Shown here: piece after piece, positions 1-64,000 of the stretch | How positions within the stretch are numbered: the stretch's first letter is position 1 | How the letters are laid out: each line of letters opens with the position of its first letter | Virus record (IMG/VR): IMGVR_UViG_3300028048_003198 | Location: 5,903-69,902 of that record | Strand: one strand, 5' to 3' | From: a virus | Taxonomy: Duplodnaviria > Caudoviricetes | DNA length: 64,000 bases | Position numbers and translations under genes: made by a program | Notes under the pieces: generated by a model | What the model was told of the DNA's origin: nothing | Databases searched by the model: none | The model's input: the letters and a program-made list of their open reading frames with translations, nothing else

Positions 1-1
1 G

Positions 2-583
2 AATCCGCATCCGTATTCGAATCAGGTCATCCGTGATGCGATCATCGATGGTCTGACAATTGGTCTGTTCCCGACGGGCAACCAGATTAACATTATTGCA
101 GAACGTATGTACCCGACGAAAGAGGGCTTCACGGCACTTTTGAAGAAGTTGGGCGTCAAGTACGTTCTGAGTATCGGTGCAGACACGAATCGCATTCAAG
201 GCTACGCCGAGATTCCATGTAAGGTAGATTATCTCTACAATCAGGAAAAGAACAGTTTCACGCTGATGGCTACGGTGCGTAAGGATGAGTACAGCTCTCC
301 TGATCAGTTACGCGGGAAAGCGGAGCGCAGGGCCAAGAAAGCTCTGTACGAGTACATCACCGGATGCGATTTCGGAGATGCAGACGAGGACAGCGCACGC
401 CCAGTAGAGGAAGCGCATTATGAGGTTATCAAGGAGAGTGCGAACCAGACGAAGATGCCTGGCGCTCCCGCTCCGGGTGCTCCGGCCGCTCCCCAGAATC
501 CTCCGCAGGCTCCGGCATCTGCGCCTACAACGCAGCCGACAGGTCAACGTCCTACACCGACAATCTTTGGTGATCAGCAATGA
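2..583 (+). CDS. 5'-truncated phage protein, possibly a RecT/SSAP-like recombination protein with a Pro/Ala-rich tail
   Basis: Frame 2 is open from the window edge (NPHPYSNQVIRDAIIDGLTIGLFPTGNQINIIAERMYPTKEG...). It lies directly upstream of an MBL hydrolase, a typical SSAP context. Function inferred mainly from context. Confidence 0.45.
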   Translation, partial: NPHPYSNQVIRDAIIDGLTIGLFPTGNQINIIAERMYPTKEGFTALLKKLGVKYVLSIGADTNRIQGYAEIPCKVDYLYNQEKNSFTLMATVRKDEYSSPDQLRGKAERRAKKALYEYITGCDFGDADEDSARPVEEAHYEVIKESANQTKMPGAPAPGAPAAPQNPPQAPASAPTTQPTGQRPTPTIFGDQQ

Positions 584-1326
584 AACTGACGGTATTAGGA
601 AGTTCAAGTAAGGCGAACGGATATGTTCTGCAGAATGACACGGAGGCACTTGTACTTGAGTGCGGGTGCCCCGTGCAAGACTGCATCAAGGCATTAAAGT
701 TCCGTACCGATAAGGTGGTAGGTGTTCTTGTGACGCATGAGCACGGAGATCACGCCAAATATATCGAGAAATATATGGAACGATTTGATGTATATTGCAG
801 TCAAGGAACGTCTGATGCGGTACATATCTCACATCCAACAAAGCGTCCGAATGTGTTACAGCCGTTCCAAGCCGTGAATATCGGCGGTTTTACCGTGACA
901 CCATTCCCGACAGAACATGACTGTGAGCAGCCGTTTGGCTACCAGATCGACCATCCTGAGATAGGTCGTGTGGTGTTTGCTACTGATACGTATTTCGTTC
1001 GGTACACGTTCGACGGTCTGACGAATGTGATGGTGGAATGCAATTACGCGCCGGATATTCTCGATGAGAATGTGCGTAGGGGTCTGATCCCGGCATTCCT
1101 GCGCAATCGTACGCTACGGTCGCATATGTCGTTGCAGACGTGTATAGATATGCTGCGTGCGAATGATCTGACGAAAGTCAGCCAAGTCGTACTGCTGCAT
1201 CTGTCTAATCAGAATAGCGACGCAGAGCGTTTCAGTAGAGAAGTTGCGCTTGCGATTGGTAAGCGTGTCGTAGTCGCCAAGAAAGGGCTTGAGATACCGT
1301 TTAATCTAACGCCGTTAGAGTTATGA
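580..1326 (+). CDS. MBL-fold metallo-hydrolase (phage YycJ/PhnP-like nuclease)
   Basis: LGSSSKANGY N-terminus, THEHGDH metal motif, TEHD, FATDT, HLS motifs. Confidence 0.9.
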   Translation: MKLTVLGSSSKANGYVLQNDTEALVLECGCPVQDCIKALKFRTDKVVGVLVTHEHGDHAKYIEKYMERFDVYCSQGTSDAVHISHPTKRPNVLQPFQAVNIGGFTVTPFPTEHDCEQPFGYQIDHPEIGRVVFATDTYFVRYTFDGLTNVMVECNYAPDILDENVRRGLIPAFLRNRTLRSHMSLQTCIDMLRANDLTKVSQVVLLHLSNQNSDAERFSREVALAIGKRVVVAKKGLEIPFNLTPLEL

Positions 1327-1925
1327 TACAAATCCTATTTTACGATACAGAGACAACCGGGCTTCCGAAGAGTTGGAGCGCTCCGGCATCCGAGGTTGAC
1401 AACTGGCCGCGCTTGGTGCAATTAGGTTGGTTGCTGACCGATGAGAATGGAACTGTTATCCGGCAAGGAAACATGATCGTCAAGCCGGACGGTTTTGAGA
1501 TTCCTGCAGGAGCCGCAAGCGTGCACGGCATCACAACCGAGATTGCCCTGCAGCAAGGACAGCCGCTTGCGGATGTTATCAATGCGTTCACAGGCGATCT
1601 GTCGCAGGCAGACGCGATAGTCGGACATAACATCCCATTCGATAAGAAAGTGGTAGGAGCCGAGTTGCATCGTCTCGGTCTCGCTAACGTGGAAGAGAAG
1701 ATGCGAGTTATGCAGACCGTTGATACGATGACATCGAGTACGAATTACTGCGGCATCAAGAATAAGTACGGTCGGCTTAAGTGGCCCAAGTTGATTGAGC
1801 TGTATCGTTTCCTGTTTGGGAAAGATTTTGAAGATGCACACGATGCGATGGCTGATATAACAGCCACGAAAGAGTGTTATTTTGAATTAGTTAACCGAGG
1901 TGTTATACCCTCATTAAATGTGTAA
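1323..1925 (+). CDS. DEDDh 3'-5' exonuclease (DnaQ-like)
   Basis: FYDTETTG (ExoI), GHNIPFD (ExoII), AHDAMAD (ExoIII). Confidence 0.92.
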   Translation: MIQILFYDTETTGLPKSWSAPASEVDNWPRLVQLGWLLTDENGTVIRQGNMIVKPDGFEIPAGAASVHGITTEIALQQGQPLADVINAFTGDLSQADAIVGHNIPFDKKVVGAELHRLGLANVEEKMRVMQTVDTMTSSTNYCGIKNKYGRLKWPKLIELYRFLFGKDFEDAHDAMADITATKECYFELVNRGVIPSLNV

Positions 1926-1930
1926 ATGTT

Positions 1931-2365
1931 ATGAAGAAAAACTTTTTGTGCAAGGTTTGCTACAGTAAGCAGACTGGCGAAGACAATCCGGGAGTAGTAA
2001 CTGAAACCTATCTGGTAGGCGCAGAGACTCCGTCCGCAGCTGAAAAAGCGGTGCTTGAAGAGATCGGTCCGTACGTGTTCGGAGAATGCGAGGTACTGTC
2101 TATCAGCAAGCGTAATTTCTTTGAGGTCATCCGTCCGGAGAATCGAGGCGAGAATTTCTACGAAGCAAAGGTAGAGATGACCACCATAGATGGCGAAAGC
2201 GAGACGCGAAAGAATTTCGGCATCCTCATCCAAGCGAACACGCTTGACGATGCAGTGTACACGTTGAAGCAGCACATGAACATATACGACTGCGAGATGA
2301 CGCTGGTAAAGAAATCTGCCATCGTCGATGTTCTGGAATACGAAACCGCAGAAGAGACGAAGTAA
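1931..2365 (+). CDS. DUF4494-like Bacteroidetes protein
   Basis: FLCKVCY...VTETYLVGAETPSAAE pattern recalled for this family. Confidence 0.65.
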   Translation: MKKNFLCKVCYSKQTGEDNPGVVTETYLVGAETPSAAEKAVLEEIGPYVFGECEVLSISKRNFFEVIRPENRGENFYEAKVEMTTIDGESETRKNFGILIQANTLDDAVYTLKQHMNIYDCEMTLVKKSAIVDVLEYETAEETK

Positions 2366-2366
2366 C

Positions 2367-2768
2367 ATGGAACCTGACGTACTTAAATCGAAACTCGCCG
2401 AGTTTCAGTCAGAGTGCGAAACGATGCAAGAGTTTTTGGAGAGTCGCGAAAGCGACACTCCGGAACTCCTGCTGGAGCGTCTGACGCAGATCAATTCGTA
2501 TCTTGCGCGTTCCGGAATGCTTCTGGCCGATGCCAAACTGATCCAAGACAATGAGCGTGCGCTGCTGTATGTAGAGCATGTAGATGTATTGAAGAAGATG
2601 GCGGTATCGACAGCTAAGTCGTTTATCGAATCGCAGACCGGAGAGATCAACTATTATGTGAACTGGCTGGACCGCATAAATCGGTCTCTGGTACACGTAG
2701 GCGATAACATCCGCACCCAGATATCGTTTGCAAAAGAGGAGCTGAGATTGAACAAAACAGGCTATTAG
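2367..2768 (+). CDS. hypothetical phage protein (helical)
   Basis: ORF with ATG at 2367, adjoining the previous stop. Confidence 0.7.
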   Translation: MEPDVLKSKLAEFQSECETMQEFLESRESDTPELLLERLTQINSYLARSGMLLADAKLIQDNERALLYVEHVDVLKKMAVSTAKSFIESQTGEINYYVNWLDRINRSLVHVGDNIRTQISFAKEELRLNKTGY

Positions 2769-2770
2769 GG

Positions 2771-2897
2771 CAAAATGGCAACGACGCTTTGCAATTAGCG
2801 AATTTTCAGCGATTTATGGCGAAAAAATTTGGTCATATCAAAAATTTTTTGTAACTTTACACATTATTTAAGAAAACCATTAAAGACTGAGTTTATG
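2771..2897 (+). promoter_or_regulatory. promoter cassette copy A (partial, most diverged)
   Basis: AAAATGGCAACGACGCTTTGCAATTAGC...AAAAAATTTGGTCA...TAACTTTACAC...AAACCATTAAAG...ATG of the initiator. Confidence 0.8.
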
Positions 2898-4046
2898 GCG
2901 AAACAAAAGTATTTCTCGCATGACAGTAACGCCCGTAATGACGAAAAAATCGTCAATATGCGTATGCAGATGGGCGCTGGTGCGTACGCCATATATTTCA
3001 TGATTCTTGAGCGCTTACGAGAGACCGAGGACTTCATGGGTATCAAAGATTATAACGCTATAGCCTTTGATCTCCGTGTCGATGCCAAGGACGTAAAGCG
3101 TGTGATTGAGGACTTCGGGTTATTCCAGTTTACCGAAGATGGCAAGCTGTTCTACTCCGAGAGTTTCCGCAATCGTATGCGTATCATGGAAGATAAGCGT
3201 ATGAAGCAGGTCGAAGCCGGAAAACGTACGGCAGAGAAACGATGGGTAGAGGGGCGCAAAGCAGAGGCAGGCGATGTAACTAACCTACCGCAAAAAGGTA
3301 ACTCAAAGAAACTTAACCTACGGAAAAGCGGTAACTCACCTATAACTAACCTATCGAAAGGCGGTAACTTACCTACCGAAAGTGATGGTGTTGTAACTAA
3401 CCTATCAAAAAGCGGTAACTTACCTATAATCGAGTGTGCGGAAGAGGGAGAAAATGTAACTAACCTACCGAAATCGGGTAACTTACCTATAGCGTCCAAA
3501 AAAAGAAAAGAACCAAAAGAAAAAGATAAAAAGGAAAATTTAATTATTGTAGAGTCTCCATCTAAAGAAGAAGACTCTATGTCCCTCACCCCTAAAGGAG
3601 TGACGGACGATGCACCTCTGTCAAGTCCATCCTTATTTGGAGAGATGCCGGAAGCAGAAAAGGATGTAGATTATGCCGAGTTGATCAAGTTCTGGAATAC
3701 CGTCACTAAAGGCGTGTTCGGCTACCTGAGAAACATCGAGAATAAGCGCAGACAGATGACGCGCGCACGAATACGCGAGAATGGCTACGATCAATTCCTG
3801 CAAGCCATCCGGAATGCTGCAGCATCCGAGTTCCTGCACAGCGCTCCGTGGTTCAGTTATGACTGGATGATCTGCCCGAATAACTTTGTAAAAGTGTTGG
3901 AAGATAAGTATGGAAAACGCGAAAGAACTGAAAGCACAGGGGCAAGCGGACTGGGACCTTCGGGACTGGAAGCCGCAAACTCTATCCCAATGGGTGGAAA
4001 CCAAGGGGGGAATGCAAAACCTGTTAGAAAACGAGTGTATGATTAA
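2895..4046 (+). CDS. replication initiator, DUF4373 (Lin1244/Lin1753-like) N-terminal domain
   Basis: MAKQKYFSHDSNARNDEKI...GAGAYAIYFMILERL; C-terminal WFSYDWMICPNNFVKVLEDKY; internal iterons; followed by a loader ATPase. The start is 2895, after the shared leader motif, not the upstream TTG. Confidence 0.85.
   Translation: MAKQKYFSHDSNARNDEKIVNMRMQMGAGAYAIYFMILERLRETEDFMGIKDYNAIAFDLRVDAKDVKRVIEDFGLFQFTEDGKLFYSESFRNRMRIMEDKRMKQVEAGKRTAEKRWVEGRKAEAGDVTNLPQKGNSKKLNLRKSGNSPITNLSKGGNLPTESDGVVTNLSKSGNLPIIECAEEGENVTNLPKSGNLPIASKKRKEPKEKDKKENLIIVESPSKEEDSMSLTPKGVTDDAPLSSPSLFGEMPEAEKDVDYAELIKFWNTVTKGVFGYLRNIENKRRQMTRARIRENGYDQFLQAIRNAAASEFLHSAPWFSYDWMICPNNFVKVLEDKYGKRERTESTGASGLGPSGLEAANSIPMGGNQGGNAKPVRKRVYD
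3276..3490 (+). repeat. iteron array, probable replication origin inside the initiator gene
   Basis: About five imperfect copies of TAACTAACCTAYCGAAA(A)GCGGTAACTYACCTA, starting near 3276, 3312, 3342, 3393 and 3456. Confidence 0.8.
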
Positions 4047-4704
4047 GTTGAATGATTTGAAGAAAAAGGATGTCTATACGAGACACGCGCAGTTCCTGAT
4101 GATGTGCGCGAACGAAATCCTTGCAAAGCAAGATCGCAAGTTTATAGCAGACGAGCAGAATAGAGACGTGCTGCGTTTCCTGCTGTACTACTTTAACGGA
4201 TGCGAGGAATGCGAAAAGGTATTCCCGAATAAGGATTACAAGTTAGGCAAGCAGATACTGCTGTACGGCGAACCTGGCACCGGAAAGACGCTGATCATGG
4301 AAACGTTCAGTCTGTATCTAAAGCGCCTGAATAATCCCTACGCGTTCGAGAATGTGTCGCTGACTCAGATGATGAACCATTTTCAGTTGAACGAGAATAT
4401 AGACCGCTATACGTTCAATGCCGGGAAAGACAGCATCGAGGGCCGACCGTTCAACGTGTGTCTGAATGATATCGGAGTGAACACGCATCGCCACTACGGC
4501 ACCGATCCCAAGGTGATTATTGAGGAGTTCCTCTATAGCCGAAACGATATATACGTATCGACCGGGCAGAGGGCGCACCTGACAACCAACATGGATAAAG
4601 AAGACCTCGTGAAGATGTTTGGCGATGATGAACACGGCCGACTATTGGATCGAATCTTCAATACGTACAACTTTATACCGTTATCGGGAGCATCGAGACG
4701 ATAG
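4039..4704 (+). CDS. DnaC/IstB-like AAA+ ATPase (helicase loader)
   Basis: Walker A GEPGTGKT, CLNDIG Walker B-like, TTN motif; overlaps the initiator stop. Confidence 0.85.
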   Translation: MIKLNDLKKKDVYTRHAQFLMMCANEILAKQDRKFIADEQNRDVLRFLLYYFNGCEECEKVFPNKDYKLGKQILLYGEPGTGKTLIMETFSLYLKRLNNPYAFENVSLTQMMNHFQLNENIDRYTFNAGKDSIEGRPFNVCLNDIGVNTHRHYGTDPKVIIEEFLYSRNDIYVSTGQRAHLTTNMDKEDLVKMFGDDEHGRLLDRIFNTYNFIPLSGASRR

Positions 4705-4937
4705 GTTTTATTGTGCCCGAACGGTGTTTGATAATCAAGCAAAAATGATTTGCAGTTACTACCAAGATAGCGCGAAAAGATGGAGAGCAAGCCGCTCGAT
4801 GTTTGGGCCATCCATCATCGTAGCGAATGCGCACGCGGCGTTCGAAGCATGCTGCGCGTGGCTCGGCACTCATGACGTGAACGTTGACCCGGATGGTAAC
4901 GGCAACACAATAGTAACCATTAAAGAATTGAGAAATT

Positions 4938-5447
4938 ATGGCAGTAAGAAACATTGAAGCCATCGAACGTAAGACGGAACAGATGGCAAAAGAAAAGCAG
5001 GGCTTAGCAGATATGCGCAGAGCCTCTCTGAAAGTTTATCTGGATTCTATCAAAGCTAAAAGTCAGGACATGACTGATGCTGTAGATACGTATGAGGAAT
5101 TGCTTAAGAGAAAAATCCCATGCGAGTTTCAATCAGGAACGAGAATTAGATTTGCACCGTTACCATATAACGGAGGCCACAAGATTAAGATTGAAGTTGG
5201 GGAAGAAAGCGGTTACGCATCGTTTGCTTACATTCCAAAAGAAGAATCGTTTATGACATCGACGAAAAGCTCAGATACGAAATTTGAAAGTATAGACGAC
5301 CTGAGCGACTCCGATATCAGTAGTAAATTCCACAGCGACGGATCATGGAAAGAAAGAAGCGATAATATGCGTCAGGCTATCAAAGAGTTTGCGGAAGGCA
5401 TAGAGGTCTTCCTGAATGATTTCTTCAATTACGTAGAACACCTGTAG
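4938..5447 (+). CDS. hypothetical protein
   Basis: 169-aa ORF in operon orientation. Confidence 0.65.
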   Translation: MAVRNIEAIERKTEQMAKEKQGLADMRRASLKVYLDSIKAKSQDMTDAVDTYEELLKRKIPCEFQSGTRIRFAPLPYNGGHKIKIEVGEESGYASFAYIPKEESFMTSTKSSDTKFESIDDLSDSDISSKFHSDGSWKERSDNMRQAIKEFAEGIEVFLNDFFNYVEHL

Positions 5448-5760
5448 GCTATGGCAAACGAAAAATGTAAGAACGGCTGTCCGCCCGGCACAGATATGAG
5501 AACGTGCATGCTTGCTTTCATGGAAGATTGTCCGTTCTGTAAAAGCAAGGATGGAGATATATTCTTAAAAGAACGATAGGAGGAGTAAGCATGAAACTAT
5601 ACAAGTACAGAGTCGTAGCAGACAGATGCCCGCTCAAGAAAAAGGATTGCAATAAGTGCAAGTATAACAATGGGTTTGATTTTGGCATGAAGACGTATTG
5701 CGGCTATAATGACGATGAGTTTCGTGAAGTGTGGAATCTCCCGAAAAGAAAGAAGCAGAA

Positions 5761-7371
5761 ATGAAGCACGAGTTATTGTATATTGATTTGTTCTGCGGCG
5801 CCGGAGGCACGTCCACCGGAGTAGAACGCGCGAGACTGAACGGCGAGAAATGCGCACGTGTGATTGCGTGCGTGAACCATGATCCGAACGCGATCAAGTC
5901 GCACGCCGCGAACCATCCCAATACGAAGCACTTTACAGAGGATATCCGCACGCTTGACATGGTGCCTTTACAGACCATCACCGACAAAGAGCGCAACCGG
6001 AACCAGAACGCCAAGGTAGTGTTATGGGCCTCTCTTGAGTGTACCAATTTCAGCAAGGCGAAAGGCGGTCAGCCGAGAGACGCAGATAGCCGTACGCTTG
6101 CCGAACACCTGTTTCGGTATATTGATGCGCTCCGTCCGGACTACATCTATATCGAGAATGTAGAAGAGTTCATGTGCTGGGGTGATCTCGATGAGAATGG
6201 AAAGCCGATCAGCCGCGACGAGGGGCGTTTGTATATGAAATGGGTGAGCAATGTGGAGAAGCGAGGATATAAGTTCGATCATCGCCTGCTGAATGCAGCT
6301 GACTACGGAGCACGAACGAGCCGAACGCGCTTCTTCGGCATATTCTCAAGATTGAATGATCCTATCGTATGGCCAGAGCCGACACACTGCAAAGGTGGTC
6401 GCGCTGCCGACATGTTTCATACGGCACTCAAGCCGTGGGAGCCTGTGCGCGGTGCGCTCGAACTCGACAATGAGGGGGCATCGATCTTCGGTCGCAAGAA
6501 GCCGCTAACAGACCGCACGTTGGAACGTATCTATGCCGGACTGATTAAGTTCGTGGCTGGCGGCAAGGATGCTTTCATGGTTAAGTATAATTCGTTCAGT
6601 CAGTCGGGCAAGTACGTTGCGCCTGGTATTGATGATCCGTGTCCGGTCGTTGCTACTCAGAACAGGCTCGGAGTGGCAAGAGTGCAATTCTTATCGAAGC
6701 AGTACAGCGGCGAGCCGGATGGCAAGAATGTGAGCATAGACGAGCCGAGCGGCGCTATCACATGCAAGGACCATCATGCGCTGATCGAAGCGAGTTTCTT
6801 GGACGCACACTACGGAAATGGTTTCGAGCGCTCCATCGAAGAACCTGCGCCAACCGTTACTACCAAAGACCGCCTGTCGTTGGTTACGAGCCGTTTCATG
6901 GATATGCAGTATGGAAAGAGCAAGCCTGCAAGTCTCGATGATCCTGCGCAAGCAGTAACGGCCGTGCCGAAGATGAAGCTTGTGTCAGTAGAACAGAGTC
7001 AATTCCTGATGAACCCGGCATACCAGTCTAAGGGTGGTAGTATAGATGATCCGAGTTTTACGCTCGTTGCGCGAATGGATAAGACACCGCCATACCTCAT
7101 CACAACAGATAGAGGAGATGTTGCGGTCGTGATATACGAAACAGATACGGATGTGATGGTGCGCATCAAGGAGTTTATGGCGATGTATGGCATCGTGGAT
7201 ATCAAGATGCGTATGCTGAATGTCCCAGAGTTGAAACGGATTATGGGCTTCGGCACCGACTATACGCTGATAGGCACACAGACCGAGCAGAAGAAGTTTA
7301 TTGGAAACGCGGTTGAGGTGCATATGAGCCAAGCGTTATGCGAAGCGTTAGCAATCGAATTGAATAGATGA
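5761..7371 (+). CDS. DNA (cytosine-5) methyltransferase with a long variable region
   Basis: DLFCGAGG motif I, ASLECTNFS motif IV, IENVEE motif VI, RTSRTRFF motif VIII, GNAV motif X. Confidence 0.92.
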   Translation: MKHELLYIDLFCGAGGTSTGVERARLNGEKCARVIACVNHDPNAIKSHAANHPNTKHFTEDIRTLDMVPLQTITDKERNRNQNAKVVLWASLECTNFSKAKGGQPRDADSRTLAEHLFRYIDALRPDYIYIENVEEFMCWGDLDENGKPISRDEGRLYMKWVSNVEKRGYKFDHRLLNAADYGARTSRTRFFGIFSRLNDPIVWPEPTHCKGGRAADMFHTALKPWEPVRGALELDNEGASIFGRKKPLTDRTLERIYAGLIKFVAGGKDAFMVKYNSFSQSGKYVAPGIDDPCPVVATQNRLGVARVQFLSKQYSGEPDGKNVSIDEPSGAITCKDHHALIEASFLDAHYGNGFERSIEEPAPTVTTKDRLSLVTSRFMDMQYGKSKPASLDDPAQAVTAVPKMKLVSVEQSQFLMNPAYQSKGGSIDDPSFTLVARMDKTPPYLITTDRGDVAVVIYETDTDVMVRIKEFMAMYGIVDIKMRMLNVPELKRIMGFGTDYTLIGTQTEQKKFIGNAVEVHMSQALCEALAIELNR

Positions 7372-8106
7372 GTATGACCGAACCGCAAAGCATAGTGTAT
7401 AACTGCGATTGCATGGAGTATATGCGCACCGTGCCGGATAAGCATTTTGCGCTCGCAATAGTTGACCCGCCGTATTTTAGTGGACCGGAGAAACGCGAGT
7501 TTTATGGTCGCAAGGTTTCTCCAATAGGCGTGCATCGTCTGTATGCAAAGACTGAAACGTGGAATGTGCCAGATAAAGAGTACTTCGATGAGTTGATCCG
7601 GATATCGCAGCACTACATCGTATGGGGATGCAATTACTATGACTACCAGTTTGCACCCGGCCGAATCGTGTGGGATAAGTGTAATGCGAATAGTTCGTTT
7701 TCAGATGCAGAGTTAGCGGCAACCGATCTATTCAATAGCGTGCGTTTATTTCGCTATATGTGGAACGGAATGCTGCAAGGCGAAAGCATGGATCGCGGTC
7801 ACGTGATGCAGGGTAATAAGGCAAAGAACGAGAAGCGCATCCATCCCACTCAGAAGCCGATAGCGCTGTATGCGTGGTTGCTGCAGAACTATGCAAACCC
7901 AGATGCTGGGGGGGGGTATTTTCGATTCTCACCTTGGCTCCGGAAGCAGCCGCATAGCAGCGTACAAACTCGGATTCGATTTCGTAGGATGCGAGATAGA
8001 CAAAGGTTATTTCGAAGCACAGGAGAAGCGCTTTCAGGAAGAGTGCAAGGACACGATCATTTTCCCGAACGGAAAGAGTGTAACGCAATTGAGTATTGAG
8101 ATATGA
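7368..8106 (+). pseudogene. N6-adenine/N4-cytosine DNA methyltransferase, frameshifted at a G9 tract (7908-7916)
   Basis: DPPY motif and HPTQKP lie in the frame of 7368..8099; the SAM-binding motif IFDSHLGSGS and GCEID lie in the frame of 7870..8106. The frames switch at G9. Confidence 0.85.
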
Positions 8107-9021
8107 GCAAGCAACTGACAGAGAGACTGGCGATGATGGAGTTGAAGCAACGCAAGCCGAAGCAGAAGCAAGATAGGTTGCCAGTCTATTACGGATGGGC
8201 GAAGATCAATAAAGGTCAGCGCCGCGAAGCGCTGATGGTGATCTTCTTGAATGAGCATCCGGGCCCAAGAATAGGTAAAGACGGTCAGGATGGAGTGACG
8301 AAATGGATGATCCCAGTCTATAAGCGTTGGCAGACTCCGGACGAGATGAAAGACAGCAAAGACTCAATCCGTGTGTATTCGACATATAACATATTCATGG
8401 ATGACAGGCATATAAAGGGCAGTCTGGAAGCGGCGCTGACAGAGAATGATGCCGCAGACTGCAATAATGTCTCACGAGAGGAACGCAATAAGATACGATC
8501 CATGCTGCGCGAGGACTACCTGCATAACCATCCCAACTATAAAGAACCAGTAAGGCAATTGGAATTAACGTTTTAATGATAGTATTATGAAACCATCAGA
8601 AATGACAGAAGAGCAAGCGAGAGCACTCGCAGCCGTGATGTTTAACATGATCGGCGGCTCGGAGATTTTGTTTTTCGATCTCGAAGCGTATTTTATGTCG
8701 CAAGGATGCGAGTTCGTGAGAGAGACGAAGAAGATGTTCACGGAGTTTATGGCAACCGCAAAGGTGCTGCACAAGCAGTACAACCGTCTGACAAAATTGG
8801 CAGTCTCAAGCGCGGAATGCGAGAAGATGTCGCCGAAAGACGGATATGAGTACGACTGCAATACAGCAGCGCGCACGGCGCTCCAGATTTACGATGCTAC
8901 TCACAAGCAAGATGAGGATGCTCTGATCAAAATCGAATCGTCGCTAAAGTTGATAGCGAGACACCCGATGTTTGGCTCAGAAGTGTATGGCAGATACATG
9001 CCGGATATAGCCTCGGAATGA
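8103..9021 (+). CDS. two hypothetical proteins (8103-8576, 8587-9021)
   Basis: Consecutive + strand ORFs with tight spacing. Confidence 0.65.
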
Positions 9022-9210
9022 CAAAATCTATGCCAAACTTGGACCGTCAGGAATGCGATTTTCGTGCGATTTTCAAAATGGCAACGACGCTTTGCAATTA
9101 GCACTTTTTCAGCATTTTATGCGGAAAAAATTTGGTCAAATGAAAAAAAATGACTAACTTTACACTGTCGTTAAGACAAATAACAAACCATTAAAAATTT
9201 GAGTTTTATG
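9019..9210 (+). promoter_or_regulatory. promoter cassette copy B
   Basis: TTTG 9131-9134, 20-nt spacer, TAACTTTA 9155-9162; ~105-nt core identical to copies D and E. Confidence 0.9.
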
Positions 9211-9522
9211 AGTGTAAAAAAGTTAACAGAGGCGCAGAAACAGTACCTGCAAGGCAATGCGAAAGCATGGAAGCAATTGACGTTCGAGAATGAGCATACG
9301 GAAGTTCGCATCCGGATTGCTCACTGCATGAATGTCTTCACAGGTGGCGAAGCTGCTACGCTGGTCACGATCTACGAAGCGATCAATAGAGAGCAAGAGC
9401 GTAGGAATAATCTTACGAGAATGCTGAAAAACCTCCGTGATGCAACCGATCAGGAGTTGTATGAGTTCATCAAAGAACACTACGGAGAGGATGTTTTCAA
9501 GCAGATTCACGAGTGCTTATAA
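9208..9522 (+). CDS. hypothetical protein, first gene of island 1
   Basis: ATG follows the cassette leader. Confidence 0.7.
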   Translation: MSVKKLTEAQKQYLQGNAKAWKQLTFENEHTEVRIRIAHCMNVFTGGEAATLVTIYEAINREQERRNNLTRMLKNLRDATDQELYEFIKEHYGEDVFKQIHECL

Positions 9523-9542
9523 ACCATTAAAGATATCGAGTT

Positions 9543-11192
9543 ATGGAAAGAGACCCTGAAAAAATCGTTAACGAAGTAGTCCGCATCCTATCGGACGAAC
9601 AGTTAAGCAAGTCGTGGGATAGTACCAACGGCGAGATGTGCGAGGGCTTCGGTAAGTTAGGTGTTATGTCACCGCTGAACCGAATGGCTTTCGTCAAAGT
9701 GTACGGCGAAGATTACACGAGAGCGTTTGAACTGGACGCACGTGAGATCATCCGGCAAAGAGAAGAAGCGTTCGCTAATTCCGAGTATTCAAAGCATGCG
9801 AAGCAAGCAGATGCGTTCAATGGCATCCCGAAAGAGGGTGACTTTGTATGGTGCAGCAACTCCGGCATGAAACGTGATGATGGCGGTGCCATCGGAGAGA
9901 TAGAAGACCTGATCCGCTATAAAGAGTACGATGGTCGTCTATGTAAGGTAGTAAAGGTGATCAATGTTGCCGATCCGTATTTCTTGGATTCCGGAAAGGC
10001 TGATCTATTGGTACGTGAGTTCGGCCTGCAAAGTATGGGCGGCAGTTGTAGTGAAGACTTGCCCGACGACGCAGACATCTACAACCTGACGCAAGAGCAA
10101 CTGCGTACGTTCTACACGAAAGGCGTGGCGGTCGTTTGGCAAGATAGCGAATGCTTCCGTTGGTATCTGATAGATACGGAGGGCTATGATTATTCCAGAT
10201 ACATCTATATGCCTGCTGATTGGCGCGAAATGTATAAGAGCCAAGTACAGCAAATCGAGCATCGGATCGAGATGGAAGAAGCCAAGGCTAAAGAAGAAGC
10301 CGAACTCGCAAAGCAGAAACGCCTGAACGAGTATCAAGCACGCTCCGCAAAGTGGTTGCCGCTCATGGTGGATGTCAATCCGCTGTATGACGAAGAGCGC
10401 AATGCGTTTAATGAACTGCGCAAAGCCGGATATAAGAAAGGCTGTCCGGAATACGAAACGCTCAAGGCTGCGAAGCGCAAACTGCTGAACGCTCGTAAGA
10501 AAAACATCATGTCGATGGTGAAAGCTGTGTTCCCGGAAATCAAGTTTTCGCTTACTACCGAAGATGGCGGCTATGAGTTTGATCTGTATTGGAATGATGG
10601 TCCGACTCAAGAGCAGTTGAATGACGCGCTTGATCTCACACTATTCGAGCACGGAAGAGAGTGCTTCGATGGCTTCGATGATAGCACGTACTATCAGAGC
10701 AGCGAGTTTTGTGAGTTCGCAGATTTCACGATGGGTAAAGGTCACACGCGAGGAGAAGTTTGCTTGCACCGATCTACAACGCCGGAATATCGTGAGCAGA
10801 TAGAGCGTTTGCTACGCGATGCACACGGCATCACCGCTGAGAATTACGAAAGCAAGGTTGCCGAGATATGTGCACTGCCAGGCGTAGAACGATTCCACGT
10901 GTACCATTATAACACGTTCAATGATGTCGTTGAGTATGTCGCTCGCCTCTGGAATATCTACATCACAGAAGATCTTCCGGTCGAGAAGATTAAAGCCGAG
11001 CCGATCCAAGGCAAGTACGGAATTGTCGAGTATTCCGATAAGGCAATCATAGTGACTGGAGATACGAAGCCGATCCGTAAGTTATTGAGTGAACTCGGTG
11101 GGCGTTTTCATCCGAAATTGAGCGTCGGAGCCGGATGGATATTCTCGAAGAAGAAAGAGGCACAAGTTCGTAAACTGCTAAATCTTGAATAG
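9543..11192 (+). CDS. multidomain accessory protein with an LPD29-like domain
   Basis: KKNIMSMVKAVFPEIKFSL...YWNDGPT pattern; C-terminal YSDKAIIVTGDTKPI...LGGRFHPKL..GAGWIFSKK module. Confidence 0.6.
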   Translation: MERDPEKIVNEVVRILSDEQLSKSWDSTNGEMCEGFGKLGVMSPLNRMAFVKVYGEDYTRAFELDAREIIRQREEAFANSEYSKHAKQADAFNGIPKEGDFVWCSNSGMKRDDGGAIGEIEDLIRYKEYDGRLCKVVKVINVADPYFLDSGKADLLVREFGLQSMGGSCSEDLPDDADIYNLTQEQLRTFYTKGVAVVWQDSECFRWYLIDTEGYDYSRYIYMPADWREMYKSQVQQIEHRIEMEEAKAKEEAELAKQKRLNEYQARSAKWLPLMVDVNPLYDEERNAFNELRKAGYKKGCPEYETLKAAKRKLLNARKKNIMSMVKAVFPEIKFSLTTEDGGYEFDLYWNDGPTQEQLNDALDLTLFEHGRECFDGFDDSTYYQSSEFCEFADFTMGKGHTRGEVCLHRSTTPEYREQIERLLRDAHGITAENYESKVAEICALPGVERFHVYHYNTFNDVVEYVARLWNIYITEDLPVEKIKAEPIQGKYGIVEYSDKAIIVTGDTKPIRKLLSELGGRFHPKLSVGAGWIFSKKKEAQVRKLLNLE

Positions 11193-11194
11193 CC

Positions 11195-14006
11195 ATGAGT
11201 AGAAGAATCAAGAGCGATGGCATGAGTATCGAAGAGATGCGCAAGCAGTTACGTATGCACGAAGAAGCTCTTGCCGATGCCAAGGAACGACGTGCAAAGA
11301 GTACAGCATGGAAAGACTGCTGCGTTTATGACGGAGTAATCAAATACCATGAGTACCGCATCGAAGACTATCGTTCAATGATTAAAAAGGAGGAGCAACA
11401 ATGACGCGCAAGCAAATAGAAGCAGCAGCCGAAAGAGCAGGCTGGAACTGCACAATCAAGAAAGAGAAAAACGGGTACTACGTATGCTTCAATACAGACA
11501 CCCACTTTGGTCAGGACGTGTGCTATGAGTACAACGTAAGAACGCTTGACCAGATAAAAGACGAGGTGTATGGCACGTGGCAAGGTTATGATCCGGAAGA
11601 AGAAGCGATGCTCTGGGTAGGTCCGGATGGTCATGGTAGGAATGGCGCACCGGATAGCCTGCGAGATATCATCGATGATATGGATCAAGTTGAATCGCAG
11701 TTGGAAGACCTCTATACCGTCTTGAACGGAGGTAAGTTAGAGAGCGAGCGCGACGATAAGTACTACCAGAAAGCGGTTGAACTGAAAAGAGAGTGCCTAT
11801 CCGAACTGCTGTCTAACTACCATCGAGCCAAGCCGAGTAAGTTCGGTTACGATGCGAAAGGTTTTGCTAATCCGGATCGATGCAGCAAGTACGAGGAGAT
11901 CATCTATCTTTACGGCACGTGGACTCTGATTGACGGCAACAGTAATCAGTATTCGGTCGAGGTAATGCCGCTTGAGGAATTATGCGAGTTAGTCGATAAC
12001 ATCTTAAAAGAAAAGGAGTGAGCCATGAAAGAAGTAAAAGTAACGGTGAATAACTGGAAGCACAAAAGCAACGAGGACGTGCTGCGCACCCTCATCAACT
12101 GCCTCAAGTCCGTGCTTCGTAGCGATGCTGTCGAAGAAGAGCAAGCGGAGGTGTCGTTTGATGATTTCAAGAACTCAGGTGTTGAACTCAAAATTGAATG
12201 GAAATGAAAGAGAAGTATCAGAACATGGTAAACAATCTCTGGAACGAGATTCAGGCCGCGTTAGACGCGCTCTATAACGAGAAAGCACGTCCGGCAACTC
12301 CACACTATAAAGACAGTAAGGGCTATCCTATACGCGATATATGCTGCCGATTCTCGTGGATTGCAAAGATCGATGATATGTGGTGCGTAGTCGATAAGTT
12401 TGATGGCACTCAGTACAACCTGAACGTGCTCGATCTTGATTGGTTGTGTCGCTACGTGGACGAACTGCGTAGCGCAAGCACAGAGGGCGCAGAAGAATTA
12501 TGGAATGCCTGTATAGCGGAGCATCTGAACTCGCCCAAGTATTGCGACTGCGAGATCGTGCAAAAGGATGATCCGACAGAAACGATGTATGTCACAATCG
12601 CGCTATGTGAGTACGACGAATGCGAGGTAGAGGATGACAAAATCTATTTCTATGCAGGCAACGGATTTGAGTCCTTGCAGCGCCTATTCGGGCCAAGCGA
12701 GGACTTTGAGATAGTCCGGATCGACGAACTATATGTGTGAAAGGAGGTAACCATGACAAAAGTTGAATTTATTGCACGGCACGTATCGCCGGAGGGAGCC
12801 AAGTTTGATCCGTCTGCTGGCTTCCTGAAAATCACCCACGCCTGCGGCTGCATTCTAACGCAGACAGCAGGGCATCCAGATCATGCCGAATTATGCGGGC
12901 GGCACACACGAGAGTATTGCAATCTAAAAGAGGAGGAAAGCCATGAAAAAGCGACTGATTGAGGTAAAGCGGTTCCATGTGATCCGCATGAACGGCAAGC
13001 TGTGGCTGCTGAATGAAGCGCACATCGGCACTCCGTATAACAAACCGGAACGACTGCACTTCGAGTACCATCGCATCTATAGCGACGGTCGTACGAATCT
13101 GAAAGGCTACTATATAGAGGATGAGGAGTGGATTCGCAATACGATGGTTGAGGACCTTGGCGAGTTCTATGACTGGATGAAAGCAAACCATCCTGTGCGC
13201 TACAAGCGCGAGAATTGGGAAGCGTCTAAGCCGAAACCGGAAACCATCTATATTGGCGAGACAACTCCGGAAGATATTCGCGAGTTGTGTAATACGGCCG
13301 CGTGCATGTACGGACACCTGATTGAGTTCGGGGTAGAGATGACCGGGAAAGAGTTCGCTGATCGCATCCGTAGGGTGTACGACTGCACCGATCCTCATAA
13401 CGCCATCTATGCGCAAGCGGTCGAGCGCGTTGGCAGAGTTTTCCATAACTACCAAGGTATTTATATGTCGATGTCATGAGCCACTTTGTAGCAACGAGTA
13501 TCGTACTCAAGAAAAACGAGATCACGATGAAAGGCGACGACAATAATGTCGTGCCGAGAAGACGTTATACCGTCCGTATTCCTCGCACTACAGAGGAGAT
13601 GCGTACGTTTGTCAAACAAGATATCCTCGGAGGCTGTGTGAAGCCTATAGCGAGTGCAAATGACTATTTCTGGTGGTGGCTGATGCGCAGACCTACTTGG
13701 CAGCGCTATAACTACGCAACCGTAACTGACCATGAGTTGGATCGCCTGGCCGAGTATATTCAGGAAGAATGGGATAAGCGCAAGAAGCGTCGTAAGAGTG
13801 CGCTGATGATCTGCGATATCCACGGACGAGTGATAAACTACGTCAAGCGTGTGAATGGTGAATACTATCTGACTGATAAGCCTGTGATGATGTCGATGTA
13901 CCGGGCGTGCTATTTGTGCAATAAAGACGGATGGAGAATCACAGATATGCAGGGCAATAAGTTGTGCTTCGGAGAGGTACATCCTGTATCGGAAATCAAG
14001 CAATAG
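11195..14006 (+). CDS. seven small hypothetical genes of island 1 (11195-11404, 11401-12021, 12025-12207, ~12204-12740, 12753-12962, 12943-13479, 13476-14006)
   Basis: Abutting or overlapping + strand ORFs, several with GGAG-type sites. Confidence 0.65.
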
Positions 14007-14008
14007 AC

Positions 14009-14198
14009 TGACAAAAACTATGCCAAATAGAGTGTTATAACGTGCTAATTATGAGCGATTTATAAAATGGCAACGACACTTTGCAATTTACGATTTTTAA
14101 GCATTTTTATGCGAAAAAATTTGGTCAAATGAAAAAAAATGACTAACTTTACACTGTCGTTAAGATAAATAATAAACCATTAAAAATTGAGAGTTATG
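14009..14198 (+). promoter_or_regulatory. promoter cassette copy C
   Basis: Same layout; identical over AAAAAATTTGGTCAAATGAAAAAAAATGACTAACTTTACACTGTCGTTAAGA. Confidence 0.9.
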
Positions 14199-16336
14199 AC
14201 AGTATTCACGCACAACGGAAAGACGGTATTTGTAAGCCGATACGTAGGTAGCAGATCATTCAAGTTAGAGTTGGTTTACTACAATCAGGAATTAACGGAA
14301 TATCCGACAGGACTGAAAATATGTGCTTGCCGGAATGCAAGTTTTTGCTCTTCAACAAAGAGAGCCGCCAAGATGATAAATGATTTCTTGGGTGCCGAAG
14401 TAGCTGTTGCTCTCAATTCGATCTCGGTTATTAAAAAGAAGAACTTATAAATCACCGGAACTATGTTTGGAAAACGCATTTTCTCAATAGACAATAAAGA
14501 AGAGAGCAGAGACGGCCGCAATATCCGGGTTATGCTCACAATAGCGAGAGATAACGGATTGGACGGTTTCTCACTCCCTCTTGTGAACAAAGAGGAGTTG
14601 ACAGAACTCCGTGATAGGATCGACGAGTATTTGAAAACCATTAAAGAATAGAGTTATGTGTAATTTGTATTTGATCGGAGAAAACACGGAAGCCGAGTTC
14701 GCTGCTATGTTTGAGCAGGGCGGTTTTGAGCTGTTTAATCTATCGTTCAACGTAGCCATCGGCAAACGTGACGATGAGAAAGTGAAAGCGTGGACGCAGA
14801 GCGAGCAGGCCCTGAAAGAGATGTCAGAACGCTTCGGAAAGAAAGTCAAGGCTATTCAGCAGCGCCGGACGTACTATTGGCTTCCGCTGGATAGTTTCAA
14901 TCAGCCGAACGGCAACGTAGAGGAGATATCCCTGTTCCCGTCGGACTACGAGGATTTGAAGAACTGCAATATGCAGGACAGTTATCCTTATTGGTGGATT
15001 TACGATGATTACCATGCAGCGCTTGAGCGTGCGCATTCTTGATCCCTTACGACTATGGCAAAGAAGCAACCGAAACAACAGAAAGAGCACATGCAGATAG
15101 CCGTGCTGTGTTACGATTCCTCAGAGGTAGATATTATTGATGTCTGCATCGAGAATGATTACGATATCATCGAGAATTGGCTAATTGAGCATTGCCAGTA
15201 CAATCTGGATCAGATTAGCTGGATGAGTGCGTCGAGTATCAAAGTTAACAACCTAACGCCGGAGGACTTCGGCAACTAAAGAAAGGAGAAGAATATGGAA
15301 GAAAAAGTATTTGTAGTTACAAACCTGTCACCAGATCTTGGCAAGGCGATCATCGTAGGTCTCTATGATTCGTGCCGTGCTGCTATCCAAGCGGCATACG
15401 ATGAGTATTGCAACGTGTGCAAGGAGATATTTCACATGGAGCCTGCGCCGTTCAATCCGGAATCAAAGGTTTGTGTCGCGCAGAACGCAGGTGTTCGTGT
15501 GGTTGTCTCTGTAGCCGATCTCCCGATGCGTAGAACGGCAGAGTTCCCAGTAGCGTACGTAACGCGCGAGGATGTTGCTCATCGCGGTTTCTCGACAGAG
15601 GGTCTGACCGATGAGCGTATGCAGCAAGTCGCAAGCCGTATGTCGAAATACATCTCCGATGAGATGGAATACTGGTATGCGCTCGATGCTGCTTGTGAGT
15701 ATATTGGTATATCACGAAAAGACGACGATCAAGATGGCGACGAATGAGCAAAAGATGCGGATTCCGAACCGCACTCTTGAGGAGGTTCTGCAGCACTTCT
15801 TTGGATGCAAGAAGCCGTTTGCTAAAAATGGCGATTTTACGGCCCAAGGAAGCAAGGCATACGGTAAACTTGTGGAGCTGTTGTACAACGTCGGCACTCT
15901 CTCGGAAACCGACATGAATGACATAATTGAGTCGCTGGATTATATAGTAACAGAAAAGTATTAGTGAATATGGATTTCAGAGCAGATTCATCGAAACTGT
16001 TAGAGGTGAACAATCAGCAAGATAAGCAGTCGGCTTTCTTCGCTTGGTTTACCAAATGGGCCGAAACGCAGGATTATATCATATGCGTTGATAGTAATGG
16101 CGTACCTGAGTTTTTGGTTATCGACTACTGTGGCAGGACGACGTGTAAGTTTAATCAGAGAGATGGAGTTTTTTCCGTTAACCAATGCGTCTTTGACGAT
16201 TACAACCATGAGCAAGACGAATAGAAGATGCTGCGAATGCAGAAAGAGTGAGTGCTATGGATGGCACCACTGGGGATGCTCGAAGACCGGGGAACTTGTG
16301 GACGAGAATGATTGCTGCGAGGACTTCGATTCCTAA
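14196..16336 (+). CDS. eight small hypothetical genes of island 2 (14196-14450, 14463-14651, 14656-15042, 15055-15279, 15295-15747, ~15734-15964, 15964-16224, ~16208-16336)
   Basis: Tightly packed + strand ORFs downstream of cassette C. Confidence 0.6.
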
Positions 16337-16443
16337 CCTCCATCCAGATCACAAAGAAAGTGCGCTATAAGGCTACAAAATGATGCCAAAAGTGCGAAAT
16401 AATGACATGAAACCATCAAAAATGCAAAAAAGTTTGCTGAAAA

Positions 16444-16475
16444 TTTGCAGGAGTCAAAAAAAAGCAGTACCTTTG
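16444..16475 (+). promoter_or_regulatory. Bacteroidetes sigma70-type promoter driving the candidate sRNA
   Basis: TTTG 16444-16447, 20-nt spacer, TACCTTTG 16468-16475. Confidence 0.75.
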
Positions 16476-16479
16476 CACT

Positions 16480-16604
16480 CGAAATTTGATTATGGCACAT
16501 TCGTGCTAAGCGATATTCTATCGCAATCGCGTCTTCGCCGTAACTCATTTTTTAATGGTTTGGAGAGAATTTACCGCAGCGGCGGCAAAATTCTCTCTTT
16601 TTTT
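16480..16604 (+). ncRNA. candidate trans-acting antisense sRNA 1
   Basis: Own promoter, no + strand ORF beyond 5 codons, hairpin GCGAT-ATTCT-ATCGC, 23-nt segment (16539-16561) complementary to the shared leader motif, then an intrinsic terminator. Confidence 0.6.
16563..16604 (+). terminator. intrinsic terminator
   Basis: GAGAGAATTT/AAATTCTCTC 10-bp stem followed by T7. Confidence 0.85.
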
Positions 16605-16622
16605 GCACTTTTTTTGAAAAAT

Positions 16623-16655
16623 TGTTTGATATTCAAACATTTTTTTGTAACTTTG
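16623..16655 (+). promoter_or_regulatory. portal promoter with palindromic operator TGTTTGATATTCAAACA over the -33 element
   Basis: TTTG 16625-16628, 19-nt spacer, TAACTTTG 16648-16655; palindrome 16623-16639. Confidence 0.8.
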
Positions 16656-16681
16656 CAGCCGATTTATAAAAAACACGTGTT

Positions 16682-18109
16682 ATGAACCTGCGAGATATCT
16701 TTGAAAATAATCTTGAAGAGCAGAAGAAAATCGAGCTTCTCAAGAAGAAATCAGTCTTGGTCCCTGACTGGAGTAAGTTGCGCCGTAGTTATGATCCGGA
16801 GAAGCACAAGATCGTCCGTGACTATAGAGGTCGACCGAACCGAACGCTCGAAGATGGTACGATCGAGAATGCAACGCGATACCGCTTCGGCTTGGAGAAA
16901 CTGTTAGTGTCGCGTATGGCTGGATTCATGTTCACCATCCCAGTGAAGCGTGTGTACCCGGAATTGCCGAAAGAAGCAACAGAGGATCAGAGAAAACGCC
17001 GCAGTGAGATCATTCATGCTATCGAGCAGGTGTACAAACTCGCCCGCTTGGATAACGAGAATCTGAACCGCGCAAAGCAGTTCTTTGCTTCATGCGAGAT
17101 GTTCACGCTCTGGTATACGACCGGATCGCCGCACTCGAAATACGGCTTCCCGTCGCAGCACAAGTTCAAGTGCAAGACCTACTCGCCGATGGATAACAAT
17201 ACGAAGCTGTTCCCGCTGTTCGATGACACCGGAGATATGATTGCTATGTCTATCGAGTATCGGAATGTAGAGAACTCTCAATCTGTCACGTATTTCGAGA
17301 CGTACACAAAGGATAAGCACTATAAGTGGCATACGACGCAGGACGGATGGGTTGCAGAAGAGCCTAAGGATATCAGCAGCTACGGAAAGATACCGGGTGT
17401 GTATATGTACAGAACCGAGCCGCTGTTTGGCTCCGATCTGGACTACATTCGTCAGACACTTGAGTATAAGATGTCCGAGAATAGCGACACGATTTCCGAT
17501 AACGCCGCTCCGATCTTAGCCACGGCTGGTAAGATCACCGGACTTGAGAAGCGAAGCGATTCGAAGCGAGTCGTATCATGCGAGAATGGCGGTAAGGTCG
17601 AGTACGTTACATGGGATCAGGGTGTCGAATCTACCAAGTTCCACTTCGAGCAAATGCTGGATATGTATTTCATGCTTGCTCAGCTGCCGAACATATCCGC
17701 ATCGAAGATGATGAACCTGAGCAACGTCAGCTACGAGTCCCGTCAGTTGCTGTTTGCCGATGCACACATGAAAGTTGGTCAAGAGTCCGGCGATTGGTTG
17801 GAGTTCCTTGATCGCGAGTTTTCGCTGGTAAAGCAGTTCCTGAAAGAAGCGCATCAGGAATGGGCTAAAGATATCGACGCTATCGACTGCGATCACGTGA
17901 TCACGCCGTATATTCAGGATGATAAGAAAGCAAGTATCGAGACGCTGATGCGTGCTAACGGTGATAAGCCGTTGATGAGTCAGAAGACCGCTATTCAGCA
18001 CCTTGGTATGTCTGATGATGCCGATGCAGAGATCGCGCAGATACAAGCAGAGGAAGCAGCACAACCTGCGCAGAATGATGATCTGAGCAATATGTACATA
18101 GCGAAATAG
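16682..18109 (+). CDS. portal protein (SPP1 gp6-like)
   Basis: 475 aa, acidic C-terminal tail, typical position before MuF; family resemblance judged by eye. Confidence 0.8.
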   Translation: MNLRDIFENNLEEQKKIELLKKKSVLVPDWSKLRRSYDPEKHKIVRDYRGRPNRTLEDGTIENATRYRFGLEKLLVSRMAGFMFTIPVKRVYPELPKEATEDQRKRRSEIIHAIEQVYKLARLDNENLNRAKQFFASCEMFTLWYTTGSPHSKYGFPSQHKFKCKTYSPMDNNTKLFPLFDDTGDMIAMSIEYRNVENSQSVTYFETYTKDKHYKWHTTQDGWVAEEPKDISSYGKIPGVYMYRTEPLFGSDLDYIRQTLEYKMSENSDTISDNAAPILATAGKITGLEKRSDSKRVVSCENGGKVEYVTWDQGVESTKFHFEQMLDMYFMLAQLPNISASKMMNLSNVSYESRQLLFADAHMKVGQESGDWLEFLDREFSLVKQFLKEAHQEWAKDIDAIDCDHVITPYIQDDKKASIETLMRANGDKPLMSQKTAIQHLGMSDDADAEIAQIQAEEAAQPAQNDDLSNMYIAK

Positions 18110-18111
18110 TT

Positions 18112-20712
18112 ATGGCTAAGCCTCGCATACCGAACCAGAAGAAGCAGTATCGAATGCTTGATAGACGCTTGGCGGCTTATATGGCCGCCGTGCGTCGTAT
18201 TTATGCGGAACTGAGTAGCGAGGCAGCGAAGATAGTCACATCCTCCGGCTACGATGGCAAGAAGCCGTTTTCGTGGCGCGACTACCCGAATACGAAAGCA
18301 CGTATGCGTAAGTTGCAGGAACGTTTCGTGAGTCAGTTGAGCGGCCTGATCATGTCTGGCACATCTGATGAGTGGAAGCGAAGCAACCTGCAGCAGGATT
18401 TGATCGTTAACCGAGTGCTCAAGGCGTACCATACGAGCAGAGATGATGGAAAGAATGAGAAATACTATCGTAATAACGAAGAAGCACTCAAGGCATTCCA
18501 GACGCGCAAAGAGCAAGGAATGAATATCTCTAATAAGTTATGGGACCAGTCTCAAGCATATCGAGAGGAGTTGCAGGATGTGATATCGGTGGCTATTGAG
18601 CGCGGAACTGATGCTGTCACGTTGAGTAAGCAGATCAGTAAGTATCTGCGAGATTTTCCATCTATGCAACGTGACTACAAAGATAAGTACGGCCGTGCGT
18701 CAAAGGCGCAGAACTGCGAGTTCCGATCTATACGCCTGGCGCGTTCTGAAATCAATATGGCTTACCGGAGTGCCGAGCAGGAACGATGGCGCCAACTCGA
18801 TTTTGTCGTTGGCTATGAGATTAAGATGTCTGGTGCACATCCGGCACACGATGTATGTGACAGTCTCGCAGGCAAATATCCGAAAGATTTTCGGTGGGTA
18901 GGATGGCACCCGAATTGCATGTGTTACGAAATCCCGATCCTTAAAACAGAGGACGAGTTTTACGGAGAATCGAAGCAAGTTCAGCCCGAGATAAAAGGTA
19001 AGGTTGATAGCGAAAAGGTCGAAAGCAAACTTGAGGGGAAGTCGTTTATGTTTGAAACGTCGGAGGTGTTCAAATACGAACTCCATCCGGAAGACCGCGA
19101 GGCTGTAGAGAGTTTTGCAGATCGTCTCGGTAGGTTCAATCCGAAGGGCGAGGTTATGAGTTTCAGTATAGACGATGTTGTACAGACGCAACAGTATGTC
19201 GGTACAAAAAACGTGATCCAGATAGCGCAGTCTATCGAGAAAGATGGTTTGCAGGATAATCCTACTGGTATCAAGGTTGGCGATAAGGTGTTTATCGTTG
19301 ATGGTCACAACCGCATAGCCGCTATGCGCCTTGGTGGCTCGAATACGTTTGATATTCGCGTCGTAGAGGTCAGCGAGGAAGAATGGAAAGCTGCAGGCGG
19401 TCAAGTTCCGGCCGGAGGATTCGAGAGCAAGCAGCGCATAGGATCCTCATCCATAAATGAGGTGCATGATGTGCCGCAGGAGTTTAAGGACTGGTGTACC
19501 GAAAACTGGCAGCGCATCGAAAACTCGCGACATAATGATACGCTTCCGTATTTCCTGTCTGATAATAGGCAGTACGTTAAAGAACAGTTAACGATAGAGC
19601 GTGCGACCGAATTGCGCCATGCTAATCGTGATGAGAAAGCAATCCTGCACGCATGGGAGAATAGACAGGCACTAAAACAGAATTACGGTGTTTCTCTTCC
19701 GAACCTGCGTCGTAAGGCTGAGTATTGGGGAGTTGATACGTCGGCGCTTGATGAGTATGTATATTCCGGTCGTTTGCATCTTGACGAATATGGAGAGGAT
19801 GAGAGATTGGATGCGCTCATGACAAATATAGCAGCCGAAGTAAGCGTTAAGGCTGAGACTGCAAGAAGTCGCTTCGATAGAGTTCGCAAACTCAGAACCG
19901 AACTAAATGCCGCTAAGGGAGCATATCACTTTGATGATATTATTGCCGAATTGGATAAATATCTTGCAGAGCACAATCCGAGAGCAGGAGAAATGGTTTA
20001 CGGCTCAAGGTATGAAGCGACAAAGGTTGGTGATATTAGTGAGTTTATTCGTCAGCAGCAGCAACGCATTGAAAAGAGGCGCGATGTGCTTCATAGTGTC
20101 AACGAGTCTCTTATATCGTCGAAACTTGGTGTAGAGAAAATGGTTCCTATGAGTTTCGAGGAAGCAGATGAGTTGCGTGGTAATCCGATGTTCTTATCTG
20201 GACTTGACGAGTACACATGTAACTGCCAAAGTTGCGTAGTCGCTAACGAATTGAGAAGACGTGGGTATGATGTGGAGGCAAAGCCTAATTATGCTATTCC
20301 GCACAGTCCGCAATTTATTTTGTCGTTCGATACTCGAAGCATATGGGTAGACAGAAAGACTGGATTACCGCCAGTTGCAGAAAGGATATCCTTGAGGGGA
20401 ATTGATGATGTTGAACTTGCCAACGCCATCATGGATAAGATTAAAACGCAAGGTCGGTATAATCTGTCGGTCACATGGGAGAAACCGAATAAGAACGGCG
20501 AGAAGTATGGTCACGTGTTTACGATCGAGAGAAAACGTAATGGCACGATTTTTGCATATGATCCACAGACAGGCGAAATGGATAGAGTTGATTACTCGCT
20601 TCTGCTTGAATATCTGCTTCAAGTCGACAGAAGCCGCTCTGTTGTTTTGTACCGAATAGACAACTGCGATGTCAATACGCAGTATTTGGATAAAATTGTA
20701 AAGAAGAAATAA
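18112..20712 (+). CDS. MuF/SPP1 gp7-like head morphogenesis protein fused to a ParB/Srx-like domain and a papain-fold toxin domain
   Basis: RLARSEINMAY...CDSLAGKYPK.F.WVGWHPNCMC (MuF); VFIVDGHNRIAA (ParB-like); NCQSCVVANELRRRGYDVEA...GHVF (Tox-PL-like). Confidence 0.8.
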   Translation: MAKPRIPNQKKQYRMLDRRLAAYMAAVRRIYAELSSEAAKIVTSSGYDGKKPFSWRDYPNTKARMRKLQERFVSQLSGLIMSGTSDEWKRSNLQQDLIVNRVLKAYHTSRDDGKNEKYYRNNEEALKAFQTRKEQGMNISNKLWDQSQAYREELQDVISVAIERGTDAVTLSKQISKYLRDFPSMQRDYKDKYGRASKAQNCEFRSIRLARSEINMAYRSAEQERWRQLDFVVGYEIKMSGAHPAHDVCDSLAGKYPKDFRWVGWHPNCMCYEIPILKTEDEFYGESKQVQPEIKGKVDSEKVESKLEGKSFMFETSEVFKYELHPEDREAVESFADRLGRFNPKGEVMSFSIDDVVQTQQYVGTKNVIQIAQSIEKDGLQDNPTGIKVGDKVFIVDGHNRIAAMRLGGSNTFDIRVVEVSEEEWKAAGGQVPAGGFESKQRIGSSSINEVHDVPQEFKDWCTENWQRIENSRHNDTLPYFLSDNRQYVKEQLTIERATELRHANRDEKAILHAWENRQALKQNYGVSLPNLRRKAEYWGVDTSALDEYVYSGRLHLDEYGEDERLDALMTNIAAEVSVKAETARSRFDRVRKLRTELNAAKGAYHFDDIIAELDKYLAEHNPRAGEMVYGSRYEATKVGDISEFIRQQQQRIEKRRDVLHSVNESLISSKLGVEKMVPMSFEEADELRGNPMFLSGLDEYTCNCQSCVVANELRRRGYDVEAKPNYAIPHSPQFILSFDTRSIWVDRKTGLPPVAERISLRGIDDVELANAIMDKIKTQGRYNLSVTWEKPNKNGEKYGHVFTIERKRNGTIFAYDPQTGEMDRVDYSLLLEYLLQVDRSRSVVLYRIDNCDVNTQYLDKIVKKK

Positions 20713-20713
20713 T

Positions 20714-20917
20714 ATGAACGTAAAATCGAAAACCGAGGAATTGGGATTGCAGGCACTCTCTATTTATGAAGGGACGACAGAGTGTATTAAGAATGCAAAT
20801 TCAAAAGAGGACAAACAGTTGGTAAGGGAGTTGCTTAATACTATGGCATCGCAATTAAGCCTGCTTGAGGAGTATTATAAGCATCCTGAGAATATAGAAG
20901 ATGTTCCACATCTGTAA
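20714..20917 (+). CDS. small protein, candidate immunity protein for the MuF toxin
   Basis: 67 aa, starts 1 nt after the MuF stop and precedes the terminator; role inferred from position. Confidence 0.45.
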   Translation: MNVKSKTEELGLQALSIYEGTTECIKNANSKEDKQLVRELLNTMASQLSLLEEYYKHPENIEDVPHL

Positions 20918-21005
20918 TAACTGCGTCACAAGCGGATATTCCCATACATCCTACACACGAGAAAAATTTAGCCGATTCTCAGCGAGTTATTTTCGCAACC
21001 ATAAG

Positions 21006-21034
21006 CGCCATCCGGTACAGGGTGGCGTTTTTTT
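21006..21034 (+). terminator. intrinsic terminator
   Basis: CGCCATCC-GGTACA-GGGTGGCG followed by T7. Confidence 0.85.
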
Positions 21035-21046
21035 GTGTGCTTCCAT

Positions 21047-21237
21047 TGACAAAATCTATGCCAAACTTGGACCGTCAGGAATGCGATTTTTGGCCGTTTT
21101 TCAAAATGGCAACGACGCTTTGCAATTAGCACTTTTTCAGCATTTTATGCGGAAAAAATTTGGTCAAATGAAAAAAAATGACTAACTTTACACTGTCGTT
21201 AAGATAAATAATAAACCATTAAAAATAGAGAGTTATG
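21047..21237 (+). promoter_or_regulatory. promoter cassette copy D
   Basis: Near-identical to copy B, including the 5' part TGACAAAATCTATGCCAAACTTGGACCGTCAGGAATGCGATTTT. Confidence 0.9.
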
Positions 21238-22432
21238 CAAGCAATTCAATTGACAGTAGGTCAGGTAATCAAAGCTAAAAACGCCATCTGGCCGCAAGCT
21301 CCGGCAAAGGAGTACACCATCATTCAAGTAGCCGAGGAGATTGATCCGCAGATGTATTCTGACGGACTGCGTGGGTTGGCATGGGCTAAAGATAATGAGA
21401 CAGACGAACTCGCAGCGCTGACAGTTGACGAGGAGGACACCAAGAATTGGTATCGCGATGATTCGTTCTTTGACAACGGTTACCAAATCGCCTATCCGGA
21501 AGATATCGAGAAATACGAAATCTATCAGGATGAAGATGACATCTGGAAAGTAAGAATGCTGTAAGAAAGGAGGATCGATATATGTTTATAGTTCAATTCG
21601 ACTGCAAAGATGGTTCGCAGATGTTCTACGGAACGCTGAAAGGTGATTTCTTCGGAATACGCCACACGGAACACGCAACCAGATTCGAGACGAAGAAAGC
21701 GGCAGCTAAAGCAGCCGATGAGATTATGGCAAGTCCGCTCGGTAGTGGATTTGTTAGTTATGCAATAATTGAGAAAGGAGAATAAAGATGAGAATCAGTA
21801 AAGAAACATTAGAAGCGCTCCAGGCGCAGGGAATAAAAGTACGGTGGTATCCGGAAGAGACGTTCAAGGAGCATTGGGATAATTGCTACGAACAGCAGCG
21901 GAAAGGATATATCGACTATTATAAAGATACAGTAGGCGATAGATTAGGCGACTTGTTTAAGACAATGGCTGACCTCGAAAAACGAGCAGAGGAACACGCC
22001 GAGATGACAACAAACAGCAAGGCTCAAAATCTGTATGACGCTCCTGTCCTCTACGTTAGTTACGGGGATCGTACATTTGCAAAGAAAGAGAATGTCAAAA
22101 GCAGGGAGATAACAGTTGAGTACGTCCAGAAATTGGTGGAGCGCGATAAGAAAGCCTTCTCTGGTGCATACGGCGACTTTGCACGTAAGATGGAGCAGCT
22201 GCTGAAACGTAACGGCATCGGACGTAACCTCTGCATCTATCCGACCACTTATGGAATAGGCGTTTGGCTGTTCTACAACTTCTCCGCCGATGAGTGCATC
22301 AAGCGTGTGGACTCCATCTTAAACGAACAGGGCATTGAGTTCCGCAACGAGTACTCCGATGCACAATGGGTATGGCGGTACATCGTCAGCAAAGCAGAAG
22401 CCAATAGATTACGAATAGACAAAGCAGCATGA
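21235..22432 (+). CDS. three hypothetical genes of island 3 (21235-21564, 21582-21785, 21788-22432)
   Basis: ORFs downstream of cassette D. Confidence 0.65.
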
Positions 22433-22433
22433 T

Positions 22434-23231
22434 ATGAGAGAGGAAGAAAAACTTGGAGAGATGATAGCCAACCTCGACTACTCCAGATCGTTCTCGGATA
22501 ACTTCGACAGCTTCATAGCGTTCACGCTGTTTCCGTTCCTTGCTAATCCGGATAAGGATGATGTGGCAAATTACATGAGCCACCGCGAGGACGAAAGGTA
22601 CAGAAACGCGATGCTGAAACTCGGGGATATATCCGAGGGCTACCATGACGCGCTTGGCGATATCTTCATGGATCGTATCAGTCATGGCGCCAACGGACAG
22701 TTCTTCACTCCGGACTGTATTTGTGAGTTTATGGCTGGCATTCTTTCGCCGGAGGGAGAACATATATGCGACCCGTGCTGCGGCTCGGGTAGGCTGCTGC
22801 TGAAAGGCTTGCAGCGCTCACGCGAGAATAAGTTAGACCCGACAATCTACGGAGGCGACCTTGACCACCGTGCAGCACGCATGACGCTGCTAAACCTCTG
22901 CATGAACAGCGCAAGGGGCGATGTCGAATGGATTAACTCGCTGTCGAATGAGGTGTTCAAGACCTACCATATAGACCGCGTGAACCTGTATGGGAATTGG
23001 ATGTCCTATGTATGGCAGTACACTCCATCGACCGACATGGACGAACTGAACCGTCAACGGCAGGATGTCATAAGGCAACTGATGGAGGGCGGCGTTTGGT
23101 ACGAAAGGCAGTTCGAAGACCCGAAGAAACCAGCCGAGGTGCCGGAGCAGCCGCAAGCATCGCCGGAGGCCGTTGCTCCAATTCAGGAACCGAAGAGACA
23201 GCAGCCGGTCCAGTTGTCATTGTTTGATTGA
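22434..23231 (+). CDS. short N-6 DNA methylase-like protein (HsdM-type SAM-binding half)
   Basis: GQFFTP (motif X) and DPCCGSGRLL (motif I); no NPPY/F seen. Confidence 0.75.
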   Translation: MREEEKLGEMIANLDYSRSFSDNFDSFIAFTLFPFLANPDKDDVANYMSHREDERYRNAMLKLGDISEGYHDALGDIFMDRISHGANGQFFTPDCICEFMAGILSPEGEHICDPCCGSGRLLLKGLQRSRENKLDPTIYGGDLDHRAARMTLLNLCMNSARGDVEWINSLSNEVFKTYHIDRVNLYGNWMSYVWQYTPSTDMDELNRQRQDVIRQLMEGGVWYERQFEDPKKPAEVPEQPQASPEAVAPIQEPKRQQPVQLSLFD

Positions 23232-23247
23232 TAAAAATGTATAAGAT

Positions 23248-23799
23248 ATGAAGAATACAAAGATTTTTGAGACGATCCGTCAGCAGGCTATCGAGTTCAA
23301 TGCGCTGCTGATCCGACAGAAAGCAGACAGCGAACGTCTGGAAACCATGTTCTATAAAGCATGGAAGGCTGATCCGTCCGACAAATCAAAAGAGGTTGCG
23401 TTTCACCTGCAATGCGATAAGACGCGGCAGCTGGAAGATCGCATCCTGAATAACAAGCCGTATATGGGAGAGCGTTGGTATATGACGGAGTATCTGCACT
23501 CTGATGCGCACGCTTACGAGGTGCTTGAGGTCTATAGTCGTGACCGGATGGATGTCCGTAGGCTAAAGGCCACCGAGAAGCCGGAAGCGCGAGAGGCACG
23601 CCTGGCATCGTTCATTCCGGGTGGGTTCGTCGGCAACTTCGATAACAGTCTTCAAGAATGGACGTTCGAGAGCGATGAGAGTAACCCGATCCTTACGGTT
23701 CGTCGGCACAAGAACGGCAATTTCTACCGACCGGGAACGAGGACATGTCCGTTCGTTATGCGCGATGCGCCGTACGAGCACTATGATTTCAATTTTTAG
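23248..23799 (+). CDS. hypothetical protein
   Basis: 183-aa ORF, last gene of island 3. Confidence 0.65.
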   Translation: MKNTKIFETIRQQAIEFNALLIRQKADSERLETMFYKAWKADPSDKSKEVAFHLQCDKTRQLEDRILNNKPYMGERWYMTEYLHSDAHAYEVLEVYSRDRMDVRRLKATEKPEAREARLASFIPGGFVGNFDNSLQEWTFESDESNPILTVRRHKNGNFYRPGTRTCPFVMRDAPYEHYDFNF

Positions 23800-23878
23800 T
23801 TTGAAAATTGAAGAATATAGTAGAAAAATAGACGAAAATAGTGAAAAAATGAAGAAAATCGCAATTTTTTGTCAAAAT

Positions 23879-23912
23879 TGTTTGGTAATTAAACAAAAAA
23901 GTTGTACCTTTG
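23879..23912 (+). promoter_or_regulatory. promoter with a degenerate operator (TGTTTGGTAATTAAACA)
   Basis: TTTG 23881-23884, 20-nt spacer, TACCTTTG 23905-23912; ATG only 4 nt downstream, so probably leaderless. Confidence 0.75.
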
Positions 23913-23916
23913 CAGC

Positions 23917-24363
23917 ATGAAAATTTTTACGTCGTATTTCGGCAACGTTGCAACGCTCAAGAAATGTGGTGTTCACCCTATCAGCATAGCGCGTTGGTCG
24001 CCGAGAGGTTGGGACGGTGACAGATTGACTTGGTTGGCTCCTACGGTCTATATGCTAAAGGAAGCATCTCACGAAGAGTACGTGAGGATGTATCAGGATA
24101 TCTGTCGAGGTGTGAACATTGAATGGCTTATTCGTCAACTGAGCATGATGGCTGGTGGAAAGGATGTAGCGCTTCTGTGCTATGAGCGTCCAAATGAGTT
24201 CTGTCATCGCCACATGCTTGCTGAGTACCTTACCGACCACGGAATTAAAGTCACAGAGTTTAATGAGTGGGAGTACGTTCAGCAGCAGGCCCAGGCGCAA
24301 TCGGCGGCTCCAACACCTCCACCGCCGGAGCGCAAGGAGCCTGAACAGTTGACCTTGTTTTAG
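23917..24363 (+). CDS. DUF488-family protein
   Basis: MKIFTSYFGN...ISIARWSP...LAPT...LLCYERPNEFCHRH. Confidence 0.7.
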   Translation: MKIFTSYFGNVATLKKCGVHPISIARWSPRGWDGDRLTWLAPTVYMLKEASHEEYVRMYQDICRGVNIEWLIRQLSMMAGGKDVALLCYERPNEFCHRHMLAEYLTDHGIKVTEFNEWEYVQQQAQAQSAAPTPPPPERKEPEQLTLF

Positions 24364-24441
24364 TCGAGGCGCATATCGGCTAACAGAGTGTGCGATCAAA
24401 ATACTTTCATAGAGAGATATAGGGCGATGCGCCGCCCGTCT

Positions 24442-24512
24442 GCGCGAACAGCATGGCGAACATGCGCTTACCTGCCGGGTAGGAGATGTGGGTTTAACTC
24501 CTGCTTCGCGCT
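24442..24512 (+). tRNA. divergent tRNA-Gly(GCC)-like element
   Basis: Acceptor GCGCGAA/TTCGCGC, D arm GCAT/ATGC, anticodon arm CTTAC-CTGCCGG-GTAGG, T arm GTGGG-TTTAACT-CCTGC, U73; non-canonical C8, D loop and T loop; no encoded CCA. Confidence 0.65.
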
Positions 24513-24598
24513 CAAGTCACGAGGCGCATCTTGTGAATAAGTAGTATCTGATTGAAATAGTATATGGGTGGAGGCAATGCGCTGCCGAAGCCCTATCT

Positions 24599-24671
24599 GC
24601 GGGGAAAGCATGACGAAACATGCGCGTCTCACACCCGAGACGAGAAGTTGGTGGAAGTCCAACTCCCCGCT
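24599..24671 (+). ncRNA. second tRNA-like cloverleaf with an aberrant anticodon loop
   Basis: Acceptor GCGGGGA/TCCCCGC, D arm GCATG-ACGAAA-CATGC, stem CGTCTC-ACACCC-GAGACG, T arm GTTGG-TGGAAGT-CCAAC, U73. Confidence 0.55.
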
Positions 24672-24686
24672 CTATTTTGAACAGAT

Positions 24687-26723
24687 ATGGAATTAGAACT
24701 TTTGCAAAGAACTTTCGGACTGGAGATAGAACTCTCCGATATGGATAAGTCGCAGGTAAAAATGCCGAGCGGCTATTCTTGGGATGAAGAAGAGGTTATC
24801 CATAATACGAACGGCACACGTGGTACCGTGACCTATCGCTATGGTGGTGAGATAAATACGCCTCCGCTGCTTCCGACCGAAGAGAGTTATGCCGAACTCC
24901 GATCCATCCTTGAGAGTTGCAAAGCAGCCGGAGCCATCGCGCGTCGCGACTGCGGTCTGCAAGTACACATCTATATCGGCGATCTGACAGTAGAAGAGGT
25001 AAAGCGTATCTATGCGCTTAGTTACTATTGTACGGATGTGCTCAAGCAGATTTGCTACCTGCCTCCGTATAGCGATGATCAGCGCTATCGCCCGGCACCG
25101 ACTATGGATATCTTCGAGCGCGCTATGCAGGCTGATAGTTTCGATGCTATGCGCCGTGTCTTTGAAAACTCCCAGAATAAAGGCTACGTCCGTCATTTTG
25201 TCAATGTAGCATCGTATTTCGTACGCAAGACGGTTGAGTTCCGTCTGTTCAATACGACTACAGACTGGGATGAGATGCAAGCCTGCATCGAGTTCGCGTA
25301 TCGCTTCGTGGATTACGCGCTTACGCACACGCTGGATGACTTTAAGTCTCTTTGTACCAGTGAAGTGTTTGAATATCAAACAAAAGTGCCGACAAACCTG
25401 CCGAAGCTGCCGGATTCTCTGATCTTCTTTAGCAGCGTTCGGGATATGGATAAAGGTATCACGATGCACGAGCAGGTGGACCTGAGCAGTTATTTCGTGA
25501 ACATGCTGTGCGAAAACAGCGGTCAAGAGATCGTCTGCGTCAATCCTCATATGTACTCACTTGAGACGAAGTTGAGCGCCTATAAGAAGATCGTTCTGTA
25601 TGTGAATGACGGTTTCCATCACACATTGTATAGAATAGTGCGCGAGGGCGTGCGCATATGCTATACAGGAAAAGCGGAGTTCTTGCAGGGCTTCAATGCG
25701 GACGATCCGGTTAAGCAGGTTGCGTGTCTGATGGTGTTCCATCGCATACGCAAGTTCCTGCGTGATGGCGAGTATTACGAGCAACGCCTCCAGTCGTACA
25801 AGGAGAGTCTGGTTTCGACGATGGAGAATGCGTATAGCGCATCAGAGCGCTTGGTTAAGATGCTTTCCGAAGCAGAGTACCACGTAGGCACACTGAACGA
25901 CGCTATAGCACGCGGTGGCGATATTTTCTTCCAGTTCGATGACTATTCGAAATACCGCAGTACGTTCAATTCTTTGCGCGAAAACTCGGATTTTGACGAG
26001 CAGTACGAGCGCATGGAAACAAACTATTACGAGGTGCAGAATAATCTGCCTAAAGGCACGAAATTGATGCTTGTGAGCACGTTCCCCTATCATAACATGG
26101 AGAAGATAGGAAAGATAGGCAGCAAGATCTTCTACTCGACGCAGCGCGCAAAGAGCGGAGTTATTCAGGATAGCAAGAAACCCGAGTTCCTGACATTCAA
26201 GGAGCCGCCCGATGATCTGGTTATCGATGATCCCGATAGACTGCATATTTGCAATGTAAAGAGCGGCGAACTGCTGAAAGCACAGAAGCAGTACGTAGTC
26301 AAGGTGGAGAAAGTGAGCGGATGCCGATTCGGCTACTTTGTGTTCTACGATGATTACCTGCTTGGTGGCTTCGGCTTCGACTATCCGAAAAACCAAGCGT
26401 ACGATATTTGGCTGCTGTCTGATTTCTCGACTAACAACCGCGTGCCGCGTCTGTCGAAACTCATCCTTTTATGCGTGAAGAGCGCGATGGTAAGACGTTC
26501 GCTATGCCGAAAGATGAGCAACGTAATCAATACGTGTTATACGAAAGTATATACGCATGAGCCTGTAAGTAGTAAGTATCGTGGTCCGTTCAAGAAAGTC
26601 AGCAGAGAGTCCAATCACCTGTTGTACGAAACGACACTCGGAACATTGGGTGGCAAGGATGAGATTATTGCGAAGTATAAACAAATCATAAACAATATGA
26701 ATCATGAGCAAAACAAATCCTAA
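24687..26723 (+). CDS. amidoligase (COOH-NH2 ligase) domain fused to an unassigned ~430-aa C-terminal region
   Basis: RTFGLEIE, GGEINTP, CGLQVHI, TVEFRLFNTT motifs in the N-terminal ~240 aa. Confidence 0.8.
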   Translation: MELELLQRTFGLEIELSDMDKSQVKMPSGYSWDEEEVIHNTNGTRGTVTYRYGGEINTPPLLPTEESYAELRSILESCKAAGAIARRDCGLQVHIYIGDLTVEEVKRIYALSYYCTDVLKQICYLPPYSDDQRYRPAPTMDIFERAMQADSFDAMRRVFENSQNKGYVRHFVNVASYFVRKTVEFRLFNTTTDWDEMQACIEFAYRFVDYALTHTLDDFKSLCTSEVFEYQTKVPTNLPKLPDSLIFFSSVRDMDKGITMHEQVDLSSYFVNMLCENSGQEIVCVNPHMYSLETKLSAYKKIVLYVNDGFHHTLYRIVREGVRICYTGKAEFLQGFNADDPVKQVACLMVFHRIRKFLRDGEYYEQRLQSYKESLVSTMENAYSASERLVKMLSEAEYHVGTLNDAIARGGDIFFQFDDYSKYRSTFNSLRENSDFDEQYERMETNYYEVQNNLPKGTKLMLVSTFPYHNMEKIGKIGSKIFYSTQRAKSGVIQDSKKPEFLTFKEPPDDLVIDDPDRLHICNVKSGELLKAQKQYVVKVEKVSGCRFGYFVFYDDYLLGGFGFDYPKNQAYDIWLLSDFSTNNRVPRLSKLILLCVKSAMVRRSLCRKMSNVINTCYTKVYTHEPVSSKYRGPFKKVSRESNHLLYETTLGTLGGKDEIIAKYKQIINNMNHEQNKS

Positions 26724-27426
26724 AGAGAGTCAAGTAGCGCCTCGGAAATGGAAGATCGCGGAAGTCGAAGTCACTCAGTTGGTAGAGACGGAGGTTAACG
26801 CGAATGAGATGACAGATGAGGAATACCAGCGCCTTGTAGAGAATGTCCGCATAACAGGTGGATTGAGCAGCGCGATATCGTGCTATCAGCGCGAGAGCGA
26901 TGGTAAGTTTGTCATCATCAATGGCAATCACCGCTTACGCGCTGCTATCGAGAATCGCCTGCGCGTCGTGCCTATCGTCTATGCAGACGAAAGCATGATG
27001 TCGAAAGACGAGAAGTTGGCTTTGCAGATTTCGCATAACTCGCTGCACGGAAGCCACAATCGCAGTATTTTGAAGCGCTTGTTTGATGAGATTCAGTCGA
27101 TCGATTTTAAGCAGGCTGCATTCATCGACGTTAGCGAGATAGAGCCGATCGACACATCCGGCGTAGGTTTTACGATGGAGAGCGAGCACTATTCCGTATC
27201 GCTTGTGCTGTACAGGAAAGACTTTGATCTGCTGAAAGACCTGCTTGGAGTGGTTGCGGAGAAGCAGCCTGTATCTGATCTGGTGATGCTGGCCGACGGA
27301 AAAGAGAATGAGGACGAGTATCTTAAACTGCTGTCCGCTATCCGTCAAAAGTACGATATACGTAGTGTGAACATCGCTTTCTCAAAGATTCTTGAGTTGG
27401 CAAAAAAACAGATGGCAAATGAATAA
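26704..27426 (+). CDS. ParB/Srx N-terminal domain protein
   Basis: NANEM...YQRLVENV...FVIINGNHRLRAA. Confidence 0.85.
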   Translation: MSKTNPKESQVAPRKWKIAEVEVTQLVETEVNANEMTDEEYQRLVENVRITGGLSSAISCYQRESDGKFVIINGNHRLRAAIENRLRVVPIVYADESMMSKDEKLALQISHNSLHGSHNRSILKRLFDEIQSIDFKQAAFIDVSEIEPIDTSGVGFTMESEHYSVSLVLYRKDFDLLKDLLGVVAEKQPVSDLVMLADGKENEDEYLKLLSAIRQKYDIRSVNIAFSKILELAKKQMANE

Positions 27427-28729
27427 GGTTACTATTGGTATATTGAGGGAAACGAAAATCCCAGTTGACAATCGCGTGCCGTTTACGCCCACGTCTATTG
27501 CTCGGATAAAGGAGTTATATCCGAACATCCGTTTTGTCGTAGAGTCGAGCGATGTACGCGCTTTTAAGGACGCAGAATACGAGGCTGTAGGCTGCGAGAT
27601 AGTTCGCGATCTGGTACCGTCTGCGTGCGACTTGATGTTTGGTGTTAAGGAGGTAGCCTTGGATCACCTGCATCCGTATGGTCATTATGTCTTCTTCTCG
27701 CATATCGCCAAGGAGCAGCCGTACAATCGTGAGTTGGCAAACCGTATGCACGAGTTAGGCATCACGCTTACCGATTATGAGTACCTTGTTAACCACGAGG
27801 GCAAGCGTATCGTTGCGTTCGGCTTCTGGGCTGGTGTGGTAGGTTGCTATAACACGCTGAGGCTTGCAGGCTTGAAGAGCAGAAAGTATACTCTGCCGGA
27901 AGCCAATCCGGACACGTTCACTCTTGACGAACTCGAAAAGGCTATCAAGGAGAATGCCAAGGCAATCAGAGAATCGCACATGCGCATCCTGATCACCGGA
28001 ACTGGTAATGTGTCCGAGGGCGCTCAATACGTACTGCATCAATTAGTAGGCATGATTAGCGTGCATGTAGATGTATTCAAGCATGTAGTTGACAGATTTG
28101 GCTCGTACTATGCTGTTGCCGGAACGAAAGACCTTGTGAAGAGTAAGTTCGGCGATGGCTATAAGCGTGAGTCGTTCCACTCACACCCAGAGCGGTACTG
28201 CAGCCGCTTCGATGAGTTTGCACCGAAGACAGATGTTCTGATCTGCTGTCATTCGTGGGAGCCTGGTATGCCGGAGTATCTTACGCCTGAACTTGCGTTC
28301 AGCGATAAGAGCGCCATCAAGATAGTCGGCGATATCACCTGCGATATCCGTGGAAGCATCTGCACTACGCTCCGGCCGTCCACACACGATGATCCGTTCT
28401 ATGGAGTACGAATGGAGAAAACAGTAAGACACACAGAAGGTGGTCTGGTCGAGGAAGAGCGTCGCCGCTTGGAAGAGTGTGCGGCATGGTGCCCTGACTG
28501 TATATCCGTGATGGCCGTCGATACGTGCCCGAACGCGATACCGAGAGAGTCAAGCGAAGATTTCTCGCATCAACTGGAGATGAGTATCGTGACATGGATG
28601 GCGCACAAGAATGATCCGGAGAATCCGTGCCGTTACGCGCAACAGCAGATAGATGACGCTACGATCTTACGCGAGGGTGTGGTAACGGAGAAATTCGCAT
28701 ATCTGGAGGACTTTGTATATAATGGCTAA
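27419..28729 (+). CDS. saccharopine dehydrogenase / lysine-ketoglutarate reductase-like oxidoreductase (AlaDh/PNT family)
   Basis: IGILRETK.P.DNRVP, GVKEV, FFSHIAKEQPYN, DYE, GFWAGVVG, GTGNVSEGA, DITCD..GSI, MAVDTCP. Confidence 0.88.
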   Translation: MNKVTIGILRETKIPVDNRVPFTPTSIARIKELYPNIRFVVESSDVRAFKDAEYEAVGCEIVRDLVPSACDLMFGVKEVALDHLHPYGHYVFFSHIAKEQPYNRELANRMHELGITLTDYEYLVNHEGKRIVAFGFWAGVVGCYNTLRLAGLKSRKYTLPEANPDTFTLDELEKAIKENAKAIRESHMRILITGTGNVSEGAQYVLHQLVGMISVHVDVFKHVVDRFGSYYAVAGTKDLVKSKFGDGYKRESFHSHPERYCSRFDEFAPKTDVLICCHSWEPGMPEYLTPELAFSDKSAIKIVGDITCDIRGSICTTLRPSTHDDPFYGVRMEKTVRHTEGGLVEEERRRLEECAAWCPDCISVMAVDTCPNAIPRESSEDFSHQLEMSIVTWMAHKNDPENPCRYAQQQIDDATILREGVVTEKFAYLEDFVYNG

Positions 28730-29222
28730 GAAGAATACAGATAGTACTAAGACTAAGGCGGTAGGCAAAAAGCCTGCTGCCAAGTCTGCTGCATCCAAGC
28801 CGAAAGCAAAGCGTAGGGAAACACCCGAACAGTTAGCAAAGCGCAAAGAGAAAGAGAGAAAGACAGTTGAAGCGCGCATCGCAGAGCAGAAGAAGTTGTT
28901 TCTGTCTATCTTCGAGAAGAAAGGTGGTAACCCTACATCATCGTGCATAGCTGCAGGCATAGGTCGCTCCACGTATTACGCATGGCTCGAAAGCGATAAA
29001 GAGTTTGCTGAGGCCGTGCATAATGTCAAGGAGTCGCTGATAGATATGGCAGAGTCCAAGTTGCTTGAGAGTATTCAGGGCGGCAATCTGACTGCAACCA
29101 TTTTCTATTTGAAGACGCAGGGCAAAGATCGTGGATATGTAGAGCGCACCGAGCAGGATGTAAACGTGAACGAGTTCATGGACGCTATGCGTGGGCTACC
29201 TGATCCACCGGAAGAGGTGTAA
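28722..29222 (+). CDS. terS: terminase small subunit
   Basis: HTH (AGIGRSTYYAW), DMAESKLL...ATIFYLKTQGKDRGYVER; directly precedes terL. Confidence 0.8.
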   Translation: MAKKNTDSTKTKAVGKKPAAKSAASKPKAKRRETPEQLAKRKEKERKTVEARIAEQKKLFLSIFEKKGGNPTSSCIAAGIGRSTYYAWLESDKEFAEAVHNVKESLIDMAESKLLESIQGGNLTATIFYLKTQGKDRGYVERTEQDVNVNEFMDAMRGLPDPPEEV

Positions 29223-29230
29223 AATGAGCA

Positions 29231-30751
29231 ATGGACGAACGACAGAAACTAAGAGCATGGATGAAGATTTGGCGAAAGGATTGGTGTCTCTTCGCCGAAC
29301 AGGTCTTGCATGCCAATTTGGATGATGAGCAGAAAGAGGTTCTGCGTTCGGTTCAGTATAACAGTCGTACGGCGGTAGCATCCGGTACATCGCGAGGAAA
29401 AGATTTCGTAGCAGCCGTTTGCGCCTTGTGCTTTCTCTACCTCACACCTCGATTCGATGAAAAAGGCAAGTTGGTGTCTAACACGAAAGTAGCGCTTACG
29501 GCACCGACAGATCGTCAGGTAGGCAATATCATGGTGCCGGAGTTCACGCGCCTATTCAAGGCTGCGAAGATACTGCCCGGCCGACTTGTAGCATACGACA
29601 TCCGTACCTCTCATAAAGAGTGGTTCTTGACAGGCTTTAAGGCTGGTGATGACGATACGGAAGCATGGTCCGGTTTCCACGCAGCCAATACGATGTTTGT
29701 CGTAACGGAGGCATCCGGTATATCCGAAAAGACGTTCGACGCTATTGAGGGTAACCTGCAGGGTAACTCGCGGCTGCTGATCGTGTTTAACCCGAATACT
29801 ACAACAGGCTATGCCGCGAAAGCGATGAAGTCAAGCCGTTTCGCCAAATTCCGTCTGAACTCGCTGAATGCTGCCAATGTGGTTGCGAAGAAAATCATCT
29901 ATCCGGGCCAAGTTGATTACGAGTGGGTGAAAGATAAGGTGGAAAACTGGTGCAGCAAGATTAAGATGACGGATATCGACGAGGGAGAAGGAGATTTTGA
30001 GTTTGAGGGGCAATGGTATCGCCCGAATGATCTTTTCCGTATTAAGGTACTTGGTAAGTTCCCGAAAGCAAGCCATGATGCCCTCATTCCGCAAGAGTGG
30101 ATCGAACTCGCGAACGAGCGATGGAAGAAACTCGTTGCTCAAGAGAATTTCGAGCATATCCGCATGTGTCGTTTGGGTGTCGATGTTGCAGGTATGGGTC
30201 GCGATAGCAGCGTGCTCTGTCCCCGGTATGGCAACTTTGTGGATGAGTTCGAGGTTCATCAGTCAGCAGGTAAAGCGGATCACATGCACGTAGCAGGCAT
30301 GATTGCGCGATATCTGCATTATGATAAATCTAAAGCGTTTATAGATACCATCGGTGAGGGTGCAGGCGTGTACTCGGCTCTTCTGGAAAAAGGCTTCCGC
30401 AATGGTTTCTCGTGTAAATTCTCGGAGAGTGCCAAGGACTTGAGCGATCTGACGGAGCAGTATGAGTTCGCGAACATGAAAGCGTATCTGTACTGGGCCG
30501 TGCGTGATTGGCTTGATCCGAAGAATGGTTTTGAGCCTGCGCTGCCGGAGTGTGACGAACTGATGGAAGAGGCTACCGAGATCAAGTGGCACTTCCAATC
30601 GAGCGGAGCGATAGCGATAGAGAAGAAAGAGGATATCATCAAGCGCCTCGGACGCTCTACTGACTATTTCGATGCGCTGGCCAATACGTTCTATCCCAAT
30701 GACGAGTCGATCCCGTTGGAGGACTTGGAGGCGTTCATAAATGGGCGATAA
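29231..30751 (+). CDS. terL: terminase large subunit
   Basis: SGTSRGKD Walker A, FVVTEASG Walker B, GVDVAGMGRD and DYFDALA nuclease acidic residues. Confidence 0.9.
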   Translation: MDERQKLRAWMKIWRKDWCLFAEQVLHANLDDEQKEVLRSVQYNSRTAVASGTSRGKDFVAAVCALCFLYLTPRFDEKGKLVSNTKVALTAPTDRQVGNIMVPEFTRLFKAAKILPGRLVAYDIRTSHKEWFLTGFKAGDDDTEAWSGFHAANTMFVVTEASGISEKTFDAIEGNLQGNSRLLIVFNPNTTTGYAAKAMKSSRFAKFRLNSLNAANVVAKKIIYPGQVDYEWVKDKVENWCSKIKMTDIDEGEGDFEFEGQWYRPNDLFRIKVLGKFPKASHDALIPQEWIELANERWKKLVAQENFEHIRMCRLGVDVAGMGRDSSVLCPRYGNFVDEFEVHQSAGKADHMHVAGMIARYLHYDKSKAFIDTIGEGAGVYSALLEKGFRNGFSCKFSESAKDLSDLTEQYEFANMKAYLYWAVRDWLDPKNGFEPALPECDELMEEATEIKWHFQSSGAIAIEKKEDIIKRLGRSTDYFDALANTFYPNDESIPLEDLEAFINGR

Positions 30752-30753
30752 AA

Positions 30754-30944
30754 TGACAAAAACCATGCCAGAAAGTGTGATAAAAAGTAGCGATTTTTGT
30801 GCGTTTTTCAAAATGGCAACGACGCTTTGCAATTAGCACTTTTTCAGCATTTTATGCGGAAAAAATTTGGTCAAATGAAAAAAAATGACTAACTTTACAC
30901 TGTCGTTAAGATAATAAAATAAACCATTAAAAATTGAAGTTATG
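30754..30944 (+). promoter_or_regulatory. promoter cassette copy E
   Basis: Core identical to B and D; begins 3 nt after the terL stop. Confidence 0.9.
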
Positions 30945-31581
30945 AAGAGTATTCTTGAGCAATTAAAGGCCGCTAAAGAGGTAGCAGAGAGCGAGATCAA
31001 CGCTATGAAATCTGCTCGTAGCGAATACGAAGAGTTCGAAGAGAATAATCAGTACCCAGTAGATGCAGACGTTGAAGTTCGTCTGGCTTATATTGATAAG
31101 CGTGAGTCGTTGCAAAAAGCAGCTGCGCACGCCGAGAAGCGCGCACGCTGTAAGGTTACATCTTACGGCGATCTGATTGGTGTGAATGTTCAGCCAAATC
31201 AGGTTGATTGCGAACGCAAGATCATCGGAATGTTCGGAACCCTGAATTATTATTACGATGAGATAGCATATCGCGTAAGCCGAATAGTTGATACGTATAA
31301 CGAGTATAACCATTAAGAAGCGAGTTATGAAGAAGATTCACGAACACGTTCATTATAATGCGCCGAACTTGTTTATCGCCAAGTATGTAGCGAAGACGTG
31401 GCGCAAGAAAGCCTTGCGTTATGCTAAAATCCACATCCGGAGAGGTCGGTATGTGAGCGCCCACATCGAAATTCTGGGTGATCTGCTTCGCTTCATCTCA
31501 TGCGGTATTGAAGAGCAGCAACGTACTGCGTTAAGAGAAAAAGTATTAAAGTCAATAAGCCATGAATCAAGAAAAGTATGA
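30942..31581 (+). CDS. two hypothetical genes opening island 4 (30942-31316, 31327-31581)
   Basis: Both are preceded by the AACCATTAA...GTTATG leader. Confidence 0.65.
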
Positions 31582-32101
31582 AAGCCTGGTATCTCGCATC
31601 CTTAAACTACAAAAGCTTGTAGAGCAAGGAGAGGCCGGAGAGGCAGCGAACGCGCGAGCTGCCATCGAAACTATTGTTAATCGCTACGGGTTGTCTCTCG
31701 ACGAAATACTACAGGACGAGGGAAAGAAGAATTACTACTGGACGCTCAAAACTGCGAGAGAAAAGCACCTGTGGAGGCAATGCCTTGGAACTGTGCTTAA
31801 CACATGGAATCCGAGAATAGGTGAGAAAGGAAACATGGTGGTAGCGGAGTTGACGAAATTGCAGTACGCGGAGTTCAAAGACATGTTTGATTTCCATAGA
31901 TCAAATATGGAACATGAGTATAAGGAGATGATCAGTACGTTCGAGAGCGCATATTTCGGGAAGCACAATATCTTTCCTGTTGATGGCGTAGATGAGCATA
32001 CTGATAACAAGATGGATCGTGCCAAGCTGCTGCGTATCATCCACATGCAGCAGGCTATGGAAAATAAGTCGTATCGCAAATCAATCACAGCAGGAGAATA
32101 A
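31562..32101 (+). CDS. DUF2786-like protein
   Basis: ILKLQKLVEQGEAGEAANARAAI..IVNRYGL N-terminus. Confidence 0.6.
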   Translation: MNQEKYESLVSRILKLQKLVEQGEAGEAANARAAIETIVNRYGLSLDEILQDEGKKNYYWTLKTAREKHLWRQCLGTVLNTWNPRIGEKGNMVVAELTKLQYAEFKDMFDFHRSNMEHEYKEMISTFESAYFGKHNIFPVDGVDEHTDNKMDRAKLLRIIHMQQAMENKSYRKSITAGE

Positions 32102-32102
32102 T

Positions 32103-32561
32103 ATGGAAGAAAACAGTTTTGAAATGAATGGCTTGCTGAATGCCGCATGCCAAGAGGAATACAAGTACGCTCAAAGGCAAGGCTTCGGAAAGCAGCATAT
32201 CGGCACGAAACTCATGTTAGTCGTGACCGAACTATCGGAGGCGCTTGAAGCTGATCGCTGCGGCCGACATGCAGATGTTGAGAGATTTAATAAGAATCTC
32301 CCGATGATGCTCCGGAACTTGCGTAAAGCGGATTTGCAGGAACGCGATGAGGATAAGATCAAAGCCTACATCAAGGCAAAAGAGGAGTTCAAGAAGAATT
32401 TCGAGAAGCACATCAAAGATACTTTCGAAGATGAGATCGCAGATGCTTTCATGCGTCTCATGGATTTGTGCGGCGAGTACGGAATAGATATCGAGCGCCA
32501 TATTATGATGAAAGCGATGTATAACGAAATGCGCCCTCCGAAACACGGCAAGGCGTACTAA
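32103..32561 (+). CDS. MazG-like all-alpha NTP pyrophosphohydrolase
   Basis: LMLVVTELSEALEADR...EDEIADAFMRLMDL...KAMYNEMRPPKHGK. Confidence 0.85.
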   Translation: MEENSFEMNGLLNAACQEEYKYAQRQGFGKQHIGTKLMLVVTELSEALEADRCGRHADVERFNKNLPMMLRNLRKADLQERDEDKIKAYIKAKEEFKKNFEKHIKDTFEDEIADAFMRLMDLCGEYGIDIERHIMMKAMYNEMRPPKHGKAY

Positions 32562-32573
32562 TTGGAATAGGAT

Positions 32574-33194
32574 ATGCAGAAGATCATGTTTAATGAACAG
32601 TTCGGCTTGCAGCAAGCAACGTTCGATCGCCTAAAAACAATGACGCGAAGAGTTGTTCCAGAGAAGACAATGGATGCGTGGTACGATTACGCAGATTGGG
32701 TGGCGTCGGTTGGCATGCCTCAAGGAGTTCCGTGTTATACTGAGAGTATGGAGGAGTTCTTGATCAATAGAGCACCATACAAGGTTGGCGAGATAGTGGC
32801 AATCGCGCAAAGCTATCGCGAATTGAGTAGCGATGATAATCCTCTCTTAATTCTCGGTGATGAGATTGATTATTTAGGAATGAGCATCCTGAAAAGCGCC
32901 AAAGAAACTGCAGGATGGAATAATAAGATGTTTGTTAAAGCAGAGCATATGCCTCATCACATCCGCATCGTGCATATCAAGGTAGAAGCGCTTGGAGCCA
33001 TCTCTTATCATGACTGCTTGAGAGAGGGAATTATCTATACCGGAAGCGGCTACACGTGTTATCAGCAAGGCGTGCTGCCTTTGTTCCGAAATCCGTATGC
33101 TGCGTTCAAGGCGCTCATCGACAAACTGAATCGTCGCGGATTCTTCGAGAGCAATCCGATAGTGTATGCGTATCAGTACGAATTAGTTGATTGA
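32574..33194 (+). CDS. ASCH/PUA-like phage protein
   Basis: KTMTRR, PYKVGEIVAI, I.HIKVEALGAIS..DCLREGI, NPIVYAY. Confidence 0.65.
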   Translation: MQKIMFNEQFGLQQATFDRLKTMTRRVVPEKTMDAWYDYADWVASVGMPQGVPCYTESMEEFLINRAPYKVGEIVAIAQSYRELSSDDNPLLILGDEIDYLGMSILKSAKETAGWNNKMFVKAEHMPHHIRIVHIKVEALGAISYHDCLREGIIYTGSGYTCYQQGVLPLFRNPYAAFKALIDKLNRRGFFESNPIVYAYQYELVD

Positions 33195-33208
33195 AAGGAG
33201 GAAATGAT

Positions 33209-35033
33209 ATGTCAAAAGTAAGAAGAACAAGGTCGATTACCTATCGAGTTAAACTGTCTGATCGTGAGGTAAGAGCAATTCGCGAGTTACTGCGTCCGTC
33301 GCTGGACTGCCGCAGGGCGTATAGTGCTATTCGCCAAGCGCAGAAATTCTCCTCTTTAGAGCAGAGTGAGACGAATTCTATTCGCAAGGCGTACTATAAG
33401 CATCTATATGACTTGAAGATGCGCAAGGTTGAGTTCTATAAAGAAAGGATAGAACGTAGTAAAAGTGGAATAATAAATATCGAAAATAATCATGGATGAG
33501 AAACGTAGAAAGGAGTTGCTTAAACTCGCGCTTGATCTGCAAGCGAAATTCAATGCAATGACCACAGACGAGGTGGTCGCAGTACTCAGTAAGGCACTCG
33601 GTGACAACAGTCCGCATGTCGAGGCACCGTACCGCATGATCTGGCAAGTAGCCGATGCAGTGAACGCCGAAAAGGTGGTCATCAGAGAGAAGAAGAAACA
33701 GCCCGGTAAGATAGAGATTCAGTTTTGTGCTTGCAAGGGCGGTGCGCTGAACCTCATCCATCCCAAAGAAGTAAAGGAGGAACTGGCATGATTTACGTAG
33801 TAACAGGCATTATAGTGTTCGCAGCAATACTCGCTGTGTTGAGTGGTAAAACTCCGCATGGAGATAATCAGCGCGATATCGAGGCCGCTCGTAGAAAGTA
33901 CGAGAGAAACTGCCAAGAACTAATTCGTGAACAGGAAGCAAGGAAAGGAAAGTGATATGCACCCGATCTGGTTTGTAGTGATAGGACTCGTAGGCATAGC
34001 CGTTTACACCATCATAGCATATTGCGTAGTGTTTGCAGTATGGTACGTAGTAGAGTGGTTCAAGGATCGCCTGAGTCACGAAAAACAGTCAAAGAAAGGA
34101 GTCAAGAGATGACAGCAGAACAGATAAGACGAAATGCAGAAAATTATATTGACGAGAATACGCAAGGTGTCGTCATTGATGATAACATCCGGAATTTTCT
34201 GTTAGACACTTACATAGCTGGAGCCGAAAGCCGCGACAAAGAGATTGTGCAACTCCATCAACGTATAGAAAACCTCGTAGCGATTGCGAGGGAACAAAGA
34301 AAGTCTTGGTTTAGTGCCAAAGAGAATAAGCCGGAGGCTGTTGAGCAGAAAGAGTTTGGCGCACGCAAACTATCGAAGCAAGTACTTGCTATGTATGAAG
34401 ATGGCAAGTGCCACGTAGTTCGATACGATTACGATTGCCAATGCTGGAGATGGGCTAACAGCTACGGCCAGATGTTTGAACCGAAGATGTGGCGATACAT
34501 CGATATTCCGGAAGGAGGTATAAAATGAGTTGTGCATTTTGTCAACATTATTATGACTGCGAGATGTCGAAACTCCGCTTCGGCTTCTGCGGTCCCCTGA
34601 TATCGTATCTACAACCAAAATCAAAGAAGGAGGAAGAAGTATGAACGCAACAGAACTGATGCTTGGCGACTGGGTGCTGATGCGTGGAACACCAGTACAA
34701 GTAAGAGCAATCGGAGTCAATACGATCCGATTTTCCGATATGCTTATTACGGAACCGCTCGAAAATATAGAGCCTATCCCGCTCACTCCGGAAATACTGG
34801 AGCAGAACGGCTTCGTACCTATTCGACAAAATGCCGTAGAGCCGTATTACTGGCAGTATTTCGATAAAAAAGATGGTAGTATAGTGAATGCCTTCCGAAG
34901 AATCTACAGAGGTCTATGGATTGAGTGTAGCAATGCAACTACCGAAGCAAGCACAAATAAGCAATGCGAGTTTGTTCACGAACTCCAGCACGTAATCAAG
35001 AATACCGAAATAGAAATGGAGGTGGTATTATGA
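33209..35033 (+). CDS. cluster of small hypothetical genes (two with N-terminal TM segments at ~33788 and ~33957)
   Basis: Abutting + strand ORFs. Confidence 0.55.
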
Positions 35034-35142
35034 AAGTCTGCTTGGTACAAAGATGCCCGATAAATCACCACGGATTATGCGTCGGAGATAGAGACGCGAT
35101 GATAGAGAGTGGTAATTGTGAAATCCTAAAACAGAAAAAGCC

Positions 35143-35550
35143 ATGAATAGAGTAATTAAGTTCAGAGGAAGACTGAAAAGAACAAAGAAGTGGATGTACG
35201 GCGATCTTGCACACGTCCAAGGCGAGCCTGTTATTCAGATAGACGTATCTGCTGAAAATCGTCGTACAATCGGAATGAATGTAGAGCCTGATTCTGTAGG
35301 CCAATTCGTCGGACTACATGATAAGAATGGTCGAGAAATATATGAGGGCGATATCCTGCGCGTAGTGGCATATAATGGAGAGTATGACTATACTACACAG
35401 GTGAGTACCGACGGCAACTACGAAGTAGATGTGTGCGGCCAGGATTATGATTGTACGCACATATCGTACCTTTCGCCATGCTATGACGATGACTGCGAAA
35501 TCGAGGTTATAGGCAATATCTATGATAATCCAGAACTGATAAAGAAATGA
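35143..35550 (+). CDS. YopX-family protein
   Basis: IKFRG...WMYGDL...GQFVGLHDKNGREIYEGDI...EVIGNIYDNPEL. Confidence 0.9.
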   Translation: MNRVIKFRGRLKRTKKWMYGDLAHVQGEPVIQIDVSAENRRTIGMNVEPDSVGQFVGLHDKNGREIYEGDILRVVAYNGEYDYTTQVSTDGNYEVDVCGQDYDCTHISYLSPCYDDDCEIEVIGNIYDNPELIKK

Positions 35551-35996
35551 GCACTATTAGGACGATTAAATTCAGAGGCAAGAATGGAGTCGCATGGTTC
35601 AAGGGTGACTTGGAGTATTGCCCAAAAGTAGGCGTAGCGTGCATCCATACGTATAGCAAGGATGGAGTTTATGACAGATCATATCAAGTCAATCCTGATA
35701 CCATCGGTCAGTTTACAGGCTTGCTCGATATCCACGGCAAAGAGATATACGAGGGCGACATCGTACAGAGAATTTACCGAATGGAAGAAGGACGTGGCAA
35801 GAATAAACACGAGGTGCTGCGGCCGGTTGGCAACTGCAAGCCAAAGGTCATCAGTTTCCGAATGGGAGCGTTCGGCTACGTCAATTTCAAAGAGAGAGAA
35901 TATGTAGAAGAAGAGTGGCTTCCGATCCTCGATGAAGAGTGCGAGGTGTTAGGAAACATCTTCGACAATCCGGAAATAGAATGTGGAGGAGATTGA
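35547..35996 (+). CDS. YopX-family protein, tandem paralogue
   Basis: IKFRGK...GQFTGLLDIHGKEIYEGDI...EVLGNIFDNPE. Confidence 0.9.
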   Translation: MSTIRTIKFRGKNGVAWFKGDLEYCPKVGVACIHTYSKDGVYDRSYQVNPDTIGQFTGLLDIHGKEIYEGDIVQRIYRMEEGRGKNKHEVLRPVGNCKPKVISFRMGAFGYVNFKEREYVEEEWLPILDEECEVLGNIFDNPEIECGGD

Positions 35997-36629
35997 TATG
36001 GCAGCAGTATATAGAATCAAAGTAAGCAATCCTTACGACACTTGGATGGTTGAAATTGTTGCCGATGACGAGCGTACTGCTCGATTGCAAGCTGCACACG
36101 CTCATTGCTCATCAATCAAAGGTGCAAAATTGGTAGAGGTTGTTGATAGCGACTATCATGGAGAATTTTACACGAAAGGAGAAAGGATATGAATACGTAC
36201 TATTTGAAGAAGTTCCGCAAGGCGGCAAAGAAACACGTCAAAGTGGAGGTGTACAGAGATGGCTACGATGGGTTTCTGTGCATTGCGACTAACGACCAGA
36301 CGCGAACGATCACAAAGAAGATAGTTAATCTAATCCCGAATAGGGTTATATGCTGGCTATTCCCATATGGTCTGCTTTGCAGGGTTAAGTTATATTACGC
36401 CAGAGTAAATGCGTGTTTTGGCTTGTATGAAAATCCGCTATCCCCTGCGTGCTTGAGTGGCACAAAGCGCGAAACGCAAGTACAAGCCCTGCAAGATGCT
36501 CGCAGGTGGTACGTAAAGATGCTTATCAGAGACGAGCGCACTCGACGCGATATCTATAAACAAAATATGGAACGTGTAGAACGTAAGCGCGAGATGAAGA
36601 AAGATTTATACGAATTAAACCGATTATAA
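35983..36629 (+). CDS. two hypothetical genes (35983-36192, 36189-36629)
   Basis: Overlapping + strand ORFs. Confidence 0.55.
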
Positions 36630-36632
36630 GTT

Positions 36633-37487
36633 ATGAGTAAAGAAATCAAAGGAAAGGCGATTTATTCGCCCCAAGGCAAGGCTGGAGAATATGCCAAGTA
36701 TGCAGTCAATTTCTATGTCGGCTGCTCGAACGATTGCACGTACTGCTATTGCAAGCGCGGTCTGCTCGGGCACGCTATGGGCCAACCGCAGGCAACGCTC
36801 AAGAAGTGTTTCAAGAACGAAGAGCACGCAATAGAGGTGTTCAGAAAGGAACTGCTTGCCAATCTCGGCGTGCTGCAGAAGCATGGGTTATTCTTCACTT
36901 TCACGAGTGATCCGATGATTGTAGAGACGATAGGTCTTACCCTCATCGCAGTCTCGATCGCAGTAGATTTTCAGGTGCCGTGTAAGATCCTCACTAAACG
37001 TGCGGATTTTGTCGACAGACTACCTAAGTATTTCACGGACGATCCGCGTTTCAAGAAGTATGTAGCGTTCGGCTTCACGCTGACCGGACATGATGAACTG
37101 GAGCCAGGCGCAAGCACGAACGCAGAGCGTATTGAGTCGATGAAAGCGTTGCACAAGTTTGGCTTCAAGACGTTCGCGAGCATAGAGCCTGTGATCTCCA
37201 TCGAAGCCAGCAGCCGCATGATCGTGGAAACGCTCGGTCACTGCGATCTGTACAAGATAGGCTTGCTATCCGGCAAGCGCGAGTATAGCAAAACGGACGT
37301 GGTGAAATTCACGTTAGACACCGCGTGGGTTGTGAGCGCGCATAACCTGATGCACGGCGCACGCACTCGCATATATTTTAAGGATAGTATAGTAGAGTAC
37401 GGAGGCTATAGCCGTGACGAGATACGCAATGCAAGTTGGAGGTTCAAGAGTATGGTCGTAGAAGCCGATTATAACCTATTTGAGTAG
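36633..37487 (+). CDS. radical SAM protein (spore photoproduct lyase-like subgroup)
   Basis: NFYVGCSNDCTYCYC (CxxxCxxC), FTSDP, ILTK, SIEPV. Confidence 0.85.
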   Translation: MSKEIKGKAIYSPQGKAGEYAKYAVNFYVGCSNDCTYCYCKRGLLGHAMGQPQATLKKCFKNEEHAIEVFRKELLANLGVLQKHGLFFTFTSDPMIVETIGLTLIAVSIAVDFQVPCKILTKRADFVDRLPKYFTDDPRFKKYVAFGFTLTGHDELEPGASTNAERIESMKALHKFGFKTFASIEPVISIEASSRMIVETLGHCDLYKIGLLSGKREYSKTDVVKFTLDTAWVVSAHNLMHGARTRIYFKDSIVEYGGYSRDEIRNASWRFKSMVVEADYNLFE

Positions 37488-37499
37488 GTATGAGAGATA

Positions 37500-37584
37500 A
37501 ACTCACGCTGTGACAGCGCGGTACGTAACTAACGATTTTTAATGGTGGATAGGGTAGCAAATTTGTGCTATCCTATCTGTTTTT
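37500..37584 (+). ncRNA. candidate sibling antisense sRNA 2 (possibly 3'-UTR derived)
   Basis: Hairpin CGCTG-TGA-CAGCG, then CGTAACTAACGATTTTTAATGGT (37524-37546), then terminator; same layout as sRNA 1; no dedicated promoter seen. Confidence 0.45.
37548..37584 (+). terminator. intrinsic terminator
   Basis: GATAGGGTAGCA/TGCTATCCTATC 12-bp stem (one G-U) followed by TGTTTTTG. Confidence 0.8.
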
Positions 37585-37622
37585 GTGAAAAAATGAAGAA
37601 AATTTGAAAAAAATGCAAAAAA

Positions 37623-37784
37623 TGTTTGGTATTCAAACAATTTTTTGTATCTTTGCAGCGGATTTCAAATCACCATCCCAATTTTTTATGCTTGGATAGT
37701 GTTTGAATATCAAACAAAAAATCAAACTAATTTTGAAAAACTCTGCTCTGGCACTACGCCCGAATAGTGTTTGAATATCAAACA
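37623..37784 (+). promoter_or_regulatory. head-operon promoter with three operator palindromes
   Basis: TGTTTGGTATTCAAACA 37623-37639 over the -33 element, TATCTTTG 37648-37655; TGTTTGAATATCAAACA at 37700-37716 and 37768-37784. Confidence 0.82.
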
Positions 37785-37793
37785 ATTTTTGTT

Positions 37794-38483
37794 ATGAATT
37801 TAGTAGAATTGATCTTAAAAGCGTTGAAACTGAAGGCTAAGAGTCTCGGGTTCAACGAGGATGAGCTTAAGAGTGTCGCTGCCGTTTGTGCCGCCAATCT
37901 TACAGTCACCGAAGAGACCGAGGAATCGGAGCGCGATGCCGCTATCAATAAGATAGTGGACGAAGTTGCAATCCCGATTCTCAAATCGAGCCAAAGTGCA
38001 TCCGGTCGTGCGATCGAGGCGTACAAAAAGGCTCATCCCGCAACCGAACCTAAAAAGCCGGGCGAAGAAGACACCGAGCCGGGCAAAAAGAAACCGGGTG
38101 AGGGTAAAGAGACAGATGACGAGACTCCTGCTTGGGCTAAAGCCTTGGTAACGAGAATCGAGAGTCTTGAACAAGAGAACAGTGATCTCCGCTCGCAGCG
38201 GGTAAGTACGGGTCGTAAGGAACGCCTGTCCGAGTTGGTCAAGGGAACTGGTCGCTTTGGCGAGAATTTCTTGAAGAACTTCGACCGTATGTCCTTCAAG
38301 GACGATGCGGATTTCGATGCGTATCTCGCGTCTGTCAAAGAAGAAGTCGACGTATACAAGCAAGACCTGTCTGACCGCGGTCTTGAGAGTCTGAACACAC
38401 CGCCTAATCCGGACAAATCCAAAGAGGTCGACAAAAAGTTAACCAAAGAAGAAATTAAAGCCGTGGCGGGGGCTATTCACTAA
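37794..38483 (+). CDS. capsid scaffolding protein
   Basis: Charged coiled-coil ORF with ETPAWAKAL, upstream of the decoration and capsid genes. Confidence 0.7.
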   Translation: MNLVELILKALKLKAKSLGFNEDELKSVAAVCAANLTVTEETEESERDAAINKIVDEVAIPILKSSQSASGRAIEAYKKAHPATEPKKPGEEDTEPGKKKPGEGKETDDETPAWAKALVTRIESLEQENSDLRSQRVSTGRKERLSELVKGTGRFGENFLKNFDRMSFKDDADFDAYLASVKEEVDVYKQDLSDRGLESLNTPPNPDKSKEVDKKLTKEEIKAVAGAIH

Positions 38484-38497
38484 AAAAACAATCAAGT

Positions 38498-38899
38498 ATG
38501 AAAAATCCAGCTGTATTGAGCCGCGACAAAGAGATTCTTGGCGATAACAATGAGACCATTGTTATCCGCAACTATATCGCGGGCATTAAAGGCGGCGCTA
38601 CTCTGAATGTTGAAAATTATCCGCACGATGTCATTCATGCGGGTCATGTCATCATCTATGACACCATCAACAAAGAGTATAAGCCGATGCCGCTGAACAG
38701 CGAGGGTGATGCGTACGGGTCTCTGCCGAGCAATCACCGCTATGCGGGCGTATTGGTTGGCACCATCCTCAAGCGCGAGCCTCTTGCTGCAATCATGTAT
38801 GCGGGCGAGGTAAATGATGTTGCATCGCCGTTCCCGGTTGATTCCATCAAGTCGGATTTAGCGTCCGCTCTTCCGCAGATCGTATTCATGCACGACTAA
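38498..38899 (+). CDS. head decoration/stabilising protein
   Basis: 133 aa between scaffold and capsid; YKPM...GVLV pattern. Confidence 0.65.
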   Translation: MKNPAVLSRDKEILGDNNETIVIRNYIAGIKGGATLNVENYPHDVIHAGHVIIYDTINKEYKPMPLNSEGDAYGSLPSNHRYAGVLVGTILKREPLAAIMYAGEVNDVASPFPVDSIKSDLASALPQIVFMHD

Positions 38900-38917
38900 T
38901 CAAGAAAGGAGTAAATT

Positions 38918-40471
38918 ATGGCAGTAATTAAATCAATTTACCGAGACTACTTGGAGCGCCTTATGCCGTCTTTCACGGAACTCCGCGAAGAAGTTAATAA
39001 GGACAAGACTCCTCGTGTCTATCTGCACAAGCAGATGCTCCGCCGTGTTCACTCGACAGACAAACACTGGGTGAGTGCAGGAGTACACAACCGTTACGTA
39101 GCTGCTGACACGGTGGCTATGGATTCACCGCTTCCGATCAAGAGCCGTCCGGCTATCGAGCATGCTACCGGCAAACTGCCGAAGGTAGGTTTGATGCGCC
39201 AGATGAAAGAGAGCGATATCGATGCCGTAGATCGTCTGATCGAGCGTCATGCAGAGTTGCGTGAGATTCTTGCTCAACTCTACAATGATGTCGATTTCTG
39301 CTCTGTAGGTATCGATGAGAAGAACGAGTATGCTTTCTTGTATGCTCTGTCTCGCGGTTACGTCCTCGTTGAGGATATGGATAATGTCGGAGTCGGCATT
39401 CGTGTCAACTTCGGTTATCTTGAGCACAATACGTTCGGTGTTGTCAATGAGGGTCATATCTCTCGTGAGGATATCGAGCGCCTGTTGTCTCAGGCAGACC
39501 ACGACGGTAACACGCCGGGTTACATCTCCCTGTCGTCTGCGACATATCGTAAACTCCGTGGCGAGCGTTGGGCTCGCGAACTGGTTGCTTCCTATAACGA
39601 CCAGACCTACACGGAGCAAACGTCTCTCCCTGTACCGGGTTCCAAGGCATTCGACGCTGCTTTCGCTGACGAGTTCAACGGAATCAAGTTCAACGTTATC
39701 GATCGCAAGGTTGATTTCGAGAAGAACGGTAAGGTGATCTCGTTGAAGCCGTTCGCTAACGACGTGCTGATTTTCCACACCACTATGAAAGTAGGTGCTC
39801 TCGTATGGAGCGACCTCGTGGAGAAGAATCACCAAGTAGAGGGCGTGCTTTACCAGCTGATCGATGAGTTCAAGCTGATCTCGTCCTATGGCGAGACCAA
39901 CCCGCTCCGTATGTTCACGGCAGGCCAGGCACTCGTATTGCCTGTTATCGAGAATGTAGACGAGATTTACATGCTCGATGGTACTCTCCACCAACCGCTG
40001 GACGAAGCAGACAGCACGTCCGAAGGTGGCGTAGATAGCGTCATCACCGCTTTCGGCAATCGCTACGATAAGAGCGATGTAGTTGCCATCGCGAACAAAA
40101 TGTTCAACCTTGGTTTGAGCCTTGCTAAAACCGATGCAGAGGTTATCGAAGCCATCAACACCTTGAGCCAGTCCAAGCAGGGCAAGCTCAAGAAAGCTCT
40201 CGAAGCCGAGAGTGTGTATTACCCGGTTGTAGGTAACGCCACTCTGGATTTTGTTGCTGCAGGCGAAAGCAAGACCACCACGGTTAAGACTAACGCTTCC
40301 GGTGACATCACCGCGACCGCTTCCGAGTCTTGGGTAACTGCAAGTGTAGAGAATGGCGTTCTGACGGTAACTGCTGCGGCTAACAGCGGTGCTGCTCGTA
40401 CCGCAAAGGTAACCGTAACAGCAGGCGAGAAATCGGCTGAAATCGCAATCTCTCAGGCTGCTCAAGAGTAA
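38918..40471 (+). CDS. major capsid protein with C-terminal helical linker and BACON (Ig-like) domain
   Basis: Position and size; C-terminus WVTASVENGVLTVTAAANSGAARTAKVTVTAG...IAISQ. Confidence 0.8.
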   Translation: MAVIKSIYRDYLERLMPSFTELREEVNKDKTPRVYLHKQMLRRVHSTDKHWVSAGVHNRYVAADTVAMDSPLPIKSRPAIEHATGKLPKVGLMRQMKESDIDAVDRLIERHAELREILAQLYNDVDFCSVGIDEKNEYAFLYALSRGYVLVEDMDNVGVGIRVNFGYLEHNTFGVVNEGHISREDIERLLSQADHDGNTPGYISLSSATYRKLRGERWARELVASYNDQTYTEQTSLPVPGSKAFDAAFADEFNGIKFNVIDRKVDFEKNGKVISLKPFANDVLIFHTTMKVGALVWSDLVEKNHQVEGVLYQLIDEFKLISSYGETNPLRMFTAGQALVLPVIENVDEIYMLDGTLHQPLDEADSTSEGGVDSVITAFGNRYDKSDVVAIANKMFNLGLSLAKTDAEVIEAINTLSQSKQGKLKKALEAESVYYPVVGNATLDFVAAGESKTTTVKTNASGDITATASESWVTASVENGVLTVTAAANSGAARTAKVTVTAGEKSAEIAISQAAQE

Positions 40472-40508
40472 GCGACGAGACGAAGTGTAACTCAAAAAGA
40501 TAAGCAGT

Positions 40509-42093
40509 ATGGCAAAGACAGTAAGACAGGCGCTGATCGATGAGATATCCTATCCGTTGAGTGTAGGTTTCATCGAAAACAAACTCCTCGCAAGAGGATT
40601 GAATGCGGACGAATCGGTAACTCCGGAAATAATCAAGTCGAAAGGCTTCATAGGTGCTACTGCCGACTGCCTGTACGAACTTATCGTGGCTCCTAACATC
40701 TCCGAGGCTGGTAAGTCTATCAGCCTTGGGGATCGAGGGGTGATTTTGAAGAGGGCAAACAAGTTGTACAACTCCATCGGAGAAGAGTCGGTTGCTATTG
40801 ATGAACCTACCGTCCATTTTGGATGGCCCAAACGAAAATAAGGTATGGCTGTTCTGGAGTTCAAAACGCATAGTTATAAGGTAACGAGCAAGCCGGGCAA
40901 GATAACCATAGATGAGCAAGGTGATCCTGTTCAAGCGGAGCAATCCGAAACAGAATCCGCAGCCTATCCGTGCGATATCGTGGAATCCGGTGCGCCCAGT
41001 ACCATTACTACGCAAGACGGACAGTTGGTCACATACACATATACCGTTCACGGCGAACGCACGTCCCCGGAACTCTATGTGGGCCAAGAAATCCAGATTT
41101 TTGACAAAGAGCAGCGCCTTTTTTTCAAGGGGAAGATCAAAGGTTTCAGCAAAAAGCAGTTGCAGACGCTTATATGGGTGTAAAATGTAGCGCAGATATG
41201 AGCGCGATAGCGAACTATTTCAGCCAAGTAGTCGCGATCGCCAAAGAGGAATTATCAGCCACGTTTAAGTATCTCGGCGAAGAGTGCGTAGCACAAATCC
41301 GCGACAGATCACAAGACGAAAGCTGGTATGACCAAACAGGAAACTTGCGTTCATCTATCGGCTACGGTGTTTACGCTCACGGACGCGCAGAGATTGAATC
41401 TACGTTCCAGATCGTCAAGCAGGGTTCGGACGGACCTGCCGCAGGTAGGGAACTCCTTGACACGCTTGCAAAGCAATATGCCGACACGTACGCTCTCGTA
41501 GTTGTAGCCGGAATGAATTACGCCGATGAGGTAGAGGCGCGCGATAATAAAGATGTACTCGCATCCGCAGAATTGAGCGCACGCGCCAAGATCGACGGCC
41601 GTCTGCAAAAGACGAGAGAAAGAATACTCAAGAGAATCGAAAAGTTGAGTCTATGAAAACCGATATCGACATACAGGATGACATTCTGAATTTTCTCGCA
41701 GGGAACGCCGAGTTCTTGAGTGAGATATCAGCACACGGCTTCGCCAAGGAAAATATCGTAATCGAGAAGCGCAAGGAGGGCGCGGAACAAATCGTGATCT
41801 CCATACTCGCCAACGGTGGCGCTACCGAACTGCAGGATGCCTATGTGAATGTGAATGTCTTCGTGAAAGATAAGAAGGGTACGGAGCATACAGACGGTGC
41901 CGGAGAGGTAACCGTATATTATGCAGACAGAAAGCGTTTGCGTCCAATCTGCGAAATCATGCAGCGTTATCTGTCATCCGGCTACGGTGACACATTCAGA
42001 TTCGACCTCGATTCTCAAAGGGTACTCGAAGACGCGGCCACTCACTCGCACTTCGTAAACAATAAGTTATTGTATCACCAAATAAATATGTAA
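40509..42093 (+). CDS. head completion and neck genes (40509-40841, 40845-41183, 41174-41656 HK97 gp10-like, 41653-42093 tail terminator-like)
   Basis: Siphovirus synteny; DQTGNLRSSIGY and VVAGMNYA in 41174-41656. Confidence 0.7.
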
Positions 42094-42097
42094 AGCT

Positions 42098-42856
42098 ATG
42101 AGTAAAATTTCATGGGGTAAACCCACCATTCTGCTCAAGGACCTCGACGAGCCGGGTTCCAACTGGAAGAAAATCCCGACTCCGGTAGAAGACAGCACCG
42201 TGCTCGAAATCGAGGAGGGTGAAGTTCTTGAGGCAAAGGTTGAGGGCGGTGATGTTGAGGATGAAAAGCATCAGCGTAACAAAGCGAACCTCACGATGGA
42301 GATTCGTGCGGCTAAGAACCGTCACCTCATCGCTCGCGACAATGATGGTGTCATCAATCACCATTTTGCTGTTGCTGTTATTCCGGAAGACAACGCCGCT
42401 CCTGGTCTGCTGATCGACCGCGCAAGTATGCACGCCACTCCGAGCTATTCCTGCAAAGAGGGTATTAAGCGTTCGTACAAGATGGGCGCACTCGTTCCTG
42501 ATGATGAGTCGCATTCGGTTAAGATCGGTACCATCAATGTTACCCGCAGCGGTGATGTTGTAACCGACGTAACCTGCACGGAAGAGGATATCGACCTGAG
42601 TTCGCTCAGCGCAAGTCCGGCATCTTTGTCGTTCGGCGCATCGAGCGCAGCTGCTCAGACCGTGACCATCTCCGGTGCAACCGCCATCACGAGCGCAACG
42701 CCTAATCGTGGCTGGCTGACCGTAACCTACACAGGTACGACTGTAACCGTAACGGCTGCTGACAACTCCAACACGAGCGCACGTAACGCTACGGTAACGG
42801 TAATTGCCAACGGCGAGACCATCAAGATTCCTGTATCTCAAGCAGGTGCAGCGTAA
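42098..42856 (+). CDS. major tail tube protein with C-terminal BACON domain
   Basis: SWGKPTI N-terminus; LSASPASLSFGA...WLTVTYTGTTVTVTAADNSNTSARNATVTV...IPVSQ. Confidence 0.8.
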   Translation: MSKISWGKPTILLKDLDEPGSNWKKIPTPVEDSTVLEIEEGEVLEAKVEGGDVEDEKHQRNKANLTMEIRAAKNRHLIARDNDGVINHHFAVAVIPEDNAAPGLLIDRASMHATPSYSCKEGIKRSYKMGALVPDDESHSVKIGTINVTRSGDVVTDVTCTEEDIDLSSLSASPASLSFGASSAAAQTVTISGATAITSATPNRGWLTVTYTGTTVTVTAADNSNTSARNATVTVIANGETIKIPVSQAGAA

Positions 42857-42862
42857 TCACAG

Positions 42863-42890
42863 AGCAGACGGAACTAAAAAGCCGTCTGCT
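42863..42890 (+). terminator. hairpin after the tail tube gene (terminator or processing signal)
   Basis: AGCAGACGG/CCGTCTGCT 9-bp stem; weak U-tract. Confidence 0.5.
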
Positions 42891-42895
42891 TACAC

Positions 42896-42970
42896 AGCGC
42901 GATAGAGCAGCGGTAGCTCGCTGGATTCATCATCCGGAGGTCGCAGGTTCGAATCCTGCTCGCGCAACCA
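42896..42970 (+). tRNA. tRNA-Met(CAT), initiator-like
   Basis: A1:A72 mismatch, A11:U24, anticodon arm CTGGA-TTCATCA-TCCGG, GCAGG-TTCGAAT-CCTGC, encoded ACCA. Confidence 0.88.
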
Positions 42971-43047
42971 CCGATAAACTTGCCATAAGTTTTGAGAGCC
43001 GAACGCGCTGCGGCTAAAGACAGTGCGAAAACTAAATCACAAACAAA

Positions 43048-43440
43048 ATGAAGAAGGTTTTATTTGTAGCGTTAGGTGTCTTGTTTGCCCTCGCTATGTA
43101 TGCGGCACCGCCCACCGATGTAGGCAAGCCGCTGAGTGACCAAGTTCTGCTTGTGCAGGCTGAGGCTCAACCGATGGTAGCGGACTTCGTTTACGTGGAT
43201 TACTCCATCGAGACGATTGCGACTGCTTCCGAAACGAGTTACGAACTTTACGTGGCTATGCCCGCAGAGGTGCGCAACCAAGTGTTTGACTTGAAGATGC
43301 CAGTCTTCCGATTATGTAACCGGAGTTACGTGGCGATGAATAGTCAGATCACGATTCAGGAATTGGCCAGAAGAAACTTGCCTCCGAATCGCAAGGCTTT
43401 AGCCCGGAAGAGTCTCGATACTCCATATGAAGTAGGTTAG
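43048..43440 (+). CDS. hypothetical exported protein
   Basis: MKKVLFVALGVLFALAMYA signal peptide. Confidence 0.6.
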   Translation: MKKVLFVALGVLFALAMYAAPPTDVGKPLSDQVLLVQAEAQPMVADFVYVDYSIETIATASETSYELYVAMPAEVRNQVFDLKMPVFRLCNRSYVAMNSQITIQELARRNLPPNRKALARKSLDTPYEVG

Positions 43441-43514
43441 CACAGCGGTAGTGCGGGTGGTGAACTTGATTGGAATCCACAGGTCGCAGGTTCGAATCCT
43501 GCACCTACTCCCCA
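43431..43514 (+). pseudogene. tRNA-like element with an expanded (14-16 nt) anticodon loop
   Basis: AGTAGGT/ACCTACT acceptor, GCAC-AGCGGTA-GTGC D arm, 22 nt identical to the tRNA-Met variable and T arm. Confidence 0.65.
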
Positions 43515-43532
43515 GAAAGCAGAATTAAAACT

Positions 43533-44282
43533 ATGACAAAGCAAGAAAAAGATATAGAGAATAAAGAGCGTGCCGCAAAGATAGAAACGATGCTTTGCGA
43601 CGCTATCCTTGAAAGGCCCATTTCGTTCCAGACGCAGGATGGGCGTTTCTATTATATATATCAGCCGAGTTTCGGTGTGTATCTGCTTTGTGATCCTATC
43701 ATGCGCAGTCTTGATATAGATAAGGATTTCTTCGGCGTGAACAGCACCTTGGAAATGACGCGCGTGATTGTGGCGAAACGTCAAGAGGTACTTCGTCTCG
43801 TGGCGTACCATTCTTTCAAGCGCCGGAGTGATGCCATCTGTGAAGACTTGGTGCAGAAGCGCATCAAAGAGTTCGACGAGATCATCGACACATCCGATCT
43901 TCTGACTTTGTTTTCGTACATCACCGCATGGAGAGGCGATGCAGCCACCATGCAGGAGTATTTCAAGATCGACAAAGATCGCGAGTCGAAGAATGAGGTT
44001 CATCAAGAACTGTCGAAGAAAGGTGGTCTCGTTTATGGTGGTCGCAGTATCTATGGCCAGTTGATTGATTTCGCGTGTCAACGCTATGGTTGGCAGATGG
44101 GTTACGTGGTATGGGGCATCTCCATGACGAACCTGACGATGATGACATCTGACTACATCACCACCATACAGATGACCAAGGAAGAGATGAGTAAGATGAA
44201 CCTGTCGAATGATAGGGATGTGATAAAGGCAGACGATCCTGCTAACTGGTCGAAGATAAGAGATATGGCGAGAGGAACGTAG
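43533..44282 (+). CDS. tail assembly chaperone
   Basis: Position before the tape measure gene; GGRSIYGQLID.ACQRYGW...VVWGIS. Confidence 0.65.
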   Translation: MTKQEKDIENKERAAKIETMLCDAILERPISFQTQDGRFYYIYQPSFGVYLLCDPIMRSLDIDKDFFGVNSTLEMTRVIVAKRQEVLRLVAYHSFKRRSDAICEDLVQKRIKEFDEIIDTSDLLTLFSYITAWRGDAATMQEYFKIDKDRESKNEVHQELSKKGGLVYGGRSIYGQLIDFACQRYGWQMGYVVWGISMTNLTMMTSDYITTIQMTKEEMSKMNLSNDRDVIKADDPANWSKIRDMARGT

Positions 44283-44375
44283 TGGTTGTAGTACAAGAAA
44301 ACCCCTACAATCGTCTGGACGAATTGGACGATAAAAAATGATAGCACGTGCGCAGCGCGTATAATTACGATATAT

Positions 44376-47300
44376 ATGAGTGGATTGCATTTTGATTTCA
44401 CGGGTAACCCGGCAGGCCTTGTAGATGCAGCGAACAGGTCTCGCATCGCGATAGAGGGTGTAACGAAAGAAGCGGAAACAGCAGGTGTTTCTGTGGATAA
44501 GTTTTTGGGAGCGTCCAAGGACTTTGTTACATCCATGACTGGTTTCGGCATAGGCGTTGCTGGTCTCAAGTCGTTCGGTCAAGAACTGATCAATATACGT
44601 AGTGAGTTTCAGGACACGGAAGCACGCTTGAAAGTATTTCTCAAGAGTGAAGAAGCCGCATCTGAAATGATGGAGGAGTTGGAGGGTAGAGCGTACAATA
44701 ACGTATTTGAGTTCCGCGATATAACGAAAGCGGCTGCGCAATTGCTTGCATTCAAGACAGAAGCCAAAGACGTAGGCGATACGATAGATAGACTATCCGA
44801 GATTGCAGCCGGAACAGGCGGCTCTCTCGCCGACATGGTTGAGAAATACAATAAGGTCAAGTCGACGAACTCGATGGACTCTCATCTGGTACAGCAGTTC
44901 GCGACTATGGGTATTGATGTCAAATCAGTACTCGCCGAGTTGGAGGGCAAAAACCGCTCGGATTATGACGGTATCACGCTTACGTTCAAAGACCTGCAGA
45001 AAGTTATCCATCATCTTACAGACGAGGGCGGCCAGTTCTTTGGAATGATGAAAGAGCGCGGCAAAAACTTATCCGATAGTATCGCCGGAGTGCGTGATAA
45101 CTTCGCGCTCATGATGGACGAGATCGGCGAATCCACTCAAGGACCTATCAAGAAAAGTATCGATACTGCTAACGAACTCATCGGCAACTGGAAAGAGGTT
45201 GCCAACGTTATCGGTGGCGCAGTCGTTGCATTCGGATCGTACAAAGCAGCCTTTGTGGCTTTTGAGGGTATCAAGGCGGCGCGCAAGAAGATAAACTATA
45301 AACTTGAAGCCAAGGAACTTGAGAGCATCACGAAAGCAACTCAGGAAGCCTATAATATCGAGATCGAGATGCTTGAACAGCAGATACAAGCAGGTACTGC
45401 TGCTCGTGACGCTGATCTTCAAGTAGCAGTAGCCAAAGGCACGCTGACAGAAGCACAAGCCTTGGAGATTGCCAAGATGCGCGAGTTAGCAGCCGAACAG
45501 GTTAACCAACTCGCCATAAAGGCACAGTTGGCACAAGCGGACGCTGCTTCTGCCGCAGAAGAGCTGAAAAGTCTCAATACGATAGAGTCCGCAACAAAGT
45601 ACTATTCCGATCAAATCGCAGCGATAGACGCAAAGATTGCTTCACTCGGATCAGAGGCTACTGCCGAACAATTGAGTACACTCGAAAAGAAGAAGGCTAT
45701 AGCAGCCGAGAATCTTGAAATGGTTTCTCGTCAGCAGAACGGTCTTGAGACGCGCAAACAAACAGTCGCGCAACAAGCAGAAGCAGCGTCCAAGCACGCA
45801 GAAGCACTCGCCGCGCAATCAGATGCAGCGAAGCAAGGTCTTGATGCGGTCGGAAAATCTGTGAACACCCAGCAGACAAAAATGCTGACACGTGCACAGA
45901 TGGCCCTCAAGATGGCTATGGATGCGACCGGGCTGTCGATGCTCGCCAATCCTTACGTGCTCGCCGCTGCGGCTGTAGCCGCTCTGTGCTTCGGTATATA
46001 CAAACTCGTAACCGCAGAGAGCGCCGCAGAAAAGGCTGCTCGCAAGCATAACGAGGCGCTTGAGAAACGCAAGCAACTCTCCGGATCGCTTTCTACATCT
46101 CTTAATAGCAGCGATAGCGTAATCTCTGACAGCACAAAGGATGAACGTCTAAAGCAGGTAGAGTTTGATGCTATGCTTAACGGCACTAAGAAATACAAGA
46201 ACGATAAAGGAGAGGACCTTTTGGATCAAGAGACTGAAATGCTGCGAGAGGTAGAAAAACGCTATGCCGAGCACTTTGGAACGCTTGAGAAGATGGAAGC
46301 CGCTTCTGATGAAGAACGTAAAACCATACGCAGTAAGATTGAAGCCGATTTCCTGATGGAGCAAGCCGTTCGAGAAAAAGAGCAGGCAGAAGCACACCTT
46401 AAAGGGTTGTATGCACATAACGAAGCGCTTGCTAAGGTTGGTGCGCAGGCAGGATATTACACCACCAAAGATTTTAAGGCAGCGCAAGAGGCTATCGATT
46501 TAGCAACGGCAGAGGTTGATAAGTTAAAAGCATCGTACGACAAAGCGGCTGCGGCAGCTAAAGCGGCTGCTGATGCAGAGGCTAAACGCGATAAGATAGA
46601 CGTAGAGGGAACAGTTCAGCGTATTTATGACGCAGAGAGAGTGTTGGAACTCGCACGCCAGGCGTTCGCTTTGGACGCATCCGAGTCAAATAAGCAGGCT
46701 CTAAAGGAGGCAGAGGAAAACGTCAAGATGTATATAAATAACTACCAGTTGCAGACTGGTAAGCAGTGGAAAGACACAAGGAAACTGAACGAGGAGCGCC
46801 AAAAGGCTATCCGTGCTGCTGCTAACGAAGAGACGCGCATCCGGAACTCTGCTATCGAAGATCAACGCAAAGCACGCAAGGCCGAACTCACGCAAACCAT
46901 TAAAGAGTTAAAGCAAGAGGAGGAAGAATATCGCAAGGCTAATAATGGGCGCAGTAGTGGCACGTTGAAACAGAAAATCAAGAACGCCCAACTCCAATTT
47001 GATATTGATATTGCCAATCTGGACCGTCAGTGGAACGAGTGGAAGCGTAGTCACGAAAGAGAAACGATCCAACTGACGCTGGATATCGAGATGGAGCAGT
47101 TGCAGCGCAATATCGACGAAGCAACCTCCGCTGCTGAACGCGAAAGCGCTACGAAAGCGTACCGGGCTAAAGAGACGGAGCGCATGACTATCGATAACCG
47201 CAATGCCGCCGATGATGAAATCAAGAATAAATTGGGAGGAAGCCTCGATCTTCTGCAAAAGTACCAGGAGAATAAAGGCAAGAGCAATGCCGATCTATCT

Positions 47301-49346
47301 ACTTTGCTCGGCGTTGACGAGAAGACGATCTCCGAACTCCGTGAGGTAGAAACGCACTACGCTAACATCCTCGATCTGCAGTTGAAGCAGAAAGCCGCTG
47401 CTCGCTCCAAGGAAGACTTGGATCAGCAGATAAGCGATATGACGGACTTTGCGCAACAATCCATCGCGATTGAGCAGGAACGCCTCGACGCTATACGTGA
47501 TCTCGAACTAAACGAGATGGACCCGAACGAGCGCCGGAAGAAAGAAGAGGAAGTCAATGCCGTTGCTGCAGCCAAGCAAGCAAAACTGGAGCGTGATACT
47601 GGATATGATGCAGAGGGCAACCAAGGAGAAGAAGCACTTGCGCGTAAGATGTCGGAGTTTGGTATCAGTCTTGCTACCGCTACATTCGACCAGATAGAGT
47701 TGCTGTATCAGGAGTATATGGACGAACTGTCAAAGCAGATAGAGCCGCTCCAACAGCAGAACGCAGCCATGGACGAGTATATGACTAAACAATCTATGCT
47801 TGCGTCCGGCAGAAACGAAGAGGGAGGAGAATTGACCGAAGAAGAGAAGCAGGCTCTTCGTGAACGCGAAGCAGAGTTGGCAGCCATTCTTCTCGGCTAC
47901 GGCATCCAACTCGAAGATATCGATGCACGTCGTGCGCAGAACGCCCAGAAACTCCTTGCACTCAATCAGAGCAAGAAGATCGTCGAAGAGCAGTATATCA
48001 ACGCATCCGACAAAGCAAGCAAGTCTGAGTCGGATCAGGCTATTGTCTCTCGTGCCCGGTGGAATCACTCGCGCACCGCTCTCAAGATAGTCGGTGATAC
48101 CGCAAAGCAGGTTTCCGATACGTTCGGCGGCTATATGAGCACTAAGGCGAAGAAAGCCTTGGATGCTATTGCTACCGTGTCAGATGTAGCGTTAAACTCC
48201 ATCGACGCTATCAGCACCTGTGTCAAGAGCACATCCACGGCTATGCAAGTAAGTAGCGCAGCTGCGGCTACAAGCATATCGACGGTTGAGAAAGCATCCG
48301 TCATCCTCACCATTATTAGCGCAGTTATTCAGGCGGCTATCGCCATCGCCAACCTGCTCGGGATTAAGTCTAACTATGAGATCGCCAAGGAGCGTCTGGA
48401 TGCACAGATAGAGCGCGTAGAGGATGCCAAAGAGAAGCAGGCAGAGTTAGAGCGTATCTACAAACGTAGCGCCGGAACGAAGCACTATAAGGAGATGGCT
48501 AAGGCTGCAAAGAATTACGATGAAGTAATCCGTGAACAGGAGTTAGCCGTTAAGCGTGCGGAAGAAGCGCGTGATGCTGCCAAATCGGACGATGACAAGA
48601 AAGAGGCAGATAAGACACTCAAGGAACAGCAGCAGGCTCTGCAAGAGTTAAAGGACAGCAAATATGAGTTGTTTGAGCAGATGCGCCAAGAGTTGCTTAC
48701 GACTGACGTTACATCTTTCTCTGAAAGCCTTGCAGATGCACTCGTAGAGGGCTTTGAGGATGGCACGAGTAGCATACATGACGTTTGGGAGAATGTACTG
48801 AACGACATGATGAAAACCATGATGAAGAAGCAACTTGCTCTCGCTCTGGCCGATAAGTTTGACGAGACGTTTAAGAAATTCAATGTTGCTTTGGATGATG
48901 GCGAACTCACCGAAAGCGAAATGCAGTACATCCTGAAAGAGATGGAGAGAAAGAGCGGTGAGGCAGAGGTTATCGCTGCTCAATATCAGCAGATGATGGA
49001 GAGAATGGGTGTACTCGATGACAGTTATTCCGGTGCAGGCTCCGGAGGTGGCCTTAAGAGTATGTCGCAAGATACCGCTGACGAACTAAACGGACGTTTT
49101 ACATCCTTACAGATGACCGGAGTGTCGCTGCTTGCTAACAATATCGAGTTGAAAGAACTACTGGTTGCGCAAATCCCGACTATCAATTCGATGCTGATGC
49201 AGATATATAATAACGGCATCGCATCCGTATTGTTAGCAGCCGATGCAGAGTTGGAGCAGTTGCGCATCATCTCGGCAAATACTGGTCTGCTTGTAGAGAC
49301 GAACAGACGATTAGCGAATATCGAAAGCAAAACAAACCAATTATGA
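44376..49346 (+). CDS. tape measure protein
   Basis: 1656 aa, Ala/Glu/Lys-rich helical protein, tape-measure N-terminal domain, KSMSQDTADELNGRFTSLQ near the C-terminus. Confidence 0.92.
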   Translation: MSGLHFDFTGNPAGLVDAANRSRIAIEGVTKEAETAGVSVDKFLGASKDFVTSMTGFGIGVAGLKSFGQELINIRSEFQDTEARLKVFLKSEEAASEMMEELEGRAYNNVFEFRDITKAAAQLLAFKTEAKDVGDTIDRLSEIAAGTGGSLADMVEKYNKVKSTNSMDSHLVQQFATMGIDVKSVLAELEGKNRSDYDGITLTFKDLQKVIHHLTDEGGQFFGMMKERGKNLSDSIAGVRDNFALMMDEIGESTQGPIKKSIDTANELIGNWKEVANVIGGAVVAFGSYKAAFVAFEGIKAARKKINYKLEAKELESITKATQEAYNIEIEMLEQQIQAGTAARDADLQVAVAKGTLTEAQALEIAKMRELAAEQVNQLAIKAQLAQADAASAAEELKSLNTIESATKYYSDQIAAIDAKIASLGSEATAEQLSTLEKKKAIAAENLEMVSRQQNGLETRKQTVAQQAEAASKHAEALAAQSDAAKQGLDAVGKSVNTQQTKMLTRAQMALKMAMDATGLSMLANPYVLAAAAVAALCFGIYKLVTAESAAEKAARKHNEALEKRKQLSGSLSTSLNSSDSVISDSTKDERLKQVEFDAMLNGTKKYKNDKGEDLLDQETEMLREVEKRYAEHFGTLEKMEAASDEERKTIRSKIEADFLMEQAVREKEQAEAHLKGLYAHNEALAKVGAQAGYYTTKDFKAAQEAIDLATAEVDKLKASYDKAAAAAKAAADAEAKRDKIDVEGTVQRIYDAERVLELARQAFALDASESNKQALKEAEENVKMYINNYQLQTGKQWKDTRKLNEERQKAIRAAANEETRIRNSAIEDQRKARKAELTQTIKELKQEEEEYRKANNGRSSGTLKQKIKNAQLQFDIDIANLDRQWNEWKRSHERETIQLTLDIEMEQLQRNIDEATSAAERESATKAYRAKETERMTIDNRNAADDEIKNKLGGSLDLLQKYQENKGKSNADLSTLLGVDEKTISELREVETHYANILDLQLKQKAAARSKEDLDQQISDMTDFAQQSIAIEQERLDAIRDLELNEMDPNERRKKEEEVNAVAAAKQAKLERDTGYDAEGNQGEEALARKMSEFGISLATATFDQIELLYQEYMDELSKQIEPLQQQNAAMDEYMTKQSMLASGRNEEGGELTEEEKQALREREAELAAILLGYGIQLEDIDARRAQNAQKLLALNQSKKIVEEQYINASDKASKSESDQAIVSRARWNHSRTALKIVGDTAKQVSDTFGGYMSTKAKKALDAIATVSDVALNSIDAISTCVKSTSTAMQVSSAAAATSISTVEKASVILTIISAVIQAAIAIANLLGIKSNYEIAKERLDAQIERVEDAKEKQAELERIYKRSAGTKHYKEMAKAAKNYDEVIREQELAVKRAEEARDAAKSDDDKKEADKTLKEQQQALQELKDSKYELFEQMRQELLTTDVTSFSESLADALVEGFEDGTSSIHDVWENVLNDMMKTMMKKQLALALADKFDETFKKFNVALDDGELTESEMQYILKEMERKSGEAEVIAAQYQQMMERMGVLDDSYSGAGSGGGLKSMSQDTADELNGRFTSLQMTGVSLLANNIELKELLVAQIPTINSMLMQIYNNGIASVLLAADAELEQLRIISANTGLLVETNRRLANIESKTNQL

Positions 49347-50463
49347 TACCTGAACAGTTTAAGTTGATAAAAGAGGATTTGAAGCGCGAATACGCTTCCA
49401 TCCTTTGTGCGGAAAGCCTTGCGTTCATTGATAAGGCAGAAACGCTCGCAGACCTCGTGTCTGTGCTTCGGACCTATATGGTAGTTATCGCTTGCAAGCC
49501 TATTCCTACTGACGAATGGGTGCGTAAGTGGTTCAAATACGATCTTGCCGAACTGAATGCGCTCGGCATCTATCTGGATCAGACAGCAACCATCGATGAT
49601 CCTGCACAAGATATCGTGTGCTTCGGCCGCTGCTGCCTGACGCTCAATTTCAACCAGCCGAAAGTATGGAATATCTTGCTGTATGGCACAAGTATCGCCG
49701 TACTGAATACACATACCATCTGCTCGGTGAACGTTCGTGCAAGGGATAATTCCTCGGCTTTAGCGCCTATTAAGTATCGTGGTTCAATCATTAAAATTCG
49801 GAGAGTATGAGAGTACAAATGCGTATAAACGGCAAGGATGCGGGTGGTCTCGGACTAACTTGCAATGAGGGAACGCTGAATGCCTTGATGAAGCCCGCGG
49901 AATTCAAGAAGATGATCAGTAATCAGAATAGTTCGGCGCACGGCACGAGTTATCTGACTGACCCGAGCAAGCGATTTCTTGCAGAGCAGGATATCGCGAT
50001 ACCTGTCTATCTTCGCGCTGAATCGCTTATTGACACCCAGAGACGGATGGATGATCTGGTCGAGTTTTTGAAGAATGGCGTTGAATCGAATAGCGGCTAT
50101 ACCGGAATAAACGAGATATACGTTCCGTGTATAGAAAAGACTTTCCGTCTCATCTATAAAGATATAAAGCCATTCAGATTATTCTCTATAGATGGCGGCG
50201 TGCTGATGTCTATCAAGTTTACGGAGTTTGATCCGAGCAATAGAGCCAATTACAATCCATCAAGCAGCCTTCCGTCCGTGGATATTGGCACAGGAACAAA
50301 TGTCGATACGGGTAGCAATGCACCAGGAGATGAAGGGTCTAATGATGAAAACCTACCTGGATTTGAAAACAGTGATATCGATCCTGCTGATCCCGATCCT
50401 GATAGTGGCGAAGATCTTCCAAGCGATGATATAGACGGAAATAATGGCAGTGGTAATGACTAA
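49343..50463 (+). CDS. hypothetical protein (49343-49810) and distal-tail-like protein with an acidic low-complexity tail (49807-50463)
   Basis: Synteny after the tape measure gene; Asp/Gly/Asn-rich last ~70 aa. Confidence 0.55.
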
Positions 50464-50475
50464 ATAAGATATGCT

Positions 50476-53400
50476 ATGTATCATATAGGAACGACCATAC
50501 AGATATTTAATCCGAGCGGTGTTGCTTACACGTACGGAGAAAACGGCAATAACGCTTTCCCGGTCACCGACTCATGCGAGCGTAAAGCAGAGGTAATGGG
50601 CGACGATTATGTCCGTCTTTCATTCTCCTTGCAAGACTGGGTGTTTCTTGAGTCCATGTCGTTTATTGAGTACGACGGGGAGTATTTCTTTTTGAAAGAC
50701 AACTACTCACCAAAGTACAGCGACGGAAACTATGTGTTTGACTGCAATTTCTATGCGGTCAGCAATTTGTTTGATAAGTTCCTCGTAGTGAACTCGTACG
50801 ACGGATGGTTTAAGAAAGGAACCGATTTCGAGCAGTATCTGTATAATGTCATCGAGTGCTCTTCGATGGCAGAGGTGCAAACGAGAATAGTTAGTATTAT
50901 TCGTCAGTACCTAAATCACAATATCAGCCTTGCCGATCTTCGCAATACGAGATTCGCCTATGTTAACAATGGTGAGTATACTACATACAGAATCCCGCTT
51001 TTCCCGACCTTTGTTCTTGTAGAAGAAGTACAAGTTGGTGGTCGCCCGTATGTTTGGAGAGCGATGTATGAATACACGCTTGAGGAGTTTAATAAAGCTG
51101 TCGCAAAAGTAGAGGCTGGCACATTGTCAGCAGCAGACCTATTGAACAGTTACTATAGCAACCCGAATCCGGATGAAAGCGCGTATGGTAATGTGTATTA
51201 CCACGTAGAAAAGGTGTTCACTTACGAGGATGTTGCTGATGTCGTAAAGTTTTATGACAACTTGCCTGCGACTACATGCGCTTCTATGGCTGCCGTTTCG
51301 TCTCAGATAAGCGCGTTGTATGCTGACTATGCTGCAGGGCGCATAACAGAGAATAAATTAAACTATTCGCTGTTTTTGTACAACGGCACGTACTATCGGT
51401 ATAAGCAAAACAACTCATCCGGCGAGGGAGGAACGATAGTTGACTGCTCGTCTCTTGCTGAGGTACAGAGTCGTTTCAACGCAGACGCTGTTGCGTACCT
51501 GAATACGTGTCATCAATATCTGTATGGCGATGGTGCCATAGACTGGGAATATAGTGATGTCTATGGAACGTATAGGGGTTCTGGATTGCCAAGCACGATA
51601 GACGATTATAGTCTTTCGCAGAAGCAAGATGCTGTGACTTCTGCTTTCCAAGCGTTGTCACAGAAGAGATATCGCTATGCTGGTGCAATTTATAAGTTTA
51701 ATCATATTCAGTTAGATAATTCGTGGGAGAATTATATAAACGAGCATCGTACAACGAAGTCTGATTGCTATAAGCAAGGTACAAAATCGAATGCAGGTAC
51801 ATACCTTCAAAATAAAATCCTGCAAGGAAATGCTGACTTTTCGATGAGTGAGTATGATATTATGGGTGGCGCTCCGTATGTATGGTCTCGCCAAGGCGGT
51901 GAAGTGCAAACTACGTACTATGTTTGGTGGATGAACTTGAAAAACGCAGCTGTGACTGTTATATACGACGTGGATTCGAACTATCAAGAAGTGTCGAATA
52001 TCATGCTGCAGACGTACGAACTTGAGGATCAGTTTGAGTTGATATACCGTCGATTCATCGAGCATACGTTTTCGATCACCACGGCGCTACCTCAGATATA
52101 CAAACTGATCATCGATTCGATACAGTTCATAAACTGCCCGACGGTAGCCAAGGCGAAACTGATGGAACTCGCAAACAAGTTCTATTATATAGATGGCGAT
52201 CCAGAATCCGGAAATACTACGCAGGCTAATAAGGATACTCACTATCTCGCTAATGCGCTGTCTTATCCGTTCGATTTCAAAGGGACGAGTATCAAGGAAG
52301 CGCTGAATATGCTTGCTGAAAAATACGATACGGAGTGGTACGTTCGCGGAGGCGAGTTGTTTGTCAAGAACAGCGAGTACGGTGATGCCATGGCACTATC
52401 CGACCTGATGATGGAGACGGGCAGCAGGCTTGAGCGCTTACAGAGTCTCGGGCTGAAATCATGCGAGTACAAGGACAGCCTTGGTGATATCCCGATGTTG
52501 ATATATCCGATTGCTTCGGACAGAAACATGACGATTACGTATATCAGCAATACGGCTATGAATACGATCGTAGAGTATGACGGGCATCTAAAATTGAAGC
52601 CGTTTACAACCTATCGAGTTATATCTGGAAGTGTTGGTAGGCTTGGCCTCAATCTTTATACTACATACGAAACAGACGCTGGTGGCGGTATTCATTTTGG
52701 CTTGATCAATGAATCGGCAACATATATTGCGAAAACAGAGTCGTTTGACGATATATACCCTCGATGCTATTACAAGATAGTAGATGTGGAAACAGTCACG
52801 ACAACGAGCGGCCAGTATCGGTACAATATCTATGTGGTGCCGTTGGTAGGCACGACAGATACGCCTCTCGACATATCCAGTCTTACAACAGAAGAGAGGA
52901 ATAGGCTGCTTCCTACACGCAACGCAACCAACGGTCTTGAGGGCGAAAAGCCATCCATCATATTTGAGGGTGGAGTATTGAACGGCTTTGAGTTTGAGGT
53001 AGTATTGAAGCAGATCGATTCCTCGGATAGTGCACACTATAATATGGGCTATGTCTATATGCAGATAGCGCCGGAGATGTCCGATGTTGAGGGCGAGGAG
53101 GGTAAAATCAAGTACCCGCAGAACGAGTTTATTCCGCATGTGGGCGATAAGATATCCATCGTGAATATCAAGATGCCGGATAGTTATGTAGAGTTGGCTC
53201 GTCAGGAATTGGCGCAGGCAGCGTACGACTATTATGTGCAGATGTCTAAATCCACCAGAGCATTAAAGTGTGTCACGGATAGTAAGTATGTGTACAAGAA
53301 TAATGTCACTATCGGTATCGGTAGCAAGGTTAGCATCTTCTCGCATCTGTTCCTGAACAAACTCAGCGATGGGGACAGAGAAAGAATGCTTGAGTATCTT

Positions 53401-53628
53401 GCCAATCCGTATTCCGGCGGTTCGTATATTCGTGCGATCTTACAGTACTCGCTGAATAAGACGAAAGGCAGAGATTTTCACATAACATCCCACGTGGTGT
53501 CTGTTCAGTACTCGCTTACGAATCCTGAACAAGTGACCTTTGAAACTGCAAGCATCAAGAAACTCGGCTATCTGGAGAAACAGAAGATGCAGATGAAGCA
53601 GATGCAGAATCAGTTGAACATGAACTGA
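50476..53628 (+). CDS. tail tip/baseplate hub protein
   Basis: 1050 aa; MGDDYVRLSF, FDDIYP, GDKISI patterns and position. Confidence 0.7.
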   Translation: MYHIGTTIQIFNPSGVAYTYGENGNNAFPVTDSCERKAEVMGDDYVRLSFSLQDWVFLESMSFIEYDGEYFFLKDNYSPKYSDGNYVFDCNFYAVSNLFDKFLVVNSYDGWFKKGTDFEQYLYNVIECSSMAEVQTRIVSIIRQYLNHNISLADLRNTRFAYVNNGEYTTYRIPLFPTFVLVEEVQVGGRPYVWRAMYEYTLEEFNKAVAKVEAGTLSAADLLNSYYSNPNPDESAYGNVYYHVEKVFTYEDVADVVKFYDNLPATTCASMAAVSSQISALYADYAAGRITENKLNYSLFLYNGTYYRYKQNNSSGEGGTIVDCSSLAEVQSRFNADAVAYLNTCHQYLYGDGAIDWEYSDVYGTYRGSGLPSTIDDYSLSQKQDAVTSAFQALSQKRYRYAGAIYKFNHIQLDNSWENYINEHRTTKSDCYKQGTKSNAGTYLQNKILQGNADFSMSEYDIMGGAPYVWSRQGGEVQTTYYVWWMNLKNAAVTVIYDVDSNYQEVSNIMLQTYELEDQFELIYRRFIEHTFSITTALPQIYKLIIDSIQFINCPTVAKAKLMELANKFYYIDGDPESGNTTQANKDTHYLANALSYPFDFKGTSIKEALNMLAEKYDTEWYVRGGELFVKNSEYGDAMALSDLMMETGSRLERLQSLGLKSCEYKDSLGDIPMLIYPIASDRNMTITYISNTAMNTIVEYDGHLKLKPFTTYRVISGSVGRLGLNLYTTYETDAGGGIHFGLINESATYIAKTESFDDIYPRCYYKIVDVETVTTTSGQYRYNIYVVPLVGTTDTPLDISSLTTEERNRLLPTRNATNGLEGEKPSIIFEGGVLNGFEFEVVLKQIDSSDSAHYNMGYVYMQIAPEMSDVEGEEGKIKYPQNEFIPHVGDKISIVNIKMPDSYVELARQELAQAAYDYYVQMSKSTRALKCVTDSKYVYKNNVTIGIGSKVSIFSHLFLNKLSDGDRERMLEYLANPYSGGSYIRAILQYSLNKTKGRDFHITSHVVSVQYSLTNPEQVTFETASIKKLGYLEKQKMQMKQMQNQLNMN

Positions 53629-54222
53629 TCATAGTGAAGTTTGGATTCGATGGTATTTGTTCATCAGCCGTTTGTGCTCTGACATACGACCATCGTCCAA
53701 CGCTTCGCCTGCGGCTTTCAGCACCTCGCGTGCTTCCGCTTCTCGCTCCTTGTGTTTCTTCGTCATGCTGATAATAGAGTCGATCTGTTTCTTCGTAAAG
53801 AGCACGTCTTTTGGAGAATCGGTTGCCTTGCCGAGTTTCTTCATCGCACGCAACGCGATATCGCCGAAATACGAGACCTTCCCGCAACCGTGCGTGCTGA
53901 AAGAAAACTCCGGCATCATCACCATGTCGCATAACTGCAGCGCCTTGTGATACTGCGCTGTGTTCATGAGGTTCATCGCAAGACGCTTATGTGCATACCC
54001 GGTATCATGACCGTAGATAATAGCCAGACGAGCGTGCTCTGTGGACTGATCCAAATAGGTCGGATTGGTGTCGCGCAGTTTATAGAAAGCGTCCATCAGT
54101 TGAACGTGAATACCTGCATCCTTGGGTGACGATTCGAGCATTCGAAGCCCTTCTGTGATGACAACATCGTACTGCTTTGAGTACATGAGGTTGCCTAACG
54201 AAATTGAGTCGTTTGAGTTCAT
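53629..54222 (-). CDS. TPR-like helical hypothetical protein, the only convincing minus-strand gene
   Basis: Fills the gap between tail hub and holin with no + strand gene; minus-strand TACTTTTG -7 element upstream. Confidence 0.7.
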   Translation of the reverse strand: MNSNDSISLGNLMYSKQYDVVITEGLRMLESSPKDAGIHVQLMDAFYKLRDTNPTYLDQSTEHARLAIIYGHDTGYAHKRLAMNLMNTAQYHKALQLCDMVMMPEFSFSTHGCGKVSYFGDIALRAMKKLGKATDSPKDVLFTKKQIDSIISMTKKHKEREAEAREVLKAAGEALDDGRMSEHKRLMNKYHRIQTSL

Positions 54223-54297
54223 GGCAATCAAAATTTTGCACAAAAGTAGTAAAAATCGCTGACAAAAGCAAGAAAATTTGAAGAAAAATCGTAAAAT

Positions 54298-54330
54298 TGT
54301 TTGATATTCAAACAAAAATTTGTACCTTTG
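54298..54330 (+). promoter_or_regulatory. holin/tail-fibre promoter with operator TGTTTGATATTCAAACA
   Basis: TTTG 54300-54303, 19-nt spacer, TACCTTTG 54323-54330. Confidence 0.82.
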
Positions 54331-54349
54331 CAGAAAATTTTAGAGAATT

Positions 54350-54880
54350 ATGCAAGAATTATTCCACACATCCCCACGCTCGATAGCCGTATTTCTGGCT
54401 GTGCTTGCGTTCTACTACCTCTGCATAGCCGGGTTTATGGCGTGCGATTGTCTGGTCGCTGTTCATAGGGCCAAAGTGACAGGAACTTATCGAAGCAGCC
54501 GTAAGTTCCGACGTACTTTCGACAAAGCCGTTATGTACTACATCCCGACGTTCATGATGACGCTTGTGGATTTTATGATCATGTTAGCAGTCGCATTCAT
54601 GGAGATTCCGTGGATTCCTCATTTTCCATTCGTGACATTCTTTGCTGTGGCTGCTGTCGGATGGATCGAGATCAAGTCTGTGCACGAGAAGCGAGACGCA
54701 AAGGAACGTGCCAAGATCGAGGAAGCAGTAGAAGCGCTTGTGAAGCTGTCTAAAGACCGTGATATCGCAGGCACATTGGAAACGGTAATCGCTGCGGCTA
54801 AGTCCATTGACGCAGAGAAAGAACGCATCCGAAAGGAAGCTGCACAAGCGGAATCGGCTGCGGCAGAACAGAATAACTAA
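54350..54880 (+). CDS. phage holin family protein
   Basis: Multiple TM segments, SSRKFRRTFDK, EIKSVHEK, charged C-terminus. Confidence 0.75.
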   Translation: MQELFHTSPRSIAVFLAVLAFYYLCIAGFMACDCLVAVHRAKVTGTYRSSRKFRRTFDKAVMYYIPTFMMTLVDFMIMLAVAFMEIPWIPHFPFVTFFAVAAVGWIEIKSVHEKRDAKERAKIEEAVEALVKLSKDRDIAGTLETVIAAAKSIDAEKERIRKEAAQAESAAAEQNN

Positions 54881-54900
54881 CCATCAAAAAGCAATAAGCC

Positions 54901-57644
54901 ATGGATATCTTACGTATCAAAAAAGGTTTCGATGCCACGCTGGATGTGAATCAAGAAGATCTTCCTGCGTTGACTGGTGGCGCTACATACAGAGTTGCTA
55001 TTTATAGCCGTAGTCTTGATAAGCGATATGTTGCGCAAGGTCCTACATATCCCGCTCCTGGCATCCTACGTTTCAAGTGGCCGCATGGTACAAAGTCACC
55101 GGACGGTATCGTAGTTCCTGATACAACTGTTCGCAACGGTACCGCAAACATGGAGCCGGGAAAGTATTTCTTGGAGATATTTGCTACCGACAAATCAGTC
55201 GTGACGGATAACGAAACGCCGTTGGTAGAGGTTGTAGAGTCTAACATGCTTGCCGTGAACAGCCATCCGGCAGATTAAATCGTACGACTATGCACAAGAT
55301 TATTGTACACACAAACCAAATCCCGATCCGGTTGTTTTGCGATGATCAGGTCGTGAATACGACTGTTCACACGTATAGCATTCGTGTCTCAGATGGTATC
55401 GACTGGGATAAGGTTCACAAACTGATCGAGCAAGCGGTAGCGCCGTTGGAACACAAAGAGGTTATAACGGTGCTCACGTATTCCGATGAGTTTCCGGAAG
55501 ATGCTGCTGTTGACGATCTGTTTATCTATTCCACGGAGAATAAGCTGTTCAAATACTACGGCGATGATGACGGATGGGCCGAGGAAGAAGCTGCAGCAGA
55601 CATCCTCTACGTAGCATCCGACACGAGCAGTATCTATCTGTATAACGGTAGCGAGTTTGTTGATGCTACCGGGCGCAGGATTGACGATACAATATACGTG
55701 CGCAATCTGACTACCGATCTTGCTGACATCATCGACAAAGGTATTTATACGGTATGCCTGGCTGTATCAGCAAGTTTGGCATGTACGTACTATACGCTTG
55801 TGGTTAACAAGTCATCCAGAATGATGAGGCCTACTCGTATTACGTACTACTCGCAACTCTTGTATAATCATGAAGTGTACATGATACGAAGCAAGACGAA
55901 TGCTGCAGCGTGGGGAGAATGGCAAGAGCATTATTTCTTTTTCCACGGCGATAGCGCAGAGCATGTACAGGATGAGACACTGAACATGTCGCAGGACCAA
56001 GTGAACGCGATGGTGCTTGGCAGGATTGAAGATTTAGAAACGCAGGTTAGAGCTGCATTATAATAAAAAACTATGAGCAGATACAGACAAACAGGACTGA
56101 ACGGCGCCTATTTATATCAGTTGAGCGGCGTTATTAGCGACGGTTTTCAGATCGCATTCCCAATCCCGATCTACGCTTACGAGCGGCTGTACAATAAGAG
56201 TGAAGACGTTATCACCCGAGAGGTAATAGAGTCTATTCGTCTTATTGCTGACGAGACCGCAGGCGGTGTGGTGCTTTGTTCGACCGGACTGAAAGCGCAG
56301 GTTAGAGGTGTTGGTTTGATCAACAATGGCATTCCGGCTGTGATCCTTTCGCTTGACTATCCAGAGTTGGCCGTCAAGACAGGAGAAGGCACGACGAGTG
56401 GTAAGAAGTGGATAACGTACACCATCACGAAATACGGCATCACGAAGACCTATACGCTGCGTGAGTCGGATATGCTGACTATCGAGATGGACTGGGGTGA
56501 GGACCCGGACATGACCGAAAAGGCTATCGAGAAAGCCACGGAGCACATCATGGGCGGCGCTGTGCCGTTTAACTTTGGCGAATCCGTCCCTGCGGCAGAG
56601 ATTGGAGGCGAATTTCTTGATGGTACGGGAGATGACGAAGTAGATGTTTTCGGGTCGTATAATTACCCCGCCATCTTCGGCGTAGGCTCCATCGTAAGAG
56701 CCGAAGATATGAACGCCCAGACTGAGGACAGTTGCTATATCGCAAAGGCTGCGAATAATCCTGCTCTGGGTTATGACGGTCAAGATTGGTATATTAGCGG
56801 TGTGACGTGGATGGTTGTCGAGAAAACCAAGGCATACAGATGTGTCGATGTGATCACACTCACCTATACGGCAGACGGAGAGGATAATCCTGTTCCTGAT
56901 TCCGGAGAGACGGTTACGACTGGCAAACTGTATGTCTATGCCGAGTACGATCCGGGTGTGTCGAATAAGGAGTTGCGTGACCTGATCAACAGCAAGTCAG
57001 CTGCCGACAAAGCCGCACTCAAGCAAGACATGCGCAGTATTGCTGGCAACTGCATACTGCCTGATTTTGAGTGGCCCTGTTTGCCGTTTGATAAGCTGAA
57101 CGGTTTTTCCGCACTCGATAATGATCTGGATATCTATTCCGGAGATTTCGACCCACAGATGGCATCGGAAGCGGCAAAACTATTCGTCGGTGCTATCATT
57201 AAGGTTACAGGCGATTGTGTGATCGAAGATGCTACGATGGGCTTCCCTGCAGGCAATCCGTTGAGTGTTGCAAAGGCAGTCAGCAGCGACCAACCGGGCT
57301 ATGAGCAGGGCCTGTATTGGAACTTCCAAGAGAACTCGGAGTTGGTCGGTGTGACACAGACGATCCAACCGCAGAAAGGTCATTACTATCGCGTGACTGG
57401 CTTCCATGATGTGTACAATATGACCAATTACGAGGTTGTGGAAGATTATGTGATCACGTACGAGGAGGTAACGGAGGCTACCATCACCGAACTCGCAGAG
57501 CAGATGGTTAAGAAAGTAGGATCACAAGGCAGTAGCGGAGGCGGTGGCGGTGACGAGATCGAGATTATGACGGATGCAGAGTATGCTCCTGCACTCGCTG
57601 ATCTTGATGATATGATCGACGCTTTAGACGAAGAAGAATCGTAA
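54901..57644 (+). CDS. three probable tail fibre/adaptor genes (54901-55278, 55290-56063, 56073-57644)
   Basis: Beta-rich acidic ORFs co-linear with the DGR target; function from context. Confidence 0.5.
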
Positions 57645-57656
57645 AATGTATATATT

Positions 57657-58853
57657 ATGAGTTACTACAACAAAAAGAAAGCGGCTACGGTTGAATTTGT
57701 ACAGGATGCCGTAGTAGAAGCATTCGAGAAAATGCAAATCTGGGTTCAGAATAACGCCGACAAACTCGAAGTGATGAAGCATGTCGGCAATCTGCTTAAC
57801 AGAGCGAACCGTGTAGCGACCGACAACCGCACCGTGTCCGAGCGTGCGCAGTCTCTCGTAGCGTCTATAGATGCAATCGTGGCAGCTATGACGGAGTGCG
57901 GTGTCGATATGGAAGGTATTACGACTGCACAGATAGCGCAGTTTATTACGACTATCGCTGATGGTGCTGGTACATGGATTGAGGACGCAGACGGTGTTTT
58001 GTGGACTCCGGCATCATGGGCTTATGAGAAGCAACAGGCAGGCGGTGTTGATCCGGCGGTATTCCAAGGCATTGTGCTTACAAATAGTGAGCATGAGATA
58101 TACATCGCTTCTCGTAACTACGGTCCTATGCAGTTCGGTACGTACGGACATACCATACCGAATTTGCAGGCTACCAGTGGCGGTCCTTCTGGAACGCCTG
58201 TTGATGGCGAGTATAACGGTCGTATGATCCTTGCGGCTACGAACCCTGATGCGCTGCGTCCGTTCGGATGGGCTATTGACTATTTCGAGGGTTTGAAGCG
58301 TACCGATTTGGTAGGCAACGACGGATTGAAAGTGAATGTCGTTTTCTTTCCGGACCAAGCAACGCTGACATCATGGGCTACTGGCATTGGATTGAACGAG
58401 ATGTTGTCCATAGGTCAAAGTATGATCTATGCCATCCAGAATGATGCAAACAATCCGACGAACGGCTATTATACGCTCAAGTATTTCAACGGTTCGAACT
58501 CGATTTCGTTCGCTAACCGCGAGGCTGTTGCCCCATATACTGACAACTACGGTCAAATAGGGTGTACAGCCGCTAATGCGTGCGTGGAGCATAAAGAGTA
58601 TCCGGAAGACCCGCTGTTCTGGCGTAACGGTTCTCTGTTTGAGTGTCTAATGATGATCATGAATAAGAAGGACATCAACGCTTGTAGAGCGGCTATAGGA
58701 CAGGTCGCTCTCCCGTCCGGCTACGTGTGGACGGGTCTTCAGAACAACAACGCCTACGAGTATTACTTTAGTTTGGCAGATGGGAGTTGGGACTACAGCT
58801 ACAAGACCAACAGTTACTACGTCGTTCCGGTTGCCTCACGAAAAAAGGCGTAG
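57657..58853 (+). CDS. DGR target protein (putative receptor-binding, C-type-lectin-like C-terminus)
   Basis: C-terminal VWTGLQ...YYFSLADGSW...YYVVPV is encoded by the variable repeat. Confidence 0.85.
   Translation: MSYYNKKKAATVEFVQDAVVEAFEKMQIWVQNNADKLEVMKHVGNLLNRANRVATDNRTVSERAQSLVASIDAIVAAMTECGVDMEGITTAQIAQFITTIADGAGTWIEDADGVLWTPASWAYEKQQAGGVDPAVFQGIVLTNSEHEIYIASRNYGPMQFGTYGHTIPNLQATSGGPSGTPVDGEYNGRMILAATNPDALRPFGWAIDYFEGLKRTDLVGNDGLKVNVVFFPDQATLTSWATGIGLNEMLSIGQSMIYAIQNDANNPTNGYYTLKYFNGSNSISFANREAVAPYTDNYGQIGCTAANACVEHKEYPEDPLFWRNGSLFECLMMIMNKKDINACRAAIGQVALPSGYVWTGLQNNNAYEYYFSLADGSWDYSYKTNSYYVVPVASRKKA
58704..58832 (+). repeat. DGR variable repeat (VR)
   Basis: 129 nt with 18 mismatches to 59353-59481, all at positions 1-2 of NNC codons. 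Confidence 0.92.
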
Positions 58854-58856
58854 CCC

Positions 58857-58875
58857 GGGTGTGCGGAGCACGCCC
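58857..58875 (+). promoter_or_regulatory. DGR target-recognition hairpin with GGA triloop
   Basis: GGGTGTGC-GGA-GCACGCCC just after the target stop codon. Confidence 0.75.
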
Positions 58876-58900
58876 ATAACACTATAACCGCAATTCTCCT

Positions 58901-59278
58901 ATGCATCAGAATGTGAAGCGATATTTAATGCACCCTTTGATAGGTAAGGTGGTGGCACTCAATCAGTATTTGATGAAAGTGCGCACCTTGCCTGAAAAGA
59001 GCATACAGCATGTGTATGTCGAGACGCTTATGAAAGCATCTGACACGCTTTTTACACAAGCAATGCGCGAGGTAAGAGGAAAGGATTATGTCAAGCGAGC
59101 TACCGAGACCATTGAGGAGATTACCGCAAGGAATTATCTAATCTATTCCCTACGTGGATGGTCTAATAAGGTAACCGCAAGGATAGATGCCATGTGCGAA
59201 GAAATTACAGCAGAGCTGTATAAGGCTGATGCTGTAATGAGAAATAGCCAGAATCATGAAGTTCAAGGACGAACATGA
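58901..59278 (+). CDS. avd: Avd-like accessory protein (four-helix bundle)
   Basis: 125-aa basic helical protein between VR and TR/RT; identity inferred from size and position. Confidence 0.65.
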   Translation: MHQNVKRYLMHPLIGKVVALNQYLMKVRTLPEKSIQHVYVETLMKASDTLFTQAMREVRGKDYVKRATETIEEITARNYLIYSLRGWSNKVTARIDAMCEEITAELYKADAVMRNSQNHEVQGRT

Positions 59279-60939
59279 GCGAGCATAACTCTTGTGAGGG
59301 AGGCTCCGCTTGCGGAATGCAAGCAAGTGAAACAGCGAGTCTAATTCCATCCGTCGCTCTCCCGTCCGGCAACGTGTGGACGGGTCTTCAGTACACCGTC
59401 AGCAGCGAGTATTACTTTAGTTTGGCAGATGGGAGTTGGAACCTCAACAGCAAGAACCGCAGTTACTACGTCGTTCCGGTTGAATCAGAAGAGTTAGAGA
59501 ATCTCATTTTTGGTGCAGAGGAGGATTGTTGGTCAAATAAACATACATCTTGGGATGCGGCAAAATATCACTACCACTACGGAATAAGGGTATGGATGTT
59601 TATCGCGATGATACTACAAGGCAAGTATGCACCATGGAAAAGCATCTGCTTTGTTATCCTGATCCCAAGGCCGCGAGAGGTGTTTGCGGCGCACTATCAA
59701 GATCGCATAGCGCACCATATCGTAGCACCATATATAGTCGCAGTTGCCACGGCTGCTCACGAAGCGAATGGCAATATGTCCTTTGGCAATAGAAAGGGAA
59801 TGTCTGCGTATCACGCTTGCCTGCGAATACAGAAGATGATGCGGAAACATCCTAACGGCTACGTAGCCTCGTGGGATATAAAGGGTTTCTTTATGTCTAT
59901 TGACAAAGAGAAAGTCTGGGAGGTGTTCTGTTATTTCGAGGCAAAGTATCGACCGAGCGGATTTCCGGAATGGCAGCGTTCATTATTCATGGAAATGATA
60001 CACACCATGATAATGCACGATCCTACGGTGAACTGCGAACGGCATAGCCCTATAGAGATGTGGGAGCTGTTTATCAAGCCTGAGAAGTCGATATTTGGTA
60101 AAGGCGATGTAGGAATGCCGATAGGTAATTACTACTCGCAACTGCTCGCAAATCTGTTCCTCGCATTCGTGTGCGAAAAGTTGCAAGGCAAGGATGTAAC
60201 AGAGTTCGTCGATGATTTTGCCGATGTAGAAGATACGCTTGATGAAATAAAGGAAACAGAGGCGATATTGCAGGAAGCGCTGACAGAGTTGAAACTGATT
60301 CTGCATCCGACGAAGAAATACATCCAGCCAGTACGTCACGGATTGCCTTGGTGCGGACACATGATCTTCGCTGACAGGATGTATCTCGACAATAGACCGA
60401 TACACAACTGCTTCTGGAAGATAGAGCATAGGTTTAGCGAGGTAACGCTGGCAAACGCAATCAAGTTGCAGCAAACGGTCAATTCGTACACGGGCGCGAT
60501 GTGCCACATACAAGAATGGAACACGCAGGTACGAGTGATGAACGCAGTATTCGATGCCGGGTATGGTAAGTATGTATATTTCAAGGAGAAGCCAAATCAC
60601 CTGATCTGCGAACTCAAGAAAGAGTATACGCCGGAAAGAAGATCAATGAGAGACTTTGAGGAGATAGACGAATTTTTGTTTAACACTAAATATAGAGTAA
60701 ATATGATTATTATGCCGATTAAAGCGGACTCTCCGCATTTTGAGAGAAAGGGTGGTAGATTCATCTATCGCTATGGCTATCAGCCTATCGCTGAAAGTGA
60801 TGGACGTGTACAGGCGTGCATCGAGGAGTTGCGTATCAGATTGAAAGAACCTGCTATACGCAAGAAGGTAACGGAGTATTGTGAACAAAACGGACTGGAA
60901 AATGAGTATAATCCTGCCGACTACGGTTTCTCCGAGTAA
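59275..60939 (+). CDS. DGR reverse transcriptase
   Basis: PRPREVFAAHYQDRIAHH, DIKGFFMSID, GMPIGNYYSQLLANLFL, FVDD. Confidence 0.92.
   Translation: MSEHNSCEGGSACGMQASETASLIPSVALPSGNVWTGLQYTVSSEYYFSLADGSWNLNSKNRSYYVVPVESEELENLIFGAEEDCWSNKHTSWDAAKYHYHYGIRVWMFIAMILQGKYAPWKSICFVILIPRPREVFAAHYQDRIAHHIVAPYIVAVATAAHEANGNMSFGNRKGMSAYHACLRIQKMMRKHPNGYVASWDIKGFFMSIDKEKVWEVFCYFEAKYRPSGFPEWQRSLFMEMIHTMIMHDPTVNCERHSPIEMWELFIKPEKSIFGKGDVGMPIGNYYSQLLANLFLAFVCEKLQGKDVTEFVDDFADVEDTLDEIKETEAILQEALTELKLILHPTKKYIQPVRHGLPWCGHMIFADRMYLDNRPIHNCFWKIEHRFSEVTLANAIKLQQTVNSYTGAMCHIQEWNTQVRVMNAVFDAGYGKYVYFKEKPNHLICELKKEYTPERRSMRDFEEIDEFLFNTKYRVNMIIMPIKADSPHFERKGGRFIYRYGYQPIAESDGRVQACIEELRIRLKEPAIRKKVTEYCEQNGLENEYNPADYGFSE
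59353..59481 (+). repeat. DGR repeat at the template (TR) position
   Basis: Second copy of the VR sequence, between avd and the RT core and in frame with RT. Confidence 0.85.
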
Positions 60940-61036
60940 AGTGGTATATCGTGAGCCCGGTCTGGTGATCTTCACGGATCAAGGCAGATTGATTGCTGAT
61001 TATAAGAAAGCAAAGTGTCCCACCATCTAAATTATA

Positions 61037-61693
61037 ATGAATATGAAAGATAATATGAGTAATCGTGATCTGTTAAAAATAGTAGGCAGCACGTTTGTAA
61101 TCGGTGTTTTTATCGTAGTGATGTTTTTGCTCAACAGCTGCAAGCCGCTTGAGTCCACATCGAGTACGAACACGAACCAGTCGCTGATCACCGAGCGATT
61201 TGACAGCGCTTTCGACATCGCCGGAGATAACGCTATGGCAAAACTGCTTATCCGCTGTGATAGTCTTGGCAATGCGCATTTGGAGAGTTTCGTTACTGAA
61301 CAGGGAAAACGCATCCGTCTTGAACTATCGCTGCGTGAAGCGCTGAACAGGATCGACAGCCTGCAGAAAGCCAACGCAGGCAAGGCTAACTCCGGACAGA
61401 CGAACACGCCGTACGTGGCGCCTCGGAACACCCCCTTACTGATCGACATCGAGTGCAAGGAGGATAGTTTTAAGCAGATCATCCGGTGCCAGCGTGAGCG
61501 TATCGCCTATTTCGAGGAGCGCGAGAAAGAGACGAAAGAGCCTGTCAAGTACATTCCTGATTTCTACCGGAACTGCACGATAGGTTTCTTTGTGTTGCTC
61601 GTAGTTGTAGTAGCAGCCGTTGCCTTGTATGCCTATAAGAACTGGGGCAATATCGCCGCCTGGGGTGTTAAGATTTTCGCTAAATTCTTTTAA
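61037..61693 (+). CDS. lipoprotein with C-terminal TM helix (candidate unimolecular spanin)
   Basis: Hydrophobic signal with FLLNSC lipobox; C-terminal TIGFFVLLVVVVAAVALYAY. Confidence 0.6.
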   Translation: MNMKDNMSNRDLLKIVGSTFVIGVFIVVMFLLNSCKPLESTSSTNTNQSLITERFDSAFDIAGDNAMAKLLIRCDSLGNAHLESFVTEQGKRIRLELSLREALNRIDSLQKANAGKANSGQTNTPYVAPRNTPLLIDIECKEDSFKQIIRCQRERIAYFEEREKETKEPVKYIPDFYRNCTIGFFVLLVVVVAAVALYAYKNWGNIAAWGVKIFAKFF

Positions 61694-61917
61694 TAGTATG
61701 GACCAAAAACGTGATGCGCATGGCCGCTTTGTAGCCACGAAACCGAATTATCAGGTGTTGTACGAGCAAGAGCACAAGGATCGTCTTGACTTGCTTCATC
61801 AAATCCAAGTAGTACGCAGACGCGAACAGTGGCTGCTGGGTGCAACCAATCTGCTTGTGCGCTGGAGATATCAGCGTAAGATCAATAACGGTGATTTCGA
61901 ACGATAGAGCAGAGCCT

Positions 61918-62250
61918 ATGGATATCGTAGTTGACCACAGCGAGAGATACGGTGTGGATATGTTCTGTCACGTGCCTCACGGTACATGTAGACTGACTAT
62001 ATCGCCACTTTGCCCGAGCGTACTTTGGGTGTCGTCCGTGACAGTAGATGAGGACCATCGCAAGCAGGGTATAGGAACGCATATGCTTAAAGAGATAGAA
62101 AAGGTTGCGGCCGACAAAGGTTGCAAAGTGATCTCTTTGCAGACGTGGGTTAATTCGTTTCAGCAGAAATGGTATGCCCGGCATGGCTACATTCCGGTAG
62201 CAGATGGTTACGATACAGATATGGTAATTATGAGCAAGATGGTAGGTTAA
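61918..62250 (+). CDS. GNAT-family acetyltransferase
   Basis: VTVDEDHRKQGIGTHML acetyl-CoA motif; WYARHGY. Confidence 0.85.
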   Translation: MDIVVDHSERYGVDMFCHVPHGTCRLTISPLCPSVLWVSSVTVDEDHRKQGIGTHMLKEIEKVAADKGCKVISLQTWVNSFQQKWYARHGYIPVADGYDTDMVIMSKMVG

Positions 62251-62272
62251 ACCCACCGAAATCGGTTAGTTT

Positions 62273-62665
62273 ATGGAAGAGATATTCAAGATAGACATCC
62301 CTTTGTATAGGGAACGCCTGCATGTTTTCTTCGGCTCTCGCGAAGAGTGTGCAGATGCTTTACGTGCAGATGGAATGGAGGAGTGGCGTATCAACTCATG
62401 GCTTGAGCACACGAAGAATTGCGATGGCTTGTACTCGCAGAACGATTGCTACCGCCTGTTGTGGGTATATCGCATTCCAGAATCAGTTGCCGAATATGTT
62501 GATCTCGTGCATGAGGTTGAACATGCTGCGTTCTATATGCTCAAAGACAAAGGACTGATCCACACCGAGGAAAGCGACGAAGCCTATGCGTATCTGATGG
62601 GATGGCTATACGGAGAGATTATGGTATTTATCAATTCAATATCGGAGAAAAATGAAAGACATTAA
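62273..62665 (+). CDS. hypothetical protein with HExxH motif
   Basis: LVHEVEHAAF...EESDEAYAY. Confidence 0.55.
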   Translation: MEEIFKIDIPLYRERLHVFFGSREECADALRADGMEEWRINSWLEHTKNCDGLYSQNDCYRLLWVYRIPESVAEYVDLVHEVEHAAFYMLKDKGLIHTEESDEAYAYLMGWLYGEIMVFINSISEKNERH

Positions 62666-63143
62666 AGAAATGACCCGCTTGGAGATCATAGCGGAGTTAA
62701 AGAAGTATTTCGTATTCAAGGAACTCGTTGATCCGTCTCTGGCCGAGAAGTACAAGGAGTTCAGTTGGAACTTTCTGCGCACGGAGTTGCTTGCCAACCT
62801 GCTTGCCAAGCGTGTGCTGATCTTCAAAGTGCCTATTACGGTAAACACGTACCATCGTAGTAACAGTAGCAAGGTGTTCACGCAGCGCGGCGTACGAAGC
62901 AACCTCACTCAAGAGATGCAAAAGTACATCAAGGCAGGCAAGTTGTACATGTCCGGGCACCAGTTGGGCGCAGCTTTGGATTACGACGTGCAAGGCTATA
63001 CGGCCGAAGAAGCGCGTAAGAAGATCATGGAGAATGCCGATCTGCTGCCATATCCCGAGCGTCTTGAGATGGATGTTACGTGGGTGCACAGCGATTGCTA
63101 TAACGATGGCTCGGAAGCCAAGGTAAAACTTTTCCATCCATAA
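62652..63143 (+). CDS. endolysin, peptidase M15-like
   Basis: RGVR...SGHQLGAALD...WVHSD zinc ligands. Confidence 0.82.
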   Translation: MKDIKEMTRLEIIAELKKYFVFKELVDPSLAEKYKEFSWNFLRTELLANLLAKRVLIFKVPITVNTYHRSNSSKVFTQRGVRSNLTQEMQKYIKAGKLYMSGHQLGAALDYDVQGYTAEEARKKIMENADLLPYPERLEMDVTWVHSDCYNDGSEAKVKLFHP

Positions 63144-63460
63144 TGGCAGAGAGTAAAGAGATAGCGAAGCAGGAAGAAGTTCCGCAATGCTGCGGCGCGT
63201 GCCAGAAATTCCTCTATGAGGATATGGATGGCTATGGTATCTGCGATATCACAGGCAAGCCGTGTCGTTGCAGCGATGGCGCTGATTGCAAGACGTATAT
63301 CCAGGAACACGAAGATAGCAGTTTGCACTGCTCGATGTGCGCTCTGTGGAATATGGGATTCGACAACTCGTGCATCATGCGCATGACGCGCTTCAATGAT
63401 CATACGAACCAAGCACCGGACCAACGTGCTTGCATCTGTTTCGAGAAAGAAGAGTTATGA
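63143..63460 (+). CDS. Cys-rich hypothetical protein
   Basis: Several CxxC motifs. Confidence 0.5.
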   Translation: MAESKEIAKQEEVPQCCGACQKFLYEDMDGYGICDITGKPCRCSDGADCKTYIQEHEDSSLHCSMCALWNMGFDNSCIMRMTRFNDHTNQAPDQRACICFEKEEL

Positions 63461-63547
63461 TAGGCGTTGAGAAAGCGACATCCATCTATGCCAAGTTATG
63501 TGCCGGGGAGCGCATAACGGCTACAGAGCGTGAAGAGTTAGAGGAAT

Positions 63548-64000
63548 ATGCAGATCGGTTCAAAAATAAGAATGTCGGCAGCGGAGTTCCGGGCGATGCA
63601 GAGTAAACCTGCCAAGCCGGAGGCATCGGAGCCAAAAGCACCTGCGCATCGTGAGCACAAGGAGTCATCGCTGCAGATTGCGTGTGTGAAATGGTTCCGT
63701 ATGCAATATCCGTGGCCGCGATATCTGATCTCAGCCACTCCGAACGGCGGTTTCCGTAACCGCATAGAAGCACAGATACTCATCGGAGAGGGCGTGTGGT
63801 CGGGAATGCCTGATCTGTACATACCGATGCCGAGGAAAGGCTATACGGCACTCTACATCGAAATGAAAGCAGGAAAGGCTGGTCGTGTCTCTCCTCACCA
63901 AAAGGAAACGATGGAATTCCTGACGCGAGAGGGTGCCAAGTGCATCGTATGCCGAGATATCGAAACTTTCGTGAAAGAGGTCAATGACTATTTGAGATAA
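63548..64000 (+). CDS. VRR-NUC domain nuclease
   Basis: ATPNGG, GVWSGMPDL, LYIEMK, SPHQK (PD-(D/E)xK). Confidence 0.85.
   Translation: MQIGSKIRMSAAEFRAMQSKPAKPEASEPKAPAHREHKESSLQIACVKWFRMQYPWPRYLISATPNGGFRNRIEAQILIGEGVWSGMPDLYIPMPRKGYTALYIEMKAGKAGRVSPHQKETMEFLTREGAKCIVCRDIETFVKEVNDYLR

Follow-up and report, generated by a model that had tools for sequence, protein, structure and literature searches.

A predicted small RNA of a temperate Bacteroidales phage is complementary to a translation-start leader shared by the phage's own genes

How might a phage address many of its own, widely scattered genes at once? The question is raised by a stretch of DNA in a phage of rumen or gut Bacteroidales, in which a first-pass annotation had noticed a promoter, a terminator and, directly before the latter, the reverse complement of a motif that precedes dispersed genes. 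The element, here called E1, is flanked by a block of small genes (14196-16336) and the portal gene (16682-18109, plus strand; phrog_64, E 4.5e-49). Coordinates refer to the window, that is, the whole stretch of 64,000 nt that was analysed, which makes up most of a 69.9-kb IMG/VR provirus record and carries nearly all of its genes on the plus strand. The phage is temperate, since an integrase (449 aa) and an HTH repressor-like gene (143 aa) lie on the minus strand at the left end of the record (L035:1-2038 region, left of the window). They face a regulator gene on the plus strand (phrog_10300), an arrangement that resembles the immunity layout of lambda. In the window itself, ARAGORN calls a tRNA-Ser with anticodon ACT at 43431-43512 (an unmodified A34 anticodon is unusual), and the minor head protein (SPP1 gp7-like, 18112-20712) has extra domains that match the PHROG of Bxa ADP-ribosyltransferase and ParB-like families.

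The promoters of the phage itself provide the setting. The portal gene has its own late promoter, P2 (16624-16657, plus strand), located between the E1 terminator and the portal gene, with a palindromic operator overlapping its -33 element. This palindrome (GTTTGA, 3 bases, TCAAAC) marks four late promoters (16624, 23880, 37624 and 54299), overlapping the -33 of each. These promoters stand at the head of the structural and packaging blocks, and the palindrome probably serves a late regulator as its operator. Further copies occur at 25367, 37701 and 37769, two of them downstream of the 37624 promoter. The promoters of a repeated cassette (2852, 9155, 14144, 21183 and 30890) all read TAACTTTA where the consensus ends in TTTG, whereas the promoter of E1 and the late promoters follow the consensus, which suggests that the cassette promoters form a separately regulated class.

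The motif to which E1 is complementary is a leader of two boxes: a core, AACCATTAAA, with flanking A residues and, after 2-6 variable bases, GAGTTATG, which contains the start codon. The core finds 16 matches at up to 2 mismatches, against 1.7 expected by chance. The leader stands before nine plus-strand genes of the window and before two more in the 5.9 kb of the record to its left, with targets scattered along ~34 kb of the record, from those 5.9 kb to window position 31329. All eight genes counted in the first-pass annotation stand; the number rises to nine with a weaker copy at 4914, plus the two outside the window. The replication initiator, already placed among them, is identified by its match to a replication initiation protein family (gene 2895-4046, leader 2874-2897, plus strand; phrog_2562, E 7e-24). 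None of the targets is structural, and the others have no assigned function. Five of the copies in the window end the promoter cassette with its non-consensus -7 element and the remaining ones stand alone in operons, so the motif belongs to the start signal and not merely to the repeat. The A run of the leader lies ~10-14 nt upstream of the AUG (the first box covers the A-rich region ~10-15 nt upstream), where adenines promote translation in Bacteroidota (PMC7366714); masking it is therefore a plausible way to block initiation. A function of the leader as an enhancer pairing with 16S rRNA was rejected, its complementarity to the first 1228 nt of a host-family 16S being no better than that of shuffled leaders. 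Outside the phage contig, the host MAG shows no enrichment of the core (4 matches vs 13 for the reversed control).

E1 is predicted to be an RNA of ~120-125 nt (16480-16605, plus strand), its 5' end being placed from the promoter (+/-3 nt) and its 3' end from a T run. The predicted fold has an energy of -39.4 kcal/mol (z = -5.0 vs dinucleotide shuffles), and the folds of two homologues have z values of -3.5 and -5.1. The 3' end is an intrinsic terminator (16562-16605, plus strand), formed by an 11-bp outer and a 4-bp inner stem (16562-16597) and a run of 8 T to 16605, in agreement with the terminator first delimited at 16563-16604. It is kept in three phages with one G-U change and in plus-strand orientation only: on the minus strand no T run follows the hairpin. 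Directly 5' of the terminator stem, as annotated at first pass, is the anti-leader (16539-16561, plus strand), unique in the window and the sole complete antisense copy of the leader on its minus strand. Within it, the seed (16548-16561) is predicted to be single-stranded, with unpaired probabilities mostly >=0.7 over 16552-16561 and of ~0.4-0.6 at 16549-16551. The box that would cover the AUG is instead predicted to be paired inside E1, in a conserved stem. This stem closes a 5' structured domain (16487-16547, plus strand; RNAalifold consensus of three homologues), in which a 5' stretch resembling the second box of the leader (16487-16496) pairs with the box antisense to GAGTTATG (16537-16547) around two small hairpins. 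No Rfam family matches E1 at gathering score or at E up to 5, and a tRNA check ruled out a tRNA.

The predicted promoter of E1, P1 (16444-16475, plus strand), consists of a -33 TTTG (16444-16447), an A-rich spacer of 20 nt and a -7 element TACCTTTG (16468-16475). This bears out the consensus promoter that had been claimed at this place, as the Bacteroides sigma-A consensus is TTTG / TAnnTTTG (PMC7366714) and P1 agrees with it. The similarity to host promoters, the strongest of the new lines of evidence, spans the entire 42-nt architecture, beyond the two hexamers. In a BLAST search with 16440-16690 as the query against 401 genomes from the family to which the MAG with a related phage belongs, 16440-16485 matches a host promoter in 313 of the 401 at 88-93% over ~42 nt; most matches cover query positions 1-45, often at several sites per genome, and a minority the P2 part (~query 160-247). 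At eight of 11 host loci checked, a tRNA gene starts no more than ~60 nt downstream of the P1-type promoter. P1 lacks the spacer motif found in the cassette promoters as well as the palindromic late operator, and it is nearly invariant in two related phages, L001 and L053. By its sequence, then, P1 is a near copy of a host promoter of the stable-RNA (tRNA gene) type. Lacking the phage operator and the cassette motif, it should be expressed constitutively, lysogens included, which points to constitutive rather than timed expression of E1. A host stable-RNA promoter with a strong terminator 120 nt further on is most simply the gene for an abundant stable RNA made by the unmodified host polymerase, and the phage very probably makes a small RNA of ~120 bases from P1.

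The host architecture is itself worth describing: TTTGCA, an A-rich spacer ending in GCAG and then TACCTTTGCA (host loci L172-L190). It is ~90% conserved and present in many copies per genome throughout one Bacteroidales family, where it precedes tRNA genes and also a recurring 5' sequence with no Rfam match (L173, L175-L177), which may be an undescribed stable RNA of the host. At the host loci that have a P1-type promoter and no tRNA, no Rfam family matched. A pile-up over 16440-16485 in two metagenome runs, at up to ~1500-fold contig depth, represents the generic host promoter. Over 15000-18500, the metatranscriptome run X1 yields eight short contigs of low depth, none of which delimits E1; one of them (16347-16505) spans P1 from upstream instead of starting there and may be DNA. 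The runs X2 and X3 yield contigs of an L001-like variant over the same interval.

Portal-based scans of viral, metagenome and genome collections recovered two independent relatives with E1, whose portal is 66% identical: L001, an IMG/VR provirus (same contig as L036), and L053, a 67-kb contig of a Paludibacteraceae MAG. Both have the complete E1 unit in the corresponding position. Scanned for as an exact pattern, the 5' domain of E1 turned up in the L001 contig only, and BLAST of the 401 host-family genomes found E1 only in the MAG of L053; the phage GenBank collection held no relative, and the loci picked up by a degenerate anti-leader pattern, at least ~80, are unrelated or due to chance. 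Identity to the window in the two phages is 86% and 81% for the block that runs from P1 to the portal ATG, compared with 71% and 70% for the portal gene, 50% for third codon positions and 54-59% for the 300 nt upstream of P1. The block exceeds the portal gene, silent sites and upstream DNA and is therefore under purifying selection. The anti-leader is invariant in the three phages save for one spacer base and an A/G difference at 16540, and so is the leader core. Covariation, proposed early on as a check in related phages, is present as a single compensatory pair in the inner hairpin, from only three homologues and with a leader core that does not vary. The difference at 16540 preserves pairing (U-A or U-G) inside E1 and also opposite the U of the target AUG, while it turns a minus-strand ATG into ACG in two of the three phages; this fits an RNA that is read from the plus strand.

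The same comparison decides on coding potential. The region had been described as ~120 nt devoid of a plus-strand ORF, and this needs amending, since an ORF of 101 aa (16380-16685) spans it; the ORF is not conserved, with several stops in L053 and frame-shifted segments in L001, and was rejected as a gene, so that the region remains non-coding as described. Translation from the minus strand (16333-16548, 71 aa) had been named as a finding that would refute the small-RNA reading, and no such gene is supported. This ORF has no ATG in L001, where an alternative ATG would give 16 codons, and in L053 it has no ATG and all frames carry stops. PHROG and Pfam searches gave no match for either small ORF. 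Differences in the E1 block include indels of 1, 2 and 4 nt, and with lengths that are not multiples of 3 and stops on both strands in the relatives, E1 reads as non-coding. Purifying selection acting on a region with broken ORFs implies selection on a non-coding function, and E1 is likely a genuine, selected, non-coding RNA gene of the plus strand.

When the 24-nt anti-leader is slid along each of three phage genomes, the nine best plus-strand sites in the genome of the window, and 11 of the best 12, are gene starts with the AUG inside the duplex. This agrees with the prediction of the first-pass annotation that the leaders should rank top as targets, the eleven leader start regions all falling among the best twelve. 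Their duplexes range from -19.6 to -25.1 kcal/mol, against a genome-wide mean of -7.2 (sd 2.5). The other two genomes behave alike: all but one or two of their 9-13 best plus-strand sites are gene starts whose AUG is covered. On the minus strand only the element itself scores well. Mean duplex energies are -22 kcal/mol for E1 on the leaders and -8 on ~80 other ATG-ORF starts per genome, and shuffled seeds reach -6 on the leaders.

Cofolding of the full E1 RNA with 60-nt start regions, which includes the cost of opening the stem of E1, gives net values of -16 to -25 kcal/mol for the nine window leaders and of -1 to -14 for 14 control starts. The net value is -24.6 kcal/mol for the replication initiator. 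Among leaders that end a promoter cassette (all on the plus strand), it is -16.9 at 9185-9210 (gene 9208-9522), -15.8 at 14174-14198 (duplex -21.8; gene 14196-14450, the first of the operon that terminates at the E1 terminator), -16.6 at 21213-21237 (duplex -21.0; gene 21235-21564) and -17.9 at 30921-30944 (duplex -22.2; gene 30942-31316, the first of the operon that terminates at a second element, E2). Leaders within operons, likewise on the plus strand, have duplex and net values of -24.8 and -18.1 at 9521-9545 (gene 9543-11192), -25.1 and -18.4 at 14635-14658 (gene 14656-15042) and -24.7 and -22.6 at 31307-31329 (gene 31327-31581), and the weaker plus-strand copy at 4914-4940 (gene 4938-5447) has -21.2 and -18.2. 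In these models, the E1 seed is predicted to bind the start regions of every leader-bearing gene, the replication initiator among them, far more strongly than other starts. Pairing over the AUG had been claimed in the first annotation, and the AUG does lie inside the predicted duplex; the part of E1 that covers it is paired within E1 and not free.

The phage was at first thought to make one trans-acting RNA of this kind. E1 does have a predicted promoter and a terminator of its own, but a second anti-leader exists in E2 (37505-37586, plus strand), which comprises a small hairpin (37507-37519), the anti-leader (37524-37548) and a terminator (37549-37586). E2 lies in the 3' UTR of the gene 36633-37487, has no promoter of its own and is directly upstream of the operator-bearing late promoter at 37624. 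Its layout is kept in all three phages, with both boxes retained and their spacing changed; in the L053 contig a C-G pair of the small hairpin is replaced by U-A, a compensatory change. Predicted duplexes of E2 with the leaders (-16 to -19 kcal/mol) are weaker than those of E1 and clearly above background (-8 to -11 for other starts). Among the six copies (two elements in three phages), a minus-strand ATG occurs in the E1 of L001 only. Both elements close a cassette-driven operon, a layout that may reflect a cis or feedback role.

That position is the starting point for an account in which the anti-leaders are the 3' ends of cassette operons (14174-16605 and 30921-37586) and pair with leaders of the same mRNA, limiting translation or guiding processing, with no free small RNA. 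Each anti-leader directly precedes the terminator of such an operon, E2 lacks a promoter, and the contig of the RNA run that spans P1 from upstream would also fit, weakly, as it may be DNA. Against this, four of the six cassette operons end without an anti-leader, and the host tRNA-type promoter of E1, kept in three phages, makes sense only for a separate transcript. As the whole explanation a cis role is unlikely, although cis and trans roles can coexist. A marginally better, still unlikely, case can be made for a relic, in which the anti-leader is what remains, after decay, of the start region of a gene once divergent here or of an inverted cassette, and the block now only terminates the upstream operon before the late promoter. 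In relatives with 42% portal identity a real divergent gene is found here, with a minus-strand promoter, a hairpin and a related leader that mirror the layout of E1, and a terminator before the portal promoter occurs in a third group as well. A relic should decay, yet across phages with ~50% silent-site identity both boxes stay unchanged in E1 and are kept in E2; nor would it account for a tRNA-type promoter conserved 90 nt ahead of the terminator, or for the conservation of the stem joining the second box to a leader-like stretch. The related leader of these relatives has the core AACCAATTAAAA and lies in the 5' UTR of the divergent gene beside the portal; in three such genomes it occurs in 5-8 copies, without exception on the strand that does not carry the portal gene, and no antisense copy is present (relatives L002-L011, L015 and L016, ~3800-4000; records G403-G405). 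Since it persists there without an antisense copy, the leader predates the E1 RNA and has its own function. A divergent start region of this sort may be the ancestor of the E1 anti-leader, a descent that leaves its present conservation, the tRNA-type promoter and the sibling element unexplained.

The geometry of the locus (a promoter of constitutive type, a terminator ~120 nt on and then late structural genes) also recalls the PR'-tR' region of lambda, where antiterminator read-through of a short terminated RNA would lead to expression of the portal and head genes, and complementarity to the leaders would be secondary, as in StxS. This is improbable, because P2, with the operator common to four late promoters, stands between the terminator and the portal gene, and because E2 repeats the anti-leader and terminator with no promoter. 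No antiterminator was identified, the regulators seen in the phage being the HTH repressor and the phrog_10300 regulator. Least probable by far is a coding function, either of the plus-strand ORF, which overlaps the portal start by ATGA, or of the hydrophobic minus-strand ORF, which begins directly after a leader copy, as a type I toxin with E1 as its antitoxin. Both ORFs exist in the window, but both are broken or without a start codon in L001 and L053 and neither has a PHROG match; the toxin-antitoxin candidate was rejected, as the hydrophobic ORF occurs in the window only.

The reading preferred here, with a probability of roughly 0.6, is that E1 acts in trans as an anti-leader small RNA and represses the cassette-driven genes, the replication initiator among them, at the level of translation. 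From the sequence we infer that E1 is transcribed, in which direction it regulates and what its biological role may be. In the proposed sequence of events, the host RNA polymerase would transcribe E1 from its tRNA-gene-type promoter and stop at the strong intrinsic terminator. The single-stranded, U-rich seed (16548-16561), an exact complement of the core AACCATTAAA, would dock on a leader, and pairing would then spread to the box antisense to GAGTTATG, opening the closing stem of E1. The start codon would be covered and binding of the 30S subunit blocked, possibly with cleavage of the duplex. The genes affected would be ~eleven early or accessory ones; the replication initiator would be one of them, and so would the genes that come first in five promoter cassettes.

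With no phage operator in its promoter, E1 would be made in lysogens and, during an infection, from the very first minutes. An operator-less promoter of the tRNA type favours a constitutive threshold filter, damping leaky or early cassette expression, over the timed early-to-late switch that the first-pass annotation had proposed, and the promoterless E2, at the 3' end of another cassette operon, may add feedback. Findings that count against trans repression include the pairing of the AUG-covering box in the stem of E1 and the presence, in more distant relatives, of a similar leader without an antisense copy, which implies that the leader is conserved for reasons other than E1. The E1 terminator would also end the upstream cassette operon, and part of the conservation could serve termination alone. 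More tentatively, at a little under even odds, the phage may tag a class of genes with a private start leader and govern it by RNA alone, through E1, whose pirated tRNA-type promoter would tie it to stable-RNA synthesis and the growth state of the host, and through a 3'-UTR sibling that feeds back.

E1 shares with intergenic trans-acting sRNAs an intrinsic terminator, a non-coding sequence and a conserved seed, predicted to be accessible, against target starts. By analogy, the closest known counterpart is the c4 RNA of phages P1 and P7 (immI), in which exposed complementary stretches bind phage mRNA at the ribosome binding site and block translation (PMC12197685). Both would be phage-encoded small RNAs acting in trans on a translation start, and c4 is part of the control of temperate development. 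The c4 RNA acts on one transcript (ant/icd) of its own operon, from which it is processed. Unlike c4, E1 has a predicted tRNA-type promoter of its own, is complementary to a leader common to ~eleven dispersed genes and belongs to a host phylum without Shine-Dalgarno initiation; with this promoter and dispersed targets, it does not fit processing from a repressed operon. E1 is unrelated to c4 in sequence, and the C4 covariance model of Rfam has no match to it at gathering score or at E up to 5. Within the phylum, GibS of B. thetaiotaomicron represses by pairing of an extended single-stranded seed with target start regions, and binds in vitro without added protein (PMC7366714). It resembles E1 in its sigma-A promoter, intrinsic terminator and AU-rich single-stranded seed (PMC7366714). 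The two are not homologous: GibS is chromosomal and metabolic, with few targets and a seed at its 5' end, whereas E1 is viral, with a seed 5' of the terminator and one dedicated target motif.

Other systems share single features with the proposed E1 RNA. The C-rich (UCCC-type) seeds of RsaE, RNAIII and LhrC in Firmicutes are anti-Shine-Dalgarno mimics that hit host genes. E1 would resemble them in directing one seed against a common ribosome-binding motif, so that the start signal sets the regulon, but its motif is a leader specific to the phage, for which the host MAG shows no enrichment. RegA of T4 is a protein that sits on the translation start regions of many early phage mRNAs and so shuts them off, a job that E1 would do with RNA. 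The 6S RNA of lambda PR'-tR' and StxS are short terminated transcripts from a constitutive promoter upstream of late genes, and StxS is also a base-pairing sRNA. Unlike in lambda, an operator-bearing late promoter follows the E1 terminator, and antitermination is neither needed nor indicated.

To our knowledge, the study of post-transcriptional control has hardly begun in Bacteroidota and their phages. A literature search found no paper on a phage RNA aimed at a private leader common to many of the phage's own genes, and none of this kind for phages of Bacteroidota; the string 'Bacteroid' is absent from a 2025 review of phage small RNAs. If the proposed reading is true, the phage has a compact and testable regulon, defined purely by a common start signal and an antisense RNA. 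The portable leader and its matching RNA would then be a natural tool for tunable translation control in Bacteroidales, where tools based on Shine-Dalgarno sequences fail. It would also suggest a possible link by which the growth state of the host, through a tRNA-type promoter, may bear on the decision of the phage to express its replication genes.

What the first reader, a model, noticed from the sequence alone, without database searches (positions are those of the whole stretch)
23917..30751. Possible tRNA-dependent DNA hypermodification operon coupled to packaging
Seen: one operator-bearing promoter, then DUF488, the tRNA-Gly-like RNAs, an amidoligase fusion, ParB-like, SDH/LKR-like, terS and terL; the four ORFs from amidoligase to terS overlap end to start. 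Established: ParB-domain genes next to terminases often mark phage DNA-modification clusters; amidoligases make ATP-dependent amide bonds; from memory, the GNAT-fold Mu Mom enzyme was reported to use Gly-tRNA for adenine hypermodification (verify). Inference: the unassigned C-terminal region of 24687-26723 (YFVFYDDYLLGGFGFD...IWLLSDF...RLSKLIL; my impression is GNAT-like, unverified) transfers an amino-acid-derived group, built from glycyl-RNA and a lysine/2-oxoglutarate product, to DNA or another target. I do not recognise this gene and RNA combination as described.
Basis: inference. Interest (0 to 1): 0.82.

Follow-up and report, generated by a model that had tools for sequence, protein, structure and literature searches.

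The report
Phage tRNA-fed DNA modification operon
A rumen Bacteroidales prophage carries, just ahead of its DNA-packaging genes, two odd glycine-type tRNAs and a three-domain enzyme whose last domain folds like phage Mu's Mom. This points to an untested pathway that puts tRNA-carried glycine on phage DNA and then decorates it further.

Summary
One Bacteroidetes-type promoter drives DUF488, two tandem tRNA-Gly-like RNAs, a fusion enzyme, a ParB-like protein, an LKR/saccharopine-dehydrogenase-like enzyme, terS and terL. The fusion has an amidoligase domain, a degenerate Dam-like domain and a GNAT domain.

It is a GNAT fold, and phage Mu Mom, a proven Gly-tRNA-dependent DNA modifier, is its nominal best structural match.

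The decisive new evidence is comparative:
- About 76 of 105 related prophage loci carry a tRNA with invariant glycine identity nucleotides between DUF488 and the fusion gene. Its wobble base is free, and its anticodon, D or T loops are often non-canonical.
- Chlorobi, Deltaproteobacteria, Bacillota and Chloroflexi loci show the same link, although they share only the DUF488, Dam-like/GNAT and ParB core.
- A sister cassette replaces the LKR-like enzyme with an unrelated octopine dehydrogenase. This suggests opine-type tailoring of an amine.

No chemistry is shown. About a quarter of loci lack the tRNA, and the similarity to Mom is in fold only.

Pfam already defines the protein domains. I found no paper describing the tRNA link. 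This scan has noted the same module several times on other DNA.

Verdict: a new variant of Mom-like tRNA-dependent DNA hypermodification.

The parts
23881..23912 (+). Bacteroidetes-type promoter (TTTG-N20-TACCTTTG) directly before the DUF488 start
   Evidence: Pattern scan. Three sibling promoters with the same extended sequence lie at 16625, 37625 and 54300. Sequence seen.
23917..24363 (+). DUF488-N3a protein (148 aa) with a CyE...FCHRH core and a C-terminal QLTLF tail
   Evidence: PF22751 E 3.7e-8 and phrog_2450 E 1.3e-28. Present at this position in nearly all related loci. Alignment.
24364..24441 (+). Leader 1, with a GGCGCAT...ATGCGCC inverted repeat; conserved in L030 and L032 but absent in L095
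   Evidence: Alignment A6. Folding is not better than shuffles (z -0.6).
24442..24514 (+). tRNA-Gly(GCC)-like RNA 1: G1-C72, C2-G71, G3-C70, U73, C35, C36. It lacks U8, G18G19 and T54-Psi55-C56.
   Evidence: ARAGORN; Rfam 34.3 bits; R1 56.8 bits. Identical copy in L030 and L032.
24515..24598 (+). Spacer/leader 2, a partial repeat of leader 1
   Evidence: No structure beyond shuffles.
24599..24673 (+). tRNA-Gly-like RNA 2: GCGGGGA/TCCCCGC acceptor stem, U73, and a 6-nt (or 8-nt) anticodon loop ACACCC. It cannot decode normally.
   Evidence: R1 44.3 bits, E 2e-8. Cloverleaf arms seen in the fold. The L030 copy shows compensatory T-stem changes.
24687..26723 (+). Three-domain fusion enzyme (678 aa)
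   Evidence: Pfam. 61 full-length homologues with the same architecture. At least 493 viral contigs encode relatives.
24702..25307 (+). Amidoligase_2 domain (residues 6-207), with invariant acidic and arginine residues
   Evidence: PF12224 E 1.8e-16. Invariant E13, E15, E55, E184, R169 and R186 in A2.
25497..25910 (+). Degenerate Dam-like domain (Pfam match residues 271-408; fold spans about 260-450). It has no FxGxG SAM loop and no DPPY motif.
26235..26645 (+). GNAT-fold domain (residues 517-653) without the Q/RxxGxG/A CoA loop; invariant LLSDF.TNN..PRLSKL and PVSMKYRG motifs
26704..27426 (+). ParB-like protein (240 aa)
   Evidence: ParB_N E 6e-4, below the Pfam cut-off. phrog_7405 E 8.7e-52 and several ParB PHROGs. 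Always follows the fusion gene.
27419..28729 (+). LKR/saccharopine-dehydrogenase-like enzyme (AlaDh/PNT family)
   Evidence: AlaDh_PNT_N E 1e-18. AASS LKR domain 8dda E 3e-29 and yeast SDH E 6e-16. Residues aligned to yeast R18, K77, E78, H96, K99, E122 and R131 are kept.
28722..29222 (+). Small terminase subunit; its ATG overlaps the LKR-like stop by 8 nt
   Evidence: phrog_4044 E 6.5e-12. Sequence.
29231..30751 (+). Large terminase subunit
   Evidence: phrog_2 E 2.6e-30. 87% identical to L030 and L032 terL.

Best explanation
This is a late-operon DNA-hypermodification module of a temperate Bacteroidales phage.

Inferred steps:
1. The two tRNA-Gly-like RNAs are transcribed with DUF488. They are matured and charged with glycine by the host GlyRS, because they keep exactly the glycine identity set.
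2. They are poor translation substrates (degenerate elbow, one abnormal anticodon loop). They would therefore form a private glycyl-donor pool, like the non-proteogenic tRNA-Gly of Staphylococcus.
3. The GNAT domain of the fusion enzyme takes glycine from the tRNA 3' end, as Mu Mom does. It puts it on a DNA base, most likely N6 of an adenine presented by the catalytically dead Dam-like domain.
4. The fused amidoligase domain, using ATP, and the LKR-like dehydrogenase then elaborate the free amine. The dehydrogenase would do this by reductive condensation with a 2-oxo acid such as 2-oxoglutarate. The product would be a bulky, charged amide or opine-type adduct.
5. The ParB-like protein loads or activates the enzyme on DNA.
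6. DUF488 belongs to a sugar-phosphate-processing enzyme superfamily and has a clamp-motif-like tail. It services a tRNA or DNA end.
7. Expression together with terS and terL would place modification just before packaging.

Shown here: the gene and RNA anatomy, the folds, the conserved residues and the co-occurrence. Every chemical step is inferred.
For: Anatomy and families.

Folds:
- No CoA pyrophosphate-loop motif.

The tRNA elements:
- In 36 unique elements, G1, C2, G3, C70, G71, C72, U73 and C35 are invariant and C36 nearly so. Position 34 is T, C, A or G.
- 17 of 22 stem pairs covary.
- These are the bacterial GlyRS determinants (PMC10464925).
- Every R1 hit of 49 bits or more in 54 loci (711 kb, both strands) lies on the + strand upstream of the fusion gene, between DUF488 and the fusion wherever DUF488 was found.
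- 76 of 105 assessable loci, and 14 of 25 clusters at 70% identity, carry such an element.

Cross-phylum link: the same DUF488 - tRNA-Gly-like - Dam-like/GNAT - ParB - terminase core occurs in Chlorobiaceae and Syntrophales, and tRNA-Gly also lies near the gene in Bacillota and Anaerolineae loci.

Redundancy with the host: a Muribaculaceae host already has GCC, CCC and TCC tRNA-Gly, and prophage copies include non-natural ACC anticodons.

Precedents:
- Mom transfers glycine from Gly-tRNA to N6-dA in dsDNA and accepts all isoacceptors (PMC13219725).
- Dedicated non-proteogenic tRNA-Gly serve FemXAB (PMC7826273).
- ParB activates phage DNA-modifying enzymes (PMC13229309).

Tailoring enzymes:
- LKR-like catalytic residues are conserved.
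- The sister cassette has octopine dehydrogenase plus a Ddl-like ATP-grasp enzyme.
- Other cassettes carry a racemase-like gene or acetyltransferases. All of these are amine/carboxylate chemistry.
Against: - No modified base, charged tRNA or enzyme activity has been observed.
- The similarity to Mom is structural only: hhalign probability 0.1, no PF25680 hit even at E 10, and Z within 1 of generic GNATs.
- 24 of 105 loci have no tRNA within 6 kb. Five have only other tRNAs (Lys, Asn, Met, Arg, Ser) at the same spot, which therefore also serves as an ordinary phage tRNA-array site.
- L002-L006 have a small ORF there instead.
- This window's two RNAs lack U8, G18G19 and Psi55-C56, so their processing and charging may be impaired.
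- One related strain carries G3>T in copy 2.
- The order and substrates of the amidoligase and LKR steps are guesses.
Confidence: 0.55

Rival explanations
1. The tRNA-Gly-like genes are ordinary phage tRNAs, or decayed ones, that happen to sit in the phage's tRNA-array site. They supplement translation and have no functional link to the neighbouring enzymes. The enzymes may still modify DNA using another donor, such as an acyl-CoA, an acyl-adenylate from the amidoligase, or host tRNA.
For: Some related loci carry Lys, Asn, Met, Arg, Ser, Cys, Phe or Ile tRNAs at the same position. 24 of 105 loci have no tRNA there. The window has other tRNA genes elsewhere, at 42896 and 43431.
Against: - The Gly-type element is the one nearly always present. 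The link persists across phyla that share only the enzyme core.
- Position 34 varies freely, including A34. 6-nt anticodon loops, A33 and non-canonical D and T loops are common. Only the GlyRS determinants are invariant.
- The host already has a full tRNA-Gly set.
- The GNAT domain lacks the CoA-loop motif.
Confidence: 0.17
2. The module acts on RNA or protein rather than on DNA. For example, the GNAT and amidoligase domains might modify the aminoacyl group on Gly-tRNA, as GNAT toxins do. Alternatively they might aminoacylate a phage or host protein, as L/F-transferase does. The tRNA-like RNAs would be substrates, decoys against tRNA-Gly-targeting host defences, or cofactors.
For: GNAT toxins often target Gly-tRNA-Gly (PMC9177977, abstract), and the toxSAS FaRel2 targets tRNA-Gly (PMC11559606, abstract). 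Other GNAT-fold enzymes use aa-tRNA on peptides, lipids and proteins (PMC13219725, Discussion). The DUF488 domain occurs in candidate defence systems.
Against: The GNAT domain is always fused to a Dam-like DNA-methylase-derived domain. It is always followed by ParB and the terminase genes. ParB partners are known for DNA-modifying enzymes (PMC13229309). Mom is the nominal best structural match.
Confidence: 0.13
3. The tRNA-like elements are cis-acting RNA-processing or stability signals (RNase P/Z punctuation) or attP remnants. They would separate the DUF488 message from the enzyme message and have no aminoacyl role.
For: They lie between two co-oriented genes in one operon. The RNAs of this window are structurally degenerate. 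An RNA-library contig bridges copy 2 and the fusion gene start, which is compatible with co-transcription.
Against: Punctuation or attP function does not require invariant C35, C36 and U73. The elements are full cloverleaves with covariation, are far from any integrase, and are often present in two to four copies.
Confidence: 0.07

Closest known systems
Phage Mu Mom (Pfam PF25680; PDB 8bv8; Silva et al. 2026, PMC13219725)
   Different: There is no detectable sequence relationship. Mom is a single-domain enzyme that uses host tRNA and needs no partners. Here the GNAT domain is fused to a dead Dam-like domain and an amidoligase. The phage brings its own tRNA-Gly-like genes, and DUF488, ParB and a dehydrogenase travel with it. 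The product is unknown and is probably larger than carbamoylmethyl.
FmhB/FemA/FemB with non-proteogenic tRNA-Gly in Staphylococcus aureus (PMC7826273)
   Same: GNAT-fold transferases use Gly-tRNA outside translation. Dedicated tRNA-Gly isoacceptors with altered D and T arms are kept away from EF-Tu and the ribosome.
   Different: The target there is a peptidoglycan precursor, not DNA. Fem enzymes have a double GNAT domain. The tRNAs are chromosomal, not phage-borne.
Computationally defined phage system behind Pfam PF22751 (DUF488-N3a), PF22555/PF22556 (DAM-like-phage1/2) and PF22559 (GNAT-phage-like); probably Burroughs & Aravind 2023, NAR Genom Bioinform lqad029 (not readable here)
   Same: These are the same protein domains. 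The window's proteins are members at significant E-values.
   Different: I could not read the source. So I cannot say whether the tRNA-Gly genes, the LKR/octopine-dehydrogenase alternation or a Mom-like mechanism were described there. From my memory of the abstract, DUF488 enzymes were predicted to process DNA ends in nucleic-acid-modifying systems.
Phage thymidine hypermodification and ParB-dependent 5mYOX systems (PMC8989533, PMC13229309)
   Same: Both involve post-replicative, multi-step attachment of amino-acid-derived groups to phage DNA bases. A ParB-like protein is a required activator of a DNA-modifying enzyme. Amidoligases are noted as unexplained neighbours.
   Different: The chemistry differs: 5-hmdU, a kinase, and amino acid:DNA transferases that use free amino acids. 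No tRNA and no GNAT are involved.
Saccharopine dehydrogenase (L-lysine-forming) and the LKR domain of AASS (PDB 2q99, 8dda)
   Same: The fold is shared. The aligned catalytic and 2-oxoglutarate-binding residues (yeast R18, K77, E78, H96, K99, E122, R131) are kept.
   Different: This is a phage gene translationally coupled to ParB and terS. In sister cassettes it is replaced by an unrelated octopine dehydrogenase. The amine substrate is unknown and probably not free lysine.

Membership tests
Mom protein family (PF25680) | Significant match to the Mom profile | tested here: not met
   Mu Mom hits PF25680 at E 2.4e-75. The window's C-terminal region gives no hit even at E 10. hhalign of A4 against Mom gives probability 0.1.
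Mom protein family (PF25680) | GNAT fold most similar to the Mom crystal structure | tested here: inconclusive
Mom protein family (PF25680) | Uses Gly-tRNA-Gly to modify N6-adenine in dsDNA | not testable with these tools
   Only indirect evidence: adjacent tRNA-Gly-like genes and the fused Dam-like domain.
GNAT superfamily | GNAT alpha/beta fold | tested here: met
GNAT superfamily | Q/R-x-x-G-x-G/A acyl-CoA pyrophosphate-binding loop | tested here: not met
   The A4 alignment shows LLSDF.TNN..PRLSKLIL after the central strand, with no glycine motif. This is read from sequence, not from a structure-based residue mapping.
Bacterial tRNA-Gly | GlyRS determinants G1-C72, C2-G71, U73, C35, C36 (PMC10464925) | tested here: met
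   Copy 1 has all of them, with a GCC anticodon. Copy 2 has the acceptor set and an ACC/CCC-containing loop. They are invariant across 36 related elements.
Bacterial tRNA-Gly | Canonical elongator core: U8, G18G19, U33, 7-nt anticodon loop, T54-Psi55-C56 | tested here: not met
   Both copies have CA or AA at positions 8-9, D loops GCGAA and ACGAAA, and T loops TTTAACT and TGGAAGT. Copy 2 has a 6-nt or 8-nt anticodon loop. Rfam scores copy 1 at only 34 bits and misses copy 2.
Bacterial tRNA-Gly | Is aminoacylated with glycine | not testable with these tools
   No charging data. RNA-library contigs cover parts of the region but do not prove transcription.
Dam-family N6-adenine DNA methyltransferase | Dam-like fold | tested here: met
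Dam-family N6-adenine DNA methyltransferase | SAM-binding FxGxG loop and catalytic DPPY motif | tested here: not met
   After strand 1 the family has VNP..Y..E with no glycine loop. At the DPPY position it has FFQ followed by variable residues.
Saccharopine dehydrogenase / LKR (AlaDh-PNT family) | Sequence membership and catalytic Lys/His plus substrate-binding Arg residues | tested here: met
   8dda E 3e-29 and 2q99 E 7e-16. Residues aligned to yeast R18, K77, E78, H96, K99, E122 and R131 are conserved (the residue roles are from memory of the yeast SDH literature).
Saccharopine dehydrogenase / LKR (AlaDh-PNT family) | Acts on lysine plus 2-oxoglutarate | not testable with these tools
   No NCBIfam equivalog is reached (alaDH 23 bits against a cut-off of 392).
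DUF488-N3a (PF22751) | Profile match above cut-off and the C.E...CHR core | tested here: met
   34.1 bits against a cut-off of 27. LLCYE....FCHRH is conserved in 27 homologues.
ParB/Srx N-terminal domain | Profile match | tested here: inconclusive
   ParB_N scores 20.2 bits, below the cut-off of 26.3. Eleven ParB-type PHROGs match, down to E 1e-14, and phrog_7405 matches at E 8.7e-52.
Amidoligase_2 (PF12224) | Profile match and conserved acidic/arginine residues | tested here: met
   61.2 bits against a cut-off of 22. E13, E15, E55, E184, R169 and R186 are invariant in 26 homologues.

The most novel reading that the evidence does not exclude
Phages of many bacterial phyla encode private, non-translational tRNA-Gly molecules. 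Their sole job would be to feed glycine to a Dam-like/GNAT enzyme that aminoacylates adenine in phage DNA. In this Bacteroidales lineage the glycyl amine would then be extended by an amidoligase and converted by an LKR-like enzyme into an opine-type (N-carboxyalkyl) adduct, a class of DNA base modification never observed. The interchangeable tailoring cassettes (LKR, octopine dehydrogenase, ATP-grasp, racemase, acetyltransferase) would form a combinatorial 'peptide-on-DNA' chemistry.
Probability: 0.3. Interest if true: 0.88.

Novelty: new variant of a known kind. Interest (0 to 1): 0.7.

Why it matters
Mom was until now a single known case of tRNA-dependent DNA modification. This module would show that the principle is widespread. 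At least 493 viral contigs encode relatives, and the GNAT domain falls into about 750 clusters at 50% identity.

It would also show that phages can carry dedicated tRNA donors for the reaction, and that the primary glycyl adduct can be built up by ligases and opine-forming dehydrogenases.

That would give three things:
- new hypermodified bases, relevant to restriction and CRISPR evasion and to nanopore or enzymatic tool development;
- a second natural example of non-proteogenic tRNAs;
- a direct functional handle on DUF488 and on orphan phage ParB proteins.

It is directly testable by expressing five genes and two RNAs.

Tried and rejected
- **DNA search in phage records.** Megablast of the region against 50,697 phage records gave no match. 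tblastn of the fusion found only partial, distant hits in Porphyromonas and Gordonia phages. No cultured close relative is available.
- **PDB sequence search.** A profile of the whole fusion gave no hit.
- **Mom by sequence.** Profile-profile comparison with Mom was not significant, so Mom family membership is rejected.
- **Source papers.** Burroughs & Aravind 2023, Iyer 2009 and Iyer 2013 are not held. Whether the tRNA link is published there remains open. Full-text searches found no paper combining these components.
- **Leaders.** The leader elements before each tRNA-like RNA fold no better than shuffles, so I do not claim a second structured RNA.
- **Rfam.** The weak Tymo_tRNA-like hit on copy 2 (17.9 bits against a gathering score of 40) is treated as chance.
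- **RNA runs.** Only short contigs from metatranscriptome libraries lie on parts of the operon. They cannot show transcription, ends or levels, and stretches without cover mean nothing.
- **PADLOC.** No defence-system assignment for the fusion or the dehydrogenase.
- **attP-remnant reading.** Rejected: the elements are full covarying cloverleaves, sit in the middle of the operon and occur in multiple copies.

Full report
**1. What is there**

The window is part of an IMG/VR provirus record of 69.9 kb. On the + strand a Bacteroidetes-type promoter (TTTG-N20-TACCTTTG, 23881-23912) ends 4 nt before the ATG at 23917. Three near-identical promoters lie elsewhere in the window.

After the promoter come:
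- DUF488-N3a, 23917-24363;
- a tRNA-Gly(GCC)-like gene, 24442-24514;
- a second tRNA-like gene, 24599-24673;
- a 678-aa fusion ORF, 24687-26723;
- a ParB-like ORF, 26704-27426;
- an AlaDh/PNT-family ORF, 27419-28729;
- terS, 28722-29222;
- terL, 29231-30751.

Contigs from two independent ruminant-gut studies bridge 23824-29094 at about 98% identity, so the arrangement is real.

**2. The proteins**

Pfam splits the fusion into Amidoligase_2 (E 1.8e-16), DAM-like-phage2 (E 1.1e-15) and GNAT-phage-like (E 7e-25).

*GNAT domain.* I folded the last 239 residues with 29 homologues (pLDDT 89.7).
- It is a GNAT fold. Foldseek gives E about 1e-4 to many acetyltransferases, with Mom 8bv8 at rank 13.
- There is no sequence relationship to Mom (hhalign probability 0.1; no PF25680 hit at E 10).
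- The family lacks the Q/RxxGxG/A CoA loop. It has invariant LLSDF.TNN..PRLSKL and PVSMKYRG motifs instead.

*Amidoligase domain.* It keeps invariant Glu and Arg residues.

*Dehydrogenase.* Its best PDB matches are the lysine-ketoglutarate reductase domain of AASS (E 3e-29) and yeast saccharopine dehydrogenase (E 6e-16). The residues aligned to yeast R18, K77, E78, H96, K99, E122 and R131 are all present. The roles of those residues are from my memory of the literature.

**3. The RNAs**

Copy 1 has G1-C72, C2-G71, G3-C70, U73 and a GCC anticodon. It lacks U8, G18G19 and the T-Psi-C sequence.

Copy 2 has the same acceptor features. Its anticodon arm is a 6-bp stem with the loop ACACCC. Only a model built from relatives detects it (R1, 44.3 bits, E 2e-8).

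**4. Comparative evidence**

*Synteny.* The fusion architecture is conserved in 61 proteins found by word search and in at least 493 viral contigs. It is mostly from Bacteroidales prophages, and Muribaculaceae are closest at 54% identity. In 109 fetched loci the order is DUF488 - (tRNAs) - (0-1.7 kb) - fusion - ParB - (tailoring gene) - terS - terL.

*tRNA co-occurrence.*
- ARAGORN and R1 find a Gly-type tRNA on the same strand between DUF488 and the fusion in 76 of 105 assessable loci.
- 5 loci have only other tRNAs there, and 24 have none within 6 kb.
- At 70% identity, 14 of 25 clusters are positive.
- Every R1 hit of 49 bits or more in 711 kb lies on the + strand upstream of the fusion gene, inside the DUF488-fusion interval wherever DUF488 was found.

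*Conservation pattern.* Across 36 unique elements, G1, C2, G3, C70, G71, C72, U73 and C35 are invariant and C36 nearly so. Position 34 is T, C, A or G, and 17 of 22 pairs covary. These are the bacterial GlyRS determinants (PMC10464925). Many elements have 6-nt anticodon loops, A33, D loops without GG, or T loops such as TGCRRRT.

*Host comparison.* A Muribaculaceae host already has canonical GCC, CCC and TCC tRNA-Gly genes.

*Other phyla.* The link extends well beyond Bacteroidales.
- Chlorobiaceae (L152) and Syntrophales (L112) prophages have DUF488-N3a, then a tRNA-Gly-like or mini-tRNA, then DAM-like-phage1 plus GNAT-phage-like, then ParB. A Pfam-confirmed terminase follows in L152.
- Bacillota and Anaerolineae loci carry tRNA-Gly next to the same two-domain enzyme.

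*Family size.* The GNAT domain family has 750 clusters at 50% identity, with two main lengths of about 450 and about 680 aa.

**5. Cassette structure**

The phage backbone nearest to the window is L030/L032/L095 (terL 87%, DUF488 81%, tRNA copy 1 identical). Yet its fusion enzyme is only 34% identical to the window's.

That cassette has an octopine/nopaline dehydrogenase between the tRNAs and the fusion, and a Ddl-like ATP-grasp enzyme after ParB. Homology to the window ends exactly at the 3' end of tRNA copy 2. A metatranscriptome contig shows the alternative junction at 24672.

So fusion + ParB + tailoring enzyme is the exchangeable unit, while DUF488 + tRNAs stay with the backbone and serve either cassette.

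All loci whose fusion is at least 45% identical to the window's carry the LKR-like enzyme. Other clades carry octopine dehydrogenase, ATP-grasp, racemase-like, acetyltransferase or DUF4417 genes. Two unrelated opine-forming dehydrogenase families in the same module point to reductive N-carboxyalkylation of an amine.

**6. Mechanism proposed (inferred)**

- The host GlyRS charges the phage tRNA-Gly-like RNAs.
- The GNAT domain transfers glycine to a DNA base, probably N6-adenine held by the Dam-like domain. Mom does this with host Gly-tRNA (PMC13219725).
- The amidoligase and the LKR-like enzyme then elaborate the amine.
- ParB activates or loads the enzyme, as shown for phage T-dioxygenases (PMC13229309).
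- The private tRNAs parallel the non-proteogenic tRNA-Gly used by Fem transferases (PMC7826273).
- DUF488 belongs to the rhodanese-phosphatase superfamily, whose members remove terminal phosphates from sugar substrates (PMC9503650). Its role here is unknown.

**7. Caveats**

- Nothing chemical is shown.
- The Mom link is fold-level only.
- A quarter of loci lack the tRNA. This is compatible with use of host tRNA, as in Mu, but it weakens any claim of obligatory coupling.
- The same spot hosts ordinary tRNA arrays in some phages.
- The window's RNAs are unusually degenerate.

**8. Novelty**

The protein domains are already Pfam families, probably from Burroughs & Aravind 2023, which I could not read. 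I found no held paper that links them to tRNA-Gly genes or to Mom-type chemistry.

Earlier notes from this scan describe the same module in other genomes and reach similar readings. I had reached mine before seeing them. From them I took only the PF25680 accession, which I tested.

I class this as a new variant of a known kind: Mom-like tRNA-dependent DNA hypermodification, here with dedicated tRNAs, a fused ligase and an LKR-type tailoring enzyme.

Noticed in passing
window 24346-24360 (last five codons of DUF488): After a variable Pro/Gln-rich linker, DUF488 ends in QLTLF. About 70 of 94 unique homologues end in [QE]x[ST]LF, sometimes followed by one to three more residues, and 18 match QxxLF exactly at the C-terminus. 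This resembles the bacterial sliding-clamp-binding motif QL[S/D]LF / QxxLF (PMC12309361) and would tether DUF488 to DnaN on DNA.
   Followed up: partly
window 24673-24686; L030:2295..., L032:4917...: This is a recombination junction. Homology to the closest phage backbone stops at the 3' end of tRNA-like copy 2. Beyond it the window has the LKR-type cassette, while L030 and L032 have the octopine-dehydrogenase-type cassette. A metatranscriptome contig carries the alternative junction.
   Followed up: yes
window 16625, 23881, 37625, 54300: Four promoters share the extended sequence TTTG(G/A)TA(A/T)T(T/C)AAACA...TTGTA.CTTTGCAG. They include a near-palindrome, TTTGATATTCAAA, that could be an operator for a common late regulator.
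   Followed up: partly
L052, L053, L054, L058, L099 (two-copy loci): Loci with two tRNA-Gly genes pair one copy with a canonical elbow (GG in the D loop, TTCGA T loop) with one non-canonical copy (D loop AGTTAGTA, T loop TGCRRRT, so position 55 is G). This suggests two functional classes.
   Followed up: partly
L112, L114, L115, L119, L125 (Deltaproteobacteria-type prophages): 68-nt mini tRNA-like elements with a reduced D arm have GCGGGGA...CCGC-U and an encoded CCA. They lie between DUF488 and the Dam-like/GNAT gene.
   Followed up: partly
L002:1489-1735 and the same place in L003-L006: In these relatives, a conserved ORF of about 80 aa (MKKTYNETYNEVIGELK...) fills the DUF488-fusion gap in place of tRNA genes. 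Its function is unknown.
   Followed up: no
window 24601: In one related strain (run X6) tRNA-like copy 2 carries G3>T, which would break the G3-C70 pair unless compensated. Among the differences the output listed (129 more were not shown), none falls in copy 1.
   Followed up: no
L058:9985-10761, L035:5280-6005: A DUF4417 gene (E 4e-32) appears as a further variable member of the module, either between terS and terL or upstream of the fusion gene.
   Followed up: no
window 28705-28709: A GGAGG Shine-Dalgarno-like sequence lies 12 nt before the terS ATG, inside the LKR-like gene. This is unusual for Bacteroidetes, which mostly lack SD-led initiation.
   Followed up: no

Follow-up and report, generated by a model that had tools for sequence, protein, structure and literature searches.

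Glycine-type tRNA genes beside a GNAT-fusion gene in a phage operon: candidate glycyl donors for DNA hypermodification

Why should a gut phage keep two aberrant glycine-type tRNA genes directly in front of the gene for one large enzyme? The question is raised by a 69.9-kb IMG/VR provirus record, of which we analysed a continuous stretch of 64,000 nucleotides, hereafter the window. In the 323 nt between a DUF488-N3a gene and the gene for a 678-aa fusion protein there is no credible ORF; a previous examination of the letters and reading frames, the sequence-only reading, had placed there a tandem pair of tRNA-Gly-like RNAs that might be charged but kept from ribosomes, or might be decoys for anticodon nucleases. 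With the gene context, of which that reading made no use, the guess becomes a mechanism that can be tested. The genes run in the order N6 methylase, a 183-aa protein, DUF488-N3a, a leader element (E1), tRNA 1, a second leader element (E2), tRNA 2 and the fusion gene, followed by ParB_N, an AlaDh/PNT-family dehydrogenase and the two terminase subunits (Table 1). The window thus contains the PF22559 cassette layout, in which a GNAT domain is fused to a DAM-like domain and followed by ParB and terminase genes. In all close relatives DUF488 lies directly upstream of the tRNAs, and in relatives an octopine dehydrogenase and an ATP-grasp ligase stand in place of the AlaDh_PNT_N-family dehydrogenase. 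A promoter box precedes the DUF488 gene; between that gene and the fusion gene no Bacteroidetes-type box was seen by eye. An explanation of the tRNAs as a prophage end or integration site was rejected, because they are complete, lie inside the operon and are far from the ends of the record. Elsewhere in the window, the 866-aa product of positions 18112-20712 has at its C terminus a toxin domain of the papain-fold glutamine deamidase type (Pfam PF15644).

Table 1. Features of the cassette, in window coordinates
Feature	Position	Strand	Basis or remark
TAnnTTTG-type promoter box	about 23903-23910		just upstream of the DUF488 gene
DUF488-N3a gene, first of the cassette	23917..24363	+	Pfam PF22751/PF04343; phrog_2450
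E1 hairpin 1 (HP1)	24360..24383	+	8-bp stem including the DUF488 stop codon; loop with GCGCAU
E1 hairpin 2 (HP2)	24422..24437	+	GGGCG-AUGCGC-CGCCC; ends 4 nt before tRNA 1
tRNA 1, non-canonical tRNA-Gly(GCC)	24442..24512	+	ARAGORN, Rfam, covariance model R1
E2 hairpin 1 (HP1)	24517..24536	+	UCACGAG-GCGCAU-CUUGUGA; starts 5 nt after tRNA 1
E2 hairpin 2 (HP2)	24566..24593	+	two-tier stem, loop AUGCGC; ends 5 nt before tRNA 2
tRNA 2, tRNA-Gly-like RNA with ACC in an 8-nt anticodon loop	24599..24671	+	minimum-energy fold, R1, covariation
Fusion protein, Amidoligase_2 + DAM-like-phage2 + GNAT-phage-like, 678 aa	24687..26723	+	Pfam
ParB_N-like protein	26704..27426	+	Pfam; PHROGs
AlaDh_PNT_N-family dehydrogenase, possible tailoring enzyme	27392..28729	+	Pfam
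Terminase small subunit (TerS)	28713-29222	+	PHROGs
Terminase large subunit (TerL)	29231-30751	+	PHROGs

Both RNAs are cloverleaves with perfect 7-bp acceptor stems (GCGCGAA/UUCGCGC in tRNA 1 and GCGGGGA/UCCCCGC in tRNA 2) and related D arms, and both carry G1-C72, C2-G71, G3-C70, U73, C35 and C36. This is the identity set of the glycyl-tRNA synthetase GlyRS, whose reported determinants are G1-C72, the C2 pair, U73, C35 and C36 (PMC7826273). tRNA 1 has a normal 7-nt anticodon loop, CUGCCGG, with U33 and the anticodon GCC, but C8 in place of U8 and the T loop UUUAACU. tRNA 2 has A8, a 5-bp D stem closed by the loop ACGAAA without GG, the T loop UGGAAGU, and the anticodon arm CGUCU-CACACCCG-AGACG, which can be drawn with an 8-nt loop or with a 6-bp stem and a 6-nt loop. 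Every feature that the sequence-only reading had listed, including the missing U8 and TTC and the unusual loop of tRNA 2, was confirmed; its expectation that standard scanners might overlook both RNAs held for tRNA 2 but failed for tRNA 1. The latter is called tRNA-Gly(gcc) by ARAGORN and scores 34.3 bits against Rfam RF00005, above the gathering score of 29. tRNA 2 received no ARAGORN call and no RF00005 match, either at the 29-bit threshold or at E up to 10, and its sole Rfam match was Tymo_tRNA-like (17.9 bits, E 0.27). The minimum-energy fold of tRNA 2 is nonetheless a perfect cloverleaf (z = -4.67; none of 200 shuffles was as good), with z = -2.40 for tRNA 1, and a family-specific covariance model (R1) gave 83.5 bits for tRNA 1 and 78.3 bits for tRNA 2. 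Neither gene encodes CCA, the 3′ flanks after U73 reading CAAG and CUAU, respectively, and tRNA 2 ends 15 nt before the ATG of the fusion gene. ARAGORN made two further tRNA calls in the window, 18 kb away from this pair. At 43431-43512 it calls a tRNA-Ser whose anticodon, ACU, is unusual (Rfam 47.1 bits); a tRNA-Met lies close by at 42896-42970.

Relatives of the region were found through DUF488 protein clusters, which led to many gut-metagenome contigs of the same layout. A blastn search of the region against GenBank phages gave no match, a search for related loci with the DUF488 protein alone gave no relatives, and scans of IMG/VR and JGI metagenomes with motifs of the D arm and tRNA 2 returned only loci L025 and L010 plus chance matches. 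From the related loci we aligned 11 distinct variants (alignment A1; five of tRNA 2 and six of tRNA 1), from which R1 was built. The covariation check proposed by the sequence-only reading came out in favour of the cloverleaves: 97.4% of the cells pair, compared with 33-54% when the partners are slid as a control, and compensatory changes occur in 15 of the 21 pairs, values that none of 500 shuffles reached. For example, the tRNA 2 acceptor GCGGGGA/UCCCCGC is replaced by GCGCAAG/CUUGCGC, and compensatory changes in tRNA 2 extend over the acceptor, anticodon and T stems (L025, L045 and L010). In all 11 variants G1-C72, C2-G71, G3-C70, U73, C35 and C36 are invariant, as are G52-C62, G53-C61, U54 and A58. 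The tRNA 2 loop keeps ACC in a shifting frame (CACACCCG, CACACCUG, CAACCAG and CUACCGG), and the tRNA 1 anticodon is GCC, ACC, UCC or CCC, depending on the locus.

The tRNA 1 sequence is the same (100% identity) in the window and in L025 and L010, next to an adjoining gene at 79% and spacers at 72-85%. Between the window and L025, DUF488 is 79%, tRNA 1 100% and tRNA 2 96% identical; downstream in L025 are an octopine dehydrogenase, a fusion protein only 34% identical to that of the window, ParB and an ATP-grasp ligase, so that the tailoring enzymes differ. Because a nearly identical tRNA block stands beside fusions that share 34% identity, there is no co-evolution of the tRNAs with the enzyme, and the sequences suggest a recombination breakpoint right after tRNA 2 (the fusion gene in the window versus L025:3629-5704). 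A further variant was seen at L044:2913-3145, with a change of tRNA 1 to ACC, loss of the E1 hairpins and mismatches at four stem pairs of tRNA 2; here one copy may have begun to decay once its anticodon had passed to the other.

Each tRNA is preceded by a leader. The sequence-only reading had described a duplicated two-part unit with an element before each tRNA; the element is real, but it is better described as two hairpins, whose local stems covary. The HP1 loop GCGCAU is complementary to the HP2 loop AUGCGC, with 38-55 nt between the two hexamers. Counting the hexamer together with its complement, 306 nt hold six occurrences where 0.13-0.29 would be expected, and the paired layout was found nowhere else in the window. 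E1 HP1 folds in every variant, with compensatory stems CGA/UCG, CGG/CCG or GAUACU/AGUAUC. The E2 HP1 stem is CACGAG/CUUGUG, and in L044 and L081 an unrelated stem, GUGUACGG/CCGUACAC, surrounds the same loop; because MAFFT misaligned hairpin 1 of these two loci, the covariation of E2 HP1 was taken from separate folds and not from pair counts. The inner stem of E2 HP2 is GGCA/UGCC, GGGA/UCCC or GGAA/UUCC between loci, and in its alignment (A4) pair 72-81 is CG in three rows, GC in three and AU in two, and pair 66-87 is UA, UG or CG. Folded whole, E1 and E2 are no better than shuffles (z of -0.83 and +0.54), and only the local hairpins hold. From their complementarity, the HP1 and HP2 loops could kiss, or could pair over the longer range as the stem GGCGCAU/AUGCGCC, which the sequence-only reading had put forward. 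That stem was rejected as evidence, since it is invariant, carries no covariation information and has one mismatch in L047; the loop hexamers are invariant too, which leaves covariation silent on kissing as well. Hammerhead-like and HDV-like readings of the elements were dropped as well, since by eye their motifs are not conserved in relatives, and at E up to 10 no Rfam ribozyme, riboswitch or leader family matched them.

In other lineages different strong hairpins lie just upstream of the tRNA, and therefore a leader hairpin is general and the GCGCAU/AUGCGC module lineage-specific. Several of these hairpins, some 25-35 nt ahead of the tRNA, carry a conserved GAAAGA loop (L082, L086, L114, L132, L135 and L137-L161, upstream of the first tRNA) on stems that covary (GCG/CGC or GCUCG/CGAGC). 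The leaders most likely serve RNA processing or stability, and could, for instance, cap the 3′ end that RNase P leaves on the upstream RNA; no other part of our reading is as weak.

Is the association of glycine-type tRNAs with the fusion gene a peculiarity of this phage? Using as query an alignment of its GNAT domain with 40 homologues (A2), we collected loci of about 12 kb, 31 from species-representative genomes and 80 from viral contigs, and searched them for tRNAs with ARAGORN and R1. On the same strand as the GNAT match and 0.9-3.5 kb upstream of it, a Gly-type tRNA was found in 19 of the 28 species-representative genomes whose loci reach far enough upstream, and likewise in 61 of 79 viral contigs; the contigs were not dereplicated. 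In these loci ARAGORN found no tRNA outside the upstream slot, except for one tRNA-Thr downstream in L131. In a prophage of the actinomycetote Gleimia europaea (L092), tRNA-Gly(ACC) is followed by a DAM-like-phage1+GNAT fusion, ParB and TerL, and in a Bacillota contig (L093) tRNA-Gly(UCC) precedes the same DAM-like+GNAT fusion. This recurrence indicates that the conserved core is tRNA-Gly, DAM-like+GNAT, ParB and terminase, in that order. About one related cassette in three lacks the tRNA, which is therefore dispensable; the tRNA-less cassettes include L001-L005, whose fusions, at 47-49% identity, are the nearest relatives of the window's fusion that the related-locus search returned from viral contigs. 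Some cassettes have Lys, Asn, Met, Arg, Ser, Cys or Ile tRNAs in the slot, which may partly be a general tRNA site. One such case is a PRTRC-type element (Prok_Ub, Prok-E2, ThiF) at L059:3486-3821, and likewise L108 and L130, where tRNA-Lys(UUU), tRNA-Asn(GUU) and tRNA-Met(CAU), with no Gly-type tRNA, are located between DUF488 and the octopine-DH/amidoligase-GNAT genes; an unscored tRNA-like stretch lies between the Lys and Asn tRNAs.

The 61 distinct cassette tRNAs (alignment A3) reveal which features are kept. C2-G71 and G3-C70 are present in all 61, and G1-C72, U73 and an NCC anticodon in 60 each. Position 34 may be A, U, C or G, with ACC in about 22 of the 61. The anticodon loop has 7 nt in 49 tRNAs, 8 nt in six and 6 nt in six, and U33 is missing from 16 of the 49 loops of 7 nt. 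The T-loop triplet is TTC in 34, TGC in 15, TTT in eight, TGG in three and TCC in one, so that 27 are without TTC, and loss of the D-loop GG goes together with loss of TTC. Position 34, anticodon-loop length, U33, U8 and the D and T loops drift freely, and on four simple criteria only 16 of the 61 are canonical. The base after U73 is C in 61/61, and a full CCA is encoded in a handful (e.g., L065, L066, L073, L092 and L093). In a complete Muribaculaceae genome, the host tRNAGly(GCC) and tRNAGly(UCC) are canonical, and the cassette copies are an ACC variant with A33 and a UCC variant. Because the identity set is kept while decoding features drift, selection acts on what GlyRS reads and not on what the ribosome reads. 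Two near-identical cassette tRNAs, L116:3400-3471 and L114:3400-3471, differ by a change of C36 to U, with all other Gly features kept, and ARAGORN calls one of them Arg(UCU); either its identity has switched or the copy is dead.

What might the enzyme do with glycine? In Mu, the Mom protein moves glycine from Gly-tRNAGly to N6 of adenine in double-stranded DNA (Silva et al. 2026, PMC13219725), accepting all three E. coli tRNAGly isoacceptors and rejecting Gly-tRNAAla; tRNA genes beside Mom homologues are not mentioned in that paper, and our literature searches found no description of a linkage between tRNA-Gly and GNAT cassettes. An AF2 model of the GNAT domain (pLDDT 90.5) had Mu Mom (8bv8_A) as its top match in VIA-align (Z 11.2, rmsd 2.8 over 134 residues; the next match had Z 10.2). 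Foldseek returned generic GNATs, with Mom at rank 13 yet with the best query TM-score, 0.50. In hmmscan at E up to 10 the domain matches PF22559 only, and Mu Mom matches PF25680 (2e-75); hhalign of A2 against Mom found nothing. By sequence, therefore, the GNAT domain does not belong to the Mom family as defined by PF25680.

Taking these observations together, we think it fairly likely that the two RNAs are private glycyl donors for DNA hypermodification, poorly suited to the ribosome. Because relatives in three bacterial phyla keep the pairing of tRNA and enzyme, the phage probably supplies a glycine carrier of its own to serve a Mom-like enzyme and not protein synthesis. The cloverleaves, their conservation, the identity nucleotides, the linkage of the genes and the GNAT fold are direct observations; the steps from transcription to the DNA product are inferred from them. 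Several findings count against the reading: the cassettes that lack the tRNA, the other tRNAs that sometimes take its slot, the lack of co-evolution with the fusion, the assignment of the GNAT domain to PF22559 together with the narrow lead of Mom (about 1 Z unit) in the structural comparison, and a tRNA 1 that could still decode. The tRNA-Gly paralogues would have arisen by tandem duplication of a unit made of a two-hairpin leader and a tRNA. They would be co-transcribed with the late DNA-modification and packaging operon, excised by RNase P and 3′ processing enzymes, completed with CCA by the host and glycylated by the host GlyRS. The main role of both would then be to hand glycine, as private donors, to the GNAT domain of the fusion, which would place it on a DNA base, as in Mu Mom, and other enzymes of the operon would tailor the adduct. 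Because departures from the elongator design should make the RNAs poor substrates for the ribosome, and presumably for EF-Tu, DNA modification would not compete with translation. More tentatively, and with somewhat less than even confidence, we suggest a widespread class of private tRNAGly borne by mobile elements, selected for charging by host GlyRS and for exclusion from translation, and feeding Mom-like GNATs that build glycine-primed, peptide- or opine-like adducts on phage DNA, with the kissing-loop leaders of the present lineage controlling processing or hand-off. On this view each of the two paralogues may have a transfer step of its own.

Other explanations account for less of the pattern. 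The RNAs could be ordinary phage tRNAs that supplement the decoding of glycine codons late in infection, with the site before the packaging genes serving this group as a tRNA store. tRNA 1, with its regular GCC loop and U33, could indeed decode as well, 69% of the glycine codons of the phage are GGC or GGU, and the tRNAs for other amino acids in the same slot of other elements would fit a store. We nevertheless regard this as unlikely: position 34 is unconserved, in contrast to C35, C36 and the identity set of the acceptor, 28 of the 61 anticodon loops have the wrong length or lack U33, the Gly bias holds across three phyla and always beside the GNAT gene, and the window's other ARAGORN tRNAs stand well apart from the pair. 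The frequency of ACC among the cassette tRNAs also argues against decoding, this being, to our knowledge, not a normal bacterial glycine anticodon. A special form of decoding was considered for tRNA 2, whose 8-nt anticodon loop in a tRNAGly frame, with other 8-nt versions in relatives, recalls the classical sufD suppressor, a tRNAGly with an extra anticodon-loop base. A +1 frameshift suppressor serving a programmed frameshift in a phage gene is very improbable, however, as the extra base is unconserved (homologues have 7-nt loops such as CUACCGG and CAACCAG, or 6-nt loops), position 37 is a pyrimidine, and no matching frameshift site was noted.

We give little credence to an anti-defence role, in which the RNAs would be decoys or replacements for host tRNAGly hit by tRNA-targeting toxins. 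Altered loops could evade or soak up such toxins, and AtaT2 (PMC7470980) and FaRel2 (PMC11559606) are reported examples of tRNAGly-specific ones. The attackers could be GNAT toxins acetylating Gly-tRNAGly, toxSAS (FaRel2, for example) or anticodon nucleases, although we know of none of the last that is specific for tRNAGly. This role explains neither the linkage to the DAM-like/GNAT gene in unrelated hosts nor the persistence of GlyRS identity amid decaying decoding features. The comparative evidence as a whole (the identity set in 60-61 of 61 tRNAs, the drift of decoding features and the linkage across phyla) favours the earlier proposal of RNAs that are charged but kept from ribosomes, and it lifts the accompanying decoy alternative nowhere above a possibility. 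It is likewise doubtful that the RNAs are purely cis-acting, tRNA-like signals at which RNase P and RNase Z cut the late transcript between DUF488 and the fusion gene, with no aminoacylation. Their place inside an operon in which inspection by eye showed no internal promoter, the short distance from tRNA 2 to the ATG, and the hairpins at the ends of the predicted cleavage products are in keeping with this idea, but punctuation needs the tRNA shape only and leaves the near-universal U73, C35, C36 and three acceptor pairs unexplained. A processing signal can, moreover, coexist with a role as glycyl donor.

If the glycyl-donor reading is true, tRNA-dependent aminoacylation of DNA would be a broad strategy and not an oddity of Mu, and the cassette RNAs would be a second, independent case of non-proteogenic tRNAs after those of the staphylococcal cell wall. 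Some of the odd or unscored tRNAs of phages would then have jobs outside translation, and a Gly-type tRNA followed by a DAM-like/GNAT gene, ParB and terminase would be a genomic marker for new DNA hypermodifications.

Among known systems, the use of charged tRNA by Mom for DNA modification was shown only in 2026 (PMC13219725). Like Mom, the fusion would be a late-expressed phage enzyme that modifies DNA through a GNAT fold, with tRNAGly as the implied co-substrate here. Mu has no tRNA gene and scavenges host tRNAGly, whereas the cassette has aberrant tRNAGly genes of its own; its GNAT domain is of the PF22559 type, is fused to DAM-like and amidoligase domains, and travels with ParB and amino-acid-tailoring enzymes. 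Ordinary phage tRNAs (RF00005) are likewise cloverleaf genes in a phage genome, and tRNA 1 passes both scanners; tRNA 2 fails both, and the cassette tRNAs differ from ordinary ones in being selected for synthetase identity over decoding and in occupying a fixed place beside one enzyme gene. The staphylococcal tRNAGly NP1-3, used by FmhB, FemA and FemB (PMC7826273), are also extra paralogues that keep the GlyRS determinants and have altered D and T loops. They feed a non-ribosomal glycyl transferase and, with TGC or TGT in place of TTC, bind EF-Tu weakly. The staphylococcal genes are chromosomal, part of a staphylococcal lineage and devoted to peptidoglycan through Fem-family transferases; those described here are borne by phages or mobile elements, are of separate origin, have DNA as their presumed acceptor and are more aberrant, with 8- or 6-nt loops, residues other than U33, and ACC. 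Compared with the staphylococcal UGY T-loop, tRNA 2 has UGG together with a D loop without GG, tRNA 1 has UUU, and UGC is found in 15 of the 61 relatives; judged from these sequences, the T-loop change is an analogous departure from the elongator design and not the same sequence.
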